From: Burkholderiales bacterium
GTDB lineage: Bacteria > Pseudomonadota > Gammaproteobacteria > Burkholderiales > Burkholderiaceae_C
Direction of reading: 5' to 3'
Length of the DNA: 64,000 nucleotides
Assembly (NCBI GenBank): GCA_016703325.1
Contig: JADJCH010000014.1
Span: 17,931-81,930, forward strand
Shown here: positions 1 through 64,000 of the stretch, piece after piece
Numbering within the stretch: position 1 is the first letter of the stretch
Layout: each line of letters starts with the position of its first letter
The notes under the pieces: generated by a model
Seen by the model: only the letters and a program-made list of their open reading frames with translations
What the model was told of the DNA's origin: nothing
The model's database searches: none
Made by a program: the position numbers and the translations under genes

Positions 1-1251
1 GTAGGTGGGGCTGCCCAGATCGTCGTGGCGATCGTCGTCCAGGAACATCTGCAGCAGCTGGGCGTCGCTGCCGGCCTCCAGCATCTGCTGCTTCCACAGC
101 GCTTCGAGTTCCACCGGGGCAATCGGGTCGCGCACGGCATGCAGGGTCAGCACCGGCCGGTGCAGCCGGGCGCCCGGGTCCTGGTCGGCCGTCAGCGCCG
201 CCAGGGCCGCCGGGTCGGCCTGGTAACGCGGCAGGCGATCCTGCACCTCCCGATCGAACTCGGTGCTGCCGCTGGCCGGGTAAACCACACCTTCGTTGCC
301 GAAGGGGTTGCGGCCCTTGAGCTTGCGCCAGACGACGTCCTGCATCTGCCAGGTGGCCGCCGCCAGCACGCGGGCCAGGCCGGCGGGAGGCACGCCTGCG
401 ACGCGGGTGATGCGCTCCAGCGCCTGCCGCTGCGCGGGGCTGCGTGCACTGTCGGGCTTCGACAGGCCGGTGCAGGCTTCCAGCCGTTCGCCCAGCTGGG
501 TCCGGGTGAGCACCGGACGCTGCGGATCGCTGGTCGGCGGCAGCCCCATCCACAGTGGGTAGTCCCCCTCACCCGGTCCCGGGTGGTTGCGGCAGGCCGC
601 CTGGTAGATCAGGCGCAGGTCCAGCAGTGCATCCAGGCTGCGCACACCGCCCAGCTGGCCACTGGTCAGCAGCAGCGCGCTGTAGGGGGGGCGGCCACTG
701 CTGGTGCGGCGCGGGTGCAGGTCCGGCACGGTGTAGCGGCTGCCCACCGACACGGCCACCCCGGCGCCCCAGCCCTGGCCGTGCAGCAGGGTGAAGTCGG
801 GCTCGCCGTAGTCGGCCACAAAGGCCTGGCGGGCGCGTTCGCTGTCGTCGGCCGCGGCGCGCAGCTCCAGCCCGGGCTGGCGGTAGCCCGAGCCCACCCA
901 GGCGTAGCCGGCCTCCAGCCAGAAGCGCCAGCGCTGCAGGTCCTGCTCGGAACGGTCGGCCGCAGGCGGTTCCAGGTCCGGCTCGCCGCGGGTGAACACC
1001 ACCAGGCGGCGGTTCCACTGTGCCGGCCGGGCCATCCAGACCCAGGCGCCCAGGTAGTCCCGGCCGCGCCGGCATTCGCTGCCCACGGGCAGCCCGCTGG
1101 GGCAGGGTTGCACGCTGGGCAGGTCGCCGGACAGGCGGGAGGCGCCCTGCGCGGCCGCCGTGCCGATCAGGCCGGCCGCGATGAGCAGTCCGACTGCCAG
1201 CCGTGTGCTCGGATGCCGGAAAGGGTGAAGGCGCTGGGGCAACGCAGACAC
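1..1251 (-). CDS. Secreted alpha/beta-hydrolase-fold protein, 3' end truncated by the window edge
   Basis: Absent from the ORF track because it has no stop in the window. Hand translation from GTG at 1251 (RBS GAGGAG upstream) is open to position 1: signal-like LAVGLLIAAGLIGTAAAQG, then WNRRLVVFTRG, AGYAWVGSGY, LLHGQGWGAG and VLTLHAVRDPIAP. Confidence 0.65.
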   Translation of the reverse strand, partial: MSALPQRLHPFRHPSTRLAVGLLIAAGLIGTAAAQGASRLSGDLPSVQPCPSGLPVGSECRRGRDYLGAWVWMARPAQWNRRLVVFTRGEPDLEPPAADRSEQDLQRWRFWLEAGYAWVGSGYRQPGLELRAAADDSERARQAFVADYGEPDFTLLHGQGWGAGVAVSVGSRYTVPDLHPRRTSSGRPPYSALLLTSGQLGGVRSLDALLDLRLIYQAACRNHPGPGEGDYPLWMGLPPTSDPQRPVLTRTQLGERLEACTGLSKPDSARSPAQRQALERITRVAGVPPAGLARVLAAATWQMQDVVWRKLKGRNPFGNEGVVYPASGSTEFDREVQDRLPRYQADPAALAALTADQDPGARLHRPVLTLHAVRDPIAPVELEALWKQQMLEAGSDAQLLQMFLDDDRHDDLGSPTY

Positions 1252-1271
1252 GATGACTTCTCCTCAAGTTC

Positions 1272-2961
1272 TCAGACAACGCGGTTGCGCGCCAGCGGCG
1301 GGTTGCGGGCGAAGTAGCGCACGATGCCGGTGTACAGCGCCAGCACCAGCTGGTTCTGGTAGCGGTCGCTGCGCAGGCGCTGCTCCTCCTCCGGGTTGGA
1401 GATGAAGGCGGTTTCCACCAGGATGGAGGGGATGTCCGGCGCCTTCAGCACCGCAAAGCCGGCCTGCTCGACATGGTCCTTGTGCAGCCGGCCCACCCGG
1501 CCGATGTGCTGCAGCACCTCCCGGCCCACCTTCAGGCTGTCCTTGATCTGCGCGCTGGTGGTCATGTCCAGCAGCGTGCGGAGCACCTGCGCGTCCCGGC
1601 TGGCCTGCTGCGGGATGCCGCCGATGGCATCGGAGGCGTTCTCGCGCCGCGCCATCCAGCGTGCCGCGGCGCTGCTGGCGCTGGACTGCGACAGTGCAAA
1701 CACCGAGGCCCCGCGGGCCTTGGGGGTCAGGAAGGCATCGGCGTGCACCGAGACGAACAGGTCGGCCTGCAGCCGCCGGGCCTTGGCCACCCGCTCCTGC
1801 AGCGGCACGAAGTAGTCGCCATTGCGGGTGAGCACCGCACGCATGCCGGGCCGGGCGTTGATGCGGTCGTGCAGCTTGGTGGCGATCTGCAGCACCACAT
1901 CCTTCTCGCGCAGGCCGCTGGGGCCGATGGCACCGGGATCCTCGCCCCCGTGGCCGGGGTCGATGGCGACGATCAGCAGCCGGTTGATGCCGGCGCGACC
2001 GGGGTTGGCCACGGCGTCGGCCGCGGGCGCACGCCCGGGCGGTCGCGGTGGTGGGGTCTCCGACAGCACATCGCCCGGGCTGCCGCCGGGGCGTGCGATC
2101 GGGCTGGAGGGTTGGGACAGGCGCACCGCTGCCCACCGCGGCGCCGGGTCGAGGGGCTTCGGGGGCGGACGGCGCAGGCGCCGATGGCTCGGACCCTGGG
2201 GTCGAAGGGCCGGAGGGCCTGTCTGCAGGGCGAGCGCCGGGGGCCGGCGCCGGGCGTCCCGGGCCGTTGTCCAGCTGACCGATGAACTCCCCCAGGGCAT
2301 CGTTGAGATCGGCTGCGGCCTGCTGTGCTGCCTCCTGCCCTGACCGCGGCCAGGGTCGCGCACCGGGGCTGGGGGTCTGCTGGGCTGTTTCGCGCTCGTG
2401 CACCAGCGTCAGCAATGGGTCGGGGGCCACCGCCGGGCGCAGGTCGAACACCAGGCGGTGGCGGTAGGGTGCGATCGGCGCCAGCGCGAACACCTGGGGG
2501 GCGCTGGTGCGCTTGAGGTCGAGCACCAGCCGCACCCGGGCCCCGCCTGTCGACGCATCTGCCGCAGTGCTCCCGCCCAGCGTGGTGGAGGTGGCCGATG
2601 CTCCATTTGCTGCCGTTGCCGGCCCCTGCCCCAGGCGGATGCCGGCGATGTTGGGGTCGTCCGCCCCCACCTTGCCCACCAGCTCGCGCAGGGTGGGGTT
2701 GAGCTCCAGGCCGTCGATGTCGATCACCAGCCGCGGTGGGTCGCTGATGGCGAAATGGCGGGCCTGGAGGGCCTGGTCCGACTCCAGCGTGATGCGGGTG
2801 TAGTCGGCCGAAGGCCACACCCGCACCGCCACCAGCGCGGCACCTTGCACCAGCTCTGCCGGCCCGAGCAGCAGCAGCCAGCCCCCGCCAACCTGTCGCC
2901 ACCAGTGGCGGCGGGGTGGATCGGTGGTGCGGGAGGTGTCGGAAGGGGAGGGCGGCGTCAT
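1272..2961 (-). CDS. amiC: N-acetylmuramoyl-L-alanine amidase (AMIN + Amidase_3), frameshifted as sequenced near 2050-2150
   Basis: Tat-like N-terminus and AMIN domain (VRVWPSADYTRITLES...PPRLVIDI) lie in one frame; the catalytic domain (VAIDPGHGGEDPGA, ADLFVSVHAD, SILVETAFISN) lies in another. Start overlaps the tsaE stop (ATGA). Confidence 0.9.
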
Positions 2962-3587
2962 CGGCGGGTGGCGTCGTCGGAGGAAAGGGATCGCAGGGCC
3001 TGCAGCAGGCTCAGCCCCACGGGGCTGCAGGCCTGGGCCTGCAGACGTCGTGCAGGGGAGTCGGTATCGGTGATGGGGTGGGCGCTGGGGTCTGCGCTGA
3101 CGTTGGCGCTGTCGTCGGCGAAATCGATCTGCAGTTTCAGGTCGGCAGGCGGCAGCAGGCCGGCGGCCTTCTCCGGCCATTCCACCAGCTTCAGGCCGGG
3201 GCTGGCGAAGAGCTCGCGGAAACCCGCGTCCTCCCATTCCTGCGGATCGTTGAAGCGGTAGAAGTCGAAGTGCAGCAGCGGCAGCCGGGCCGCATCGTCG
3301 GAGCCGGCACCGCTGGCGACGGCAGCGGGCAGGGGCACTTCGTAGGGTTCGACGATGGCGTAGCTCGGGCTCTTGATGCGCCCGGTCACGCCCAGGGCCC
3401 GCAGCAGGTGGCGGGCGAAGGTGGTCTTGCCCGCACCGAGCGGGCCGACGAGCTGGATCTGCGCCTGGCGGATGTCCGGCTGGCCGGCCAGGGCCTCGGC
3501 ACAGGCCTGGCAGGCGGATTCATCCGGCCAGGACAGGGACAGGGACAGGGACAGGTTTGGGGTGAGGGTCTGGGTTTCTAGAATCAC
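2958..3587 (-). CDS. tsaE: tRNA threonylcarbamoyladenosine biosynthesis ATPase TsaE
   Basis: GPLGAGKTT P-loop, IKSPSY, HFDFYRF, LVEWPE; amiC-tsaE/queG synteny; GTG start at 3587. Confidence 0.93.
   Translation of the reverse strand: MILETQTLTPNLSLSLSLSWPDESACQACAEALAGQPDIRQAQIQLVGPLGAGKTTFARHLLRALGVTGRIKSPSYAIVEPYEVPLPAAVASGAGSDDAARLPLLHFDFYRFNDPQEWEDAGFRELFASPGLKLVEWPEKAAGLLPPADLKLQIDFADDSANVSADPSAHPITDTDSPARRLQAQACSPVGLSLLQALRSLSSDDATRR
3531..3554. repeat. Perfect (GGACAG)x4 tandem repeat inside tsaE, encoding LSLSLSLS
   Basis: Four identical hexamers read directly from the sequence. Confidence 0.85.
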
Positions 3588-3590
3588 CGG

Positions 3591-4748
3591 ATGTCCGATC
3601 AGACCGCGCCTGCTGCCGAAGCGCCCGCCCAAGCCCGCACCCTGGCACCCGGGCGCGGGGAGGAGCTGCTCGTCAAGCTGCGCGAATGGGGGCAAGCGGC
3701 CGGATTCTCCCAGATCGCTGTCGCAGACGTGAACCTGGCCTCCGCAGAGCCGGGCCTGCTGGCCTGGCTGGAGGCCGGTTTTCACGGTCAGATGGGTTAC
3801 ATGGCCGCCCACGGGCTGAAGCGGGCGAGGCCGGCCGAGCTGCTGCCCGGTACGCTGCGGGTCATCACCGCCCGCATGGATTACCTGCCGCGCGACACGC
3901 CGGCGGATTGGCGCGAGCGCGAGGCGCAGCGTCTGCAGCAACCCGGCGAGGCGGTGGTGTCGATCTACGCCCGGGGCCGGGACTACCACAAGGTAATGCG
4001 CCAGCGACTGCAGGGCCTGGCCGAGCGGCTGGCCGCCGAGGTGGGGCCGCTGGGGTACCGGGTGTTCTGCGACTCGGCCCCGGTGCTGGAGGTGGAGCTG
4101 GCCGCACGCAGCGGGCTGGGCTGGCGCGGCAAGCACACGCTGCTGTTGGAACGAGAAGGAGGCTCGATGGCCTTCCTCGGTGAGATCTTCGTGGACCTGC
4201 CGCTGCCACTCACCCCGGAAGTGCCCGACCACTGCGGGCGCTGCAATGCCTGCCTGGATGCCTGCCCGACGGCGGCCATCGTGGCGCCCTACCGCCTGGA
4301 TGCGCGCCGCTGCATCAGCTACCTGACCATCGAACACGACGGGCCGATCCCGCTGGAGCTGCGCACCGCCCTGGGCAACCGCATCTACGGCTGTGACGAC
4401 TGCCAGCGCGTCTGCCCCTGGAACAAGTTTGCCCGACGCAGCCCGCTGCCGGATTTCGACGTGCGCGAGCCGCTGGGCAGCGCCACGCTGCTGCAGCTGT
4501 GGCGCTGGGAGGAGGCGGAGTTCCTGCGCCGCACCGAGGGCAGCCCGATCCGCCGCATCGGCCACCGCCGCTGGCTGCGCAACCTGGCGGTGGCGCTGGG
4601 CAACGCCTGGCGCGACAGCGGGGCGCCGGAGTTCGCCCAGGTGCTGCAGCAGCGCCGCGCGACGGCCGACGACCTGCTGGCCGAACACATCGATTGGGCG
4701 CTGGCCCAGCGCGGGCCGGCGCTCAGCGCAACGCAGCAAACAGGCTGA
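3591..4748 (+). CDS. queG: Epoxyqueuosine reductase
   Basis: YARGRDYHKV, GLGWRGKHTLL, CGRCNACLDACPT and IYGCDDCQRVCPWN Fe-S motifs. Confidence 0.96.
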   Translation: MSDQTAPAAEAPAQARTLAPGRGEELLVKLREWGQAAGFSQIAVADVNLASAEPGLLAWLEAGFHGQMGYMAAHGLKRARPAELLPGTLRVITARMDYLPRDTPADWREREAQRLQQPGEAVVSIYARGRDYHKVMRQRLQGLAERLAAEVGPLGYRVFCDSAPVLEVELAARSGLGWRGKHTLLLEREGGSMAFLGEIFVDLPLPLTPEVPDHCGRCNACLDACPTAAIVAPYRLDARRCISYLTIEHDGPIPLELRTALGNRIYGCDDCQRVCPWNKFARRSPLPDFDVREPLGSATLLQLWRWEEAEFLRRTEGSPIRRIGHRRWLRNLAVALGNAWRDSGAPEFAQVLQQRRATADDLLAEHIDWALAQRGPALSATQQTG

Positions 4749-5631
4749 GGGCTGCCGGCACACTCCACATGCCCAGCAGGGTGGAGGCGGTGACCAGCCC
4801 GGCGACGTAGGGCCCGTCGCCCCCCATGCGGGCGGCCAGCACGTAGCAGCTCGACGCGGTGGGCAGCGCCGCAAAGGCCACCAGAATCTGAGCCTGCCCG
4901 CTGGGCAGTGCCAGCAGCGCTCCCAGGCCCAGCCCGATCAATGGCAGCAGCAGGTGGCGGATGCCCAGCAGGGCCGTGGCCAGCCGGGGCGCCTTCTGCA
5001 GGCCGCCCAGCTCCAGCCCGGCGCCCACCGCCATCAGGCCCAGCGGCAGCGCGGCCGCGCCGATGCGGCCCAGCACCGTGTCCACCGGGGCGGGCAGGCG
5101 CAGGCCCGCCAGGTTGGCGACCAGCCCGGCCACCGTGGCCAGGATCAGCGGGTTGTGCAGCAGCTCGCGCAGGGTGTTCTGGCCGCCGTGGCGGGCCAGT
5201 GACCAGACCGCACCCAGGTTGCACAGCGGCACGCACAGGGCCACCAACAAGGCGATCGCCGCCACCCCTTCGGAGCCGCCGATGCGCTCGGCCAGCGCCA
5301 GCGCCACATAGGAGTTGAAGCGGAAGGACACCTGCGCGCCGCTGGCCTGCAGCCGCGGGTCCACCCCCGGCAGCCGGCGCAGCGCGGTGGCCAGCGCAAA
5401 GCCGGCGCCTACCACCGCCCAGCCGCCCAGCCCCAGGCCCAGCGAGGCGGCCGGGTTCAGCGGGCTGCGCACGATGGCGGTGAACAGCAGCACCGGAAAG
5501 AGCAGCCAGTAGACCAGGCGCTCCGCCGCGTTCCAGACCGGGCGGTCGAGTGCGGTGAAGCGGCACACCAGAAAGCCGACCACGATCAGCAGGAAGTCGG
5601 GCAGCAGCAACAGCGCATAGGACAGGAACAT
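4723..5631 (-). CDS. AEC (auxin efflux carrier) family transporter
   Basis: Multi-TM protein with [20 protein letters not shown] and [18 protein letters not shown] patterns. Confidence 0.85.
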
Positions 5632-5740
5632 GGCGGCAGCCTACCTGACTCTCCCTGACCCACCGCGGGGAGTGGGCAGGCTAGGATCCCGCCGACGCAT
5701 CCCCCTTTTTTTTGCCATCGTTCCTCAAGGAGATCGCAGC

Positions 5741-6724
5741 ATGCAACGTCGCCACCTGCTCGGCGCCACCAGCGCCATCGTCACCGCCATGGGCCTGGCG
5801 CTCAGCCCGGCGGCCCTGGCCCAGGGTTATCCGACCAAGGCGGTGCGCCTGGTGGTGCCCTTTGCGCCCGGCGGCACCACCGACATCGTCGCCCGCGTGG
5901 TGGCCGAAAAGATCACCCCGGCCCTGGGCCAGACCCTGGTGGTGGAGAACAAGGCCGGTGGCGGCGGCATCGTCGGCGCTGCCGAGGTGGTGAAGTCCGC
6001 CGCCGACGGCTACACGCTGGGCATGGCCACCGTGTCCACCACCGCAGCCAATCCGGCCATCAACCCGAAGACGCCCTACAACCCGCTCACCGACTTCACG
6101 CCGATCATCAACATCGCGGCCACGCCCAACGTGATCGCGGTGCATCCGAGCTTCCCGGCAAGGGACTACAAGACCTTCCTGGAGGTGGTGAAGAAGTCCC
6201 CAGGCCGCTACTCTTTCGCCAGCTCCGGCACCGGCGGTATCGGTCACCTGCAGATGGAGCTCTACAAGAACCTGTCGGGCACCTTCATCACCCACATTCC
6301 GTACCGCGGTGCCGGCCCGGCGCTCAACGACACCGTGGCCGGCCAGGTGCCGATCATCTTCGACAACCTGCCCTCGGCGCTGCCCTTCATCAAGGACGGC
6401 CGGCTGATTCCGATCGTGGTGGCCGCTCCCACCCGCCTGGCGGTGCTGCCGAACATCCCGACCTTCAAGGAGGTGGGGCTGGAGCCGGTCAACCGCATGG
6501 CCTACTACGGCGTGCTCGGCCCCAAGGGCCTGCCCAAGGAGGTGGTCGAGAAGGTCAGCGCTGCGGTGAAGAAGACGCTGGAGGAGCCGGCGGTGAAGAA
6601 GCGCATCGAGGACACCGGCTCGGTCATCGTGGCCAATACGCCGGAGCAGTTCGCGGACCAGATCAAGGCCGAATTCGAGGTCTACAAGAAGGTGGTCCAG
6701 CAGCAGAAGCTCCAGCTGGACTGA
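5741..6724 (+). CDS. Tripartite tricarboxylate transporter substrate-binding protein (Bug/TctC family)
   Basis: [42 protein letters not shown]; RBS AAGGAG before ATG at 5741. Confidence 0.93.
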
Positions 6725-6743
6725 ACCTGTGAACGAACCCTCC

Positions 6744-7744
6744 ATGCCCGCTGCCAACCGGCGCGCCCGCTCTTCGCAAATGTCGCCAGCAGCTGGCCCC
6801 TCCCGGTCCGGCCGGTTGGTTCTGATGGCTGGCCGGCCGACCAGGCGCTGATCGACCGCTTCATCGATGCGCTGTGGCTGGAGGATGGCCTGGCCGCCAA
6901 CAGCCTGGCGGCCTACCGGCGTGACCTGAGCGCGCTGGCCGCGTGGCTGCCCCAGGCCGATGCCCACCTGACCGGGGAGGCCGCACCGCGCCTCAACGAG
7001 CTGCGCGAGAGCCACCTGCTGGCCTACATCACCGCCCGCCATGCCGCGACCCGAGCCACCACCGCCAACCGGCGGCTGACGGTGTTCAAGCGCTTCTACC
7101 GCTGGGCGCTGCGTGAGCACCTCTGCAGCGCCGACCCGACGCTGCGCCTGGCCGCCGCGCGCCAGCCGCTGAGGCTGCCGCACAGCCTCAGCGAGGCGCA
7201 GGTGGAAGCCCTGCTGGCGGCGCCGGACCTGACCACGCCGCTGGGCCTGCGCGACCGCACGATGTTCGAGCTCATGTACGCCGCCGGGCTGCGGGTGACG
7301 GAGCTCACCACCCTGAAACTGCTGCACCTGAGCCTGAACGACGGCGTGCTGCAGGTGACCGGCAAGGGCAGCAAGGAACGCCTGCTGCCCTTCGGCGAAG
7401 TGGCGCGGGACTGGGTGGAGCGTTACCTGGCCGAGGCCCGCCCTCAGCTGCTGGCCGGGCGGGCCTGCGACGAACTCTTCGTCACCGTACGCGGGGCCGG
7501 CATGACGAGGCAGATGGCCTGGCACCTGGTCAAGCAGCATGCGAAGCGCGCCGGCATCACCGCACCGCTGTCGCCGCACACCCTGCGCCATGCCTTCGCC
7601 ACGCACCTGCTCAACCACGGGGCCGACCTGCGCGTGGTGCAGCTGCTGCTGGGGCATGCGGACATCTCCACCACCCAGATCTACACCCACGTGGCCAGGG
7701 AGCGGCTCAAGCAGCTGCATGCCAGACACCACCCGCGCGGCTGA
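6744..7744 (+). CDS. xerD: Site-specific tyrosine recombinase XerD; 5' end appears frameshifted (about 6780-6840)
   Basis: IDRFIDALWLEDGLAANSLAAYRRDL from 6839 is in frame with RDRTMFELMYAAGLRV and HTLRHAFATHLLNHGADLRVVQLLLGHADISTTQIYTHV. That frame has no ATG/GTG/TTG between the upstream stop (6724) and 6839; ATG 6744 is in another frame. Confidence 0.9.
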
Positions 7745-7857
7745 TCCCTGCCGCACCCATCGTCGCGGCTCAGGGTTCACGGGGATGCCCGCAGGCGCGC
7801 GGCGGCCTGGGCACAATCCGTCCGACGCGTCCCCCCCACCGCCCGAAAGAGGTGACC

Positions 7858-8819
<962 letters not shown>

Positions 8820-8833
8820 AGGTTGACGGGCTC

Positions 8834-9338
8834 TCAGCCCAGCAGCCCGAGGTCGATCGCCATGCCCTTCAGCCCGGGCAGGGGTGTGACCCCGGGGTGT
8901 TCGGTGGAGGAGATGTCGCTGTATTCACCGCCTTCCAGGCGGCTGTAGAAGCGCAACCGGCCCCGGCCGGCTTCCAGGTCCACCAGCCAGACGTGGGCCA
9001 CGCCGTGGCGGGCATACAGGGGCAGCTTGACTTCGCGGTCGTAGCGGGCACTGCTGTCGGCCACCTCGATCAGCAGCAGCTCCGCCTGGGGCGTCGCGGG
9101 GCAGCAGCGTCGGTCGGCTCCTGCGCGGCACGGCACCACCCACCCGGTCCGCGCAGCCAGGGTTCAGCAGACTGACGGCTGACGCATGCCGGCTCTTCTG
9201 TGGTGCCATGTCGATCACCTCCCCATCGATCAGTTCCACCCGGGCGTCGGGCGGGAAGATGCCCGCCTCGGCCATGCGGTAGTACTCCGCCACACTCAGG
9301 CGGTGGCGGGCCAGCAGAGGAACATCGAAGGCGCCCAT
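8834..9338 (-). pseudogene. Uma2 (DUF820) family endonuclease, disrupted
   Basis: N-terminal RVELIDGEVIDMAP...H and C-terminal LLIEVADSSARYDREVKLPLYARHGVAHVWLVD lie in different frames; the middle EPxPD segment looks shortened and scrambled (9090-9160). Confidence 0.75.
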
Positions 9339-9371
9339 GGAGACGATTCTATGCAGCTCCCGCCGGGGAGG

Positions 9372-10397
9372 TCACTGCACCGTGCCGCTGCCCGGCCCCT
9401 GGTCGGCCGCGGGAATGAAGAGTTTGGCCACGTCCACCGCGTCGAAGTGGTACTGCGCGCCGCAGAAGTCGCAGCCCACCTCCACCTCGCCGCGTTCGGC
9501 GATGATGGACTGCACCTCATCGTGGCCCAGGCCATGCAGCATGCGCGCCACCCGATCGGCCGAGCAGGTGCAGGCAAAGCGCGGGCCGTCCTCGCCGGTC
9601 TGGGCCGGGAAGCGGCGCAGGTCCTCCTCCCAGAACAGGCGGCGCAGCAGGGTGTCCACGTCCAGGTTCAGCAGCTCCTCGCGCTTGAGCGTCGACGCCA
9701 GCGTGGCGATGCGCAGGTAGTCCTCGTTGCGGCCGATCTGGTCCTCGTCCGCCCCGCCGGCGCTGCCGGCCAGGTTGTGCTCGCCCTTGACCGGCAGGCG
9801 CTGGATCAGAAGTCCGGCGGCGACCTGGTCATCGGCCGCCAGGATCAGGCGGGTGTCGAGCTGCTCGGACTGCAGCATGTAGTGCTCCAGCACCTGGGCC
9901 AGCTGCTGCAGAGGTTCATGGTGGTCGCCGTGCAGCGGCACCACGCCCTGGTAGGGCTGTTGGCCGGGCTGGCGGTCCTTGGGGTCGAGGGTGATGGCGC
10001 AGCGGCCCTTGCCGTGCACGTTCAGCATGGCCTCGATGCCGGCATCGCTGGCCACCTCACCCTGCACCTTGGCCGTGGCGCGCAGGGCCAGGTCGGGCTG
10101 CACCTCCGCCACCGCGAGATTGACCGGGCCGTCGCCCTGCATCTGCAGGATCAGCGCGCCGTTGAACTTGATGTTGGACTGCATCAGCACCGCCGCTGCG
10201 CTCATCTCGCCCAGCAGGCGGCGCACCGGCTCGGGGTAGCCGCCGGCAGCCTCGCGGCGCTGCAGCATCTCGGTCCAGGCACCGGTCAGGCGCACCAGCA
10301 TGCCGCGCACCGGCAGGCCCTCGAAGAGGAACTTGTGCAGCTCGCCGCCGTCGATCGATTCGGCGCTGATGCGGGGTTGGGGGCGGGATGGAACCAT
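9372..10397 (-). CDS. hslO: Redox-regulated chaperone Hsp33
   Basis: FLFEGLPVRG, LILQMQGDGPV, CTCS and EVGCDFC zinc motifs. Confidence 0.95.
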   Translation of the reverse strand: MVPSRPQPRISAESIDGGELHKFLFEGLPVRGMLVRLTGAWTEMLQRREAAGGYPEPVRRLLGEMSAAAVLMQSNIKFNGALILQMQGDGPVNLAVAEVQPDLALRATAKVQGEVASDAGIEAMLNVHGKGRCAITLDPKDRQPGQQPYQGVVPLHGDHHEPLQQLAQVLEHYMLQSEQLDTRLILAADDQVAAGLLIQRLPVKGEHNLAGSAGGADEDQIGRNEDYLRIATLASTLKREELLNLDVDTLLRRLFWEEDLRRFPAQTGEDGPRFACTCSADRVARMLHGLGHDEVQSIIAERGEVEVGCDFCGAQYHFDAVDVAKLFIPAADQGPGSGTVQ

Positions 10398-10428
10398 GGG
10401 GCTGCCTCGTCAAACTGAGGGGACTGCG

Positions 10429-10953
10429 TCAGCCGATCTTTTTCAGATCGCTGCGGTAGCTGCGGCTGCGTTCGGTGTAGGCGCCGGCACCCAACGCCAC
10501 GCGCATGGACTGTTCCGGAGAGAGGATCTTCACGACCTTCGCGGGGCTGCCAAGGATCATCGAGTGGTCGGGAAACTCCTTGCCCTCGGTGACCAGCGAG
10601 CCGGCACCCACCAGGCAGCCGCGCCCGATCTTCGCACCGTTGAGCACCACCGCACCGATGCCGATGAGCGAGCCGTCGCCGATCTCGCAGCCGTGCAGCA
10701 CACACTGGTGGCCGACGGTGACGTTCTCACCGATCTTCACCTCGATGCCCGCGTCGGTGTGGATGACGCTGTTGTCCTGGATGTTGCTGCCACGGCCGAT
10801 ATGGATGTGGTCGGTGTCGCCCCGGATGACGGTGCCGAACCAGACGCTGGCGCCCTCGGCCAGGTGCACTTTGCCGATCACCGTGGCGCTGTCGGCCACG
10901 AAGCTGTCGGGGTGGATCTCGGGCACGTCCTCGCCGAGTTGGTAGATCGCCAT
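10429..10953 (-). CDS. Gamma carbonic anhydrase family protein (YrdA-like)
   Basis: Hexapeptide repeats, VIRGD, SNIQDNSVIH, VGHQCVLHGC; ATG at 10953. Confidence 0.92.
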   Translation of the reverse strand: MAIYQLGEDVPEIHPDSFVADSATVIGKVHLAEGASVWFGTVIRGDTDHIHIGRGSNIQDNSVIHTDAGIEVKIGENVTVGHQCVLHGCEIGDGSLIGIGAVVLNGAKIGRGCLVGAGSLVTEGKEFPDHSMILGSPAKVVKILSPEQSMRVALGAGAYTERSRSYRSDLKKIG

Positions 10954-11033
10954 GGGCTGCTGCTCCTGCCGGGCGGAGGCCGGTCCGGGGGGGGATGGGT
11001 TGGGCGGTATGGGGAAGGGGCAGAATTGTAGGG

Positions 11034-11873
11034 ATGGAGCTCCGACCTGCGGCCCTGGCGGCCTTGTGCATTGCCGACCCCCGCGCCAAATGCGAGGCGG
11101 TGCACCGCCTCTGGGTCGACCGTGACCGGCTGGAGGTCGGCCCCGCGGCGCTGGCCCGTGAACTGGCCGAGCCTGCGGGTGCGCCCGGCCGTCCGGCACT
11201 GCCCCGGCTGGTGCCGCCGGGTGCGGTGCCGCAGCGTTCGCCCTTCACCCGGGAGGGCCGCGCGGCGCTGCTGCACGCCATCGCCCACATCGAGTTCAAC
11301 GCCATCAACCTGGCGCTGGACGCGGTGTGGCGCTTCGCCGGCCTGCCCGCGGCCTACTACCTGGACTGGCTGCGGGTGGCCGACGAGGAGGCCACCCACC
11401 ACTGGCTGGTGGCTGACCACCTGGCCACTCTGGGCCATGCCTACGGCGACTTCGGGGCGCACGACGGCCTGTGGTCGATGGCGGTCAAGACCCGCGCCGA
11501 CTTCACCGCCCGCATGGCCCTGGTCCCGCGCACGCTGGAGGCGCGCGGGCTGGACGTGACCCCCGGCATCCAGGCCAAGCTGAAGCAGGCCGGCGACCCG
11601 GCCGCCGTGTCGGTGCTGGACGTGATCCTGCGCGACGAGGTGGGCCACGTGGCCATCGGCAACCACTGGTACCGCTGGGCCTGCGAGCGCGAAGGCCGTG
11701 ATCCGATGGCCGGTTACGCCGAACTGGCCGCCCGCTACGCTGCGCCCCGACTCAAGCCGCCGTTCAACCGCGAGGCACGGCGGCGTGCCGGTTTCACTGC
11801 GGCCGAGATGGACTGGCTGGACGGCCTGGACAGCCGGGAACGCCTGGAGGCGGCGCAGCCCGACGGCCGCTGA
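11034..11873 (+). CDS. Ferritin-like domain protein (DUF455)
   Basis: LLHAIAHIEFNAINLALDA, EEATHH, LEARGLDV, ILRDEVGHVAIG. Confidence 0.9.
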   Translation: MELRPAALAALCIADPRAKCEAVHRLWVDRDRLEVGPAALARELAEPAGAPGRPALPRLVPPGAVPQRSPFTREGRAALLHAIAHIEFNAINLALDAVWRFAGLPAAYYLDWLRVADEEATHHWLVADHLATLGHAYGDFGAHDGLWSMAVKTRADFTARMALVPRTLEARGLDVTPGIQAKLKQAGDPAAVSVLDVILRDEVGHVAIGNHWYRWACEREGRDPMAGYAELAARYAAPRLKPPFNREARRRAGFTAAEMDWLDGLDSRERLEAAQPDGR

Positions 11874-11902
11874 AAGCAGGCGGCCGCCGACCGTTCACCG
11901 GT

Positions 11903-12601
11903 TCAGCCCCGCAGGGCGGAACTGAACAGATGCCGCTCGCAGTCCGGATCGCCGCAGCGGGCGCACCAGTGGCGCCAACGGCGGCTGCCGGGGGCTGTGG
12001 GCGCGGCGCTGCTGCGTTCGTGCGCCGACCAGGCCGCCATGGCTGCCGCCAGGCGCTGCGGACCGTGGCCGGCCACTACTGAAAAGCCGATACCGGCCTG
12101 CACCAGCGCGCTGCGCAGCAGCGCATCCACGGGGGCGCGCACCTGCGGGCCGTCCCGCTGCAGACCGTCGGCCTGCCAGGGCAGGTCGAGCGCGGTCAGC
12201 AGGGTCAGGTCGACCTGGCGGGCGTGCACCTGCACCGCCTCGGAGTAGAGGCTTCGGTCGCCGAACACCGTTTCACTGTAGACGGCGGTCAGCAGCACCG
12301 TGGTGTCGGCCACCACCCAGTCCGGCGCGGGCGAATCGTCGGTGGGTGCGGCGGCGGCCTGGATGCGGCGGGACTGTTCGGCAGCGATCGCCGCTTGCTC
12401 CGACCGCAGCGGTGTGCGACCGGCGTGGTCACAGAACTCCCGCAGGTACTCTTTCACCTGGAGTACGCGCAGGCCGCGGTTCGACAGTGCCTCGGTCAGC
12501 TGGGCTGCGAGGGTGGACTTGCCGGTGCTTTCCGCCCCCAGCAGGGCCAGTACGCGGGCCGAACCCACAGGTCGCACGGAGGAGTCGCAGGAGAGGCTCA
12601 T
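11903..12601 (-). CDS. NadR-like ribosylnicotinamide kinase domain protein (AAA_28)
   Basis: [11 protein letters not shown]-loop, [24 protein letters not shown]; start overlaps the pnuC stop (ATGA). Confidence 0.8.
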
Positions 12602-13251
12602 GCAGCTCCGATCCGCGCGCGATCCAGTTGCCGCCAGGCCCGCCAGCCGGCCACGGACAGCAGGGCGAACAGGGCATAGAGCCCCACCGTCAGCCACAGT
12701 CCCTTGTAGGCGAACAGGGCGGTGGCCACCAGGTTGACCACCAGCCACACCGGCCAGTTCTCGACGTACTTGCGCCCCAGCAGCCACTGGCCGACCAGGC
12801 TGAAGGCGGTGGGGAAGGCGTCCCACCAGGGCACGTCGCTGTCGGTGAACTGCCAGAGAATGACGCCCACCAGCGGCCACAGCAGCAGCCCGCCGGCCAG
12901 CAGCAGCAGGCGCGAACGTGCACCCAACGAACGCACCATCAGCGGCGCACCGGACTCGCTGCGACCACGCCGCCACTGCCACCAGCCCCAGCCGGCCACC
13001 GCGATGAAGACCACCTGCAGCAGCGCGTCGCCATAGAGCCGGGCATCCCAGAACAACAGCAGGTACAGCGCCGATGCCGCCATGGCCAGCGGCCAGGCCA
13101 CCACCCACACCCGCAGGTTGGCCCACACCATCCCCAACGACAACAGGCAGGCCAGCAGTTCCAGCCAGGTGAAGGCACTGCCCCAGGCGGTGAACGCAGG
13201 GCTCAGGGCGGTGGCCAGACACTGGGCGGGGAGGGGGAAGGCGGCATCCAT
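12598..13251 (-). CDS. pnuC: Nicotinamide riboside transporter PnuC family
   Basis: [35 protein letters not shown]. Confidence 0.9.
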
Positions 13252-13380
13252 GGGGTTGAACGGCGTCGGTGTGGCCTCGTAGGGACGGAAAAACCAGTGG
13301 GACGGGCGCGCAGTGTAGTCAGACCGGGGGCTTCTTCAGTTCCGGCGGAAACGGCCGATGTATCCCCTGCGTATGACCCG

Positions 13381-14952
13381 ATGGACCTCATGAAAAACAT
13401 CAAGCTCACCTACTTGCTCGTTGGCACCGTCCTGGCCTTCTGGGCTGCTTTCCTGATTCTTGCCGGCCTGGGCGCCTGGGGCCTGTCGCGGGGTGCGGCC
13501 GACCTGCGTGAGGTGCACGACGTGCGCATGCTGCGTTCCGAGCAACTGCACACCATGATCGAGAACGTGCAGGCCAACCGCACCGAGTTGCTGCTGATGT
13601 TCCAGCACGATCCCGGCGGCGCGCTGCATGGCCTGCATGACCATGGGCTGGAATTGCACCTGAAGCGCTACACCCAGCGGCGTGAGGCCACCCACCAGGC
13701 CTGGCAGCGCCTGCAGGCAGCGGACCTGGACGCGCAGGAGCGCAGTCTGATCGATGCGGTGAGCGCCGCCCGCAAGGCCTGGGTTGCCAAGGCCGATGCC
13801 GCGCTGGAAGGCGTGGGTCGCGAGGAATTCACGCCGGCGGTGATGCAGACCTACCTGGTGGCCGGCCGCACGGAAGGCGAGGCGCTGATGAAGGCCCTGC
13901 GGGCGGCCATCGAGCACCAGGACCAGGCCGCCGATGCCGCAGCCTCGGCCGCCCTGGCGCTGAGCAACCAGCTGCTGTGGGCCTATGCCGGGCTGGCGCT
14001 GCTGATGGGCTTGCCGGGCTCCTGGATCACCGTGGCCATGATGCGCCGCTTGCGCGCTGGGCTGGAGCAGGCGGGTCAGGCGGCCCAGGCGATTGCACAG
14101 GGTGACCTGTCGCATGCCGTGCCGGTCGATGGTCGCGATGAGATCGGCGTGGTGCTGGCGCAGATGCAGGCCATGCAGCTCAGCCTGTCGGCCGTGATCG
14201 GCCAGGTGCGCGAGGCGGCGCAGACCATCGACACGGCGGCCTCCGAAGTGGCTGCCGGCAGCACCGACCTGAGCCACCGCACCGAGCAGACGGCCGCCAG
14301 CCTGCAGCAGACCGCCAGCAGCGCCGAGGAACTGGGCGCCACCGTGGCTCAGACCGCGCAGCACGCCGAGCGGGCCAGCCAGGAGGCCACCCAGGCTGCC
14401 GAGGTGGCGCGCCGCAGCGGCGAGGTGGTGCAACAGGTGGTGGGGACGATGCGCGAGATCGACGGCAGCTCCAAGAAGATCGCCGACATCATCGGCGTGA
14501 TCGACGGCATTGCCTTCCAGACCAACATCCTGGCGCTCAACGCCGCGGTGGAAGCCGCCCGCGCCGGCGAGAGCGGCCGCGGATTTGCGGTGGTGGCCGG
14601 CGAGGTGCGCTCGCTGGCGCAGCGCAGCGCCGATGCGGCCCGCGAGATCAAGTCACTCATCCAGGCCAGCGTCGAGCGGGTGGATGCCGGTGCCCGCCTG
14701 GTGGACGAGGCGGGGCGCAGCATGGGCGACGTGGTCGGTTCCATCCAGCATGTGGCCAACCTGGTGGGCGAGATCCGCCTGGCCAGCCGCGAGCAGAGCG
14801 AAGGGGTGAACCAGGTCAGCCAGGCGGTCGGCCAGATGGACCAGGCCACCCAGCAGAACGCCGCCATGGTGGAGCAGAGCGCCGCCGCGGCCGGCAGCCT
14901 GCGCCAGCAGGCGCAGCAACTGGTGCAGGTGGTCGGCGCCTTCAGGGTCTGA
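13381..14952 (+). CDS. Methyl-accepting chemotaxis protein (periplasmic four-helix sensor, HAMP, MA domain)
   Basis: Two TM segments, HAMP (GDLS...DEIG), signalling hairpin [34 protein letters not shown]. Confidence 0.95.
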
Positions 14953-14997
14953 TCGCGGCTGGCCGCCGCTGCAGCAACAGCAAGGTCCGGCTGAGGT

Positions 14998-15756
<759 letters not shown>

Positions 15757-15769
15757 GGCCGGCGCACCC

Positions 15770-17017
<1,248 letters not shown>

Positions 17018-17041
17018 CGTGGCGGCCCGTGCGGTGGCGGC

Positions 17042-18340
17042 TCAGCGGCCCATGGCGTTGGTCAGGGCGCTGCCGGCATCTCCCGCGCTGCCTGGCTTGC
17101 GGGGCTGCGACAGGGCCTCGACCGTGCGGATCACCGCACGTACCCGGCTGCCCGGGGGAGGTGAAGCGCCGACCAGGACGACGTCGCCCGTGGCGAGGCC
17201 CTCGGTCACCTCCACGGCGGCCAGCGTGCGCAGGCCGACGCGGATCTCGCGCGCTTCCACCCGGCCTTCGGTCAGGCGCCAGACGGTGGCGCGTTCGGTT
17301 CCAGCTCCAGCTCCGGCGGCGCTGCGCAGCGCTTCGGCCGGCAGGGCCAGCACCCGCTCGCGGCGGGCGGTTTCGACTTCCACCGACAGCGTCATGTCCT
17401 CGCGCAGGAAGTCCGGCAGCGGCAGCTCTGGCCGCAGACGCACCTCCACCGCACCGCGCTGCGCGTCCACCAGCGGGGCAATGCGCTGCAACCGGGCCGC
17501 AAAGCGGCGGTCCGGGTAGGCATCGGCCAGTACGGCGGCAGGCTGCCCGGGTGCGAGCTGCTCCAGGTAACGCTCGTCCACCTGGGCCACCAGTTCCAGC
17601 GGGCCCTGCAGCGCCAGCGCCAGCAGCGCCTTGCCGGGCTGCACGATCTGCCCGGGTTCGGCCAGGCGGTCGAGCACCCGGGCGTCGGCGGGGGCGCGCA
17701 GCTGGGTCTGCGCCAGTCTGGCCTGGGCAGTGAGCACCGCGGCGCGGGCCTGAACCTGCGCCGCCTGGGCCTGGGCGACGTCGCTGCCTTCGTCGGCCAG
17801 GGCGCCGGCCTGGGCCCGTGCCGCATCGAGCTGGGCGCGGGCCACTGCCTCGGCACGCCGGGCTTCGTCCAGCCGGCTGGGGCTGAGAAAACCCTGTGCG
17901 ATCAGCTCGCGGCTGCGCTGCAGCTCGGCCTGGGCTGCAAGCAGCACCGATTCAGCCTGCGCCACGCTGGCTTGCGCCGCGCTGCGGCCGCTGCCGCGCA
18001 GGCCCGCCAGACGGGCCTGCGCCTGCCTCTCGGCGGCCTGGGCCTGGGCCAGCGTGGCCTGCAGCTCGTCGGTTTCCAGGCTCAGCAGCAGTTCACCGCG
18101 GCGCACCGCCTGGCCTTCCTGCACCTGCACCTCCACCACCCGGCCGGTGAGGGTGCTGCCCAGCTCCACCCGCGCCGCGGTGGCCACCCGGGCAGAGAAC
18201 TGCAGGCTGCGCAGCAGCGGGGCGGGCGCGACCTGCACGGCCGAAACCTCCGGTGTGCGCTGTCGCCAGGCCCAGGTGCCTGCAGCCAGGACCAGGGCCA
18301 GGACGGGCAGGGCGAGCAGGAGCGGGCGGCGTGACTTCAC
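17042..18340 (-). CDS. Efflux periplasmic adaptor subunit (MacA/HlyD-like)
   Basis: N-terminal TM, VQEGQAVRRGELL lipoyl-like motif, coiled coil, LRAPADARV...PGQIVQPG. Confidence 0.88.
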   Translation of the reverse strand: MKSRRPLLLALPVLALVLAAGTWAWRQRTPEVSAVQVAPAPLLRSLQFSARVATAARVELGSTLTGRVVEVQVQEGQAVRRGELLLSLETDELQATLAQAQAAERQAQARLAGLRGSGRSAAQASVAQAESVLLAAQAELQRSRELIAQGFLSPSRLDEARRAEAVARAQLDAARAQAGALADEGSDVAQAQAAQVQARAAVLTAQARLAQTQLRAPADARVLDRLAEPGQIVQPGKALLALALQGPLELVAQVDERYLEQLAPGQPAAVLADAYPDRRFAARLQRIAPLVDAQRGAVEVRLRPELPLPDFLREDMTLSVEVETARRERVLALPAEALRSAAGAGAGTERATVWRLTEGRVEAREIRVGLRTLAAVEVTEGLATGDVVLVGASPPPGSRVRAVIRTVEALSQPRKPGSAGDAGSALTNAMGR

Positions 18341-18398
18341 CAGCGCATTCTGACAGCCGGGTCACTGAGCCCGCGTGACCGGGATCAGCCGCGCAATG

Positions 18399-19859
<1,461 letters not shown>

Positions 19860-20045
19860 GTGGGGTCGGACTGAGGTGGAAGAGGAAGGCGGAAAACGCT
19901 GCCTGCCCGGGTGCGGACAGGCACGGCATCGGCCATGCGTTCGCCGGGTGTCACAGGGGCCGTGGTTTTGCAACCTCAGGCAACACCGCCACAGCGGGGC
20001 CGTGGCGATGGCAGACAATGGGCCGGATTGTAGAGATCCGTCCCG

Positions 20046-21338
20046 ATGTCCGACGTTCCGGTCCCGCCGCCTCCTGCCGCGTCCGCCACGCCAGCCGCTC
20101 CGGGTCGTACCCCTGAGGTGCGGCCATCCGCGCCGCTGCCGTTGGAGGATGCCGGCCCCTCCTCCTGGCTGGACAGCCTGCTGGCCGATCCGCCGCAGCC
20201 CGCTGCATCGTCCGAAGGTGCAGGCCTGCGTTGGCCTGCCTGGCGTGCACGTGCCGACGAGGCCACCGATTCCCGCCACCTCACGCCCTCCGGGCTGGAG
20301 CGACCGCGCCTGCAGGCCCGGGTCCGCTCGGATTGGCTGGAGGTGTGCCAGGGCGGCCTGCTGCTGCGCACCGTGCTGCTGGTGCACGGGGTCTTCGGCC
20401 TCGGCATGGCGCTGGGCTCGCCCGGCCTGGCGGACTGGCTGTTCAACCTTTCCTTCGCCACGCTGGGCTTGTTGCCGGCCACCCTGGCCTGGCTGGCCGG
20501 ATTGTGCGCGGCCCGGCAGATCTGGGGCCTGTGGCCGGCCTGGGCGCAATGGGGGGGTGTGGGGGCCTGGGGCGCCGCCTGCGCGTTGGCAGGGCAGGGG
20601 CTTTTGATGCTGTTCAGCCGCCGGCTGGGTGACGATGCGGGCGCGGCCCTGCCCACCTTGGCCTGGCTGGCGGTGGGTCTGATCGGCACGCTGCTGGCCA
20701 CGGTGGTGCTGTACTGGCTGCACCTGCGCCAGCGCCTGCGGTTGCCGGCAGCCACCCAGGCCCGGCTGGCAGAGTTGCAGTCGCGCATCCGGCCGCACTT
20801 CCTCTTCAACGCCCTCAACAGCGCGATTGCGCTGGTGCGGGTGGATCCGCATCGGGCCGAAGAGGTGCTGGAGGACCTGTCTGAGCTCTTCCGGGCCGCA
20901 CTGGCCGATGCGGGTGAGCAGGTGTCGCTGGGCGAGGAGATCGAACTCGCGCGGCGCTACCTGGCCATCGAGCAGGTGCGCTTCGGTCGGCGCATGCGGG
21001 TGCATTGGGCCCTGGACGGAGCGGCCGCACCGGCACGGGTGCCATCCCTGCTGTTGCAGCCGCTGGTGGAGAACGCGGTGCGCCACGGCGTTGAACCTGC
21101 CGATCGAGGCGGGGACCTGCACATCCGGACCCAGGTGCACCGGGGTCAGGTGCTGATCTCGATCACCAACACCCTGCCGCAGGGGCCGACCCGCCGGGGG
21201 CAGGGCATGGCGCTGCACAACGTGCGCGAACGCCTGTTCCTGCTGCACGATGTGACGATGCGCTTCGAGGCCGGCGAGATCGAAGGCGGCCGGTACCGGG
21301 TGCGCATCGCCGTGCCGCTGCAGTCCGCGCAGGCCTGA
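20046..21338 (+). CDS. LytS/YehU-type sensor histidine kinase, AlgZ/FimS-like
   Basis: [47 protein letters not shown]; adjacent to argH and a LytTR regulator. Confidence 0.9.
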
Positions 21339-21350
21339 GAAGGAGGGCTT

Positions 21351-22247
21351 GTGGAGCCACTGCGGGTGTTGATCGTCGACGACGAGGAACTGGCCCGGCT
21401 GCGCCTGCGCAGCCTGCTGGCCGACTGCATCAGCCCGCCCGGTCGCTTGGTGGGCGAGGCGGCCCATGCGGCCCAGGCGCTGCAGTGGCTGTCCCAGCAG
21501 CGCGCCGACCTGCTGCTGCTGGACATCCACATGCCGGGTCTGGACGGCATGCAGCTGGCCCGCCGCCTGCAGCAGACCTCACCCCGGCCGGCGGTGGTCT
21601 TTGTCACCGCTCATGCGGAACATGCGCTGCAGGCCTTTGAGGTTCAGGCCATCGACTACCTCACCAAGCCGGTGCGCCGCGCCCGCCTGCAGGAGGCGTT
21701 GGCCCGGGCGGCCGCCTGGCTCGAGCGTGACCGGGGAAGCGTGCAGCCTGCTGCTGCCCCATGGGCTGCGTCGGCCGGGGCGACGGTCGCAGGGCCGGTG
21801 GCTTCCCGGTCGGCGATGGAACCGGTGGAATCCGCGGGGGCACCGGTGCTGGTCGTCACCGATCGCGGCGAACGCGTGCGCGTCCCGTTGTCCGAGGTGC
21901 TCTACCTCAAGGCGGAGCAGAAGTACGTCACCCTGCGCACCGCCCGGCGCAGCTGGTTGCTGGACGACTCGCTGGCCGAGCTGGAAGCCCGCCTGGAAGG
22001 CCAGCCCTTCGTGCGCATCCATCGCAACGCCCTGGTGGCGCTGCATGCGGTGCAGTCCCTGGAGCGCCACCGCGGGGCGGAGCCGGCGCCTACGGGGTTC
22101 GACGCCGATGCCCCGGCCACCGATTTCGGCGCCGAGGGCCCGTCAGAGGCTGGTGGCTGGGCGGTGCACATCGCCGCGACCGGCGAGTGGCTGGCCGTGT
22201 CGCGGCGCCAGCTGGCGCAGGTGCGCAGCGCGCTGGATCGGCTCTGA
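21351..22247 (+). CDS. LytTR response regulator, AlgR-like
   Basis: [30 protein letters not shown] receiver domain; YLKAEQKYV and [10 protein letters not shown] LytTR motifs. Confidence 0.92.
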
Positions 22248-22682
22248 GCTGCTGCGTCGCCGGCGCAGGTGGCCGCCGGGTTTGAAGAATCCAGGTGTGA
22301 CCAGACGAATGAGATTGCAGCCTGGTCGGCGCATCTTGTAAGCAATTCAGTCGCGGTCGACCGGATCCCGGCTTCGCAATACTTCACGAATGGCGGGTCT
22401 CGGAGGGTGCGCCTCTCTGGGAAAACCGCCCATTCCCGACCGACCCGGGCCGGCAGTGAAAAAGTACAACCTGACACGGCAGGGCTGCCGGGTGCAGGCA
22501 TCCTTCATCCATCGAATCCATCGATCTGCATGCAACAGGCCGGAAGCTTGATTTCTCCGGCCCTGGGGAAGCCTTTTCGCCGATTTCCACCAGAAGTTTC
22601 GATGAGGATTTTCGGGTTTCTCTGAAAGTACTGATTCGATGTCTTTTTTTCGGTTTTTTTGGGTATCACAAAGGGGAATTCC

Positions 22683-24389
22683 ATGACGGACATGAAATTG
22701 CGCTGGTTTGCGTTGTCACTGATGACGCTGGCGATCACGGGCTGCGGGGGTGGTTCGGGAACCGCCGACGAAGCCGAACTGGACATGACCGACGAAGAGA
22801 TCGCCGCGGCCGTGGCGGACGGGACGATGACCGCTGCTGCCGCCGCGCGTTATGCCCGCACCTTGAACGTGGTGGTGAGTGGCAATGGCCAGGTCAGCAG
22901 CAGCCCGGCCGGCATCCAGTGCGGAGCCGGGGCGTCGGACTGCAGCGAAACCTACCGTCGGCGCAGCAAGGTGGCCCTCACCGCGAAGGCCACTGCAGGC
23001 GCAGCGTTCACCGGATGGTCGGGCGCCTGCAGCGGCAGCGCTCCCACCTGCACCGTCGATGTCAGGGGCAGCCGGACCGTGTCCGCCAACTTCTCCGGGG
23101 ATCCCGCGCCCAGCCCCACGCCTGCTCCGACGCCGAGCCCATCTCCCTCTCCCAGCCCGACGCCTGCGCCGACCCCGGCGCCGACGCCTGCCCCAACCCC
23201 CGCACCCACGCCGGCGCCCACACCGGCACCTACACCCGCTCCCACCCCTGCACCGACCCCAGCCCCCGCCCCGGCGACCGCCAACCTGTGCGACGGCCTG
23301 GTCACCGACAAGGTGGCCCATCCGATGGGAACGGTGACCAAGCCGGCACTGCTGGGCAGCTACACCGACCCGCAGTTCAAGACCACCATCCGTCGCGTCA
23401 CCGACGCGAAGGCTCAGTTCGGCGCCAGTTATGCCAAGCCGGTGTATTCGACGATGCCGGCCTGGAACGTCGATGAAACCTATCTGATCCTGTATGTTCC
23501 CGGCAGCGGCCATAAACTGTTCAACGGCAAGACTTATGCCTTCATCCGCAACCTGAGCATCAGCCCGGCGGATATTGAACATGTGTACTGGTCTGGTACC
23601 GATCCGGATGCGCTGTATTTCCCCAGCGGTTCAACCCTGAAGTTGTATCGGCCCAGCAGCAATACCACCGAGACGGTGAAAACGTTCACATCCTCGGTGA
23701 GTTTTGGCGGGGACCCGATTTATGGGGATTGGGCGTCCAAGGTGTACGGTTTCCAGGGCGGCAGCAGCGGCATTCTGTACAACGTGGACAGCGGGGTGCA
23801 GACCAACGGTGCGGGCAGCGGCACGCCGCGGGTGTCGGCATCGGGCCAGTTGTATGTGCAGGGCAAGAACGTCTACAGCGTGGCGGGCAACACCCTGCAG
23901 CGCACGATGACGCTCGACACCGGCGAGCACGGGGCCATCGGCAAGCTGGCCAACGGGCAGGACTTCTGGGCGGCAACGCAGTTCGACCTGTCGGGCAGCC
24001 GCAACGGCAACCTGATCGTCTACAACCTCACCACCGGTGTGGAGACGGCGGTGATCGGCCAGTCCAACGGCTGGGGATATCCGCGCACGGGCACCCACGT
24101 GTCGGCCCACGCGATCAAGAACCCGGGCTGGGTGGCGGTGTCCATGACGGGCAACCCCTCCGGGCAGGGCTACCTGGACCAGGAGATCGCCCTGGCCAAC
24201 GTCAACACCGGTGTGGTCTGCCGGGTGGCGCACCACCGCTCCTACGGGCAGGAAGGGACCATCGGCTACTGGGCCGAACCTCACGTCAACATCAGCCCCA
24301 GTGGCACGCGGATGATCTACGCCTCCGACTGGAACAACGGTTCGACGGTGGACACCTACGTGGTCGAGCTGCCCAGCTACAAGCCTTGA
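22683..24389 (+). CDS. Uncharacterised lipoprotein: InlB-B/bacterial-repeat-like domain, Pro-Thr/Ala linker, about 365-aa putative beta-propeller
   Basis: Lipobox ITG-C; [14 protein letters not shown]...FTGWSGAC...C...TVSANF repeat domain; PTPA x9; C-terminus [22 protein letters not shown] resembles a TolB/WD40-like blade. Confidence 0.8.
23157..23264 (+). repeat. Nine PTPA-coding 12-bp units, synonymously diversified
   Basis: Hand reading: all nine 12-mers differ at wobble positions. Confidence 0.85.
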
Positions 24390-24467
24390 ACGCAAACCTG
24401 CAGCATCGGTGCATTTCGTGCGACTTTGGACCGGGATGCACCGTTGCTGTCTGGATCGTCATCTTCG

Positions 24468-24512
24468 GGCCGGCCGGAGCGAGGCACAGTTCTCGCTGGC
24501 CGGCCGATTTTT
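24468..24512 (+). terminator. Candidate intrinsic terminator between the two lipoprotein genes
   Basis: GGCCGGCC..AGCGAG-loop-CTCGCT-GGCCGGCC followed by GATTTTT. Confidence 0.45.
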
Positions 24513-24551
24513 GAGTGGGGCCAGGCCACTGTCACGCATGGGAGTCTCTCG

Positions 24552-25838
24552 ATGAAGCTTGGAAACGGTTGCACGACACGCATGCGCCTGCGCCGCCTGT
24601 CACTGCTGATGGCTGCTGTGATGGCGGTCAGCGCCTGCGGCGGTGGGGGTGGATCTTCAGCAGAAGCGCCGGCTCCCGGGCCGTCGCCGGCGCCTGCGCC
24701 CTTCCCGACGGTGGATCCGAGCAACCTGTGCGAGAACCTGGTGCAGGATCAGGCGGCGCATCCGATGACGGCGGTGACCAAGCCGACTCTGCTGGGCAGC
24801 TACACCGACCCGAACTTCCTGACCACCGTTCGCCGCATCACCGATGCGAAGGCGCAGTTCAATGCCGACTACGCGAAGCCGGTGTACTCGACGATGCCTG
24901 CCTGGAATGCGGATGAAACCTACCTGATCCTGTATGTGCCGGGGCAAGGCCACAAGCTGTTCAACGGCAAGACCTACGCCTTCATCCGCAACCTGGAGAT
25001 CGACACCGCGGACATCGAGCATGTCTACTGGTCGTCCACCGACCCGGACCTGCTGTACTACCCCAACGGCCGTGCACTGATGGTGTACCACCCGAGCACC
25101 GACCAGTCCGAGACGCTGAAGACCTTCTCCGCCACGGACGTCAGCTTCGGTGGTGACCCGATCTATGGCGACTGGTCGTCCAACCTGTTCGGGTTCCAGT
25201 CCAACTCCGGACCCTTGCTGTGGTGGCGTACGTCGGGCGCGTTGGTCAACGGCCCGACCGGCACTGGCGCGCCGCAGATTTCGTCGTCCGGCGCCTACTA
25301 CGTGTTCGGCCAGAACCTCTATGACACATCGACCAACGCGCTGGTTCGGGCGATGACGATCAACGCCACCGAACACGGCGCCACCGGTCGGCTGGCCAAT
25401 GGCGACGACATCTGGGTGTCCACGCAGTTTGACCTGCCCGACGGCAGCAACGGCAACCTGATCGTCGAAAACCTGCGCACCGGCGCGGTCACGACGGTGA
25501 TCGGTGAAGCCAACGGCTGGGACTACCCGCGGGTGGGCACCCATGTGTCGGCCCATGCGGTCAAGAACCCGGGTTGGGTGGCGGTGTCGATGACGGGCAA
25601 CACCGAAGGGACCGACTACCTGGACCGTGAGATCGCCCTGGCCAACGTCAACACCGGAGTGGTCTGCCGGGTGGCGCACCACCGCTCCTATGGACAGGAA
25701 GGGAACATCGTCTACTGGGCCGAGCCGCATGTGAACATCAGCCCCAGCGGCACGCGCATGATCTTCGCCTCCGACTGGAACAACGGCTCCACCGTGGACA
25801 CCTACGTGGTCGAACTGCCCAGCTACCAGCAACCCTGA
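24552..25838 (+). CDS. Uncharacterised lipoprotein, paralog of the C-terminal domain of 22683-24389
   Basis: Lipobox VSA-C, short PAP linker, then a collinear match (NLC...HPM...TDP...[10 protein letters not shown]...[10 protein letters not shown]...[20 protein letters not shown]). An alternative start lies about 30 nt downstream. Confidence 0.82.
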   Translation: MKLGNGCTTRMRLRRLSLLMAAVMAVSACGGGGGSSAEAPAPGPSPAPAPFPTVDPSNLCENLVQDQAAHPMTAVTKPTLLGSYTDPNFLTTVRRITDAKAQFNADYAKPVYSTMPAWNADETYLILYVPGQGHKLFNGKTYAFIRNLEIDTADIEHVYWSSTDPDLLYYPNGRALMVYHPSTDQSETLKTFSATDVSFGGDPIYGDWSSNLFGFQSNSGPLLWWRTSGALVNGPTGTGAPQISSSGAYYVFGQNLYDTSTNALVRAMTINATEHGATGRLANGDDIWVSTQFDLPDGSNGNLIVENLRTGAVTTVIGEANGWDYPRVGTHVSAHAVKNPGWVAVSMTGNTEGTDYLDREIALANVNTGVVCRVAHHRSYGQEGNIVYWAEPHVNISPSGTRMIFASDWNNGSTVDTYVVELPSYQQP

Positions 25839-25960
25839 CAGGTTGTCCCCTGAATGTTCGTGTTGGCGTCCACTCGTCAGGTTGGACCTGAAGCCGCTCG
25901 CGTGCCACCACCTCGAACGACACCCCGGGTTCAAGCGGACCTCAGCGGAACTACACGGGC

Positions 25961-25997
25961 AAAAAAAAGCCCCAGAGCATTGATTCTCTAGGGCTTT
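25961..25997 (-). terminator. Intrinsic terminator downstream of tRNA-Ala
   Basis: Minus strand AAAGCCCTAGAG-8 nt-CTCTGGGGCTTTTTTTT. Confidence 0.75.
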
Positions 25998-26029
25998 CGG
26001 TGCCAAGCGGCGCTTGGCGGTGTCTCTTG

Positions 26030-26105
<76 letters not shown>

Positions 26106-26159
26106 ACGCGAGGGTCGCAATGATAGCAGAGAAAATCCGGGCGGATCGATCTTGTGGGT

Positions 26160-26885
26160 TCAGCCGCGGCGGGCTCGGGCGCGGTCGAGGGCGGCCTGGA
26201 TCACGGCGCGTTTGCGGTCCACCTCGGCGGGGGTGTTGGCCTGGGTGCGTTCTTTCAGGTGGTCCAGCTTGTGGCGGGCTTTGGCTTCCAGCCGTTCGCC
26301 GTGCTCGGCCTTCAGGCGCTGTTGCCGGGCCTGGCGGGTGGTGTAGCGCTGCCGGGCGGCGTCGGCGTCTGTGCGGCTCCAGGCCTGCCAGCCGCTGCGG
26401 CCCGGGGTGACGCTGGCCACTTCGATGCAGTCCACCGGGCAGGCCGGCAGGCACAGTTCGCAGCCGGTGCATTGGGCTTCGATGACGCTGTGCATGTGTT
26501 TAGGGGCACCGACGATGCAGTCCACCGGGCAGGCCTGGATGCACAGGGTGCAGCCGATGCACCAGGCCTCGTCGATCCAGACGATGCTGCGTTCGGACTC
26601 GCTGCCGCAGGTGGGATCCAGTGCGGTGGCGGCCTGGCCAGTCAGCCGGGCCAGCCGTTCGATGCCTTCCTGGCCGCCGGGCGGGCAGCGGTTGATGGCC
26701 GCTTCGCCCGCGGCGATGGCCTGGGCGTAGGCACGGCAGTCGTCGTAGCCGCAGCGGGTGCACTGGGTCTGAGGCAGTTCGGCGTCGATGAGATCGATCG
26801 GCGCTGTCTGCCTCCGCAGGCTGTCGCCCGCGGGCGAAGGGCGCGATGGCTTCGCAGGATCGGTGTCGGTGACGGATGGATTCAA
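26160..26885 (-). CDS. rnfB: RnfB/RsxB-like iron-sulfur protein
   Basis: [48 protein letters not shown]; no other rnf genes in the window. Confidence 0.85.
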
Positions 26886-27451
26886 GAGTCGGGGTCGAAG
26901 ATGACGCAGGTGGAGCTGGCGTGTGCGTAGAGCGTGCCGTCCGGACCGATCAATTGTCCGTCGGCCGAGGCGATGCGATTGCCCACATGGACGGTGGTGC
27001 CGATGGCCCGCACCAGGGGGACCTGGTCGGTGAGCGGTCGCACACAGTTCACCTTGAACTCCACCGTCCGGTAGACCTTGCCTTGGGGCAACGTCGTGTG
27101 CACAGCGCAGGCGACCGCCGAATCCAGCAGGGTGGCGATCCAGCCGCCATGCACCGAACCCAGCGGGTTGTAGTGCTCAAACAGCGGGCGGCCCTGATAG
27201 ACGGCACGGCCGAAGCTGGCTTCAACCAGCAGGAACTTGAGCGTGTGGGAAATTGGCGGCTGGGGGATTTCTCCGGTGAACATGGCCTCGAAGGCGCCCA
27301 GGCCGCTGCGGCTCATGAACTGCTCCGGCGCGCACAGACCAGGGCCGCGCAGGCGGGTGCGCAGAACGGCCTCTCGTTTGAGCCAGCGGTCCAGGGTGAG
27401 GGACTGGTCGGCAGGAGTGAGCGGTTCAGGGTCACGGTGCTGAGGTGTCAT
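26882..27451 (-). CDS. PaaI family thioesterase
   Basis: [24 protein letters not shown] hotdog motif. Confidence 0.9.
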
Positions 27452-27571
27452 GGGATTGACTCGCGGTACATCAGGATTTCGTCAGTGCACGGTGCATTGA
27501 CTGCGAAACCGCAGGGTACTTCCATGGGTATGAATGGCAATCCCCCATTCGAGTTAGGGCTAACTGCGACA

Positions 27572-28147
27572 TCAGGTGCCGGCAAGTCCGCTCAACACCA
27601 GGACCCCCAGCACGGCAAACACCGCCGCGGCAATGCGGTGCACCACCTGCAGCGGCACGAAGCGGGTAGCTCGTTCGCCCAGCAGCACCGCGGGTACGTT
27701 GGCGATCATCATGCCGAGTGTGGTGCCGGCGGTAACTGTGACCAGCGCGTGGTATTTGGCGGCCAGCATCACCGTGGCGATCTGGGTCTTGTCGCCCATC
27801 TCGGCCAGAAAAAACGCCGCCACGGTCAGGCCGAACACGCCCCAGCGGCCGGTACCGCCGCCTTCGACTTCATCGGCCTTGTCCGGGATCAACATCCACA
27901 CCGCCACGGCCAGGAAGGAGGCGCCGAGGATCCAGCGCATCCACTGGGGGTCGATCTGCCGGGTCAGCCAGTCGCCCAGGGCCGCAGCGCCGGCATGGTT
28001 GGCCAGCGTGGCCACCAGGATGCCGAGCACGATGGGGATGGGTTTGCGGAAGCGGGCGGCCAGCAGCAGGGCCAGCAATTGGGTCTTGTCGCCGATTTCG
28101 CCGAGGGCGACGACGCCGGTGGACACGGCGAAGGCTTCGAAGGACAT
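27572..28147 (-). CDS. TMEM165/GDT1 (UPF0016) Mn/Ca transporter family
   Basis: Duplicated E-x-GDKTQ motifs (GEIGDKTQ, AEMGDKTQ). Confidence 0.93.
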   Translation of the reverse strand: MSFEAFAVSTGVVALGEIGDKTQLLALLLAARFRKPIPIVLGILVATLANHAGAAALGDWLTRQIDPQWMRWILGASFLAVAVWMLIPDKADEVEGGGTGRWGVFGLTVAAFFLAEMGDKTQIATVMLAAKYHALVTVTAGTTLGMMIANVPAVLLGERATRFVPLQVVHRIAAAVFAVLGVLVLSGLAGT

Positions 28148-28272
28148 GGGAACGCAGCGCGGGGAAGTCGGCCGGTGCAGGGGCCTGGCCCATTGGGCGG
28201 GTGCTGTCACCGGGCGCTGCAGTGTACCGACCTCCGCCGCCGGTGCAGACACGCTGGTGCAGACTGGCGCCG

Positions 28273-30426
28273 TCAGCGCAGTGCAGGGAGCTGGCGCAAG
28301 CCGTTCTGCAGGCGTTGGCGGATCTGACCCAGTGTGGCGACACCAGAGGAGCCGCGGCTGGAGTCGGCAGCCGATGGGGCGGCGGCATAGCGCCAGGCGT
28401 CCAGGCGGCGCAGGGTGTCTGCGACTTCGGTGGCGGCTTGCGGCGCAGCAGATCCCCAGCGTTGCAGCACCCGCTCGGCCAGGCTGCGCGGCGGCAACTC
28501 CGGGGCCTCGGTCAAGCCGCGCCGCAGCAGTGTGGCCTGTGTGCGGGCCAGCAGCCGCAGCCAGGGGTCGCGGCGCTGGCTGCGCCAGCCGTCCCAGGCC
28601 GCCCAGCCGGCGCCGGCCAGGCCCAGGGCGGCCAGCGCCAGCAGCAGGGTCCGCCCGGCGGTGAGCAGGTCGGGTTGCTCCCAGCCCAGGTCCTCCAGCA
28701 GGTCGCGCTGGCGCTGGCGGCCGTACTGCAGAACCCAGTCGTTCCAGCGGTGGTTCACCGCACCCCAGACCTGGCGCAGCCGCTCCAGCAGCGCCGGGCT
28801 GACCTGCGTGAGCGCACCGCTCATCAGGCCGGGGGGCAACCGCAGGCGCAGGCCCTGGCGCACCCGGTCGGGGGCAACGGCGGCGGTGGGGTCGACGCGG
28901 GTCCAGCCCCGTTCGGGCAACCAGATCTCGGCCCAGGCATGTGCGTCGCTCTGCCGCACCTCCAGCAGGCCGTTGACCGGGTTGAACGCACCGCCCTGGT
29001 AGCCGGTGACGATGCGAGCGGGCACGCCCAGGCTGCGCATCACCACCACATAGGCGGCTGCGTAGTGTTCGCAAAAGCCGGTGCGGTGCGCGAGCCAGAA
29101 GTCGTCCACCGCGTCTTCGCGGTCGCCCGCCCGGCCTTCTCCGGGAGCCAGGGCGTACTGGAAGCCTGCGTTGCGGATGTGCTGCAGCAGCAGGTCGCTG
29201 GCCTGGGCAGCGAGCCGTTCGGCAGGCACACCGTCCAAGGGGCCACCGGGACGCCGCAGCGACGTGGACCAGGCGCGCGTCAGTGGGTGCACGTTGGCGG
29301 GCAGGGCCAGGTCGGCCGGCTTGACCAGTCCCTCCGGGATGATGCCGGTGCTCAAGTCGTAACTCATGCGCAGGTGGGCCAGGCCGCGCAGCTTGAGCCT
29401 CTCCTGGATCGGGCGCTGGGGCTGCCAGTGCAGGTCGTCGCGCAGGGCGAGCCACATGGCGGTGGAGTCCAGCTGTGGCTGCAAGGCGGTGAACTCCAGC
29501 AGAGGCAGGCTCGCCACCCGCAGCGGCTCGAAGGTGACTTCGTAGTCCACCGGCTGCTCCAGGGTGAGCTGGATGCGGCCGCTGCCTGGGGTGGGCGGAA
29601 GGCCTGGGGCGGGCGGGGCGCCCACGCCGCCATCGTCGGCCCGCCAGCGCCGGCCGTCGTACAGGCGCAGCACCGGGCCGCGGAAATACAGCGCCTCTCC
29701 CGCCGGCGGGGGGCGACCGAGGAAGTCCACCCGCATGGCCAGACTGTCGTCGCTGACCAGTTCGGCCACCTGGCCGAGCTCCAGATCGTCCGACAGGCCG
29801 GTGTGGCCAAGGTTCGAGGCCGGCTGGCCCCACAGCGGGGGCAGTCGCGGGAAGAACAGGAACAGCAACAGCACCAGCGGCATGCCGACCAGGGCGTGCC
29901 GCGCCGCCAGCCCCAGGGCCTGAGCCAGACCGGGGCGACCGCTCGGCATGTGAGCCAGGGCCAGCGCCCCCAGCAGCCCGGCCACCGATCCCAGCATCGC
30001 CAGCGCGGTGCCCAGCGACTGTGAATGCAGGAAGTTGGCCAGCACCAGCACGAAGCCCAGGAAGAACACCACCACCGCATCGCGTCGCGCGCGCAGCTCC
30101 AGGGTCTTCAGGGCGGCCAGCAGCACCAGCAGGGACACACCCGCGTCCTTGCCCAGCAGGGTCTGGTGACTCCACGCCGTGCCTACGGCCGCAACGGCCA
30201 GAGCCCCCAGCAGCACCCAGCGCGGCGGCAGCGGCGTATGACGCCAGGCCAGCCAGGCACGCCAGGCCAGTGCAGCGATGGCATAGGCACTGCACCATCC
30301 CGGCACATGCGAGAACAGCGGCAGCAGGGTCCAGCCGATTACACCGAGCAGGAACAGGGTGTCGCGGGCGTCACGGCTCATCGCCGTGCTGCTCCCGAAG
30401 GGGCTGTGCAGACGGAACCCGCTCAT
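28273..30426 (-). CDS. DUF3488 + transglutaminase-like protein (TgpA-like)
   Basis: N-terminal TMs with LKTLELRARRDA; GFCEHYAAA, ARIVTGYQGG, DAHAWAEIW...GWTRVDPT catalytic C/H/D. Confidence 0.92.
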   Translation of the reverse strand: MSGFRLHSPFGSSTAMSRDARDTLFLLGVIGWTLLPLFSHVPGWCSAYAIAALAWRAWLAWRHTPLPPRWVLLGALAVAAVGTAWSHQTLLGKDAGVSLLVLLAALKTLELRARRDAVVVFFLGFVLVLANFLHSQSLGTALAMLGSVAGLLGALALAHMPSGRPGLAQALGLAARHALVGMPLVLLLFLFFPRLPPLWGQPASNLGHTGLSDDLELGQVAELVSDDSLAMRVDFLGRPPPAGEALYFRGPVLRLYDGRRWRADDGGVGAPPAPGLPPTPGSGRIQLTLEQPVDYEVTFEPLRVASLPLLEFTALQPQLDSTAMWLALRDDLHWQPQRPIQERLKLRGLAHLRMSYDLSTGIIPEGLVKPADLALPANVHPLTRAWSTSLRRPGGPLDGVPAERLAAQASDLLLQHIRNAGFQYALAPGEGRAGDREDAVDDFWLAHRTGFCEHYAAAYVVVMRSLGVPARIVTGYQGGAFNPVNGLLEVRQSDAHAWAEIWLPERGWTRVDPTAAVAPDRVRQGLRLRLPPGLMSGALTQVSPALLERLRQVWGAVNHRWNDWVLQYGRQRQRDLLEDLGWEQPDLLTAGRTLLLALAALGLAGAGWAAWDGWRSQRRDPWLRLLARTQATLLRRGLTEAPELPPRSLAERVLQRWGSAAPQAATEVADTLRRLDAWRYAAAPSAADSSRGSSGVATLGQIRQRLQNGLRQLPALR

Positions 30427-31577
30427 GGTGAGTCACCCGCCCCGGGCGGGCCGTCTGGAGCTGCTTCCAGCAAACCCCAGGTGGCCAGGTGGTGCAGGGC
30501 TTCGCGCTGCTGTGCCGGCCCCAGGCCGATCGGCAGCTCCCACCCGGGCAGTTGCAGGCCGTAGGCGATGCCGGCCTGCTCGGCGGCCAGCACCCAGGCG
30601 CACAGCCGGGCGAGGCGGCGTTCGTCGTCCGGTGCGGGGGTGCGTGTCCAGTCGAGTTGCAGCCGGGCGGGCGGCTGCCCTTGGGCATCGCGGCTGACCA
30701 GGTCGCCGCCACCCGCCAGGCTTTGCGCCGTCTTCTTCCAATGCACCTGCGTCAGGCTGTCGCCGCGCCGCCAGGCCCGCAGCCCGGCCACGTCCTGGGC
30801 GGCCTGCCGGGTGCCCTGTGCCGGCAGCGAGGTGTCGGCCTCGGGGGAGGTCGACCAGGGCAGCGGCGCCGCAGGGGACTCGGGCGCAGGCCAGGCCAGC
30901 CAGCCCGAGGCGGGGCGCCAGACCGTCCAGGCACGGAACAGGCCGAAGGGGTAGCGGGTCTCGATGCGCACCCGCTCGGCGCGGTGCCGGCCGCGCTTGC
31001 GCAGCAACTGGCCGAGCTGCAGGTGCACCTCGCCGCCGGCCGGCACGTCCACCCAGGTCCAGGCGGGCGGGGCGCCGCCGGGGTGCGAGGGCGCATCGGC
31101 CTGCGCAGCCGGCAGGTACAGGCCGATGCCGTAGCGCGCGCGGCCGCGTCGGGTTCTGCGCAGCCACCACCACCAGCGGGCAGGCCCTCGCAGCGGGGAT
31201 GTCGTCGGGCGGGTTGCGTCCAGCAGCGTCACGCGCAGCTGTGCCATTTCTCCGGCGAACACCGGCTCGCCGGCCTGGGCCAGCAGCCGCAGCCCGCGCA
31301 GGTTGGCGTGGGTGCCGTGCATCGAGCTCAGGCCGACCCCCGCCAGCCCGAAGGTGAGCAGGTAACCCAGGTTGAGCTGGTAGTTGATCGAGGCCAGCAG
31401 CAGCACCAGCAGCAGCGCAGCGAACAGCCAGCCCGCACCGGTGGGCAGGATGTAGACGTTGCGCTGTGTCAGGTCGAGCCGGTCGCTGCGCGGGTGGCGC
31501 TGTTGCCACCAGTGCTCCCAGCGCCGGGCCCAGGCCGGGCGCCGGGCTGTGGCAGGGCCTGCCGCTGCAGAGGTCAC
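30423..31577 (-). CDS. DUF58 family protein
   Basis: RNVYILPT, INYQLNLG, TRYPFGLFRAW, LRAWRRGDSL..VHWK. Confidence 0.88.
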   Translation of the reverse strand: MTSAAAGPATARRPAWARRWEHWWQQRHPRSDRLDLTQRNVYILPTGAGWLFAALLLVLLLASINYQLNLGYLLTFGLAGVGLSSMHGTHANLRGLRLLAQAGEPVFAGEMAQLRVTLLDATRPTTSPLRGPARWWWWLRRTRRGRARYGIGLYLPAAQADAPSHPGGAPPAWTWVDVPAGGEVHLQLGQLLRKRGRHRAERVRIETRYPFGLFRAWTVWRPASGWLAWPAPESPAAPLPWSTSPEADTSLPAQGTRQAAQDVAGLRAWRRGDSLTQVHWKKTAQSLAGGGDLVSRDAQGQPPARLQLDWTRTPAPDDERRLARLCAWVLAAEQAGIAYGLQLPGWELPIGLGPAQQREALHHLATWGLLEAAPDGPPGAGDSP

Positions 31578-32524
31578 CGCAGCCCCAGCGACGCGACCAT
31601 CGCTGCCACCTGTTCCGGCGCACCCCGGCCGGCGCCGGGCAGGGGCAGCAGGCGGTGCGACAGGGCCGCCACCGCCACCGCCTGCACATCGTCCGGGCTC
31701 ACATGGGTTTGTCCTTGCAGCAGGGCGCGGGCGCGCGCCACCCGCAGCAGCGCCAGGCCGGCGCGTGGCGACAGGCCTTGGCGGAACCAGCGGCCGTTGC
31801 GGGTTTCTTCGATCAGCGCCTGCACGTAGTCGAGTAGCGCCGGCGCCACATGCACCTGGCGCACCAGCGCCTGGGCATCGAGCAGATCCTGCGGGCTCAT
31901 GACGGGCCGCAGCTGTCGCAGCAGCTCGCGCCGGTCCTCGCCGGCCAGCAGGGCGCGCTCGGAGGCCCGGTCCGGGTAGCCCAGGCTGATGCGCAGCAGG
32001 AAGCGGTCCAGCTGGCTCTCCGGCAGCGGGTAGGTGCCCAGCTGGTCGGTGGGATTCTGGGTGGCGATGACGAAGAAGGGCTGCGGCAGCGCGCGGGTCT
32101 GGCCGTCCACGCTGACCTGCTGCTCCTCCATCGCTTCCAGCAGCGCACTTTGGGTGCGCGGCCCGGCCCGGTTGATCTCGTCGGCCAGCAGCAGCTGCGT
32201 GAACACCGGACCATGATGGAAGACAAAGTCCTCCTTCGCCCGGTCGTAAATACTGACGCCGGTCAAGTCACTGGGCATCAGGTCCGCCGTGAACTGGACG
32301 CGTGAGTAGGTCAATCCGAAGGACAGCGCGAGCGCATGCGCCAGCGTGGTCTTGCCGACGCCGGGTACATCCTCGATCAGCAGGTGGCCCCCGGCGAGCA
32401 GGCAGGCCACCCCCTGGTGAATCTGCTCTTGTTTGCCGACGATGACCCTGTCAACCTGTAACAGGAGCCGGGCCAGCTGTCCGGCGATGTGACGTGTCAG
32501 GTGCTTGTGATCTTGTCCGTGCAT
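31574..32524 (-). CDS. MoxR family AAA+ ATPase
   Basis: LIEDVPGVGKT, RVQFTADLMPSD, ADEINRA, FFVIATQNP, LPESQLDRF; start could be 32536. Confidence 0.93.
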   Translation of the reverse strand: MHGQDHKHLTRHIAGQLARLLLQVDRVIVGKQEQIHQGVACLLAGGHLLIEDVPGVGKTTLAHALALSFGLTYSRVQFTADLMPSDLTGVSIYDRAKEDFVFHHGPVFTQLLLADEINRAGPRTQSALLEAMEEQQVSVDGQTRALPQPFFVIATQNPTDQLGTYPLPESQLDRFLLRISLGYPDRASERALLAGEDRRELLRQLRPVMSPQDLLDAQALVRQVHVAPALLDYVQALIEETRNGRWFRQGLSPRAGLALLRVARARALLQGQTHVSPDDVQAVAVAALSHRLLPLPGAGRGAPEQVAAMVASLGLR

Positions 32525-32592
32525 TCTGTCGAACATAACCGAACCTTGAGGAGACGGCCGGCGGCATCGCTCCACGGCCGTGAACGATCGGC

Positions 32593-33528
32593 ATGACCAC
32601 TGCCTACTTCAGCCACAACGACTGCCGCGGCCACGACATGGGCCACGGCCACCCCGAATGCCCGCAACGGCTCGATGCCATCGAGGACCACCTGCTGGCC
32701 ACCGGCCTGGACATTGCCCTGACCCGCATGGAAGCGCCGCTGGCCCGGCACGAGGACCTGATGCTCGCCCACAGCGAGGGCTACCTGCTGGAGCTGGACG
32801 AATTCCTGCGCCAGGCGGTGGAGACCGGCGAGCACAAGGCCCTGGATCCGGACACCACCGTCTGCCCCGGCACCCGGCAGGCCATGCTGCGCTCGGCCGG
32901 TGCCGCCGTGGCGGCCACCGATGCGGTGATCGACGGCAGGGCCCTCAATGCCTTCTGCGCCATCCGGCCGCCCGGCCACCACGCCACGCGCTCGCAGGCG
33001 ATGGGTTTCTGCTTCTACAACAACATCGCGATCGCGGCGCGCCATGCGCTGGATGTGCGCGGGCTGGAGCGGGTGGCCATCATCGACTTCGATGTGCACC
33101 ACGGCAACGGCACCGAGGACATCGTGGCTGGCGACGACCGCATCCTGATGGTCAGCTTCTTCCAGGACCAGCTCTACCCCTACAGCGGCGGTGTGCCGCT
33201 GGGCGACAACATGGTCAACGTCGCAGTGCCGGCCTACACCCGCGGCATGGAGGTGCGCGAGCTGATCGACGCCAACTGGATGCCGGCGCTGGAGCGCTTC
33301 AAGCCGCAGATGATCTTCATCTCCGCCGGTTTCGATGCCCACCGGGAGGACGATCTCGGTCAGCTGGGCCTGGTGGAGGCCGACTACGCCTGGATCACCC
33401 AGCGCCTGGTGGACCTGGCCGAGCGCCATTGCAAGGGCCGCATCGTGTCCTGCCTGGAAGGGGGTTATGTGCTCAGCTCGCTGGCGCGCAGCGTGGCGGC
33501 GCACCTGCGGGTGCTGGCCGGGGTGTGA
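32593..33528 (+). CDS. Histone deacetylase family protein
   Basis: HPECPQRL, RPPGHHA, MGFCFYNN, DFDVHHGNGT, SAGFDAH, LEGGY. Confidence 0.93.
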   Translation: MTTAYFSHNDCRGHDMGHGHPECPQRLDAIEDHLLATGLDIALTRMEAPLARHEDLMLAHSEGYLLELDEFLRQAVETGEHKALDPDTTVCPGTRQAMLRSAGAAVAATDAVIDGRALNAFCAIRPPGHHATRSQAMGFCFYNNIAIAARHALDVRGLERVAIIDFDVHHGNGTEDIVAGDDRILMVSFFQDQLYPYSGGVPLGDNMVNVAVPAYTRGMEVRELIDANWMPALERFKPQMIFISAGFDAHREDDLGQLGLVEADYAWITQRLVDLAERHCKGRIVSCLEGGYVLSSLARSVAAHLRVLAGV

Positions 33529-33598
33529 CGCGCAGGTGCTGCGACGCAGAGGTGTGATGGCCGGAGGTTGGCCCGCACCGCTGAAGCCGGGCCGGGTC

Positions 33599-34306
33599 TC
33601 AACGCTGGGCCGCACTGTGCCCGGGCGCCGGGCCGGCCTCGAACTCCACTGCGATGCGGATGCGCGATCGCACCGGCTGGCCCTGCCACTCCCCGGGCGT
33701 GAAGCGGGCGGCCAGGAAGGCCTGCCGGGCGGCCTCCTGGAAAGGCGGCGGCAGGTCCACCTCCGATGACTCCACCCGCACCCGCTGCACGGCGCCGTGC
33801 TCGTCGATGAACAGCGTCAGCACGCCTTGCCAGTGGCCTTCAGGGGCTCCTTCGGGATAGGCCAGCAGCACCTCGGCGCTGGGCTCCGGTCCGCGGGTGA
33901 GGGAGCTGCGCGGCAGGTACTCGTCGCCCGCCTCACCCGGGCCGGGCGGGGCGGTGAGGGAGGCTGGTTCGGTCTGTGCCGTGGCCTCCGGCGCGGAGGT
34001 TGGTTTGGCAGCCTGCAGCGGGGCGTCCGGGTCTGCTGTAGCCTGCGCCGGCTGTTCCCGATCTGTCCTGGTGGCAGGTTCGGGAGAAGGCAGTGGGGCC
34101 TCGGCCAGCGGTCTCAGCGCCACCGCCACCTGCCGGGCTGCACGGGGCGCTGCGGTGGGCGTTCCGCCGCCCGGAGCCTGGCCCCACAGGCCCCAGGCTC
34201 CCAGCACCAGCAGGTGCAGCCATGCAACGGTGATCCACAGGGCGAACGGCGGGGGGCGCGGTGTGCCGTGGCCAGTGGTCGGGCTCAGTCGGTCAACTCT
34301 CGCCAC
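33599..34306 (-). CDS. TonB-like protein (TM anchor, Pro/Ala-rich spacer, TonB C-terminal domain)
   Basis: LWITVAWLHLLVL anchor; YP...VLTLFIDEHGAVQRVRV...FQEAARQAFLAARFTPG...VRSRIRIAVEF; GTG start overlaps the pilY1 stop. Confidence 0.75.
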   Translation of the reverse strand: MARVDRLSPTTGHGTPRPPPFALWITVAWLHLLVLGAWGLWGQAPGGGTPTAAPRAARQVAVALRPLAEAPLPSPEPATRTDREQPAQATADPDAPLQAAKPTSAPEATAQTEPASLTAPPGPGEAGDEYLPRSSLTRGPEPSAEVLLAYPEGAPEGHWQGVLTLFIDEHGAVQRVRVESSEVDLPPPFQEAARQAFLAARFTPGEWQGQPVRSRIRIAVEFEAGPAPGHSAAQR

Positions 34307-37300
34307 GAGGTGCGCCGGGCGTTGAAGATGGTGCTGCCGGCCACTCCGGTGGAGTCCTGCTGGCCGCCCGTCTGGTCGGCAAAGTTGAGGAAGGCCTTGA
34401 TGTTGCCCTGGCCATCGTCGAAGCGTTCGATGCCGACGATCATCGGGTTGGCGTAGGTGGCCATGCCGGTGACCGCACCGGTACTGATGTTGAACTGGTA
34501 CAGCGTTGAGCTGCCGCCGCCGCTGCACATGTCGGCCGATGGGCTGGTGCCGACAAAGGCCAGGATGCCGTTGCCCAGCGCCGTGGGGTTGATGGCGACC
34601 CGCTGGTTGGTGGGCAGTTCGGCATACCAACCCTTCTTGGTGGACCAGTCCACCGTCTGGGTGCTGTCGGTGGACAGGGTGATCTGGGTCAGTTGGGCCT
34701 TGCCTGCGGTGGTGGTCAGGTCACCCAGCCCGCTGCCTTCGCTGCTGCTCCAAGTGTCCTTGATCGAATAGATGCCCTGCTGGGAGCTGTCGCTCACGTC
34801 GGGGTCACCCAGGTAGCGGCCGGTGCCGAAGGAGATCACCGGAATGCTGCCGCTGCCGGTGGCCACTTCGTTGAGTGCCGGCTTGGTGGTGATCGGGCGG
34901 CCCGGTGTGCGGGCCAGCAACTGAGCCGCAACCTGGGTCACGCTGCCTGCAGCGTAGGTCGGCACGAAGCGCCAGAAGTTGCCCTGCATGTCGCCGGCGT
35001 AGAAGCGCAGCGCGGTGTTGTCAGAGCTGCTGGCCACCCAGGCATTGAGCTTCATGAGGTTGCTGGGTGCGGTGGCGCTGCCCACGCCGGTCTTGACCTC
35101 GCTGAGCAGCGTGCCGGTGAAGGCATCGAGCACGAAGAGGCGACCTTCGCCGTCGCCGGCATCGCCATTGATGCCGTTGCTGTTGTTCACGCCGGAGGTG
35201 AAGGCCACGACCCATTTGCCATCGGCGCTCTTGGTGATGACGGGATTGCCCATCGCCAGGCCGAGGTTGGCGTTGTGGATCACCTTGCCGTAGCCGGTGC
35301 CCGCCAGGTTCGGGAAGTGGCCAAACTCCCACAGCACCGCAGGCGATGCCGGGTCGGTGATGTCCAATGCGTAGTAAGCGCGGCCGCCCGCCCCCAGGCC
35401 GCCCACCAGGATGGTGCGCCATTCACCGCTCACATAGATGTCCGCCACCACCGGTGTGCCGTCGACGAAGTAGCGGTGGTTTCCGCCGTAGCTGCTGTCG
35501 GCCAGTTTCCAGAGGTTGGGGATCACCGCCGTGGGCACAAAGGCCCAGCGCTCGCTGCCGGCCGGGGTGGTGGTGGAGCCGCTCACGCTGCTGTCCACCT
35601 GGAAGGCGTGCAGCATGCCGTCGTTGGCGGCCGCAAACACCATCTTCATCCGGCTGGCCTTGCTGCTGACGTAGCTGTTGTAGCCGGCGTCGGCGTAGCT
35701 GAAGGGGGGCTTGCCGGCGTAGGCGGGGGCGGCGTTGACGATGTCGCCCAGCGCAGAACTGCGGCCGCGGAACAGCAGGGGTGTCGCCGTGGTGTTGTCG
35801 TTTTCGTAGGTGCTGGCGCCGCGCAGGTACTGGACCAGGTTGTCGCCGGTGACGAGATTCCGGTCTCCTTCACTCATCATTTCGTTGGTGCTGCATTGAC
35901 TCAGCCGTTCGCTGGCGCTGCTGCAGCGGCCGTCGAAAGACGCATTCAGCGCCGTGCTGCCGGTGTTGGACAGGTTGGCGTAGCTGAACTCACCCTTGGT
36001 ACCGTTCTGGTTGAACCAGATGTCGCGGCTGCCGCCCGCGGACAGTCGGGCGTCAAGTCGGGCCGCGGCGCTCCACACCGGTGTGCTGCTGCCCATCGTG
36101 GGCACGGTGTACGTGTTGGTGCTGGGGTTCAGCTGGTACTGGTAGGCCTTGAGGTCCCCGGACCAGGTACCGGAGGTGTAGCTGGGCAGAAACACCCAGC
36201 GGTCCGCGTCCACCGGAGTCTGTGTGCTGGAGGTGATGGCCGCAGCAGAGGCCGAGACGTCGCCAATGCGTCGGAAGGTGTCTGCAATTGCCGAGGCCAC
36301 TGCGGCGTGGTTGGAGGCCGAGTAATACTGGCCGCGCCCGTTCACGGCTGCGTGCCAGAGGTCGTCGATGTGGGTGGCGTCGCCTTCCGAGCCGGTATTG
36401 ATCGTGCCGGTGGGTACCGGCCAGGTCTTGCTGCCGGTGGCGCTCTTCAGGTCGGCCCAGTCGCTGGGTCGCAGGTAGCCGTTGAGGCCCAGTCCCAGGG
36501 TGAACAGGTTCATGTGCTGCCGGGTGTTCGGGTCGGGCAGCACCCCCTTGGCGTCGTCGCCGGCAACGGGCGGCAGCTCGTCGGCCAGGTCGGTGCGCAG
36601 GTCCTCCTGGTAGTAGTACTGCGCCACATCGGCCAGGGTGGGGGAGGCGTTGGCGCCGTTGTAGGGGCGCGGCTCGGCGGCATCCGCATCGCCGATCTGG
36701 GTGCGGCCGTCCAGTGCGTAGACCTGGCCGGTGTCGCTGTTCCAGTAGCCATCGGTGGTCAGCAGGGCATAGGCGCGCTGGCAGGTGTACTGGATCGGGG
36801 CGCTGCTGCCGGTGGTGGCGTAGTAGCGCCCCACCCGCGACAGGGTGCGGCGCAGGGGGGTGCTGCTGGAGGCCGAGGAGGTGTACAGCAGGTCATAGAA
36901 GCTGGAGCGCTGGGTGCCGCTGAACTCGCCCGTGCCGAGGAACCAGGATCCGGACGACGTGCTGTCGCTGATGCGGGTGAATCCGAGGCGGATCTCCGCG
37001 CCCACGCCTCGCATCGCCTTGCCGGCGGCCGACCGCATCGCGAGCTGGCGGGTGCGGTAGTAGGAGTACCAGTTGGCGTACTTTTGCGCGAGCGTTGACG
37101 TGGCCTCGATGGTCACACTGGTAAAGCGCCCGGACTCCGACCGATTCATGCAGTAGCGGTAGGTGTCGGAGCTGGTGTCGACGTTGCCGTTGACGTCATA
37201 GCGCCAGTCGCGCGGGGTGGCGGTGCTGTCGTTGAACACGTAGTAGGTGGAGCCAGCCAGGCTCACCGCGCCGGTGCGGGCAAAGCCATCGGTCCAGGCC

Positions 37301-37641
37301 GCCGTGAAGGTGGAGTCTCCAGAGGAGCTGCCGTCGGCTTTCGGCGGCGCGGGGTATTCCTCGTTGGGGTCGAAGGCGACCCCGTTGCACCAGGCCGAGA
37401 GCATGCCGTGGGTCGGCGCGCCGTTCAGGTCATCGGGCATGTAGTCCCGCGTCATCGATCCGGAGTTGTCCAGGATGAACATGACGTTCGGCTTGGGGTT
37501 GGTCGCCAGGCTCAGCGGCGCCTGGGCGACGCTGGCCCACTGGGACGAGGCCGGAGCGCTGAACAGCCCGCAGACGGCCAATGCAGCGAACAGGCTCGGG
37601 GTTCGCTGCAGGACAGGGCGGCGGGGGGCGGCGGCGGACAT
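34285..37641 (-). CDS. pilY1: Type IV pilus tip adhesin PilY1/PilC (vWA-like N-terminus, beta-propeller C-terminus)
   Basis: PNVMFILDNSGSM, LGDIVNAAP, AANDGMLHAF, GRAYYALDITDP, YAGDMQGNFWRF, GTGRYL. Confidence 0.93.
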   Translation of the reverse strand: MSAAAPRRPVLQRTPSLFAALAVCGLFSAPASSQWASVAQAPLSLATNPKPNVMFILDNSGSMTRDYMPDDLNGAPTHGMLSAWCNGVAFDPNEEYPAPPKADGSSSGDSTFTAAWTDGFARTGAVSLAGSTYYVFNDSTATPRDWRYDVNGNVDTSSDTYRYCMNRSESGRFTSVTIEATSTLAQKYANWYSYYRTRQLAMRSAAGKAMRGVGAEIRLGFTRISDSTSSGSWFLGTGEFSGTQRSSFYDLLYTSSASSSTPLRRTLSRVGRYYATTGSSAPIQYTCQRAYALLTTDGYWNSDTGQVYALDGRTQIGDADAAEPRPYNGANASPTLADVAQYYYQEDLRTDLADELPPVAGDDAKGVLPDPNTRQHMNLFTLGLGLNGYLRPSDWADLKSATGSKTWPVPTGTINTGSEGDATHIDDLWHAAVNGRGQYYSASNHAAVASAIADTFRRIGDVSASAAAITSSTQTPVDADRWVFLPSYTSGTWSGDLKAYQYQLNPSTNTYTVPTMGSSTPVWSAAARLDARLSAGGSRDIWFNQNGTKGEFSYANLSNTGSTALNASFDGRCSSASERLSQCSTNEMMSEGDRNLVTGDNLVQYLRGASTYENDNTTATPLLFRGRSSALGDIVNAAPAYAGKPPFSYADAGYNSYVSSKASRMKMVFAAANDGMLHAFQVDSSVSGSTTTPAGSERWAFVPTAVIPNLWKLADSSYGGNHRYFVDGTPVVADIYVSGEWRTILVGGLGAGGRAYYALDITDPASPAVLWEFGHFPNLAGTGYGKVIHNANLGLAMGNPVITKSADGKWVVAFTSGVNNSNGINGDAGDGEGRLFVLDAFTGTLLSEVKTGVGSATAPSNLMKLNAWVASSSDNTALRFYAGDMQGNFWRFVPTYAAGSVTQVAAQLLARTPGRPITTKPALNEVATGSGSIPVISFGTGRYLGDPDVSDSSQQGIYSIKDTWSSSEGSGLGDLTTTAGKAQLTQITLSTDSTQTVDWSTKKGWYAELPTNQRVAINPTALGNGILAFVGTSPSADMCSGGGSSTLYQFNISTGAVTGMATYANPMIVGIERFDDGQGNIKAFLNFADQTGGQQDSTGVAGSTIFNARRTSWRELTD

Positions 37642-37690
37642 GGACGGACTCCGGGGGGTAAGCGATCGGGGTGCTGGCATCAACACTGCA

Positions 37691-38389
37691 TCAGAAGTGC
37701 ACCACCGTGTCGGTGTAGCTGACGGTGTTGCGTGCGCCCTTGGCGCGCACCACGATGCGGTAGTACTGCGTCAGCACCGAGCTGCCGAAGCGCTGCGAGC
37801 TGGCGTAGGTCAGATCGTCGCGCTGGGCGGCGGTGGTGACGGTGGCCGACATCGGTCGGGCGCACTGCAGCGTGCCACCGCTGGCGTTGGGATCGCCTTC
37901 GGCATCGCACAGCCGCAGGATGAGAAATCGTGCCGTCACCTGGTTGGGCAGGCTGTCCGGGGTGTTGCGTGGCTTCAGGCAGTTTGCGTGGCCGCCACAG
38001 TCGTTGTTGTCCCAGTCAATGCGCACGTCGGCGCTGTTGCTGCTGGTGCCTGTGGGGTCGAGTCGGGCGGTCTGGCTGTTGCCGGTGCCGCCGTTGGCGT
38101 AGTAGCCGAGCGTGGTTTGGTTGCTGTGCAGGTCCGTGCCGCCGACCTTGCCGCTCAGCCAGACGATGGCCTGTCGGGTGGCTTCGTCTGCGGCCAGCAG
38201 CGTGTCCTGCTTGAAGCCCAGGTTGCCCAGCAGGATGCTGCCGGTGTCCACCGCACGGATCAGGGCCACCGCGGCCAGCGACAAGGCCACCAGCGTGATG
38301 AGCGAGAACAGCAGCGACACACCACGGCTGGCGCGGTGCAGGCCCGACCGGGTCCGGTGCATGAGGGGTGAAGGCGGATGCGGGGTCAT
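37691..38389 (-). CDS. pilX: Type IV minor pilin PilX
   Basis: RG-VSLLFSLITL prepilin without Glu+5, typical of PilX; position in the operon. Confidence 0.85.
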   Translation of the reverse strand: MTPHPPSPLMHRTRSGLHRASRGVSLLFSLITLVALSLAAVALIRAVDTGSILLGNLGFKQDTLLAADEATRQAIVWLSGKVGGTDLHSNQTTLGYYANGGTGNSQTARLDPTGTSSNSADVRIDWDNNDCGGHANCLKPRNTPDSLPNQVTARFLILRLCDAEGDPNASGGTLQCARPMSATVTTAAQRDDLTYASSQRFGSSVLTQYYRIVVRAKGARNTVSYTDTVVHF

Positions 38390-39612
38390 GACTGCCAGAG
38401 CATGTTGCGCAGCGGCACCAGGGTCTCGAAGACCTTGTAGCGGTAGTGCGTGTAGGGTTTGTCGGCCTCGCTGCTGTCCAGCCCGGGCACGCTCAAGCAG
38501 GCCCAGGTGCTGCCGTCCGGGCTCCAGACCGGGTAGTTGCCGGTGGCCGCCGGGCCGCTGCTGCAGGCCGTTTCATTGGGGCGTTCGTTGGTGACGGCCT
38601 GCTTCTCGAAGTGGCTGCTGCGGGCCACCACGGCCACCCGTATCGCCACGATCTGGGCCCATTCGGCCGGAGTGGTCGGTGGGGTGTTGTTCCAGGTGTC
38701 GGCGATGCGGTCGGCGTTGCTGTCCTTGCCGTAGACCGCTTGCAGGTCTACCACCTGCGGCTGGATCGCCTCGGCCGCCGGGGTGGCCGTGTTGGCGCTG
38801 CCGACGCTGAACTCGCGGGTGCTGCGCTGCAGCGAGTTGCCCGCAATCGAATAGACCCGGGTGCGCAGCACCCCGATGTTGAGCAGGTGGCTGCCGGGTG
38901 GGAAGTTCACCGCGGTGCTGTCCACGCCTGCGTAGAGGCTGCCCGGGTTGGCGGCGCCCTCGTGATTCCAGGGGCCATCGGTACCGGCTTCGTGTTTCAC
39001 CACACCCAGGGCCGCGTTGTCGCGGTCGGCGCTGGCGTTGAACAGGTTGCACCACAGGGTGTCGGAGAAGTTCTGCGGCACCGCCAGCAGCAGATCCCCC
39101 TTGCGGATGCCGTGGTGGATGGCGCCGTCCAGGTCGAACTGGGTGGCGTCGCGCCGGTGGCCCTTGAGTTTGAGCGGCAGCGCGAAGTCTTTGCCCGCGC
39201 TGGAATGCAGGGTCAGCTCGTCGGGGGCGCCGTCGTCGCCATTCCTGATCACCGCCGCGGTCAGACGGAACTCGCCGCGGCCTTCGGCCAGCAGCTTGTA
39301 GCGCACCAGGCAGCCAGCCCCACCACCGGCGGTGAGGCCGAAACCCGCGGCCTGCAGGTCACGCTGCAGGGTGTGCAGCGCCACCGCGCCATTGATCTGG
39401 GCGTCTGCACCGGAGGTGGTGTTGCGCTTCTGGCTGTCGAAGAGGATGGCCACCTGGGTGATCAGCAGCACCGCAAACAGGCCGATGGCCATGCCGACCA
39501 GCAGCTCGACCAGGGTCACGCCGCGCTGATCCATGCCAGGGCGCACGCCTGGGCGCACGCCTGGGTGTCGGCCGGGCCGGGCGTTCAAGGGGCGGTAGAC
39601 GCAGGCGGGCAT
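38386..39612 (-). CDS. pilW: Type IV minor pilin PilW
   Basis: QRG-VTLVELLVGMAIG, DLQAAGFG, QAVYGKDSNAD, IRVAVVARS, RYKVFETLVPLRN. Confidence 0.88.
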   Translation of the reverse strand: MPACVYRPLNARPGRHPGVRPGVRPGMDQRGVTLVELLVGMAIGLFAVLLITQVAILFDSQKRNTTSGADAQINGAVALHTLQRDLQAAGFGLTAGGGAGCLVRYKLLAEGRGEFRLTAAVIRNGDDGAPDELTLHSSAGKDFALPLKLKGHRRDATQFDLDGAIHHGIRKGDLLLAVPQNFSDTLWCNLFNASADRDNAALGVVKHEAGTDGPWNHEGAANPGSLYAGVDSTAVNFPPGSHLLNIGVLRTRVYSIAGNSLQRSTREFSVGSANTATPAAEAIQPQVVDLQAVYGKDSNADRIADTWNNTPPTTPAEWAQIVAIRVAVVARSSHFEKQAVTNERPNETACSSGPAATGNYPVWSPDGSTWACLSVPGLDSSEADKPYTHYRYKVFETLVPLRNMLWQS

Positions 39613-39617
39613 GGCAC

Positions 39618-40061
39618 TCAGCTGATGCTGTTGGCGTTGATCGAGGTGACGGTGCTGAAGGCGTGGCTGCCTTCGGAGGGCACCGACCAGCTGATGGAGA
39701 TCTCCACCCGCCCGCTGGCCTGCGGGGCAATGGTGTAGCTGGCACCGGGAAGGCGTGCAGCCAGGCGGGATGCCCAGGCCTGGCAATTGGCGTGCGAGGC
39801 GCAGTTGGCGGTGGTGTAGGACTGCAGGTTGGGGCTGTCCGCCCACATCGTGCCCACCAGATCGCTGGCCAGGTAGGCCGCATCGGCGCGGAACTTGGCG
39901 CCGGTGTTGGCCCGCATCATGGAAGCCTGCAGCCCGACCAGGCCGAGGGTGGCCAGGGTGAAGATCAGCAGGGCGATCAGCGCTTCGATCATCGCGAAGC
40001 CGCGGTGGCCACAGTTGATGCGATTGCAGCGATTGCGCTGCGGGGCTGGGGCGGGTTTCAT
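39618..40061 (-). CDS. pilV: Type IV minor pilin PilV
   Basis: RG-FAMIEALIALLIF...GLVGLQ...RADAAYLA. Confidence 0.87.
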   Translation of the reverse strand: MKPAPAPQRNRCNRINCGHRGFAMIEALIALLIFTLATLGLVGLQASMMRANTGAKFRADAAYLASDLVGTMWADSPNLQSYTTANCASHANCQAWASRLAARLPGASYTIAPQASGRVEISISWSVPSEGSHAFSTVTSINANSIS

Positions 40062-40089
40062 CTGGGGTCTCACGCAGGGGGCTGGGTGA

Positions 40090-40740
40090 TCAGGAGGCCG
40101 GGCAGGCACGGGCGTCGTCGCTGCGCAGGCCGTGGATGCAGCTGCGCACACCGCCGCCGGCATCGATGCGCACCTGCAGCTTCACCGAGGGGCTGGTGGG
40201 GTGGGTGATCTCGATGCAGCGGATCGGGCTCGCGTTGGCGGGCGAGCCCAGGCTGTTGAACATCACCTGGGTAGAAGAGGCGGTGGCTGCACAGCGCTCG
40301 GTCTTCACCTGAACCGTCACGTCCGGGAAACCGTTGCCCTTGGCCTGCTTGTCCAGGATCTGCGGTGCCGCACTGCCGCCGGCGGCCTGTTCGCACTTGC
40401 CGGCCGGGCTGGCCAGGCTCACCACCCAGGACGCGTTGGTGCTGGAGAGGGCGCAGGCGGAGGTCAACTGGCCCGGCTCGTTGGTCGGGTTGGTCGGGTT
40501 GGTGACCAGGGAGAAATACACGTTCTGGTTGCGCCGCACCGCCTCGGCACGGGCCTTCTGCAGCCCGGTGCTGATCGATTCGGCCGCGCTGCGCACCTGC
40601 AGGTTGCGCAGCCACTCGGTCATGCTGGGCGCCAGCGTGACCAGCAGCACGCCGATCATCACCAGCACCACCATCAGCTCGATGGGGGTGAAGCCCCGGT
40701 GGCTCCAGTGGCTGCGGCGGGCGGTTGTTCGGTCAGTCAT
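40090..40740 (-). CDS. fimT: FimT/FimU (GspH-like) minor pilin
   Basis: RG-FTPIELMVVL, ARAEAVRRNQNV; alternative GTG start at 40752. Confidence 0.85.
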   Translation of the reverse strand: MTDRTTARRSHWSHRGFTPIELMVVLVMIGVLLVTLAPSMTEWLRNLQVRSAAESISTGLQKARAEAVRRNQNVYFSLVTNPTNPTNEPGQLTSACALSSTNASWVVSLASPAGKCEQAAGGSAAPQILDKQAKGNGFPDVTVQVKTERCAATASSTQVMFNSLGSPANASPIRCIEITHPTSPSVKLQVRIDAGGGVRSCIHGLRSDDARACPAS

Positions 40741-40745
40741 GGGCT

Positions 40746-41207
40746 TCAGCACTCGCTGCCCTTGACCAGCCAGCAGGTCTTGGGTGATGAGTTGTAGTCT
40801 GTGGTCTTGAAGTAGCGGGTGGTCTGACTGCCGTTGTGGTCGATGCGGTAGGTGTGGGTTCCGCCGCCCGCGGTGCTGCTGGTGGCCTGGAGGTAGTAGC
40901 CCTGGTCGGTGTTGGTGAGCGTGCAGGTGACGGTGAAGTATTTCAGCCCGGTGGGCACCGCCGGGCCGCAGGTGGTGGCGCCGTACTTGCGGTTGTCCTG
41001 GTAGTACTGCTCCATCACCACCCGCTGGTTGCTCAGCTGGGTGAAGGCCTCGGGCAGGCGGCCGCGGCGCAGGTAGTCGGTGTACGAGGGCAGGGCCACC
41101 GCGGCCAGGATGCCGATCACCGCCACGGTGATCATCAGCTCGATCAGCGTGAAGCCCCCGCTGCGGTGCAGCGCGCAGGTGGGGCGAATACGGGCAGGGA
41201 CGGCCAT
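40746..41207 (-). CDS. pilE: Type IV minor pilin PilE
   Basis: [39 protein letters not shown]. Confidence 0.9.
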
Positions 41208-41236
41208 GGCGGATCTTTTCAGTTCGGGACGGCCCG

Positions 41237-41307
41237 ATGCTAGGCCGCCGCCTGCCGCCTGTCAGCCGGGTGGGTTGCCGCTTGTCGGGTGGCGCCGTCC
41301 GCTCGTC
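41237..41307 (-). promoter_or_regulatory. Predicted sigma70 promoter of the pil operon with two LytTR/AlgR-type direct repeats
   Basis: Minus strand CTGACA(41265-41260)-N17-TAGCAT(41242-41237); plus-strand CCGCTTGTC (41278-41286) and CCGCTCGTC (41299-41307) separated by exactly 12 bp. Confidence 0.6.
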
Positions 41308-41326
41308 GGGCGGTGTCCGGGTCGGG

Positions 41327-44300
41327 TCAGCGGAAGTCCCGCGATGTGGTCGTCAGCCGCCCCAGCCAGGCGCTCAGGTCCACCAGCCGGCGCGCCACCA
41401 GGTGGGTGACGCCGTCGCGCTTCTGCCAGGTGCCCACCACGCCCAGCAGGCGTGCACCGAGCAGGGCCTGGCGCTGGGCCTCGCGCACGTCCTTCCAGAC
41501 GATGACGTTGACCGGGCCGGTCTCGTCCTCCAGCGTCACGAAGATCACCCCTTTGGCGGTGGCCGGCTGCTGGCGGGTGACCACCAGGCCGCAGGCGCGC
41601 ACCACCCGGCCGTCGGCGGTGCGCGCCAGTTGGGCGGCGCTGCGCACACCCTTGGCGGCCAGGCGCTCGCGCAGCAGCGCCAGCGGGTGGCGGCGCAGCG
41701 TCAGGCCGGTGGCGGCGTAGTCCAGCGCGATGGCCTCGCCCTCCGGCGCCTCGATCAGCTGCAGCTGGGCGCGCTCGGCCGATTCGTCCACCGGTGCCCG
41801 GCGCAGCAGGTTGTCGGCGCCACCGGCACCTCCCGCGCGGGGGGCGGCCGCGGCCCAGACCTGCTCGCGGCGGTGCCCGGCCAGGCGGGCCAGCGCATCG
41901 GCCCGGGCCAGGCGCTGCAGTTCCGGCGGACCCAGCCCGCTGCGCAGCGCCAGGTCCTGCACGTCGGCAAAGGGCCGCTCGGCGCGGGCGGCCAGCAGCT
42001 GCCGGGCCACCGCCTCGGACAAGCCACTGACTTGATGCAGCCCCAGGCGCACCGCCGGTCGCCCCTTCAGCGTTCCGGCCTCCCCCTGCCTTCCTCCCCC
42101 CTTTGACAAAGGGGGGCCGGGGGGGATTTCCCCCTCCAACGCCCCCTCCAGCGAGCTCTCCCACCCGCTCACCGTCACATCCACCGGCCGCACCTCCACG
42201 CCGTGGCGGCGCGCGTCCTGCACCAGCTGCGCCGGGCCGTAAAAGCCCATCGGCTGCGAGTTCAGCAGCGCAGCCAGGAAGGCGGCCGGTTCGTGCTGCT
42301 TGAACCAGGCGCTGAACCAGGCCAGGATGGCGAAGCCGTAGGCGTGGCTCTCCGGGAAGCCGTATTCGCCGAAGCCCTGGATCTGCCGGAAGATGCCCTC
42401 GGCGAACTCGCGCGCATAGCCACGCTCCACCATGCCCTCGACGATGCGTTCGTGGAAGTGGTGCACCCCGCCCTTGCGCCGCCAGGCGGCCATGGCGCGG
42501 CGCAGGCCGTCCGCCTCGCCGGGGGAGAAGCCGGCGGCGATCATGCACACCTGCATCACCTGCTCCTGGAAGATCGGCACCCCCAGCGTGCGCGCCAGCG
42601 CGGCGTTGAGCTGCGGGTAGGGCGAGTCCGACTTCTCCCGGCCCTGCTTGCGGCGCAGGTAGGGGTGCACCATGCCGCCCTGGATCGGCCCGGGGCGCAC
42701 GATGGCCACCTCGATCACCAGGTCGTAGAACTTGTCCGGCCTGAGCCGCGGCAGCATGCTCATCTGCGCCCGGCTCTCGATCTGGAAGGTGCCCACCGTG
42801 TCGGCGCGCTGGATCATGGCCCAGGTGGCCGGGCAGTCGCGCGGAATGTCCTGCAGCAGCCAGGCCGGGCGCCCATGCCAGGCGTTGGCCAGCGCCAGCG
42901 TCTTGCGCAGCACGGTGAGCATGCCCAGGGCCAGCACGTCCACCTTGAGCAGGCCCAACGACTCCAGATCGTCCTTGTCCCACTGGATGACGCGGCGGCC
43001 TTCCATCGCCGCCGGCTCGATCGGCACCAGCCGGGAGAGTTTGTCGCGTGCGATCACGAAGCCACCGCTGTGCTGCGACAGGTGGCGCGGAAAGCTCAGC
43101 AGCGTGGTGGTCAGCTCCAGCCACTGGCGCGTCAGCGGCGCCTGGGCGTCCAGGCCCTGCTCGGCCAGGCGTGCGCCCATCGCTTCGCGGCCGTCGAACC
43201 ACTGCTGCGACTTGGCTACCGCGTCCACCAGCAGCGCATCCAGCCCCAGCGCCTTGCCCACGTCGCGCAGTGCGCCGCGCACCCGGTAGGTGGCCACCGC
43301 GGCGGCCAGCGCGGTGCGCTGCGCGCCGTACTTGCGGTAGATGTACTGGATCACCTCCTCGCGGCGTTCGTGCTCGAAGTCCACGTCGATGTCCGGCGGC
43401 TCGCCGCGCTCGCGGCTGATGAAGCGCTCGAACAGCAGCGTGGTCTGCGTCGGGTCCACCTCGGTGATGCCCAGGCAGTAGCACACCGCCGAATTGGCCG
43501 CCGAGCCGCGGCCCTGGCAGAGGATGCCCTGGCCGCGGGCGAAGTTCACCACGTCGTAGACCGTCAGGAAGAAGGCCTCGTAGCGCATCTCGGCCACCAG
43601 CGCCAGCTCGTGTTCGATCTGGGCCCGCACGGCGGCCGGCACGCCCTGCGGGTGGCGGTGCGGCGGGTAGCGCCGCTGCGCGCCGGCCAGCGTCTCGTGG
43701 CGCAGCCAGCTGGCGGGGCTGTGCCCGGGCGGAACGACCTCCTGCGGGTACTCGTAGCGCAGTTCATCCAGGCTGAAGCTGCAGCCCTGGGCCAGGCGCA
43801 GCGTCTCGTCCAGCCAGGCGCGGCGGTACACCTGGGCCAGCGCCAGCCGGGAGCGCAGGTGCTGCTCGGCGTTGTGTGGCAGCAGCGCGCCGCAGTCGGC
43901 CAGCGCGGCGCGGTGGCGGATGGCGGTGAGCGTGTCCAGCAGCGGCTTGCGCGAGCGCACATGCATGCGCACGTCGCCCACCGCCACGATGGGGACACCG
44001 CTGGCCGCGCTGGCCGCGCGCAGCCACTCGCTGCGCAGGCTGTCGTCGGCATGGAAGAGCAGCGCCAGCGCCAGCCGGGCGCGTTCGCCGAAGGTGGCCG
44101 CCATCCAGTGCGCCTGGGCCCGCAGCGTGGCTGCGTCGTCCTGTTCGCGCGGGATCAGCAAGGACCAGCAGCCGGCCATGCCGCGCAGGTGCTGCCAGGT
44201 CGGGTCGCCGTCGGGATCCGGGGCGGTGGCAGTCGGGTCCAGGTCGTCCATGCCGAGCCGGTACGCCCCCTTGGCGCAGCGGCTGCGCGCCAGCGTGATC

Positions 44301-44761
44301 AGCTCGCACAGGTGGCCGTAGCCCTCCCGATGGCGGGCGATCAGCACCAGCCGGCCGCCCGGCGCGTGCTGCGCATCGGCGCCGGGCTGCAGCATGAAGT
44401 CCGCACCGATCAGCAGCTGCAGCGGGTTGCCGGCCTCGCGCTGGCGCTTGGCCTCCTCGTGTGCGCGCACCACGCCGGCCAGCGAGCACTCGTCGGTGAT
44501 TGCCAGCGCGGCGTAGCCCAGCTGGGCGGCGCGGGCCACCAGCTCCTCGGTGTGCGAGACGCCGTCCAGGAAGCTGAAGTTGCTGCGGCAGACCAGCTCG
44601 GCATAGGCCGGCAGGCCCCAGGGATGGCTGCTGTGGGGGGCGTCGCTGCCGGTGCCCGCCTCGGCGGCGACGCCGTTGGGCAGCAGCACGCCAGCCTGGC
44701 GCACGCCGGCCAGCGGCGGCGTGGGCACCGGCTCCCGGGCGGGTTGAGGGCTTTCGGGCAT
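41327..44761 (-). CDS. dnaE2: Error-prone DNA polymerase III alpha homolog DnaE2 (ImuC)
   Basis: YAELVCRSNFSFLDG PHP domain, GRGSAANSAV, EPPDIDVDFEH, KVDVLALGML, GFPESHA, OB-fold GVIFVTLEDETG. Confidence 0.96.
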   Translation of the reverse strand: MPESPQPAREPVPTPPLAGVRQAGVLLPNGVAAEAGTGSDAPHSSHPWGLPAYAELVCRSNFSFLDGVSHTEELVARAAQLGYAALAITDECSLAGVVRAHEEAKRQREAGNPLQLLIGADFMLQPGADAQHAPGGRLVLIARHREGYGHLCELITLARSRCAKGAYRLGMDDLDPTATAPDPDGDPTWQHLRGMAGCWSLLIPREQDDAATLRAQAHWMAATFGERARLALALLFHADDSLRSEWLRAASAASGVPIVAVGDVRMHVRSRKPLLDTLTAIRHRAALADCGALLPHNAEQHLRSRLALAQVYRRAWLDETLRLAQGCSFSLDELRYEYPQEVVPPGHSPASWLRHETLAGAQRRYPPHRHPQGVPAAVRAQIEHELALVAEMRYEAFFLTVYDVVNFARGQGILCQGRGSAANSAVCYCLGITEVDPTQTTLLFERFISRERGEPPDIDVDFEHERREEVIQYIYRKYGAQRTALAAAVATYRVRGALRDVGKALGLDALLVDAVAKSQQWFDGREAMGARLAEQGLDAQAPLTRQWLELTTTLLSFPRHLSQHSGGFVIARDKLSRLVPIEPAAMEGRRVIQWDKDDLESLGLLKVDVLALGMLTVLRKTLALANAWHGRPAWLLQDIPRDCPATWAMIQRADTVGTFQIESRAQMSMLPRLRPDKFYDLVIEVAIVRPGPIQGGMVHPYLRRKQGREKSDSPYPQLNAALARTLGVPIFQEQVMQVCMIAAGFSPGEADGLRRAMAAWRRKGGVHHFHERIVEGMVERGYAREFAEGIFRQIQGFGEYGFPESHAYGFAILAWFSAWFKQHEPAAFLAALLNSQPMGFYGPAQLVQDARRHGVEVRPVDVTVSGWESSLEGALEGEIPPGPPLSKGGGRQGEAGTLKGRPAVRLGLHQVSGLSEAVARQLLAARAERPFADVQDLALRSGLGPPELQRLARADALARLAGHRREQVWAAAAPRAGGAGGADNLLRRAPVDESAERAQLQLIEAPEGEAIALDYAATGLTLRRHPLALLRERLAAKGVRSAAQLARTADGRVVRACGLVVTRQQPATAKGVIFVTLEDETGPVNVIVWKDVREAQRQALLGARLLGVVGTWQKRDGVTHLVARRLVDLSAWLGRLTTTSRDFR
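42096..42129. repeat. Small palindromic (REP/SDR-like) element inside dnaE2
   Basis: CCCCCCTTT-GAC-AAAGGGGGG perfect 9-bp stem followed by CCGGGGGGGATTT. Confidence 0.6.
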
Positions 44762-44792
44762 GGGGAATCCAGCCGTCGGTTCAGCCGCCGGC

Positions 44793-46397
44793 TCAGCCGA
44801 ACAGGCCGTGCAGGAACCAGCGCGGCGCGGCGCCGTCGGCCTGTTCCAGGCTGCCCTGGCGCTCGCGGAAGATCCACCACAGCCGGCCGTCCTCGCCCAG
44901 GGCGACGTGGTAGTCCCGGCGCAGCAGCGCGCCGTCGTGCCAGCCGGTCTCGATGCGCTCCGGCCGGGTGAGCAGGCGCAGCGGCCGGCCGTCCAGCGCG
45001 GGGGTGTTGTCTGAGGCGCCGGCCGCGCCCGGTGGCCCCGGTGGCCCCGGCGGGGTCAGCGGGCGTGGTGCCTCCAGCAGCCAGGCCGGGCGCGGCGGGG
45101 CGGCCGCGGCTGCGGCGGCAGAGGAAGGCAGGCGGCGCTCTGCACCCTCCCGGCCGCCCGGCTGAGGGGCGGCGCGCTGCTGGGCCTTCTCCGGCCGGGC
45201 ATCCGGCTGCAGTTGCAGGCGCAGCAGGCGCTCGTCGCCCAGGCGGGCGCGCAGGCGGTCGATCAGGCCGGCCAGGGCGTCCTGGTGGCCGCGCTCGTCC
45301 GGCTGGTCCGGCAGGAGGGCCAGGGGGCGGCCGGCCTCGGCCTGCTGGCCGGTCAGCTCCAGGCGGAGGCTGTCCACCGCAGCGCTCAGCACCACCTGCT
45401 GCAGCCGCTCGCGCAGCAGGGTGATCAGGTGGGCTGCGTCGCGGCTGGGGGTGGTCAGCTGCAGCTCGATGAGCTGGTCCGGCAGGTGGCGGCGCGCGCC
45501 CTGTTCGTGGCGCAGGTTCAGGCGCAGCGCGGTGGCGGCCTGCCAGCGCCGCGCCAGCCAGCCGCACAGGCTGTGCACCAGCGGGGTGAGGGCGCCTTCC
45601 AGGTCGGCCACCGCCTCGGCGCGGTGGGGCAGCTCCAGGTCCAGCCGGCAGGCCTCGGGTGGTTCGTGCCAGCGGCGCGGGTCCGGGCGACGGCCTTCGG
45701 CCCGGTCCAGCGCGTCGACCCAGGCGGCAGCACCGCGGCGGTTCAGCCCGCTGCGGGGCAGGCGGTGCAGGTCGGCCAGGGTGCGGGCGCCCAGGGCCTG
45801 CAGCATCTCCAGGCTGTCGGCGGTGGCCACCTCATCGGGGGCCAGCCGCCCGGCCAGCCGTGCCAGCGCGAGCGGCTGCAGGCGCTGGCGGGTGCTCTCC
45901 AGCCGCAGGGCGTGGCGGTGCCGCTGGCCGGCCGCCGCCAGCCACTGGGCTGCCAGCGGGGTGGTGGCCAGGCTGCTGCGCACCTGCAGGCCGCTGCTGC
46001 GGGTGATCGCCAGGGCCCGGGTCCGCAGCCGCCGGATGCCGCCGAACAGGCGCAGGCTGGCACGCACCTCCAGCAGCAGCTGGTCCGGTGGGGCGGGGCA
46101 GATGTGGGGCGTCAGGCAGCCCAGCGCCAGGGCCAGCCGTTCCAGCGCAGCGGCCTCCCGGGCCGGGTCGCGTGCCAGCCGCAGCGCCTGGGGTGCCAGC
46201 GCCTCGGCCGTGTTGAGGCGTTGGCCCGGCTGCAGGTCCAGGGATCGCGCCGCAGCGTTGACGCAGCAGACCTGCCGGGCACCGCGGGCGTCGGCCGCCC
46301 AGACCAGCGCGGGGCAGGCGGCCAGCGGCTCAGGCCAGGGCCCCAGGGCGTCCAGCGGCAGGCGCGGCAGGTGCAGGCACAACCACAGGGCGTTCAT
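44793..46397 (-). CDS. imuB: Y-family polymerase-like ImuB
   Basis: LWLCLHLPRL, VNAAARSL, LLEVRASLRLFGG, PERIETGW.D...RDY. Confidence 0.9.
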   Translation of the reverse strand: MNALWLCLHLPRLPLDALGPWPEPLAACPALVWAADARGARQVCCVNAAARSLDLQPGQRLNTAEALAPQALRLARDPAREAAALERLALALGCLTPHICPAPPDQLLLEVRASLRLFGGIRRLRTRALAITRSSGLQVRSSLATTPLAAQWLAAAGQRHRHALRLESTRQRLQPLALARLAGRLAPDEVATADSLEMLQALGARTLADLHRLPRSGLNRRGAAAWVDALDRAEGRRPDPRRWHEPPEACRLDLELPHRAEAVADLEGALTPLVHSLCGWLARRWQAATALRLNLRHEQGARRHLPDQLIELQLTTPSRDAAHLITLLRERLQQVVLSAAVDSLRLELTGQQAEAGRPLALLPDQPDERGHQDALAGLIDRLRARLGDERLLRLQLQPDARPEKAQQRAAPQPGGREGAERRLPSSAAAAAAAPPRPAWLLEAPRPLTPPGPPGPPGAAGASDNTPALDGRPLRLLTRPERIETGWHDGALLRRDYHVALGEDGRLWWIFRERQGSLEQADGAAPRWFLHGLFG

Positions 46398-47556
46398 GGC
46401 GGGGAGGGGATGGCGGGGATGGTGGGAGTGGCGGGAATGGGGGCGGGGCAGGGGCCGGTGGGGGTGTCGACAGGGGGGAGGTGGTTGGGGGCAGTGCGCG
46501 TTCGGGGAAGGGCCAGGGGCGCGGCGGCGGTGGCGCGGCCGGTCGGCTGGGCCGCACCGGCTGACGCACCGGGGTGGACGGTGGGGTGGGCACCGGGGTG
46601 GGAGGCAGGGAGGGCATGGGCAGGGGCTGCGACAGCCGGTGCGCCAGCGGCAGGCCCAGGGCGCTGCGCAGGTCGAGCTCCAGCGGCTGTGCCAGCGGCG
46701 GGCCGCGGCGTTTGAGGAGTTCCAGCTGCAGTTGGCCGGGCTGCAGCGCGTCGGCCCGGCAGGCCAGGCGCAGCGCCGCGGGGGAGGACTGCGCCGCAGC
46801 CGCCAGCGGCCGCAGCACCCACAGCAGCACCGGGCGGCCCTGTGCCGCCAGGTGCAGCCGGCGCAGGTGCATGCCCAGCCGGCCTTGTTTCGCCAGGCCG
46901 GAGTTCGCCGGGCCTGTGGACAAGGTTGTGGAGTGGCTGTGTGAAGGGCGTGGAGGGACTCCTCGCCGATGTGTGGGCAACCCTGTGGGCAAGGCTGTGG
47001 GCAGGCCTGTGGAGAGGCGGTGGGGGGGGTGTGGGGCGGCGGTGGATGGCTGCGGCGGGCGGGCGCTGCCGTTGGCGTGGCCGTGGGCTTGGGGGGCCGC
47101 TGCGGGGCCCCAGGCCCACCAGATCACCGCGGCGGCGGCGCCGCTGCGCAGGGCCTGCTCGGCCGCCCAGGCGCCTTCGGCCTCGGCGTCGGTTTCCACC
47201 CAGAGCAGGCGCGGCAGCGCCAGGCCGAGGGCGGCCAGCCCGGGGGCGTAGGTGCGCCAGGGACCGGGGCTGCCGATGCAGACCACCTCCCGCCCTGGTT
47301 CGCCCGGCCGGCCCTGGGTCAGCCGGGCCAGCACCGGGGCCAGCAACCGCCATTCACCCTGACCGGGTTCGGCCAGCAGCAGCTCGGTGAGCCACCCCAG
47401 CGGCCAGCCGCCACCGGGCAGTTGTGCGTCCAGCGCCGCATGCCCGCTGGGGCAGGTGGGCATGGGAGTGCTGTCGAGCTGGTCGGCTCGCCACAACCCG
47501 GCGGGCCAAGGCTGGCCTTGCAGGCGGTGGATGGGGGCGGTGGACATGGATGGCAT
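46330..47556 (-). CDS. imuA: ImuA (SulA/RecA-like) with large low-complexity insertions
   Basis: SGHAALDAQLPGGGWP.G.LTELL...GQGEWRLLAP, WAAEQALRSG, LRRLHLAA, PAALRL, LLKRRGP. Confidence 0.88.
   Translation of the reverse strand: MPSMSTAPIHRLQGQPWPAGLWRADQLDSTPMPTCPSGHAALDAQLPGGGWPLGWLTELLLAEPGQGEWRLLAPVLARLTQGRPGEPGREVVCIGSPGPWRTYAPGLAALGLALPRLLWVETDAEAEGAWAAEQALRSGAAAAVIWWAWGPAAAPQAHGHANGSARPPQPSTAAPHPPHRLSTGLPTALPTGLPTHRRGVPPRPSHSHSTTLSTGPANSGLAKQGRLGMHLRRLHLAAQGRPVLLWVLRPLAAAAQSSPAALRLACRADALQPGQLQLELLKRRGPPLAQPLELDLRSALGLPLAHRLSQPLPMPSLPPTPVPTPPSTPVRQPVRPSRPAAPPPPRPWPFPERALPPTTSPLSTPPPAPAPPPFPPLPPSPPSPPRHERPVVVPAPAAPAAGRPGALA
46915..47016. repeat. 12-bp-phased TGTGG[A/G]CA[A/G]-type repeats inside imuA
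   Basis: Units start at 46915 and 46927, then 46972, 46984, 46996 and 47008. Confidence 0.75.
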
Positions 47557-47570
47557 GCAGGGTCATGAGA

Positions 47571-47586
47571 CTGTATTTTTATACAG
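47571..47586. promoter_or_regulatory. LexA (SOS) box upstream of imuA-imuB-dnaE2
   Basis: CTGT-ATTTTTAT-ACAG, extended palindrome AGACTGTA...TACAGTCT, 15 bp upstream of the imuA ATG; matches the beta/gamma-proteobacterial CTGT-N8-ACAG consensus. Confidence 0.92.
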
Positions 47587-47782
47587 TCTTTGACGGGAAG
47601 GCAACCTCTGCAGCCTTTGTCCTGAGTGCATTTGTGTTCGCGCGTGAAGCTGCTTCGCACTCTGTTGCGATCCTGTGTCCGGCAGGTGAAGCCGTTCGCT
47701 GCAGGCAGCCTGTTCGCTGTTTGGAGGCCGGAGCCGGTCCCTAAGCTGGGGTTTCGATCAACCAGCTGGAAAGGACGGCGTC

Positions 47783-48391
47783 ATGAACATCGGCAATGTG
47801 GGCTCGGCAGGCAACGCCTGGGCCACGCAGATGCAGCGCGGCGGGCCACCGCCGGGCGCGCGCATGCAGGCAGGGATGCAGGCAGGGCAGGGCGCCCAGG
47901 GTGCCCAAAGCATGGAGGAGTTGTTTGCCCAGATCGACAGCGACGGAGACGGCAACATCACGCAGGGCGAGTTCGAGGCCTTCAAACCGACCGAGTCGTC
48001 CGACTCGTCATCTGCGGCCTCATCCTTCAACGTCGAGAGGTCCACCTCCGACTTTGCTGCGCAAAGGGGTGGCGGCCCGGGGGGCATGCACGGACCGGGT
48101 GGACCCCCGCCGGGTCCGCCGCCCGGGGACATGGGCAGCAGCGATCCGCTGGCCTCGCTGGACAGCGATGAGGACGGTGCCATCAGTGCCGAGGAGTTCG
48201 GCCTGGAAGGCGCGACGGCTCAGCTGCAGCAGCTGTTCGATGCCATCGACGGCGACGAAGATGGTTCGCTGAGCACTGCGGAGCTCAAGAGTTTCCATGA
48301 GCAGATGCAGGCCCTGCAGGTGCAGCACTATGCGCAGGTGGCGGCCAACGGAACAACTGCCGCTGCCGCTGTGGTGGGTACGGCGGCCTGA
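47783..48391 (+). CDS. EF-hand calcium-binding protein
   Basis: Three EF-hand loops: DSDGDGNITQGE, DSDEDGAISAEE, DGDEDGSLSTAE; RBS GAAAGGA. Confidence 0.85.
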   Translation: MNIGNVGSAGNAWATQMQRGGPPPGARMQAGMQAGQGAQGAQSMEELFAQIDSDGDGNITQGEFEAFKPTESSDSSSAASSFNVERSTSDFAAQRGGGPGGMHGPGGPPPGPPPGDMGSSDPLASLDSDEDGAISAEEFGLEGATAQLQQLFDAIDGDEDGSLSTAELKSFHEQMQALQVQHYAQVAANGTTAAAAVVGTAA

Positions 48392-48495
48392 GGCTGGCCC
48401 AACAGGCTCAACAGGTCCAACGGGGCCAACCGAGCGATCGAGGTGCGGAACAGCGACAATAACGGGTTGCCAACCGCCCTCGAACAGTTCCAGAC

Positions 48496-50160
48496 ATGGC
48501 TCAATACGTCTTCACCATGAACCGCGTCGGCAAGATCGTGCCGCCGAAGCGGCAGATCCTGAAGGACATCTCGCTGTCCTTCTTCCCCGGCGCCAAGATC
48601 GGCGTGCTTGGCCTGAACGGCTCGGGCAAGTCGACATTGCTCAAGATCATGGCCGGTCTCGACAAGGACATCGAGGGCGAGGCTTATCCGATGCCGGGTC
48701 TGAAGATCGGCTACCTGCCGCAGGAGCCGCAGCTCGCGCCCGAGGAAACGGTGCGCGAGGCCGTTGAGAAGGGCATCGGCGGCGTGCTCGCCGCCAAGAA
48801 GCGGCTGGACGAGGTTTACGCCGCCTATGCCGAAGAGGATGCCGACTTCGACGCGCTGGCCGCCGAACAGGCCGAGCTGGAGGCCATCATCGCCGCCGCC
48901 GGTTCCGAGAACACCGACCTGCAGCTGGAGCTGGCCGCCGACGCGCTGCGCCTGCCGCCCTGGGATGCGGTGATCGGCGTGCTCTCCGGCGGTGAGAAGC
49001 GCCGCGTCGCGCTGTGTCGCCTGCTGCTGTCCAAGCCGGACATGCTGCTGCTGGACGAGCCGACCAACCACCTGGATGCCGAGTCGGTGGAGTGGCTGGA
49101 GCAGTTCCTGCAGCGTTTCCCGGGCACCGTGGTGGCCATCACCCACGACCGCTACTTCCTGGACAACGCGGCCGAGTGGATCCTGGAACTCGACCGCGGC
49201 TTCGGCCACCCCTACAAGGGCAACTACTCCGACTGGCTGGACCAGAAGGAGCGCCGCCTGGAGGTGGAGCAGAAGAAGGAAGACGCCCGCATCAAGGCGA
49301 TGAAGGAGGAACTCAAGTGGGTGCGCTCCAACGCCAAGGGGCGCCAGGCCAAGAGCAAGGCGCGCCTGGCGCGCTTCGAGGAGCTGAGCGATGTCGACTA
49401 CCAGCGCCGCAACGAGACCAACGAGATCTTCATCCCGGTGGCCGAGCGCCTGGGCAACGAGGTGATCGAGTTCAAGGGCGTCTCCAAGAGCTTCGGTGAC
49501 CGCCTGCTGATCGACAACCTGAGCTTCAAGGTGCCGCCGGGCGCGATCGTCGGCATCATCGGCCCGAACGGCGCCGGCAAGTCGACGCTGTTCCGCATGA
49601 TCCAGGGCGTGGAGCAGCCGGATGCGGGCGAGGTGGTGATCGGCAAGACCGCCAAGCCGACCTTTGTCGACCAGAGCCGCGATGCGCTGGCGGCCGACAA
49701 GACGGTGTGGGAGGACGTGTCGGGTGGGCTGGACAACATCGTCGTCGGCCCCTTCGTGATGCCCTCGCGCGCCTACCTGGGCCGCTTCAACTTCAAGGGC
49801 AACGATCAGCAGAAGCTGGTGGGCAACCTCTCCGGTGGTGAGCGCGGCCGCCTTCACCTGGCCAAGACGCTGGCCCTGGGGGGCAACGTGCTGATGCTGG
49901 ACGAACCGTCCAACGACCTGGACGTCGAAACCCTGCGCGCGCTGGAAGAGGCGCTGCTGGAGTTCGCCGGTTCGGCCATGGTGATCAGCCACGACCGCTG
50001 GTTCCTGGACCGCATCTGCACCCACATCCTGGCCTGCGAGGGGGACTCGCAATGGTTCTTCTACAACGGCAACTTCCACGAGTACGAAGAAGACAAGAAG
50101 AAGCGCCTCGGCGAGGAGGGTGCACGGCCCAAGCGGGTGCGCTACAAGGCCTTGAAGTGA
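48496..50160 (+). CDS. ettA: Energy-dependent translational throttle protein EttA
   Basis: MAQYVFTMNRVGK start, two ABC domains, GAKIGVLGLNGSGKST, DEPTNHLDAESV. Confidence 0.96.
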   Translation: MAQYVFTMNRVGKIVPPKRQILKDISLSFFPGAKIGVLGLNGSGKSTLLKIMAGLDKDIEGEAYPMPGLKIGYLPQEPQLAPEETVREAVEKGIGGVLAAKKRLDEVYAAYAEEDADFDALAAEQAELEAIIAAAGSENTDLQLELAADALRLPPWDAVIGVLSGGEKRRVALCRLLLSKPDMLLLDEPTNHLDAESVEWLEQFLQRFPGTVVAITHDRYFLDNAAEWILELDRGFGHPYKGNYSDWLDQKERRLEVEQKKEDARIKAMKEELKWVRSNAKGRQAKSKARLARFEELSDVDYQRRNETNEIFIPVAERLGNEVIEFKGVSKSFGDRLLIDNLSFKVPPGAIVGIIGPNGAGKSTLFRMIQGVEQPDAGEVVIGKTAKPTFVDQSRDALAADKTVWEDVSGGLDNIVVGPFVMPSRAYLGRFNFKGNDQQKLVGNLSGGERGRLHLAKTLALGGNVLMLDEPSNDLDVETLRALEEALLEFAGSAMVISHDRWFLDRICTHILACEGDSQWFFYNGNFHEYEEDKKKRLGEEGARPKRVRYKALK

Positions 50161-50234
50161 GGCACGGCGCCCATCGTTGGTGTCAGGGTCTTCGGCGGGC
50201 GTTGAACCTGCCGTTTTCGGGTAAATTGAACTGA

Positions 50235-50594
<360 letters not shown>

Positions 50595-50620
50595 TCGCCC
50601 TGAGTCTGCGGCGCCTGCCT

Positions 50621-50650
50621 CACAACGGCCACCCTCGGGTGGCCGTTGTG
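50621..50650. terminator. Perfect 13-bp hairpin between convergent glnB and LOG genes
   Basis: CACAACGGCCACC-CTCG-GGTGGCCGTTGTG; no clear U-tract. Confidence 0.55.
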
Positions 50651-50685
50651 CCGATGGGGCCTCAGATGGTCTGATTGTCAGATCG

Positions 50686-51282
50686 TCAGATGCGCGTGAA
50701 ATCCGTGCCTTGCGCTGGGGCGGAATTCTGGTTTCCCCAGAGCCCTGCGAGGGTGCCGACGAGGGATTCCACCGAATCGTGCGACTGCAGCACCGCCATC
50801 TGCTCGGCGCTGACGAAGCCTGCTGCCTGGGTGTGCGCCATGAACTGGAGCAGGGGCTGGTAGAAGCCCGCCACATTCAGCAGCGCCACGGGTTTGTGGT
50901 GGTAGCCCAGGTGCTGCCAGGTCCAGACCTCGAACAACTCTTCCAGCGTGCCGATGCCGCCCGGCAGCGCCACGAAGGCGTCCGCGGCCTCGGCCATGCG
51001 CTGCTTGCGTTCATGCATGGTCTGCACCACCACCAGTTCGGTCAGCCCGGCATGACCCACCTCCCGTCGCATCAGGGAGTCCGGGATCACGCCCAGCACT
51101 TTTCCGCCGGCGGCCAGAACGGCATCGGCGACGATGCCCATCAAGCCGACTCGGCCGCCTCCGTAGACCAGCCGCCAGCCCTGGTGGCCGATGGCCTGTC
51201 CCAGCAGGTGCGCGGCTTCGCTGTACGCAGGGTTATGGCCCTCGCGGGAGCCGCAGTACACGCAGACGGAGCGCCGGGTCAT
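50686..51282 (-). CDS. LOG family protein (TIGR00730)
   Basis: [36 protein letters not shown]. Confidence 0.92.
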
Positions 51283-51310
51283 GGCTCTGTGCCTTTCGTC
51301 TTCAGTGGGT

Positions 51311-51691
51311 TCAGCCCAGCCAGCGCCGCCACAGCGCGCTGCCCCAGACCAGGGCACACAACAGCAGTGCGATCAGCACTGCAGCACTGCCGTAGTCCTT
51401 GGCCCTTTTGGAGAGGTCGTGCAGATCGAAGGAGATGCGGTCCACCACCGCCTCGATGGCCGAGTTCAGCAACTCCACGATCAACAGCAGCAGCACACTT
51501 CCGACCAGCAGGCAGACCTCGACCCAGTTGCGTCCCAGCCAGGGCGCCAGCGGCAGCAACAGCACGGCCAGCCAGACTTCCTGTCGAAAGGCACTCTCGG
51601 TGGCATAGGCGCTGCGCAGTCCCTGCGCGGAATAGCCGGCGGCATGAACGATGCGGTCCAGGCCGCTGCGGCCCTTGTGTGGATTTGACAT
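51311..51691 (-). CDS. dgkA: Diacylglycerol kinase
   Basis: [31 protein letters not shown]. Confidence 0.93.
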
Positions 51692-51713
51692 GCGGCGGGA
51701 TTGTGCCTGCCGA

Positions 51714-52238
51714 TCAGCGCGGCGGAAGTGTGATCACCCGTGTGCCGCAGATCAGGTCGTGCAGAGCCTGGCGCTCTGGAAGGACATGGGCCAACGCAGC
51801 GTACATCAGCATTCCCGCCGTCAGCAGGCTGAAGATGGCCGCGGTGCCGTGCAGTCCGAGCAGCTGCGAGACCAGCAAGGCAGGCAGGCACCACAGCCAG
51901 CCCAGCAGATACCGGGCGCTCGCACGCAGCCAGCCCAGCCGTGCGCCGGTGGCGGTGGTCACCTTCAGGCGCCAGGTGCGGGTGGCGACGGTCTGACCCC
52001 CATGGGTCCAGAACCAGACAAAGTACAACCAGAACAGCAGGAACACGAACACCTGCAATCCACTGCGGCCCTGCAGGGCATGGCGCTGCTGGGTGATCAG
52101 CGCGTACAGAAAACCTCCCAGCATCACCACGCCGAAAAGCAGCACGCCTTCATAGAGCAAGGCTGCCAGGCGGCGCCAGTAGCCCGGGGGCTGGCCGCGG
52201 GCCTCGTTCGCTTCGTTGGGGGAGACGGATTCGGTCAT
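51714..52238 (-). CDS. RDD family membrane protein
   Basis: WRRLAALLYE, GQTVATRTWRLKV, QALHD. Confidence 0.85.
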   Translation of the reverse strand: MTESVSPNEANEARGQPPGYWRRLAALLYEGVLLFGVVMLGGFLYALITQQRHALQGRSGLQVFVFLLFWLYFVWFWTHGGQTVATRTWRLKVTTATGARLGWLRASARYLLGWLWCLPALLVSQLLGLHGTAAIFSLLTAGMLMYAALAHVLPERQALHDLICGTRVITLPPR

Positions 52239-52319
52239 GGGGCCGGAACGCGACAGGGTCAGGGTCACGCAGGGAAGGATCATCGATGCGGAGGATATCC
52301 GCCGATGAGGCCGTTGACC

Positions 52320-53066
52320 TCAGTGCTGCGTGCTGTCGATCGTCGGCAGGGCTGCTGCAGCCTGCGGTCCGCGCTGCGGCAGCAGGGTGTGGCGATCGAC
52401 GAAGTCTGAATTCGTGGCGATCTTCGGCATGCCCGCCTGCTGGTGTCTTGGGGGGACCGGTTGCTGGGTGATGGGCCGGGTGCTGGCACCCACACGGGCC
52501 TGCACCGTGCCTGGGGCGACCACTCGAGCGGCCGTTGGAGGGGGCATGGCCTTCGCGGTGGCAACGGTCGGCGATCCATTCTTGGGGGTGAGCGCCACCG
52601 GAGGAGCCACCGGTGCCGGCTGGGCCCTCTGGCTGGCCTTGTCAGCCAGCGCCTTGCGTTGCTCCTCGGGAAGTGCCAGATAGGCTTCCCAGAGGGACTG
52701 ACTGTCCCCGCCCACCAGACGGCGGGTCTTTTCGTAGCGCACTCGGGCTGCGTTGCGCTCGGCCGTGCTCATCCCGGCCCATTCCGTCATGCGCGCCTGC
52801 AGGCGAATCTGCTGTTCCTTGGGCAAGGTTGGGAATCGACCCGCGATTTCCAGCCACTTCTTCTTGCGCAGGGGATCAATGGTCTGCCACTGGCCTTGCA
52901 ACGGCTGCAGGCTCAAGCGCTGCGCAGGGGTCAGTTCGGCCCAGGTGGGACCCTGTCCGGGTGGATTGGCGTTGACAGGCGGACTCAGCCAGACCCAACC
53001 GGCGAGCACAATCGCCCACATTCCCGACAGTCGGTGGATCCGCCAAGATCTCCTGTGCAACTGCAT
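52320..53066 (-). CDS. DUF3106 family protein
   Basis: WAELTPAQR..LQPL...W...RKKKWLEIA..F, RMTEWA.MS..ER..AR. Confidence 0.8.
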   Translation of the reverse strand: MQLHRRSWRIHRLSGMWAIVLAGWVWLSPPVNANPPGQGPTWAELTPAQRLSLQPLQGQWQTIDPLRKKKWLEIAGRFPTLPKEQQIRLQARMTEWAGMSTAERNAARVRYEKTRRLVGGDSQSLWEAYLALPEEQRKALADKASQRAQPAPVAPPVALTPKNGSPTVATAKAMPPPTAARVVAPGTVQARVGASTRPITQQPVPPRHQQAGMPKIATNSDFVDRHTLLPQRGPQAAAALPTIDSTQH

Positions 53067-53069
53067 GCC

Positions 53070-53579
53070 TCACTCCTGCTCGGCAGCCGGGGGCAGGGGG
53101 GTCACGAGGAACTCGCTGAAGCCCGGGTCGGTATAAGCGGCCGGGGGCAACTCGTCACCCAGCAGGGCTGCGTCGATTTCAGCAGTCGCGGAGATCTGCT
53201 CCGAAGCGCGCCATTCATCGATGCCGATCAGCCCCGCAACCAGCAACAACAAGGGGATGAGGACGCCCAAGCGCATCCACCAGGCTTCGTCCTGCTCCGG
53301 GCGACCGCCGCGCAACGCCATCGCACCCGAGGAGGGGTCGAGCTGGACCATCTCGGCGGTTGGAATCCGGGGGGCAACGGCCGGTTGACGGCGCTTGCCT
53401 GCAGCTTGCCGGGCCTGGTCCATGGCCTGGAGTCGGGCGATCCTCAATCGCTCCTCGATGTCGTGACCCACAGCCAAGCTGCCGCCTTGCAGCCTGGCGG
53501 CCACACGCAGGCCGAACCTGGCCTCCAGTGCGGCCGCTTCGGCGGACGACAGGTGACGTGGGGTCAATGGCGAGTTCAC
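53070..53579 (-). CDS. DUF3619 family membrane protein (probable anti-sigma)
   Basis: DIEERLRIARLQA, one TM, IDAALLGDELPPAAYTDPGF; GTG start overlaps the sigma stop. Confidence 0.82.
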   Translation of the reverse strand: MNSPLTPRHLSSAEAAALEARFGLRVAARLQGGSLAVGHDIEERLRIARLQAMDQARQAAGKRRQPAVAPRIPTAEMVQLDPSSGAMALRGGRPEQDEAWWMRLGVLIPLLLLVAGLIGIDEWRASEQISATAEIDAALLGDELPPAAYTDPGFSEFLVTPLPPAAEQE

Positions 53580-54142
53580 AGCGAGATTCCCTTGATTTTC
53601 AGAGCCTGCGCCAGCGTGTGCACAGCCCGAGAGCAATGTGTCTTGACGCTGCCTTCCGAGCAGCCCATGGCCGCAGCGGTTTCTGCAACATCCATCTCTT
53701 CCCAGTAACGCATCAGAAAGGCTTCCCGTTGACGCGTGGGTAGCCTGGAAATTTCCGCCTCGATGGCGCGCAAGATCTGTGCGCGTTCGAACTGCTCCGC
53801 GGTGCTTTCGGTCGCGGTCGAGCCGCTCTGGTCCTCCAGCATCTCCAGCAGGTCAAAGTCCGGATCCCCGTCGGGGGACTCGAACTCGGAGAAAAGGTTC
53901 ATCACGCCCCTGCGCACCTTTTGATGGCGAAACCAGTCCATGGTGGCGTTGGACAGGATGCGCTGGAACAGCATGGGCCATTCGGCCGGCGTCCGATCCC
54001 CGTAGCGCTGCGCCAAACGGATCATGGCGTCCTGCACGATGTCCAGCGCAGCGTCCTCATCGCGGACCGCATAGACGGTGCGTTTGAAGGCGCGCTTCTC
54101 GACGGCTTGAAGGAAGTCGGAGAGGTCTTGTTCTGCGGACAA
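53576..54142 (-). CDS. ECF RNA polymerase sigma factor
   Basis: ALDIVQDAMIRL, LFQRILSN, LPTRQREAFLMRYWEEMDVAETAAAMGCSEGSVKTHCSRA; TTG start. Confidence 0.92.
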   Translation of the reverse strand: MSAEQDLSDFLQAVEKRAFKRTVYAVRDEDAALDIVQDAMIRLAQRYGDRTPAEWPMLFQRILSNATMDWFRHQKVRRGVMNLFSEFESPDGDPDFDLLEMLEDQSGSTATESTAEQFERAQILRAIEAEISRLPTRQREAFLMRYWEEMDVAETAAAMGCSEGSVKTHCSRAVHTLAQALKIKGISL

Positions 54143-54446
54143 AGGGGGTGGGCAGCGCGGGGCTGCGGCGACACAAAGGCAGCCGGAATTATGTCATCGG
54201 GGTGTCGGCCTCCCACCACAGGCGCTGCCATGAGAGGAAACCCGCGCAGACAGTGCAATAATCCCATTCCCGCACACCGTGCGGGTCATGGTCAGTTTCG
54301 GACACCCGACCCCGGGTGCCTTCGTTTTTGACCGCGCAGGCCCCGATTCCGCCCCACAAGGGCGAGTCGGCTTGCCCCGTTCGGGTGAGCTGACGTGAGA
54401 AGGGGCACCGTTCGATTTTCGTCAGAGAAAACCCGAAAGGTTCACC

Positions 54447-56228
54447 ATGGACATGTCTGCCGCGGAACACAAGCGCGCCGCTTCGGCGCAAGCCTCCCGC
54501 GATTGCTCCCCCGCTGCCGAGCTCAATGGCTCGGAAATTCTGATCCGCTGCCTGCAGGCGGAGAACGTCGAGTTCGTCTGGGGCTATCCCGGCGGCTCGG
54601 TGCTCTACATTTACGACGCGCTCTACAAGCAGGAATCGATCCAGCATGTGCTCGTGCGCCATGAGCAGGCTGCAGTGCATGCCGCCGACGGCTACTCGCG
54701 TGCGACCGGCAACGTCGGTGTGGCCCTGGTGACTTCCGGTCCCGGCGTGACCAATGCGGTCACCGGCATCGCGACCGCGTACATGGATTCGATCCCGATG
54801 GTGATCATCACCGGGCAGGTGCCGACGGCCGCGATCGGCCTGGACGCCTTCCAGGAATGCGACACCGTTGGCATCACCCGCCCGGTGGTCAAGCACAACT
54901 TCCTGGTCAAGGACGTGCGCGATCTGGCGCTGACGATCAAGAAGGCCTTCCACATTGCCCGCACCGGCCGTCCCGGGCCGGTGGTGGTGGACATTCCGAA
55001 GGATGTGTCGCTCAACACGACGAGCTTCGCCTACCCGGAAACGATCGAGATGCGGTCGTACAACCCGGTGCGCAAGGGTCACGGTGGCCAGATCCGCAAG
55101 GCCGTCCAGTTGCTTCTGCAGGCCAAACGTCCCTACATCTACACCGGTGGCGGTGTGATCCTGGGCAACGCGTCGGCCGAACTGCGCGAACTCTGCGACC
55201 TGCTGGGCTACCCGGTCACCCACACCCTGATGGGCCTGGGAGCGGTGCCGGCCACCGACCCGAAGTTCCTGGGCATGCTGGGCATGCACGGCACCTACGA
55301 AGCCAACATGACGATGCAGAGTTGCGACGTCCTGCTGGCGGTGGGGGCTCGTTTTGATGACCGCGTGATCGGCAACCCGAAGCACTTCGCCTCGGTCGAA
55401 CGCAAGATCATCCATGTGGACATCGATCCCTCCTCGATTTCCAAGCGGGTGAAGGTCGATATACCCATCGTGGGTGACGTCAAGGAGGTGCTGCAGGAGT
55501 TGATCGTCCAGATCCGCGAGTCGCAGCAGCGCGCCGACAGCACCTCGATCAACGCCTGGTGGGGCCAGATCAACGAGTGGCGCAAACGCGAGTGCCTGAG
55601 CTACAAGCGCTCGGACGAGGTCATCAAGCCGCAGCATGTGGTTGAGACCCTGTGGGAGCTGACGCGCGGCACCGATTGCTATGTCACCTCGGACGTCGGT
55701 CAGCACCAGATGTGGGCGGCGCAGTACTACCGCTTCGCCGAACCGCGCCGCTGGATCAACTCCGGTGGCCTGGGCACGATGGGTGTGGGTCTGCCCTACG
55801 CGATGGGCATCAAACTGGCCAAACCCGAGTCGGATGTGTTCTGCATCACCGGCGAAGGCTCGATCCAGATGTGCATCCAGGAGCTGTCCACCTGTCAGCA
55901 GTACAACACGCCGGTGAAGGTCATCAGCCTGAACAACCGCTACCTGGGCATGGTGCGTCAGTGGCAGGAACTGATCTATGAAGGCCGCTATGCGCACAGC
56001 TACATGGATGCGCTGCCGGACTTTGTGAAGCTGGCAGAGGCCTATGGCCATGTGGGCATCAAGATCGAGAAGCCTTCCGAGGTTGAGCCGGCCCTGAAGG
56101 AAATGATCCGCCTGAAGGACCGCACCGTCTTCCTCGACGTGCGCACCGACCCGACCGAAAACGTCTGGCCGATGGTGCAGGCCGGCAAGGGCATCACCGA
56201 GATGCTGCTGGGTTCCGAGGACTTGTGA
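54447..56228 (+). CDS. ilvI: Acetolactate synthase large subunit
   Basis: WGYPGG, VRHEQAAVH, TSGPGVTN, MLGMHG, SGGLGTMG, GEGSIQM...NN TPP motif. Confidence 0.95.
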   Translation: MDMSAAEHKRAASAQASRDCSPAAELNGSEILIRCLQAENVEFVWGYPGGSVLYIYDALYKQESIQHVLVRHEQAAVHAADGYSRATGNVGVALVTSGPGVTNAVTGIATAYMDSIPMVIITGQVPTAAIGLDAFQECDTVGITRPVVKHNFLVKDVRDLALTIKKAFHIARTGRPGPVVVDIPKDVSLNTTSFAYPETIEMRSYNPVRKGHGGQIRKAVQLLLQAKRPYIYTGGGVILGNASAELRELCDLLGYPVTHTLMGLGAVPATDPKFLGMLGMHGTYEANMTMQSCDVLLAVGARFDDRVIGNPKHFASVERKIIHVDIDPSSISKRVKVDIPIVGDVKEVLQELIVQIRESQQRADSTSINAWWGQINEWRKRECLSYKRSDEVIKPQHVVETLWELTRGTDCYVTSDVGQHQMWAAQYYRFAEPRRWINSGGLGTMGVGLPYAMGIKLAKPESDVFCITGEGSIQMCIQELSTCQQYNTPVKVISLNNRYLGMVRQWQELIYEGRYAHSYMDALPDFVKLAEAYGHVGIKIEKPSEVEPALKEMIRLKDRTVFLDVRTDPTENVWPMVQAGKGITEMLLGSEDL

Positions 56229-56345
56229 AGTGGATTTGCGGCGGCAAGGCGCGGCGGATCACCGTCCGCGGCGCAGGCAGCCGTCGCCTCCACGACACGA
56301 GCCTGGATTGATCCTGCTCGAATCCTCAATCACTGACCTGTTGAC

Positions 56346-56393
56346 GGCGATGTGCAAAGGCCCGGGTTACCGCCCGGGCCCGAGGCCATCGCC
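56346..56393 (+). ncRNA. Structured RNA element upstream of ilvH (candidate ilvH RNA motif)
   Basis: Nested stems GGCGATG/CATCGCC and GGCCCGGG/CCCGGGCC ending just before the GGAGA RBS. An ilvH RNA motif is described in Betaproteobacteria at this position (from memory; Rfam match not run). Confidence 0.5.
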
Positions 56394-56405
56394 CGGAGAC
56401 GAACC

Positions 56406-56897
56406 ATGAAACACATCATTGCGCTGCTGCTCGAAAACGAGGCCGGCGCCCTGTCGCGTGTCGTTGCGCTGTTTTCAGCCCGCGGCTACAACATCGAAAG
56501 CCTGACGGTGGCGCCGACGGAAGATCCGTCACTGTCGCGCATGACCATCGTCACCTCCGGTTCGGACGAGGTGATCGAGCAGATCACCAAGCACCTGAAT
56601 CGACTGATCGAAGTGGTGAAGGTGGTGGACCTCACCGAGGGCAATTTCACCGCTCGCGAATTGATGCTCATCAAGCTGCGCGCCGTAGGCAAAGAGCGCG
56701 AGGAGATGATGCGCATGGCCGAAATCTTCCGCGGCCACATCATTGACGTGACCGACAAGACCTACACGATCGAGCTGACGGGCGATTCGTCCAAACTCGA
56801 TGCCTTCATCGAGGCGGTGGACCGCACCGCCATTCTGGAAACCGTGCGCACCGGCACCAGCGGGATCGGTCGCGGCGAGCGCATCCTGAGAGTTTGA
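56406..56897 (+). CDS. ilvH: Acetolactate synthase small subunit
   Basis: MKHIIALLLENEAGALSRVVALFSARGYNIESL. Confidence 0.95.
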   Translation: MKHIIALLLENEAGALSRVVALFSARGYNIESLTVAPTEDPSLSRMTIVTSGSDEVIEQITKHLNRLIEVVKVVDLTEGNFTARELMLIKLRAVGKEREEMMRMAEIFRGHIIDVTDKTYTIELTGDSSKLDAFIEAVDRTAILETVRTGTSGIGRGERILRV

Positions 56898-56901
56898 TCC
56901 A

Positions 56902-58052
<1,151 letters not shown>

Positions 58053-58089
58053 TCGTCGCAACGGCACCCAACGGGTGCCGTCCTGCGCC

Positions 58090-58114
58090 GGGCCGCCCAT
58101 CGGGCGGCCCTTTT
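58090..58114 (+). terminator. Intrinsic terminator after ilvC
   Basis: GGGCCGCCC-ATC-GGGCGGCCC-TTTT; a second 9-bp hairpin lies at 58061-58081. Confidence 0.75.
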
Positions 58115-58143
58115 CGTTCAGGGTGCTGGGTTATCCTCTCGTC

Positions 58144-58986
58144 ATGACATCTGAACCCGTGAGCGACGTCGTTGAAGTGGACGTTGACGACGACATCGCC
58201 GAGCCGCCGCGCCCGCGCCGCAAGGGCATCTACATCCTGCCGAACCTGTTCACGCTGGGCGCTCTGTTCGGAGGTTTCTACGCCATCGTGATGGCGATGA
58301 ACGGTCGCTTCGAGAATGCCTGCATCGGCATCTTCTGCGCCGCCGTGCTCGACAGTCTGGATGGACGTGTCGCTCGCATGACCAACACCCAGAGCGCGTT
58401 TGGCGAGCAGATGGACAGTCTCGCCGACATGGTGAGCTTTGGCGCAGCACCGGCGCTGATCGTCTATGAGTGGGCCCTCAAGGGATTGGGCAAGGCCGGC
58501 TGGATCGCGGCGTTCGTCTACTGCGCCTGTGCGGCGCTGCGCTTGGCGCGGTTCAACACCAACATCGGCATCGTCGACAAACGCTACTTCCAGGGATTGC
58601 CGAGCCCAGCGGCGGCAGCGGTGCTGATCGGCTTCATCTGGGTGATGGACGATGCAGGTTTTCGCAACGTCTCGACCCTCGACTGGCTGTCCTGGACTGC
58701 CTTCGGCTTCACTCTCTACGCTGGCCTGACGATGGTCACCAACGTCCCGTTCTACAGCTTCAAGGACGTGAGTCTCAAGCGCAGCGTGCCCTTCATCGTG
58801 ATCGTGGCCATCGCACTGGGCATCGCGCTGATCAACGTGCATCCGCCGATGGTGCTGTTCGGTCTGTTCATGGTGTACGGACTGTCGGGGTATGTGGTCT
58901 ACGGCTTGCGCAAGTCCCGCGGCAAACCTGTGAGTGTGATTGCCACCTCCACCGATGAGCCGGACGAAGCGGGGTTGCACCGCTGA
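58144..58986 (+). CDS. pssA: CDP-diacylglycerol--serine O-phosphatidyltransferase
   Basis: LPNLFT, DSLDGRVAR...S.FG..MDSLADMVSFG.AP, RLARFN, FQGLPSP. Confidence 0.94.
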   Translation: MTSEPVSDVVEVDVDDDIAEPPRPRRKGIYILPNLFTLGALFGGFYAIVMAMNGRFENACIGIFCAAVLDSLDGRVARMTNTQSAFGEQMDSLADMVSFGAAPALIVYEWALKGLGKAGWIAAFVYCACAALRLARFNTNIGIVDKRYFQGLPSPAAAAVLIGFIWVMDDAGFRNVSTLDWLSWTAFGFTLYAGLTMVTNVPFYSFKDVSLKRSVPFIVIVAIALGIALINVHPPMVLFGLFMVYGLSGYVVYGLRKSRGKPVSVIATSTDEPDEAGLHR

Positions 58987-59060
58987 GGCCCCGGTGAAGT
59001 CCCCAGGGTTTCGATTCAGTGCGCCCTCACCGGCTCTTAGGCCGTGCTATAGTTTTTGAC

Positions 59061-59120
59061 ATGGTGATCCGATCCTTCCCCCTTCTGCTATCCCTGCCAG
59101 GAGTGCTGCGGGCGCGTTGA
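59061..59120 (+). CDS. Leu-rich leader peptide of the leuA attenuator
   Basis: MVIRSFPLLLSLPGVLRAR*, with consecutive CTT-CTG-CTA Leu codons; TG-c-TATAGT promoter-like sequence upstream. Confidence 0.75.
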   Translation: MVIRSFPLLLSLPGVLRAR

Positions 59121-59155
59121 TCGATCACACCTGTACATTTGTACTTCCCCAGATC

Positions 59156-59194
59156 ACGGCCCGCTTCGCGCAACGCAGCGGGCCGTTTGATTTT
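59156..59194 (+). terminator. leuA attenuator terminator
   Basis: ACGGCCCGCT/AGCGGGCCGT 10-bp stem followed by TTGATTTT; leader sequence GCGGGCGCGT (59108-59117) can pair with the 5' arm as an antiterminator. Confidence 0.78.
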
Positions 59195-59232
59195 CTGGTG
59201 CGGCGTTGCCTCCAACCCCTGAAAGAGCCGCC

Positions 59233-60774
59233 ATGAGCGACAAGCTGATCATTTTCGATACCACCCTCCGGGACGGCGAACAATCCCCTGGCGCTTCGAT
59301 GACCCGTGAGGAGAAGCTGCGCATCGCCCGCCAGCTGGAGCGGCTGAAGGTGGATGTGATCGAGGCTGGTTTTGCCGCTTCGTCCAACGGTGACTTTGAA
59401 GCGGTCAAGTCGATCGCGGACACCATCAAGGAATCCACCGTCTGTTCGCTGGCCCGCGCCAACGACCGCGACATCGCCCGCGCGGCGGAGGCACTCAAGG
59501 GCGCCCGCTCTGCCCGCATCCACACCTTCATTGCCACCAGCGAACTCCACATGGAGAAGAAGCTGCGCATGACGCGTGAGCAGGTGCTGGAGCAGGCCCG
59601 CCTGGCGGTGCGTTTTGCGCGCAACCTTTGCGACAACATCGAGTTCTCGCCCGAAGACGGGTATCGCTCCGATCCTGACTTCCTCTGCCGCGTGCTGGAG
59701 GCAGTGATCGAGGAGGGGGCGACCACGCTGAACATTCCCGACACCGTCGGCTACGCCATCCCGGAGCTCTACGGCAACTTCATTCGCAGTCTGCGCGAGC
59801 GTGTGCCGAATTCGGACAAGGCGATCTGGTCGGTGCACTGCCACAACGACCTCGGCATGGCCGTGGCCAACTCGCTGGCCGGTGTCAAGCTCGGCGGGGC
59901 CCGTCAGGTGGAATGCACGATCAACGGCCTCGGTGAGCGTGCGGGCAACTGTTCGCTGGAAGAGGTGGTGATGGCGGTGAAGACCCGCCGCGACTACTTC
60001 GGCCTGGAAGTGGGCATCGACGCCTCCCAGATCGTGCCCGCCTCCCGCATGGTGGCTCAGACCACCGGCTTCGTGGTGCAGCCGAACAAGGCGGTGGTGG
60101 GCGCCAATGCCTTTGCGCACGCCTCCGGCATTCACCAGGACGGTGTGCTCAAGGCCCGCGACACCTACGAAATCATGCGTGCGGAGGACGTGGGCTGGAG
60201 CGCCAACAAGATCGTGCTGGGCAAGCTCTCCGGCCGCAATGCCTTCAAGCAGCGTTTGCAGGACCTGGGTGTCGCACTGGAGTCGGAGGCCGAGGTGAAT
60301 GCGGCCTTCGTGCGCTTCAAGGACCTGGCCGACCGCAAGAGCGAAATCTTCGATGAGGACATCATCGCCCTGGTGGCCGACGAAAGCGTAACCCAGGAGC
60401 AGGAGCACTACCGCCTGCTGGCGTTGTCCCAGTCGTCCGAAACCGGCGAGCGACCGCATGCCGCGGTCACCTTCAGTGCAGGTCATGAGGAGTTTCGCGC
60501 CGAAGCTGACGGCAATGGCCCGGTGGATGCCAGTCTCAAGGCCATCGAATCCCGGTTGCAGACCGGTGCGGAGCTGCTGCTGTACTCTGTCAATGCCATC
60601 ACCTCGGGCAGCACCGAGTCGCAGGGCGAAGTCACCGTTCGATTGCAGCTCGGCGGTCGGGTGGTCAACGGCGTGGGTGCTGACCCGGACATCGTGGTCG
60701 CGTCGGCCAAGGCCTACCTTGCAGCCTTGAACAAACTGCACAGCAAGGCCGAACGCGTGGCCGCTCAAGGCTGA
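59233..60774 (+). CDS. leuA: 2-isopropylmalate synthase
   Basis: [46 protein letters not shown]. Confidence 0.97.
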
Positions 60775-60847
60775 GGTCGTTTGCAGGTTTTTCAGGTTTC
60801 CGGCAGTGATTCCGAGAAAACCGGCTGAAAATTGAAAATCATCGCCA

Positions 60848-60860
60848 AATCAAGAGGTTG
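60848..60860 (+). promoter_or_regulatory. IHF-consensus site upstream of pbpG
   Basis: AATCAAGAGGTTG matches WATCAANNNNTTR, with an A-tract (AAAATTGAAAAT) upstream. Confidence 0.4.
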
Positions 60861-60921
60861 CGTGACCCTCTTGATTCCCCTAGACTGATTTTCGGTTTCA
60901 GTTGGTTTCTTCTCTACTGCC

Positions 60922-61947
60922 GTGCCTGACTTCACCCCCCGCTGGTCCCGCCAGCTGATCGTCCTGTTGTCCTTATGCCTGGGCCCGATGGCCGCGGCAC
61001 AGGCTGCCGAATCGCGCGCGTCTGCCGCAGCGCGGTCGAAGAGTCGCGTGATGGTGCCCGCCAAGGCCGTGAACAAGGTCAAAGCCACCGTGCGCCGCAG
61101 CCGACCAGCCGTGCTTGCGGCTGCGCCCCTGTCGATGGGGGCCCTGGCGGGTTTGCATGGCACACGCGATGCGCTGGCGCTCAAGTCCAGCGTGGCCTAT
61201 GTGATGGACCAGGACACCTCGGAGGTGCTGCTGGCCAAGAACAGCGAGGCGGTCCTGCCGATTGCATCGCTCACCAAGCTGATGACTGCGGTGGTCACCC
61301 TCGACAGCGGTGCGTCGCTGGACGAAGAACTGGAGATCAGCGAAGCCGACATCGACACCGAGAAGGGCAGCCGCTCGCGCCTGTCGGTCGGTACCCGGCT
61401 TACCCGCCGAGAGATGCTGCACTTGGCCTTGATGGCCTCGGAGAACCGGGCCGCGAACGCGCTGGGGCGCCACCACCCCGGCGGGTTGGCTGCCTTTGTT
61501 CTGGCGATGAATCAGAAGGCCCGCTCGATCGGCATGGCCGACTCCCGCTATGTCGAGCCCACCGGGCTGTCCAGCAACAACCAGTCCACCGCCCCCGATC
61601 TGGCCCGGCTGGTCAAGGCGGCCTACGACTATCCGCTGATCCGGGAGCTGTCGACGTCTCCGGAACATGCTGTCGAAGTGCGCAACCGCACCCTGCAGTT
61701 CCACAACACCAACGGGCTGGTGCGCAATCCGTCCTGGGACATCGGCCTGCAGAAAACCGGCTACATCGCCGAAGCCGGGCGCTGCCTGGTGATGCAGGCC
61801 CAACTGGCCGGACGCAAGCTGATCCTGGTGTTTCTGGACTCTGCGGGAAAGTACTCCCGCATCGGAGATGCCGAGCGGGTGCGGCATTGGGTCGAGGCGG
61901 GCTCTGCCACCGGCGGGGTGAACCAGATGACCGGCGGCCGGCGCTGA
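60922..61947 (+). CDS. pbpG: D-alanyl-D-alanine endopeptidase (PBP7)
   Basis: ASLTKLMT (SxxK), ASEN (SxN), EPTGL, QKTGYI (KTG). Confidence 0.92.
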   Translation: MPDFTPRWSRQLIVLLSLCLGPMAAAQAAESRASAAARSKSRVMVPAKAVNKVKATVRRSRPAVLAAAPLSMGALAGLHGTRDALALKSSVAYVMDQDTSEVLLAKNSEAVLPIASLTKLMTAVVTLDSGASLDEELEISEADIDTEKGSRSRLSVGTRLTRREMLHLALMASENRAANALGRHHPGGLAAFVLAMNQKARSIGMADSRYVEPTGLSSNNQSTAPDLARLVKAAYDYPLIRELSTSPEHAVEVRNRTLQFHNTNGLVRNPSWDIGLQKTGYIAEAGRCLVMQAQLAGRKLILVFLDSAGKYSRIGDAERVRHWVEAGSATGGVNQMTGGRR

Positions 61948-61982
61948 CCCGCTGTACCGTCGGCGGGTGACGGCCCGCCGAC

Positions 61983-62753
61983 TCAGGCGGGGCGGTAGCC
62001 GAGCGACAGCGAAATCTGACGGGCGGTGTCCTTCAGGCGTTCGCTCCAACCTTCCTCCAGTCGGTCGGCCGGCGCCGAAATCGACAACCCGGCCACCAGG
62101 CGCTCCTGGTCGTCGAAGATGCCGGCGGCCATGCAGCGCACGCCCAGTTCCAGCTCCTCGTTGTCGCGGGCCAGTTCCATCTGGCGCACCCGAGACAGCT
62201 CCCGCTCCAGCACCGGCAACTCGGTGATGCTGTTGCGGGTGTGCCCGGTCAGCCCGGTGCGTGTGGCATAGGCGCGCACACGCTGCGGGTCATCGTGGGC
62301 GAGGAAGAGTTTGCCGACCGAGGTGAGGTGCAGCGGCGCGCGACCGCCCACGGCCCGGACCACCTGCATGCCGGAGCGTTCCGAATAGGTGCGCTCGATG
62401 TAGACGATTTCGTCGCCCTGCCTCACCGACAGGTTCACCGGCTGGTGGGTGAGCTTGTGCAGATCGCGCATGGGATTCAGCGCTGCGTCGCGCACGTCCA
62501 GGCGGGCCTTCACCAAGTTCCCCAGCTCCAGCAGACGCATGCCCAGGCGGTAGCTGCCTGCCTCAGGCCGATCGACGTACCGGCCCAGTGCCAGGTCGTT
62601 GAGAATGCGGTGCGCCGTCGAAGGGTGCAGCCCGGTCTGTTCGCTGATGTCCTTCAGCGCCACCGGATCCGGATGGGCGGCCAGCACGTCCAGCAGCATG
62701 AACATGCGTTCCAGCACCTGGATGGCTGGCGTAGAGGGGGCCTTGGAGGTCAT
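61983..62753 (-). CDS. IclR family transcriptional regulator
   Basis: HTH LKDISEQTGLHPSTAHRIL, PLHLTSVGKLFL, NEELELGVRCMAA. Confidence 0.93.
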   Translation of the reverse strand: MTSKAPSTPAIQVLERMFMLLDVLAAHPDPVALKDISEQTGLHPSTAHRILNDLALGRYVDRPEAGSYRLGMRLLELGNLVKARLDVRDAALNPMRDLHKLTHQPVNLSVRQGDEIVYIERTYSERSGMQVVRAVGGRAPLHLTSVGKLFLAHDDPQRVRAYATRTGLTGHTRNSITELPVLERELSRVRQMELARDNEELELGVRCMAAGIFDDQERLVAGLSISAPADRLEEGWSERLKDTARQISLSLGYRPA

Positions 62754-62862
62754 GGTCGGCAGGTCGATTCAGAGAGGGCGATTTTGCATGGCGAAAAGGT
62801 TGTCGTCAGCATCTCAGTTCAAACCCGAGGGAGAGCCTGAGTCAACTTCCCGGCTGGCGGGG

Positions 62863-64000
62863 GTGAGCGCCGCGGTGAGGGGGCATTGCCGGCGCGTTGC
62901 ATGGGTGGGCCTGCTGGCGGTGTCGATCGGGCCTGCCGGGGCGCGACCCGATGCGGTCGAGGCAACGTCAGCAACTGCGGCGTCGGCCGCAGCGGTCGCA
63001 ATCCCCGCAATCCCCGCAATCCCCGCGATCTCCGCAACTCCTGCAACTGCGGCTTCCCGGGCGGTGCAGCTGCCCTGGCGCTGGCAGCAGGTGCCCAGAG
63101 TGCAAGGGCGCGTGACGGCACGTGACTTGGGGCTGGTGATCAACCTCGACGATCCCTATTCGGTGGAGGTGGGTGAGCTCTATGCCCGCGAGCGGGGCAT
63201 CCCTGCGCAGCGGGTGCTGCGGGTGCGTCTGCCGCGCCAGCCAAACCTGTCGGAGACCGAGCTGCGCCAGCTTCGGCAGGAAGTGGACCGGTTCTTTGAT
63301 GACACGGTGCAGGCCCTGGCCCTGGCCTGGGTGGAGCCCTGGGCCGTGGGGTGCCAGTCGATCACCGCTGCGCTGTCGTTGGGGCTGGAGCCCGAGCTGT
63401 GCCGGGACACCTGCGCCCGGCTGGGTGTCTCCGCGTACTTCAATTCCGGCAGCAGCAGGCCGTTGCGCGATCACGGCATGCGCCCGAGCATGTTGCTGGC
63501 CGCCGGGGACACCGCCTCTGCCCGCCGACTGCTGGAGAGGGGGCGTGCGGCAGACGGCCAACTCGGTCGCCGTGGTGCCTTGCCCGTGCATGCCTACTAC
63601 ATGCTCACCGACGACCGCACCCGCAGCGTGCGCTGGCGCGATTTTCCGCCGCCTGGGATGCTGCGTCCGCTGGCGGTGCAGACCCATGTGCAGCCCGGCG
63701 CGCTGCCGGCGTCGGTCGATGAACCGATCCTGCTGCTGCACACCGGTGTGCCCCAGTTCAGCGGGGCAGAACAGCTGACCTGGGCGCCGGGAGCCCTGGC
63801 CGATCACCTCACGTCGTTTGGCGGACAGCTCACTGGTCGGTCGGGTCAGACCTCTGCACTGGCCTGGATCGACGCTGGCGCCACCGCCAGTTACGGCACG
63901 GTGAGCGAGCCCTGCAACCACGTGCAGAAGTTTCCGCACCCACAGTTACTGTTGCTGCACTACCTGCAGGGGGCCTCGGCCATCGAGGCCTACTGGAAAA
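62863..64000 (+). CDS. TIGR03790 family protein (PEP-CTERM/EPS-associated), 3' truncated
   Basis: Absent from the ORF track (no stop). Hand translation: signal-like N-terminus, (AIP)x3 from a 9-bp repeat at 62998-63024, LGLVIN.DDPYS, GALADHLTSFGG, GATASYGTVSEPCNHVQKFP; start uncertain (62863 or 62875). Confidence 0.8.
   Translation, partial: MSAAVRGHCRRVAWVGLLAVSIGPAGARPDAVEATSATAASAAAVAIPAIPAIPAISATPATAASRAVQLPWRWQQVPRVQGRVTARDLGLVINLDDPYSVEVGELYARERGIPAQRVLRVRLPRQPNLSETELRQLRQEVDRFFDDTVQALALAWVEPWAVGCQSITAALSLGLEPELCRDTCARLGVSAYFNSGSSRPLRDHGMRPSMLLAAGDTASARRLLERGRAADGQLGRRGALPVHAYYMLTDDRTRSVRWRDFPPPGMLRPLAVQTHVQPGALPASVDEPILLLHTGVPQFSGAEQLTWAPGALADHLTSFGGQLTGRSGQTSALAWIDAGATASYGTVSEPCNHVQKFPHPQLLLLHYLQGASAIEAYWK

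Follow-up and report, generated by a model that had tools for sequence, protein, structure and literature searches.

A tandem pair of exported lipoproteins with a PL22-like beta-propeller, candidate extracytoplasmic polysaccharide depolymerases

Two adjacent lipoprotein genes of a wastewater Leptothrix, here called A and B, lie in the window (the whole stretch of DNA analysed, 64 kb) and encode a shared C-terminal domain that profile alignments (92-96% probability) and a structural model place, at the superfamily level, as a distant homolog of PL22 oligogalacturonate lyase. We propose that A and B are extracytoplasmic metal-dependent polysaccharide depolymerases, probably lyases, and we put the probability of this reading at about 0.5. 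A polysaccharide-directed role, already suggested in the original prediction, is the best-supported reading of the pair, on the basis of the PL22 homology, fusions to carbohydrate-binding modules (CBMs), exopolysaccharide (EPS)-locus neighbourhoods, and a copy of the domain in a phage tail fibre.

Results

Organization of the gene pair

As had been predicted, the pair is situated between an algR-like regulator gene and a tRNA-Ala gene; ORFs, Pfam, ARAGORN, and Rfam agree on the coordinates and neighbours. The features of the block are as follows.

20046-21338, + strand: LytS-type histidine kinase (Pfam His_kinase)
21351-22247, + strand: LytTR response regulator (Pfam Response_reg and LytTR)
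22248..22682, + strand: intergenic region upstream of A, 435 bp (GC 0.56 versus ~0.70 in the flanks)
22673-22678, + strand: ribosome-binding site of gene A, GGGGAA (direct reading)
22683..24389, + strand: gene A, lipoprotein of 568 aa (ORF, ATG 22683 to stop 24389)
22683..22745, + strand: signal peptide and lipobox of A, L-A-I-T-G-C21 (direct reading; Cys codon 22743-22745)
22929..23099, + strand: divergent InlB B-repeat (Pfam Flg_new_2, PF18998), A aa 83-139
23103..23282, + strand: PT/PA-rich linker of 60 aa, A aa 141-200 (P/T/A/S composition)
23277..24386, + strand: propeller domain of A (BLASTP versus B, conservation)
24552..25838, + strand: gene B, lipoprotein of 428 aa (ORF, ATG 24552 to stop 25838)
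24636-24638, + strand: Cys codon of the B lipobox, A-V-S-A-C29 (direct reading)
24717..25835, + strand: propeller domain of B (AlphaFold2, Foldseek, hhalign, conservation)
26030..26105, - strand: tRNA-Ala(CGC), the downstream bound of the block (ARAGORN; Rfam, 59 bits)

Protein A runs from a signal peptide and lipobox through the InlB B-repeat and the PT/PA linker to the PL22-like propeller, and protein B has a signal peptide, a lipobox, and a linker of ~30 aa ahead of its propeller. The start of gene B coincides with that of a database protein (P0001, 99% identical). The lipoprotein call for A and B is a motif reading of the lipobox: both sequences fit the pattern [LVI][ASTVI][GAS]C (LAITG-C21 in A and MAVSA-C29 in B), and residue +2 is Gly in each. 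The B-repeat scored 28 bits (E 2.1e-6; Pfam gathering cut-off, 23.6), and part of the linker is encoded by an imperfect 12-nt tandem array (23157-23280). The Pfam match and the 60-aa linker of A are in keeping with the claim that only one of the two proteins carries an InlB-B-like repeat and a long PT/PA stalk.

The two proteins were 71% identical across 370 aa (BLASTP, E = 0). When identity was calculated in segments along the domain, it stood at 0.80-0.93 over the initial ~90 and final ~100 residues and fell to 0.43-0.45 between domain residues 151 and 210, so the predicted collinear domain with near-identical ends and a divergent middle was borne out. The conserved motifs that had been singled out (21 residues whose letters are not repeated here, and YWAEPH) are present in both A and B.

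Fold of the shared domain and its relationship to PL22

The shared domain has no model in Pfam, NCBIfam, or PHROG, and at that level the original statement that it belongs to no named family holds. Family and PDB sequence searches with A and B returned only the B-repeat and artefacts of the low-complexity linker (Trypan_PARP, TonB). The propeller of B was taken as the modelled domain, and its residue numbering (H220, H276, etc.) is used throughout. The AlphaFold2 model had a pLDDT of 95.5 and a pTM of 0.94 and was all-beta, with ~26 strands. A Foldseek search of the PDB with this model ranked 3pe7 first (E 1.6e-13, TMq 0.64) and 3c5m second and third, followed by WDR5. Both 3PE7 (YeOGL) and 3C5M (VPA0088) are PL22 oligogalacturonate lyases. 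The model thus has a seven-bladed fold like that of 3PE7/3C5M, as expected from the predicted beta-propeller, and in the comparison with PL22 that had been suggested, PL22 proved to be the best PDB fold match.

Sequence comparisons pointed in the same direction. The family HMM weakly matched 3pe7 (E 0.13), exactly over the RVAxH...Q/Y-x-x-H/E-P-H segments. Profile alignment with hhalign against PL22 gave a probability of 74.8% with 47 family sequences, 92.3% (E 5.6e-7) with 237 domains against 5 PL22 sequences, and 93.0% (E 3.4e-7) with 237 domains against ~120 PL22 sequences; the enlarged PL22 profile added little because the 120 matches listed were all at least 62% identical. In global mode the probability rose to 96.3% over 314 columns, and the alignment was collinear throughout, with the N-terminal DP..G..v.RlT and C-terminal SD...Y..ELP motifs included. 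Pfam PF14583 stayed below threshold for A, B, and every member tested (4 of 47 touched it, best E 0.12), and Pectate_lyase22 was the Pfam family touched most often by individual members.

PL22 has so far been a family of few members, cytoplasmic lyases that act on oligosaccharides. It shares with the domain family a seven-bladed beta-propeller of ~370-390 aa and, among conserved residues, the RvA.H motif, three metal-ligand positions, and the Gln position. The ligands are His/His/His plus Gln in PL22, whereas the domain family has His/Glu/His plus Tyr. PL22 proteins are cytoplasmic, but the domain family, judging by its lipoboxes or signal peptides and its conserved pair of Cys residues, is exported and, unlike PL22, is often multidomain (CBM, Ig, and PKD modules). 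The gene neighbours also differ: kduI, kduD, and kdgM for the PL22 genes that were fetched, versus GT4, DUF218, FemAB-like, and XrtA-system genes for the domain family.

Candidate active site

The codons of the candidate site and of the conserved Cys pair are listed here.

A, + strand, candidate site: H416 23928-23930, H472 24096-24098, Y529 24267-24269, E532 24276-24278, H534 24282-24284
A, + strand, conserved Cys: C203 23289-23291, C513 24219-24221
B, + strand, candidate site: H220 25374-25376, H276 25542-25544, Y333 25713-25715, E336 25722-25724, H338 25728-25730
B, + strand, conserved Cys: C5 24729-24731, C317 25665-25667

The Mn2+ site of PL22 reportedly consists of His287, His353, His355, and Gln350, with His242 as the Bronsted base and Arg217 as a further residue of note; we verified these positions on the YeOGL sequence (P0289). 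In the alignment to PL22, H276 corresponds to H287, E336 to H353, H338 to H355, and Y333 to Q350. Two of the four metal-ligand positions (H276 and H338) are therefore identical and E336 and Y333 are substitutions, so that the domain lacks the PL22 site as such and has conserved residues at all four positions. Across 237 domains, H276 was retained in 218, E336 in 217, H338 in 218, Y333 in 229, and H220 in 227. Losses were coupled: all 19 sequences without H276 also lacked E336 and 17 of them lacked H338, and each of the 10 sequences without H220 was also without H276 and E336. In raw HMMER alignments the site residues were kept even in members as distant as ~25% identity, encoded by a phage and by an alphaproteobacterial plasmid. 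H220 is located before strand A of the blade preceding the metal-site blades. Its partner in the hhalign alignments is H234 of PL22, and an equivalence to H242 would take a 2-residue shift that depends on how the strand register is read. R217 of PL22 falls in a stretch that hhalign left unaligned, with no domain counterpart aligned. The conservation of these positions suggests that the domain binds metal, and the replacement of His by Glu and of Gln by Tyr may alter the metal or the chemistry.

Distribution and genomic associations of the domain family

The domain is not an orphan, as it is found in ~1,600 clusters (50% identity) across many phyla, where its distribution is patchy rather than universal. 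Members are common in bacteria of activated sludge, soil, and sediment, including Burkholderiales, Rhodocyclales, Competibacter, Myxococcota, Acidobacteriota, and Chloroflexota. A hydrophobic N-terminus was present in 168 of 244 homologs, C5 was kept in 183 of 237 domains, and C317 was nearly invariant; the lipoboxes, N-termini, and conserved Cys pair together predict that the family is exported. A PEP-CTERM tail was found in no family member. Homologs have the domain fused to CBM9, CBM96, Laminin_G_3, PKD, Calx-beta, and Ig modules, and also to FG-GAP and LRR modules, and in many of them an InlB B-repeat module is joined to the propeller.

EPS-type genes were located within 8 kb of the family member in 25 of 79 genome loci, with at least two kinds in 16; two thirds of the loci were without them. 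The commonest neighbours encode DUF218 (10), FemAB-like acetyltransferase (8), and GT4 (8) proteins, together with four UDP-glucose dehydrogenases, and polysaccharide deacetylases also occur among them. The DUF218 gene directly adjoins the family member in 9 of 10 loci. At one locus (L081), family members reside inside an XrtA/PEP-CTERM EPS locus, with TIGR03007, TIGR03018, TIGR03016, and TIGR03015 above cut-off, and a member on Chelatococcus pTAD1 has the same setting according to RefSeq names. Homologs P0035 and P0117 are found in unrelated neighbourhoods. No EPS-type genes were detected in the 64-kb window, and A and B are not members of an XrtA locus.

Only 1 phage record among 50,697 contained the domain. 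In this protein, LUCX_246 of the Xanthomonas jumbo phage LucasX (1172 aa), a tail-fibre PHROG matches aa 18-304 and the propeller occupies aa 331-764, with the site residues intact and a TM of 0.83 to the model of the B propeller. The domain is thus distal to the tail-fibre part, in the manner of phage tail-fibre/tailspike depolymerases and receptor-binding tips. Classical phage depolymerases are beta-helix trimers, not propellers, and the tip of a tail fibre may serve for binding instead of catalysis.

Discussion

Proposed function

In the mechanism that we favour, the exported lipoproteins A and B would use their C-terminal seven-bladed propeller, distantly homologous to PL22, to hold an altered PL22-type metal centre made up of His276, Glu336, and His338, with Tyr333 nearby. 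The conserved His220 would open the preceding blade, at the place of the catalytic base proposed for PL22. Such a centre would most likely serve to cut an extracytoplasmic polysaccharide with the help of the metal, and the PL22 analogy points to beta-elimination adjacent to a uronic acid. Candidate substrates would be the cell's own exopolysaccharide or a sheath-type polymer, or that of floc neighbours, which the proteins might trim or release in the way that AlgL-, PelA-, or PslG-type enzymes do elsewhere. The proteins may differ in reach and substrate preference, because their tethers differ (B-repeat and 60-aa PT stalk versus short linker) and so do their variable blades. Of the suggested display at two heights on the cell surface, the sequences show the lipoboxes and the unequal lengths of the linkers. 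For A and B, we infer the metal binding, the lyase chemistry, the substrate, the cellular face, and the regulation by LytTR.

AlgL (alginate), PelA, PslG, and BcsZ are EPS-locus-encoded polymer-processing enzymes. The domain family would be analogous to them in that the gene for an exported enzyme lies within, or next to, genes that make and export polysaccharide (~20-30% of family loci), but their folds are unrelated to the domain and the pair in the window adjoins no EPS gene. A broader proposal, which we regard as tentative and leaning toward doubtful, is that the family is a polysaccharide lyase family in its own right, or else an extracellular branch of PL22 that diverged deeply, with a His/His/Glu metal centre; that its dedicated task is to trim or release exopolysaccharides of the XrtA/PEP-CTERM type and related ones of flocs, biofilms, or sheaths, acting with DUF218 proteins; that it serves the jumbo phage as a tail-fibre depolymerase; and that the Leptothrix tandem copies are two specificities reshuffled by gene conversion.

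Several of the same observations would also fit a non-catalytic pair of glycan-binding adhesins or lectins that bind matrix polysaccharide and tether cells to EPS, sheath, or floc, in which case a metal held at the His/Glu/His site would form the bridge to hydroxyls or carboxylates of the sugar. Consistent with this idea are the stalk-like linkers of the lipoproteins, the InlB B-repeat, the fusions of homologs to adhesin-type modules (Ig, PKD, FG-GAP, LRR), and the copy at a phage tail-fibre tip, the site of receptor-binding domains; the EPS-locus neighbourhoods suit a matrix protein equally well. There is precedent in Bap1/RbmC of Vibrio cholerae, described in the literature as a secreted beta-propeller adhesin that engages the exopolysaccharide of its own cell (VPS). 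The Bap1/RbmC propellers are eight-bladed and not known to be catalytic, and homology between them and the domain was not detected. We nevertheless consider binding without catalysis unlikely: the closest relative in structure and sequence is an enzyme, the aligned conserved residues are the metal ligands of that enzyme, and a buried near-invariant His/His/Glu set with an invariant His, lost en bloc in a minority clade, is more typical of a catalytic centre; moreover, fused CBMs would be redundant on a lectin.

To a similar degree improbable, in our estimation, is the same fold with another chemistry, that is, a hydrolase that depends on a metal and attacks a glycan or a glycoconjugate (for example as a glycosidase, or by stripping acyl, pyruvyl, or peptide substituents as an esterase or amidase), for which the His-to-Glu change would mark a switch of metal and mechanism. 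The His/His/Glu set with Tyr, unlike that of PL22, is reminiscent of the 2-His-1-carboxylate arrangement found in many hydrolases and oxygenases, no equivalent of R217 was aligned, and the polysaccharide deacetylase and FemAB-like acyl/peptidyl transferase neighbours imply that the associated polymers are decorated. Against it, the homology is to a lyase, no hydrolase ranked above PL22 in the PDB fold search, and UDP-glucose dehydrogenase genes near several members suggest, as weak evidence, uronic-acid polymers, which are lyase substrates. A propeller that serves in the periplasm as a scaffold or in protein-protein interactions (TolB/WD40/PD40-like) and takes no part in glycan biology seems very improbable. 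Generic WD40 propellers were strong Foldseek matches (TM 0.47-0.56, E ~1e-10), the family HMM touched a WD-repeat protein at E 0.003, and 1 of 47 members touched PD40 (Pfam, E 0.15); Pfam gave no WD40 or PD40 match for A or B. PL22 outranked every WD40 match in Foldseek, however, and the invariant polar and metal-type residues of the family, the CBM fusions, the linkage to EPS loci and DUF218, and the phage tail-fibre copy all argue for more than a scaffold.

The floc and biofilm exopolysaccharides of wastewater are chemically poorly defined, and to our knowledge few enzymes that cut them have been described. If the depolymerase reading is true, a fold, an active site, and an activity open to assay could be assigned to ~1,600 clusters of "hypothetical proteins", and a depolymerase family tied to XrtA/PEP-CTERM loci would aid polymer analysis and the manipulation of flocculation or biofouling. 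PL22 would gain an exported branch whose metal ligands differ, which bears on the evolution of lyase metal chemistry. The recurrent adjacency to DUF218 provides a functional lead for that unexplained domain.

Possible regulation, strain variation, and expression of the pair

The kinase and regulator upstream of A are AlgZ/AlgR-like, and near-identical proteins bear the source name "response regulator AlgR". They lie directly upstream of the lipoprotein pair in the window, in a conspecific genome (L090), and in the nearest non-conspecific relative (L089), and are possible regulators of the pair. The 22248..22682 region is the presumed promoter/regulatory region of gene A. A promoter scan of its + strand found no consensus sigma-70 promoter, and the promoter and terminator scan gave nothing exceeding shuffled expectation. 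AlgR-box-like 7/9 matches noted there by eye were near chance expectation and were set aside.

The original prediction had called the pair the most accessory-looking block of the window, a description that found no support: the pair occupies the same locus in the conspecific genome and in the more distant relative, island repeats are absent, and its GC3 is normal (0.83-0.84), although the family is patchily rather than universally distributed among phyla. The low GC of the pair is attributable to low GC1, i.e. to amino-acid composition. A genomic island was likewise rejected: the tRNA end is not repeated in direct orientation at the flanks, and an integrase is absent. The counterpart of A is 99.1% identical in L090 and 88% identical in L089, and the L089 ortholog of B is 89-90% identical; in L089 the pair is followed by a third paralog, a DUF218 gene, and three genes for GT4.

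In L090 the propeller of B has been overwritten by that of A, so that the same propeller is on both tethers, which indicates gene conversion between the two genes in that strain. Gene conversion between A and B within the window was considered and rejected, because identical-codon fractions fluctuated between 0.42 and 0.89 without delimiting a clear tract and the end-versus-middle pattern follows the family-wide constraint. The divergent middle is also the variable region of the family, and different central specificity blades in A and B, as had been suggested, are thus plausible; the conspecific strain with one propeller on both tethers is a counterexample. Two apparent RNA joints (21991>26344 and 22818>24831, run X2) amounted to 20 letters of one contig each and were dismissed as assembly noise. 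Contigs from two RNA libraries cover both genes, and in run X13 gene A was covered ~50-60x versus 13-20x for the flanks.

Two lipoproteins with a common propeller domain

The original prediction had placed two lipoproteins with a common domain at 22683-25838, between an algR-type regulator and tRNA-Ala, one copy bearing an InlB-B-like repeat and a PT/PA stalk, and each of these elements was recovered. The two genes are as follows.

22683-24389, + strand, gene A, ATG to stop, 568 aa, preceded by the RBS GGGGAA
24552-25838, + strand, gene B, ATG to stop, 428 aa, with the same start as the database protein P0001

P0001 is 99% identical to B. By motif reading, a lipobox closes the signal peptide of both products (A, LAITG-C21; B, AVSA-C29), and the proteins align over 370 aa at 71% identity (BLASTP, E = 0). 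The propeller domains occupy residues 199-568 of A (23277-24386) and 56-428 of B (24717-25835). Residues 83-139 of A form a divergent InlB B-repeat (Pfam Flg_new_2, 28 bits versus a cut-off of 23.6) and residues 141-200 a 60-residue P/T/A/S linker ahead of the common domain; the linker of B has only ~30 residues. An imperfect 12-nt tandem array of ~9 copies (23157-23280) codes for part of the PT/PA linker of A. The copy number of such arrays often differs among strains, and the linker region differs from that of A in the A ortholog of a more distant locus, L089. Upstream of the pair are a LytS-type kinase gene and then a LytTR response regulator gene, with a 435-bp region ahead of A; tRNA-Ala(CGC) follows B on the - strand.

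The common domain had no match in Pfam, NCBIfam, PHROGs, or PDB sequence searches, as was anticipated when no named family could be recognized. Among scored candidates, 338 clusters (90% identity) passed; the representatives at 50% identity numbered 1,587 with E ≤ 1e-3 and 646 with E ≤ 1e-10, and 392 stretches with a family match were found in 185,579 species genomes. The carriers are Beta- and Gammaproteobacteria, Myxococcota including Sorangium, Acidobacteriota, Chloroflexota, Patescibacteria, Actinomycetota, and one spirochaete. The distribution is patchy, the top species-representative match is just 70% identical, and almost every member carries the database name "hypothetical protein". 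Cultured carriers include Ideonella lacteola DXS29W, Thiomonas delicata DSM 16361, Chelatococcus daeguensis TAD1, Parachitinimonas caeni, Sorangium cellulosum So ce26, and Sulfurifustis variabilis. Many are multidomain, with partners that include Flg_new/Flg_new_2, He_PIG, Big_9, Calx-beta with DUF11, CBM9, CBM96, Laminin_G_3, PKD repeats, fn3 with Big_7, FG-GAP, and LRR. Multicopy clusters occur in 8 of 79 genome loci, with three copies each in a Competibacter MAG and a Comamonas MAG, and the A/B locus itself is present in wastewater, activated-sludge, and biofilm metagenomes. The source names of near-identical proteins assign the window to Leptothrix sp. MAGs.

Similarity to PL22 oligogalacturonate lyases

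The B propeller was modeled with AlphaFold2 from a 47-sequence alignment at very high confidence (pLDDT 95.5, pTM 0.94); the model has ~26 strands, in keeping with the propeller proposed earlier. The top PDB structure matches were two oligogalacturonate lyases of polysaccharide lyase family 22 (PL22), 3pe7 (YeOGL; E 1.6e-13, TM 0.64) and 3c5m. Independently of the fold search, the family HMM matched 3pe7 weakly (E 0.13), with 'RVAhHrs...' opposite 'RVARHDT...RQVTHPHPSFTPDDKQILFTSDV'. For profile-profile comparison we assembled a PL22 set of genes from plasmid records together with YeOGL itself (P0289). The small family alignment gave a probability of 74.8% against PL22, 237 family domains gave 92.3% (E 5.6e-7, 148 columns), and a larger PL22 set gave 93.0% (E 3.4e-7). 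In global mode the probability was 96.3%, and 314 columns were collinear, the N-terminal 'DP..G..v.RlT' motif among them. Of the Pfam families, single members touched Pectate_lyase22 most often (4/47, best E 0.12), and none of the 47 members searched had a significant match to it. We conclude that the family and PL22 share ancestry, yet the family falls outside PL22 as now modeled.

Candidate metal site

The positions of YeOGL R217, H242, H287, Q350, H353, and H355 were verified on the P0289 sequence. We take H287, Q350, H353, and H355 to be its Mn2+ ligands and H242 to be the proposed base. These residue roles reportedly originate from Abbott et al. 2010. In the alignment of PL22 to the family (numbering of the B propeller domain, window 24717-25835), H287 pairs with H276, H353 with E336, H355 with H338, and Q350 with Y333, and among 237 domains these family residues are conserved in 218 (H276), 217 (E336), 218 (H338), and 229 (Y333). 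H220 is conserved in 227 of the 237. All 19 sequences without H276 also lack E336, 17 of the 19 also lack H338, and the 10 sequences without H220 all lack both H276 and E336. Thus, H276, E336, H338, and H220 are kept or lost as a single unit. H322 varies independently of this set, which is intact at only ~25% identity to B in a phage member and in an alphaproteobacterial plasmid member. In the model, H220 lies just ahead of the inner strand in the blade before those of the metal site, a position where PL22 would have H242; hhalign pairs H220 with PL22 H234 rather than H242, and no aligned family partner for PL22 R217 was found in the profile-profile alignments. Being aligned, conserved, and co-lost, the residue set points to a PL22-like candidate metal center with altered ligands, predicted to be His/Glu/His with Tyr in the A/B family versus His/His/His with Gln in PL22.

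In a subclade of ~9 sequences, Leu/Gln/Asn replace His276/Glu336/His338 and the remaining fold is kept; its members are candidate noncatalytic derivatives, either pseudo-enzymes or binding proteins.

Export, genomic neighborhoods, and a phage copy

PL22 enzymes are cytoplasmic, and the PL22 gene copies that we fetched adjoin kduD, kduI, and kdgM. In contrast to this cytoplasmic location beside pectin-type kdu/kdg genes, the A/B family is predicted to be exported, on the basis of lipobox-like motifs (85/244 homolog N-termini), hydrophobic N-termini (168/244), and a conserved Cys pair (C5 in 183/237 domains, C317 nearly invariant). For each match, the closest two flanking ORFs per side were counted as neighbors.

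Table. Commonest gene families among 281 neighbor ORFs at 79 genome loci.
DUF218: 10
FemAB-like Acetyltransf_6: 8
GT4 glycosyltransferases: 8
NAD-dependent epimerase/dehydratase: 6
Polysacc_synt_2: 5
UDP-glucose dehydrogenase: 4

In local profile searches, 25 of the 79 loci had one or more EPS-type genes no farther than 8 kb away, and 16 had at least two kinds; EPS-type context was not found in about two thirds of the 79, and the window holds no EPS-type genes across its 64 kb. In 9 of the 10 DUF218 loci, which span Proteobacteria and Acidobacteriota, DUF218 immediately adjoins a family member, and the two form a conserved two-gene linkage. DUF218 genes (ElyC/SanA/YdcF-type) stand beside members at loci L011, L012, L020, L030, L032, L035, L037, L040, L066, L081, and L089; some of these pairs are co-oriented and closely spaced, and the others converge at a distance of 3-17 bp. 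At L081, two paralogs and the DUF218 gene are inside an XrtA/PEP-CTERM-type locus, where other genes score above the NCBIfam cut-offs of four XrtA/PEP-CTERM-system models (chain-length determinant, tyrosine autokinase, outer-membrane protein, and ATPase). Another member, carried on Chelatococcus daeguensis pTAD1, is flanked on one side by sugar-nucleotide genes and on the other by genes with the RefSeq names of XrtA-system FemAB and deacetylase.

In the viral structure library the best match, closer than PL22, was A0A8E5NQ64 (E 3.4e-22, TM 0.83), and tblastn matched a single one of 50,697 phage records, the Xanthomonas jumbo phage vB_XciM_LucasX.

L092:5990-9508, LUCX_246, 1172 aa, after a "host specificity protein"

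Residues 18-304 of LUCX_246 match several tail-fibre PHROGs, and residues 331-764 are an A/B-type propeller with the site residues intact. Its presence in a tail-fibre protein places the domain at the point of contact between phage and host surface glycans.

Proposed function

The best-supported reading is that the A and B pair are exported enzymes of PL22 ancestry that depend on a metal to cleave glycans. They would probably be lyases cutting next to uronic acids, and their target would be an extracellular polysaccharide, handled in the manner of the processing enzymes of EPS loci. A generic scaffold propeller is one rival, and generic WD40 propellers do appear in the PDB structure search, ranked after PL22 with TM values of 0.47-0.56. 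The other rivals are a noncatalytic, EPS-binding adhesin and a hydrolase or esterase built on the same scaffold. The fold and superfamily of these putative enzymes are known, and the family itself appears to be undescribed in the libraries and literature searched; the aspects that set it apart and appear to be undescribed are the predicted exported location, the altered candidate ligand set, the DUF218/XrtA-locus linkage, and the phage tail-fibre copy.

Divergence of A and B

The near-identical ends and more divergent middle noted earlier were borne out in 30-residue windows, where A/B identity was 0.80-0.93 at both domain ends and 0.43-0.45 at domain residues 151-210. Column conservation across the family follows the same profile (~0.6-0.7 versus 0.4), and no clean tract was found in the synonymous-codon identity of the window genes. 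Gene conversion between A and B within the window was rejected on these grounds, and the profile is attributed to constraint with a variable region; the variable blades correspond to domain residues ~120-215.

At the conspecific locus L090, 14 flanking proteins are 97-100% identical in the same order, and gene A is 99.1% identical to that of the window. The propeller of the second gene (L090:10001-11287) is 97% identical to window A, 98% to L090 A, and 73% to window B, and B-like sequence is retained in the signal peptide, the linker, and the C-terminal ~8 residues. This pattern marks a gene-conversion allele, a derived state in which B was converted by A, and the population is thus polymorphic for A+B versus A+A'. 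The pair may be displayed at two heights on the surface and may have two specificities, as proposed earlier; the L090 allele shows that two tethers persist though both propellers are the same.

At the more distant L089 (L089:1-13210; kinase 64% and regulator 59% identical to the window), orthologs of both A (88%) and B (89-90%) follow the LytTR gene, and the A/B split is therefore old. The block there goes on past the pair with one more paralog, its third (42-44% identical), a DUF218 gene, three genes for GT4 enzymes, and one for an epimerase, all absent from the window. The pair is better conserved than the adjoining kinase and regulator, from either strong constraint or transfer between lineages. 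At the argH 5' end, 71 nt (window 19788-19858, L089:1-71) are 98.6% identical versus ~72% for the rest of the region; this stretch sits at the contig end and may be a chimeric assembly end. In the metagenome run X2, single contigs join 21991/26344 (skipping 4352 bases) and 22818/24831 (skipping 2012). With only 20 letters on the shorter side, these joints are likely assembly noise; a variant without the block is possible.

Expression and other features of the window

Contigs from two RNA libraries span both A and B. In one RNA library (X13), contig depth, which is only a hint, was ~50-60x over A, compared with 13-20x in the flanking sequence and 5-11x over B. ARAGORN also called the following tRNA.

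18704-18801, + strand, tRNA-Gln, 98 nt

The call is probably a false positive, since Rfam found no tRNA at these positions and they lie inside the argH coding region (- strand, ~18402-19859). The AlgZ/AlgR-like kinase and regulator genes are followed, at a distance of ~8 kb, by a minor-pilin and PilY1 operon (34288-41207, - strand).

34288-37686, - strand, PilY1
38389-39846, - strand, PilW-like gene
40093-40752, - strand, GspH/FimT-like gene

In Pseudomonas the equivalent minor-pilin/PilY1 operon is under AlgR control. PilY1 is a second propeller protein of the window, unrelated to A and B.

Follow-up and report, generated by a model that had tools for sequence, protein, structure and literature searches.

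A candidate AlgR-type tandem operator upstream of a minor-pilin/PilY1 operon in a Burkholderiales bacterium

Background

In Pseudomonas aeruginosa, the minor-pilin operon fimU-pilVWXY1E is activated by the two-component system FimS (AlgZ)-AlgR, and PilVWXY1 feed back on FimS (PMC8787478; PMC5979040). AlgR is both an activator and a repressor in this organism (PMC5790918). Its footprinted cores are CCGTTCGTC, CCGTTTGTC, CCGTGCGTC, CCGTTCATC, and CCGTTGGTC, the sites at fimU being degenerate (CCGTTTGGC and CCCTCGGGC) (PMC4064291; PMC4787818), and a review indicates that P. aeruginosa AlgR sites are generally not repeats spaced by 12 bp (PMC4064291). In E. coli, BtsR sites in the yjiY promoter read CCGCTCA, CCGCTTA, and CCACTCA at a period of 20 to 21 bp (PMC4847170). 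In the literature searched, AlgR was not described as controlling pili outside Pseudomonas, which is no proof of novelty; AlgR control of minor pilins has hitherto been studied in Pseudomonas only, with its degenerate fimU sites, and the comparisons reported here would extend it to a new lineage.

The locus described here lies in a 64-kb stretch of DNA (the window). It shares with the P. aeruginosa FimS(AlgZ)-AlgR circuit an orthologous regulator family, a minor-pilin/PilY1 operon as the target, and the cores CCGTTCGTC and CCGTTTGTC, which occur verbatim in the orthologous boxes. The two circuits also differ in that the P. aeruginosa operon begins with fimU and ends with pilE while the window operon begins with pilE, and in that the window boxes form a clean 21-bp tandem pair while the published P. 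aeruginosa fimU sites are degenerate. Unlike in the P. aeruginosa circuit, no Vfr-type site is evident at the window promoter. Other LytTR promoters (AgrA P2/P3, PlnC/D, ComE, and YpdB at yhjX) resemble the locus in having two imperfect repeats of 9 to 11 bp with a spacer of 11 to 13 bp, located just upstream of a weak -35 and paired with a REC+LytTR regulator. Unlike in these canonical promoters, the repeat pair is inverted with respect to transcription in the window and several relatives, and both operator orientations occur across species, at N32 versus N24/25 or N35 from the -10. The E. coli BtsS/BtsR (YehU/YehT) system at yjiY/btsT is similar in its homologous protein family, its half-site (CCG-Y-T-Y), and its 20- to 21-bp period. 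However, the BtsR operator ACC[G/A]CT[C/T]A lacks the 3' TC that window-type boxes keep, and the BtsR target is a pyruvate transporter rather than a minor-pilin operon.

Sequence comparison leads us to consider the two boxes a likely tandem LytTR operator of the AlgR class, through which the minor-pilin/PilY1 operon would be activated; the most likely cognate system is the pair of AlgZ/AlgR orthologues that the window encodes next to argH.

Operator boxes, promoter, and operon

Both boxes lie in the 119-bp gap that separates dnaE2 from the minus-strand pilE operon. The elements of this gap are as follows.

41299..41307, plus strand: box 1, promoter-distal, CCGCTCGTC, about -77 to -69 from the predicted transcription start site (TSS)
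41278..41286, plus strand: box 2, promoter-proximal, CCGCTTGTC, about -56 to -48, followed by N35 and then the -10
41255..41263, plus strand: box 3, CCGCCTGTC, a third, weak copy of the repeat at a distance of 23 bp from box 2, lying over the -35 and spacer
41260..41265, minus strand: -35-like hexamer CTGACA, kept in the window and relative L081, CTGACG in relatives L083 and L212
41237..41242, minus strand: -10 hexamer TAGCAT, with T1, A2, A5, T6, and the two preceding C residues invariant in eight species
41216..41231, minus strand: transcript 5' end interval, with the TSS predicted at ~41229-41231 and RNA contigs ending at 41216 (sample X29) and 41213 (X32)

The first-pass annotation of this DNA had reported two 9-bp repeats set 12 bp apart, and its coordinates and sequences proved exact: the spacer between box 2 and box 1 is exactly 12 bp, giving a 21-bp period. 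CCGCTTGTC and CCGCTCGTC agree at 8 of 9 positions in the same orientation, and the repeat can be extended to 15 nt (CCGCTYGTCGGGYGG). Against the AlgR core CCGTTCGTC, both boxes match at 8/9 positions (box 2 when compared with the CCGTTTGTC variant). The AlgR core is read on the plus strand, whereas pilE is encoded on the minus strand; read in the direction of pilE, box 1 is GACGAGCGG and box 2 is GACAAGCGG, in the order GACGAGCGG-N12-GACAAGCGG, so that the pair is inverted relative to transcription. Such an arrangement is unusual for LytTR promoters and counts against the reading as an AlgR operator. The operator is free of variants in all sequencing runs that cover it.

Box 3 was considered as a conserved third site and rejected, as the eight-species alignment described below shows it to be absent beyond the nearest relative: it is kept only in L081 (80% identity) and lost in six other relatives. 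Its half-site scores about 9.3 bits with our weight matrix, and it is probably nonfunctional.

The promoter element CTGACA-N17-TAGCAT (minus strand, 41265..41237) is the sole sigma70-like match in 1.1 kb and had no counterpart in 50 shuffles. In Leptothrix, the -35 is degenerate (TTGCCC or CTGCCC), and a poor -35 in the relatives implies a need for activation, as at an activator-dependent promoter. The operon and its upstream neighbor comprise the following genes.

41327..44761, minus strand: dnaE2 (DnaE2-type polymerase), co-directional upstream neighbor, given for context only
40746..41207, minus strand: PilE-like type IV minor pilin, 153 aa, first gene (Pfam N_methyl and ComP_DUS; homologues named PilE)
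40090..40752, minus strand: minor pilin of the GspH/FimT-FimU family, 220 aa (Pfam GspH and N_methyl; also in relatives)
39618..40052, minus strand: PilV, start approximate (NCBIfam TIGR02523; N_methyl)
38386..39579, minus strand: PilW, start approximate (Pfam PilW and N_methyl; orthologue of 397 aa)
37691..38389, minus strand: gene in the PilX position, 232 aa (operon position; tblastn relatives in 25 loci; no Pfam match)
34285..37686, minus strand: PilY1, 1,133 aa, last gene of the transcript (Pfam T4P_PilY1)

The order pilE-(fimT-like)-pilV-pilW-pilX-pilY1 is conserved in betaproteobacterial loci, while in gammaproteobacterial loci pilY1 comes before pilE, as in Pseudomonas. The ComP_DUS match of the PilE-like pilin, which corresponds to the fold of the Neisseria DNA-uptake-sequence receptor, is common to all of its homologues. 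This pilin also has a long leader, with 17 residues ahead of the Gly-Phe cleavage motif (G|FTLIEL).

Chance tests and conservation of the operator

In DNA of 70% GC, 9-mers of this kind can arise by chance, as the first-pass annotation had cautioned. That caveat stands for single boxes, since the bare 9-mer occurs twice in the 64-kb window against an expectation of 2.4 and single boxes alone thus prove nothing, but it does not extend to the pair, which exceeds both shuffles and control windows. Sites matching at 8/9 positions or better number 122 in the 64 kb, and the window boxes are the sole same-orientation pair among them at 20 to 22 bp. For comparison, we assembled 80 pilE loci from species-representative genomes (~775 kb in total) and scored same-orientation pairs, 20 to 22 bp apart, of a degenerate core derived from the literature (C-C-G-[TC]-[TG]-[CT]-G-T-C). 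Within the 270 nt upstream of the pilin, box pairs were present in 12 of 76 loci, compared with 0.28% of 2,532 control windows drawn from the same loci (binomial p = 5e-18). In the spacing histogram (9 to 45 bp), 11 counts fell at exactly 21 bp and no more than one at every other spacing; likewise, 11 of the 20 same-orientation site pairs in the pilin-upstream regions were at 21 bp.

A position weight matrix (PWM) built from the aligned operators of other species, with the window left out, gave the window site 25.2 bits, and none of 200 shuffles reached 25.1 bits. The second-best dimer in the 64 kb, at 21.9 bits, is formed by box 3 and box 2 at 23 bp, and the rest score at most 13.4 bits. The box pair is therefore not a chance repeat, as the PWM shuffles, the control windows, and the conservation among orthologues establish. 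The PWM also identified operators in seven more loci outside its training set, all at 21 bp, and eight strong dimers elsewhere in the ~775 kb, five of which are also at minor-pilin promoters. In the gamma-type loci L052 and L079, dimers lie upstream of fimU-like genes, the one in L079 being in a divergent fimT/fimU-type gap, where the known sites of P. aeruginosa also lie, and in L003, L010, and L012, dimers lie at the start of pilY1.

The aligned operators have the consensus (t)G-CCG-Y-T-Y-R-TC, and the 3' TC of the boxes is conserved at 94% and 90% in pilin operators. Operators of the comparative set use exactly the core variants footprinted for AlgR in P. aeruginosa, the variants CCGTTCATC and CCGTTGGTC recurring in the L014/L017 and L003 operators. 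An operator of at least 18 bits is present in 15 of 42 confirmed pilE-first loci and in 0 of 12 loci in which pilE is not first. A strong operator thus occurs in just about one-third of the pilE-first loci, and this counts against the reading as an AlgR operator. A scan of a metagenome collection with the pattern ABS1-N(5-30)-ABS2 returned chance matches only, and a recurrent 33-mer from that scan had no prepilin genes within 4 kb.

The 20- to 22-bp AlgR-type dimers that lie inside the operon, at or just before pilY1, are at 10038-10069 in L003, 9302-9335 in L010, and 9350-9403 in L012. Since dimers of this kind recur in three genera, some species may have a further promoter within the operon that controls pilY1 separately; the window has none ahead of pilY1.

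Conservation was followed more closely in seven close relatives whose pilins are 56 to 80% identical, among them Leptothrix cholodnii SP-6, L. discophora, and Leptothrix sp. BB-4, which together with the window gave an eight-species alignment over 146 window positions. Only 22 of these 146 columns are invariant, yet 11 of the 18 box positions are (p = 1.2e-6; 6/9 in box 1 and 5/9 in box 2), and the 24 positions of the boxes and the -10 hold 15 of the 22 (p = 1.3e-9). In all eight species the spacer has the same length, 12 bp, and box 2 is separated from the -10 by N35 +/- 1. Each of the seven relatives carries the 21-bp dimer (16.6 to 27.1 bits), and the orthologous box 1 is the canonical AlgR core at 9/9 positions, CCGTTCGTC or CCGTTTGTC (GACGAACGG or GACAAACGG on the coding strand). 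An alignment of pilE upstream regions had been suggested as a check on the first reading, and the 21-bp-period motif indeed turned out to be conserved in sequence, period, and position across Betaproteobacteria.

A further suggestion was that the T-to-C change shared by both window boxes reflects shifted specificity. This was not borne out, as 37% of the clade's half-sites have C at position 4, T and C coexist at this position within single operators (L003, L012, and L046), and the orthologous box 1 has T. By these comparisons, the change is ordinary degeneracy.

The gene upstream of pilE was called as dnaE2 in four relatives (the three Leptothrix genomes and the Burkholderiales metagenome-assembled genome [MAG] L211); the contigs of L081 and L083 end within the upstream gene, and L212 has no upstream sequence. 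In none of the 80 scanned loci was dnaE2 found beside pilE, and the operator still accompanies pilE there. Since the operator stays with pilE despite unrelated upstream neighbors, it is to be assigned to the pilin operon rather than to the gene upstream.

The distance from the operator to the -10 also depends on orientation. Where the boxes point at the gene, N32 (range, 30 to 33) separates the proximal box from a -10-like hexamer in 8 of 12 loci, and the box lies about 60 to 66 nt from the ATG. Inverted boxes fall into a short class with N24/25 (L005, L008, L021, L030, and L042) and a long class with N35, one helical turn further out, comprising the window lineage and the Polaromonas locus L056. 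Within each orientation class, the box-to-(-10) distances are fixed.

In L005 (~5905-5925), L007, and L021, a conserved element in the -10/+1 region (GTGACAATTTGTGAC, GTGACACTTTGTCAC, or CCACAATTTGTGACA) lies just downstream of the proximal box. Its carriers are two Variovorax species and one gammaproteobacterial MAG, and it is absent from the window; it could be the site of a second regulator, perhaps with CRP/Vfr-like half-sites.

Transcript evidence

The organism is present in wastewater and activated-sludge samples. In metatranscriptome X29, two contigs (41216-39449 at a depth of 83.7 and 39349-34228 at a depth of 51.2) cover the operon from pilE to 57 nt past the pilY1 stop codon, while dnaE2 has a depth of 0 to 5 and depth is zero from 41236 on. 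The contrast between an operon depth of 51 to 84 and a dnaE2 depth of 0 to 5, together with the boundary at 41216, implies that the operon has its own strongly used promoter in the gap rather than depending on read-through from dnaE2. The 5' boundary of the operon RNA lies no more than about 15 nt from the TSS predicted near 41230, although these data are undirected assembled contigs, so that a contig end is a lower bound on the 5' end only. The promoter call of the first-pass annotation agrees with both lines of evidence, the -10 being invariant in eight species and the RNA boundary at 41216 fitting a TSS near 41230. RNA of algZ and algR is present in X29 as well.

Contigs from X1 (DNA type) and from X10, X2, and X3 (RNA type) span the gap at uniform depth and are uninformative on the TSS. 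In low-depth biofilm runs, gap depth equals dnaE2 depth, which fits DNA carry-over or weak read-through. The X29 contig end at 34228 bears Illumina adapter sequence and may mark where the operon transcript ends at its 3' side; a TonB_C-domain open reading frame downstream of the operon has separate, lower coverage in this sample.

The argH-linked kinase and regulator

The window encodes one candidate kinase/regulator pair, next to argH.

18399..19829, minus strand: argH, divergent from the kinase gene, start approximate (translation)
20046..21338, plus strand: AlgZ/FimS-like histidine kinase, 430 aa (PF06580; no GAF or 5TMR match)
21351..22247, plus strand: AlgR-like REC+LytTR response regulator, 298 aa (Pfam; D58 aligns with D54 of AlgR)

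Compared with P. aeruginosa AlgR (database entry P0121, which bears that name), the window regulator scores 145 bits at 37% identity over its full length, and its stretch KYVTLR and another of 11 residues are identical to AlgR. Against E. coli BtsR it scores 93 bits at 29% identity; AlgR itself scores 89 bits against BtsR (30% identity). The kinase likewise scores 151 bits (39% identity) against P. aeruginosa AlgZ and 103 bits (34% identity) against BtsS. BtsS of E. coli carries 5TMR-LYT and GAF modules and is 561 aa long, whereas the 430-aa window kinase has only His_kinase and a weak HATPase_c among its Pfam matches. The best NCBIfam match of the regulator is the BtsR model, below cutoff, and in a comparison with solved structures it matched the generic LytTR domain 3D6W and not AgrA. 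In IMG, the cluster-mates of the regulator and the kinase are labelled AlgR and AlgZ.

The divergent arrangement of argH and the kinase/regulator genes is common to the window, L. discophora, Sphaerotilus mobilis, and P. aeruginosa. In P. aeruginosa, hemCD lies downstream of algZR; in the window, Leptothrix, and Sphaerotilus, by contrast, hemC-hemD is not downstream of the pair, and unrelated large proteins are found there. The hemCD linkage is specific to Pseudomonas and not essential to the AlgZ/AlgR family. By score and by argH synteny, the argH-linked pair groups with AlgZ/AlgR and not with BtsS/BtsR, and the earlier proposal of a candidate AlgZ/AlgR pair is upheld as orthology by sequence, domain architecture, and argH synteny. 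The pair lies about 20 kb from the operator; because a single L. discophora contig has the corresponding loci about 240 kb from each other, we regard this proximity as incidental and give it no weight. The AlgZ/AlgR pair adjoins the operon in none of the 80 loci, which counts against the proposed circuit. No further LytTR or PilR-type regulator was found among the other annotated window genes, and a search with the PWM for an autoregulatory operator dimer in the argH-algZ gap of the window found none.

Relative to P. aeruginosa AlgR, which lacks it, the window regulator has an acidic and Pro-rich insertion of about 30 aa in its LytTR domain (residues ~239-268), as well as a longer interdomain linker (residues ~124-165). 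Regulator length in close relatives ranges from 252 to 311 aa, so that the insertion/linker region is variable.

Proposed mechanism and alternatives

In the mechanism that we propose, the AlgZ/FimS-like kinase would phosphorylate the adjacent AlgR orthologue (21351-22247), and the phosphorylated regulator would be the most likely binder of the boxes. The boxes would span positions of about -77 to -48 relative to the TSS (~41230) of a sigma70 promoter (CTGACA, TAGCAT) that depends on an activator, where two LytTR domains bound to the two boxes on one helix face could activate transcription, as FimS-AlgR does at fimU-pilVWXY1E. The promoter would then drive a transcript of about 7 kb, pilE-gspH/fimT-pilV-pilW-pilX-pilY1. 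PilVWXY1 might also feed back on the kinase.

Several alternatives bear on this proposal, and the general absence of a 12-bp array at P. aeruginosa AlgR sites (PMC4064291) itself counts against an AlgR operator. The boxes could be a real operator that is bound by some other LytTR regulator, either BtsR/YpdB-like or a paralogue encoded outside the window. The BtsR repeats at yjiY do resemble the C-containing boxes of the window and have the same period, the regulator's best NCBIfam match is the (below-cutoff) BtsR model, and just 64 kb of the genome is visible. Nonetheless, we judge this explanation unlikely, given that the 3' TC (94% and 90%) is part of the AlgR core and absent from BtsR sites, that the orthologous boxes are exact AlgR cores ahead of a known AlgR target operon, and that the regulator scores 145 bits against AlgR versus 93 against BtsR and is accompanied by a kinase without GAF or 5TMR. 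It is more improbable still that the AlgR orthologue uses the operator mainly for repression or as a dual site, for example with box 3 shutting off the -35 at high levels of phosphorylated regulator. Box 3 does overlap the -35 and spacer, and AlgR both activates and represses in P. aeruginosa (PMC5790918), but box 3 is unconserved beyond the nearest relative, boxes 1 and 2 occupy an activator position, upstream of a -35 that is itself poor in relatives, and the operon is highly expressed in a sample (X29) that contains algZ/algR RNA.

Two further explanations set the LytTR reading aside. One is that the boxes are PilR (NtrC-type) sites serving a sigma54 promoter, as at major-pilin genes; the window sequence GGCGGCGGCCTAGC can be read as GG-N10-GC. 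The box ends TGTC/CGTC would also count for PilR, as they resemble the P. aeruginosa PilR repeat. Yet L083, L085, and L212 lack the -12 GC (TAACAT, TACGAT) while T1, A2, and T6 of the sigma70 -10 are invariant, and it is on this difference in conservation that the sigma54/PilR reading fails; in addition, both the 9-bp core and the strict period of 21 bp are those of LytTR/AlgR, and PilR/PilS were not found among the annotated window genes. We therefore consider it highly improbable. Scarcely credible, finally, is the suggestion that the repeats are an element of the dnaE2 3' end (a terminator or REP-like sequence) or a chance repeat in 70% GC DNA. The boxes do lie 20 to 50 bp past the dnaE2 stop codon, and the count of single 9-mers is at expectation. 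However, there is no terminator-like hairpin in the gap (RNA fold z = 0.17), chance is excluded by the shuffles and control windows, and in the 80-locus scan the operator accompanies pilE among unrelated neighbors with no dnaE2 found, although dnaE2 does precede pilE in close relatives of the Leptothrix group.

Implications

Returning to AlgR-dependent activation of the minor-pilin operon as the preferred explanation, our comparisons suggest that the known AlgR pilus-control circuit also exists in Betaproteobacteria, as judged from sequence. Comparative evidence places the circuit in many Betaproteobacteria, among them wastewater Sphaerotilaceae, Leptothrix, Variovorax, Polaromonas, Thiomonas, Chitinimonas, and Gallionellaceae. 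Less expected are the clean 21-bp architecture, the use of both orientations, each with its own phasing, and the breadth of conservation. The link to pili, rather than to alginate, is indicated as the conserved function of AlgZR. Tentatively, the minor-pilin/PilY1 operon may be the ancestral core target of AlgR in Beta- and Gammaproteobacteria, with alginate added later in Pseudomonas, and the operator may work in either orientation with its own -10 phasing; we consider this combined possibility less likely than not. If the operator does work in either orientation (N32 versus N24/25 or N35), activation would rely on phased bending of the DNA and not on one oriented contact between the regulator and RNA polymerase. 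The clean LytTR layout would also offer a better-defined operator for studying how AlgR dimers read DNA, as well as a testable regulon marker for pilus control linked to surface sensing in floc and biofilm formers of environmental importance.

Other features of the region

At 39981-40087, across the junction of the gspH/fimT-like gene and pilV, about 10 clustered substitutions are seen in all overlying metagenome and metatranscriptome contigs, making this a strain-variable patch within a region that is otherwise ~99 to 100% identical. Directly upstream of pilE, with no terminator between, is a mutagenesis cassette of an imuB-like gene (IMS family) and dnaE2 (41327-46397, minus strand), which is essentially silent in X29 (depth, 0 to 5). 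Directly downstream of algR, two tandem paralogous genes on the plus strand (22659-24389 and 24426-25838) encode large proteins with signal- or lipoprotein-like N termini and near-identical C-terminal halves, for which a weak InlB B-repeat-like match is the sole Pfam hit. The first of them (22659-24389) contains a long linker rich in Pro, Thr, and Ala and has an RNA depth of about 340 in X29.
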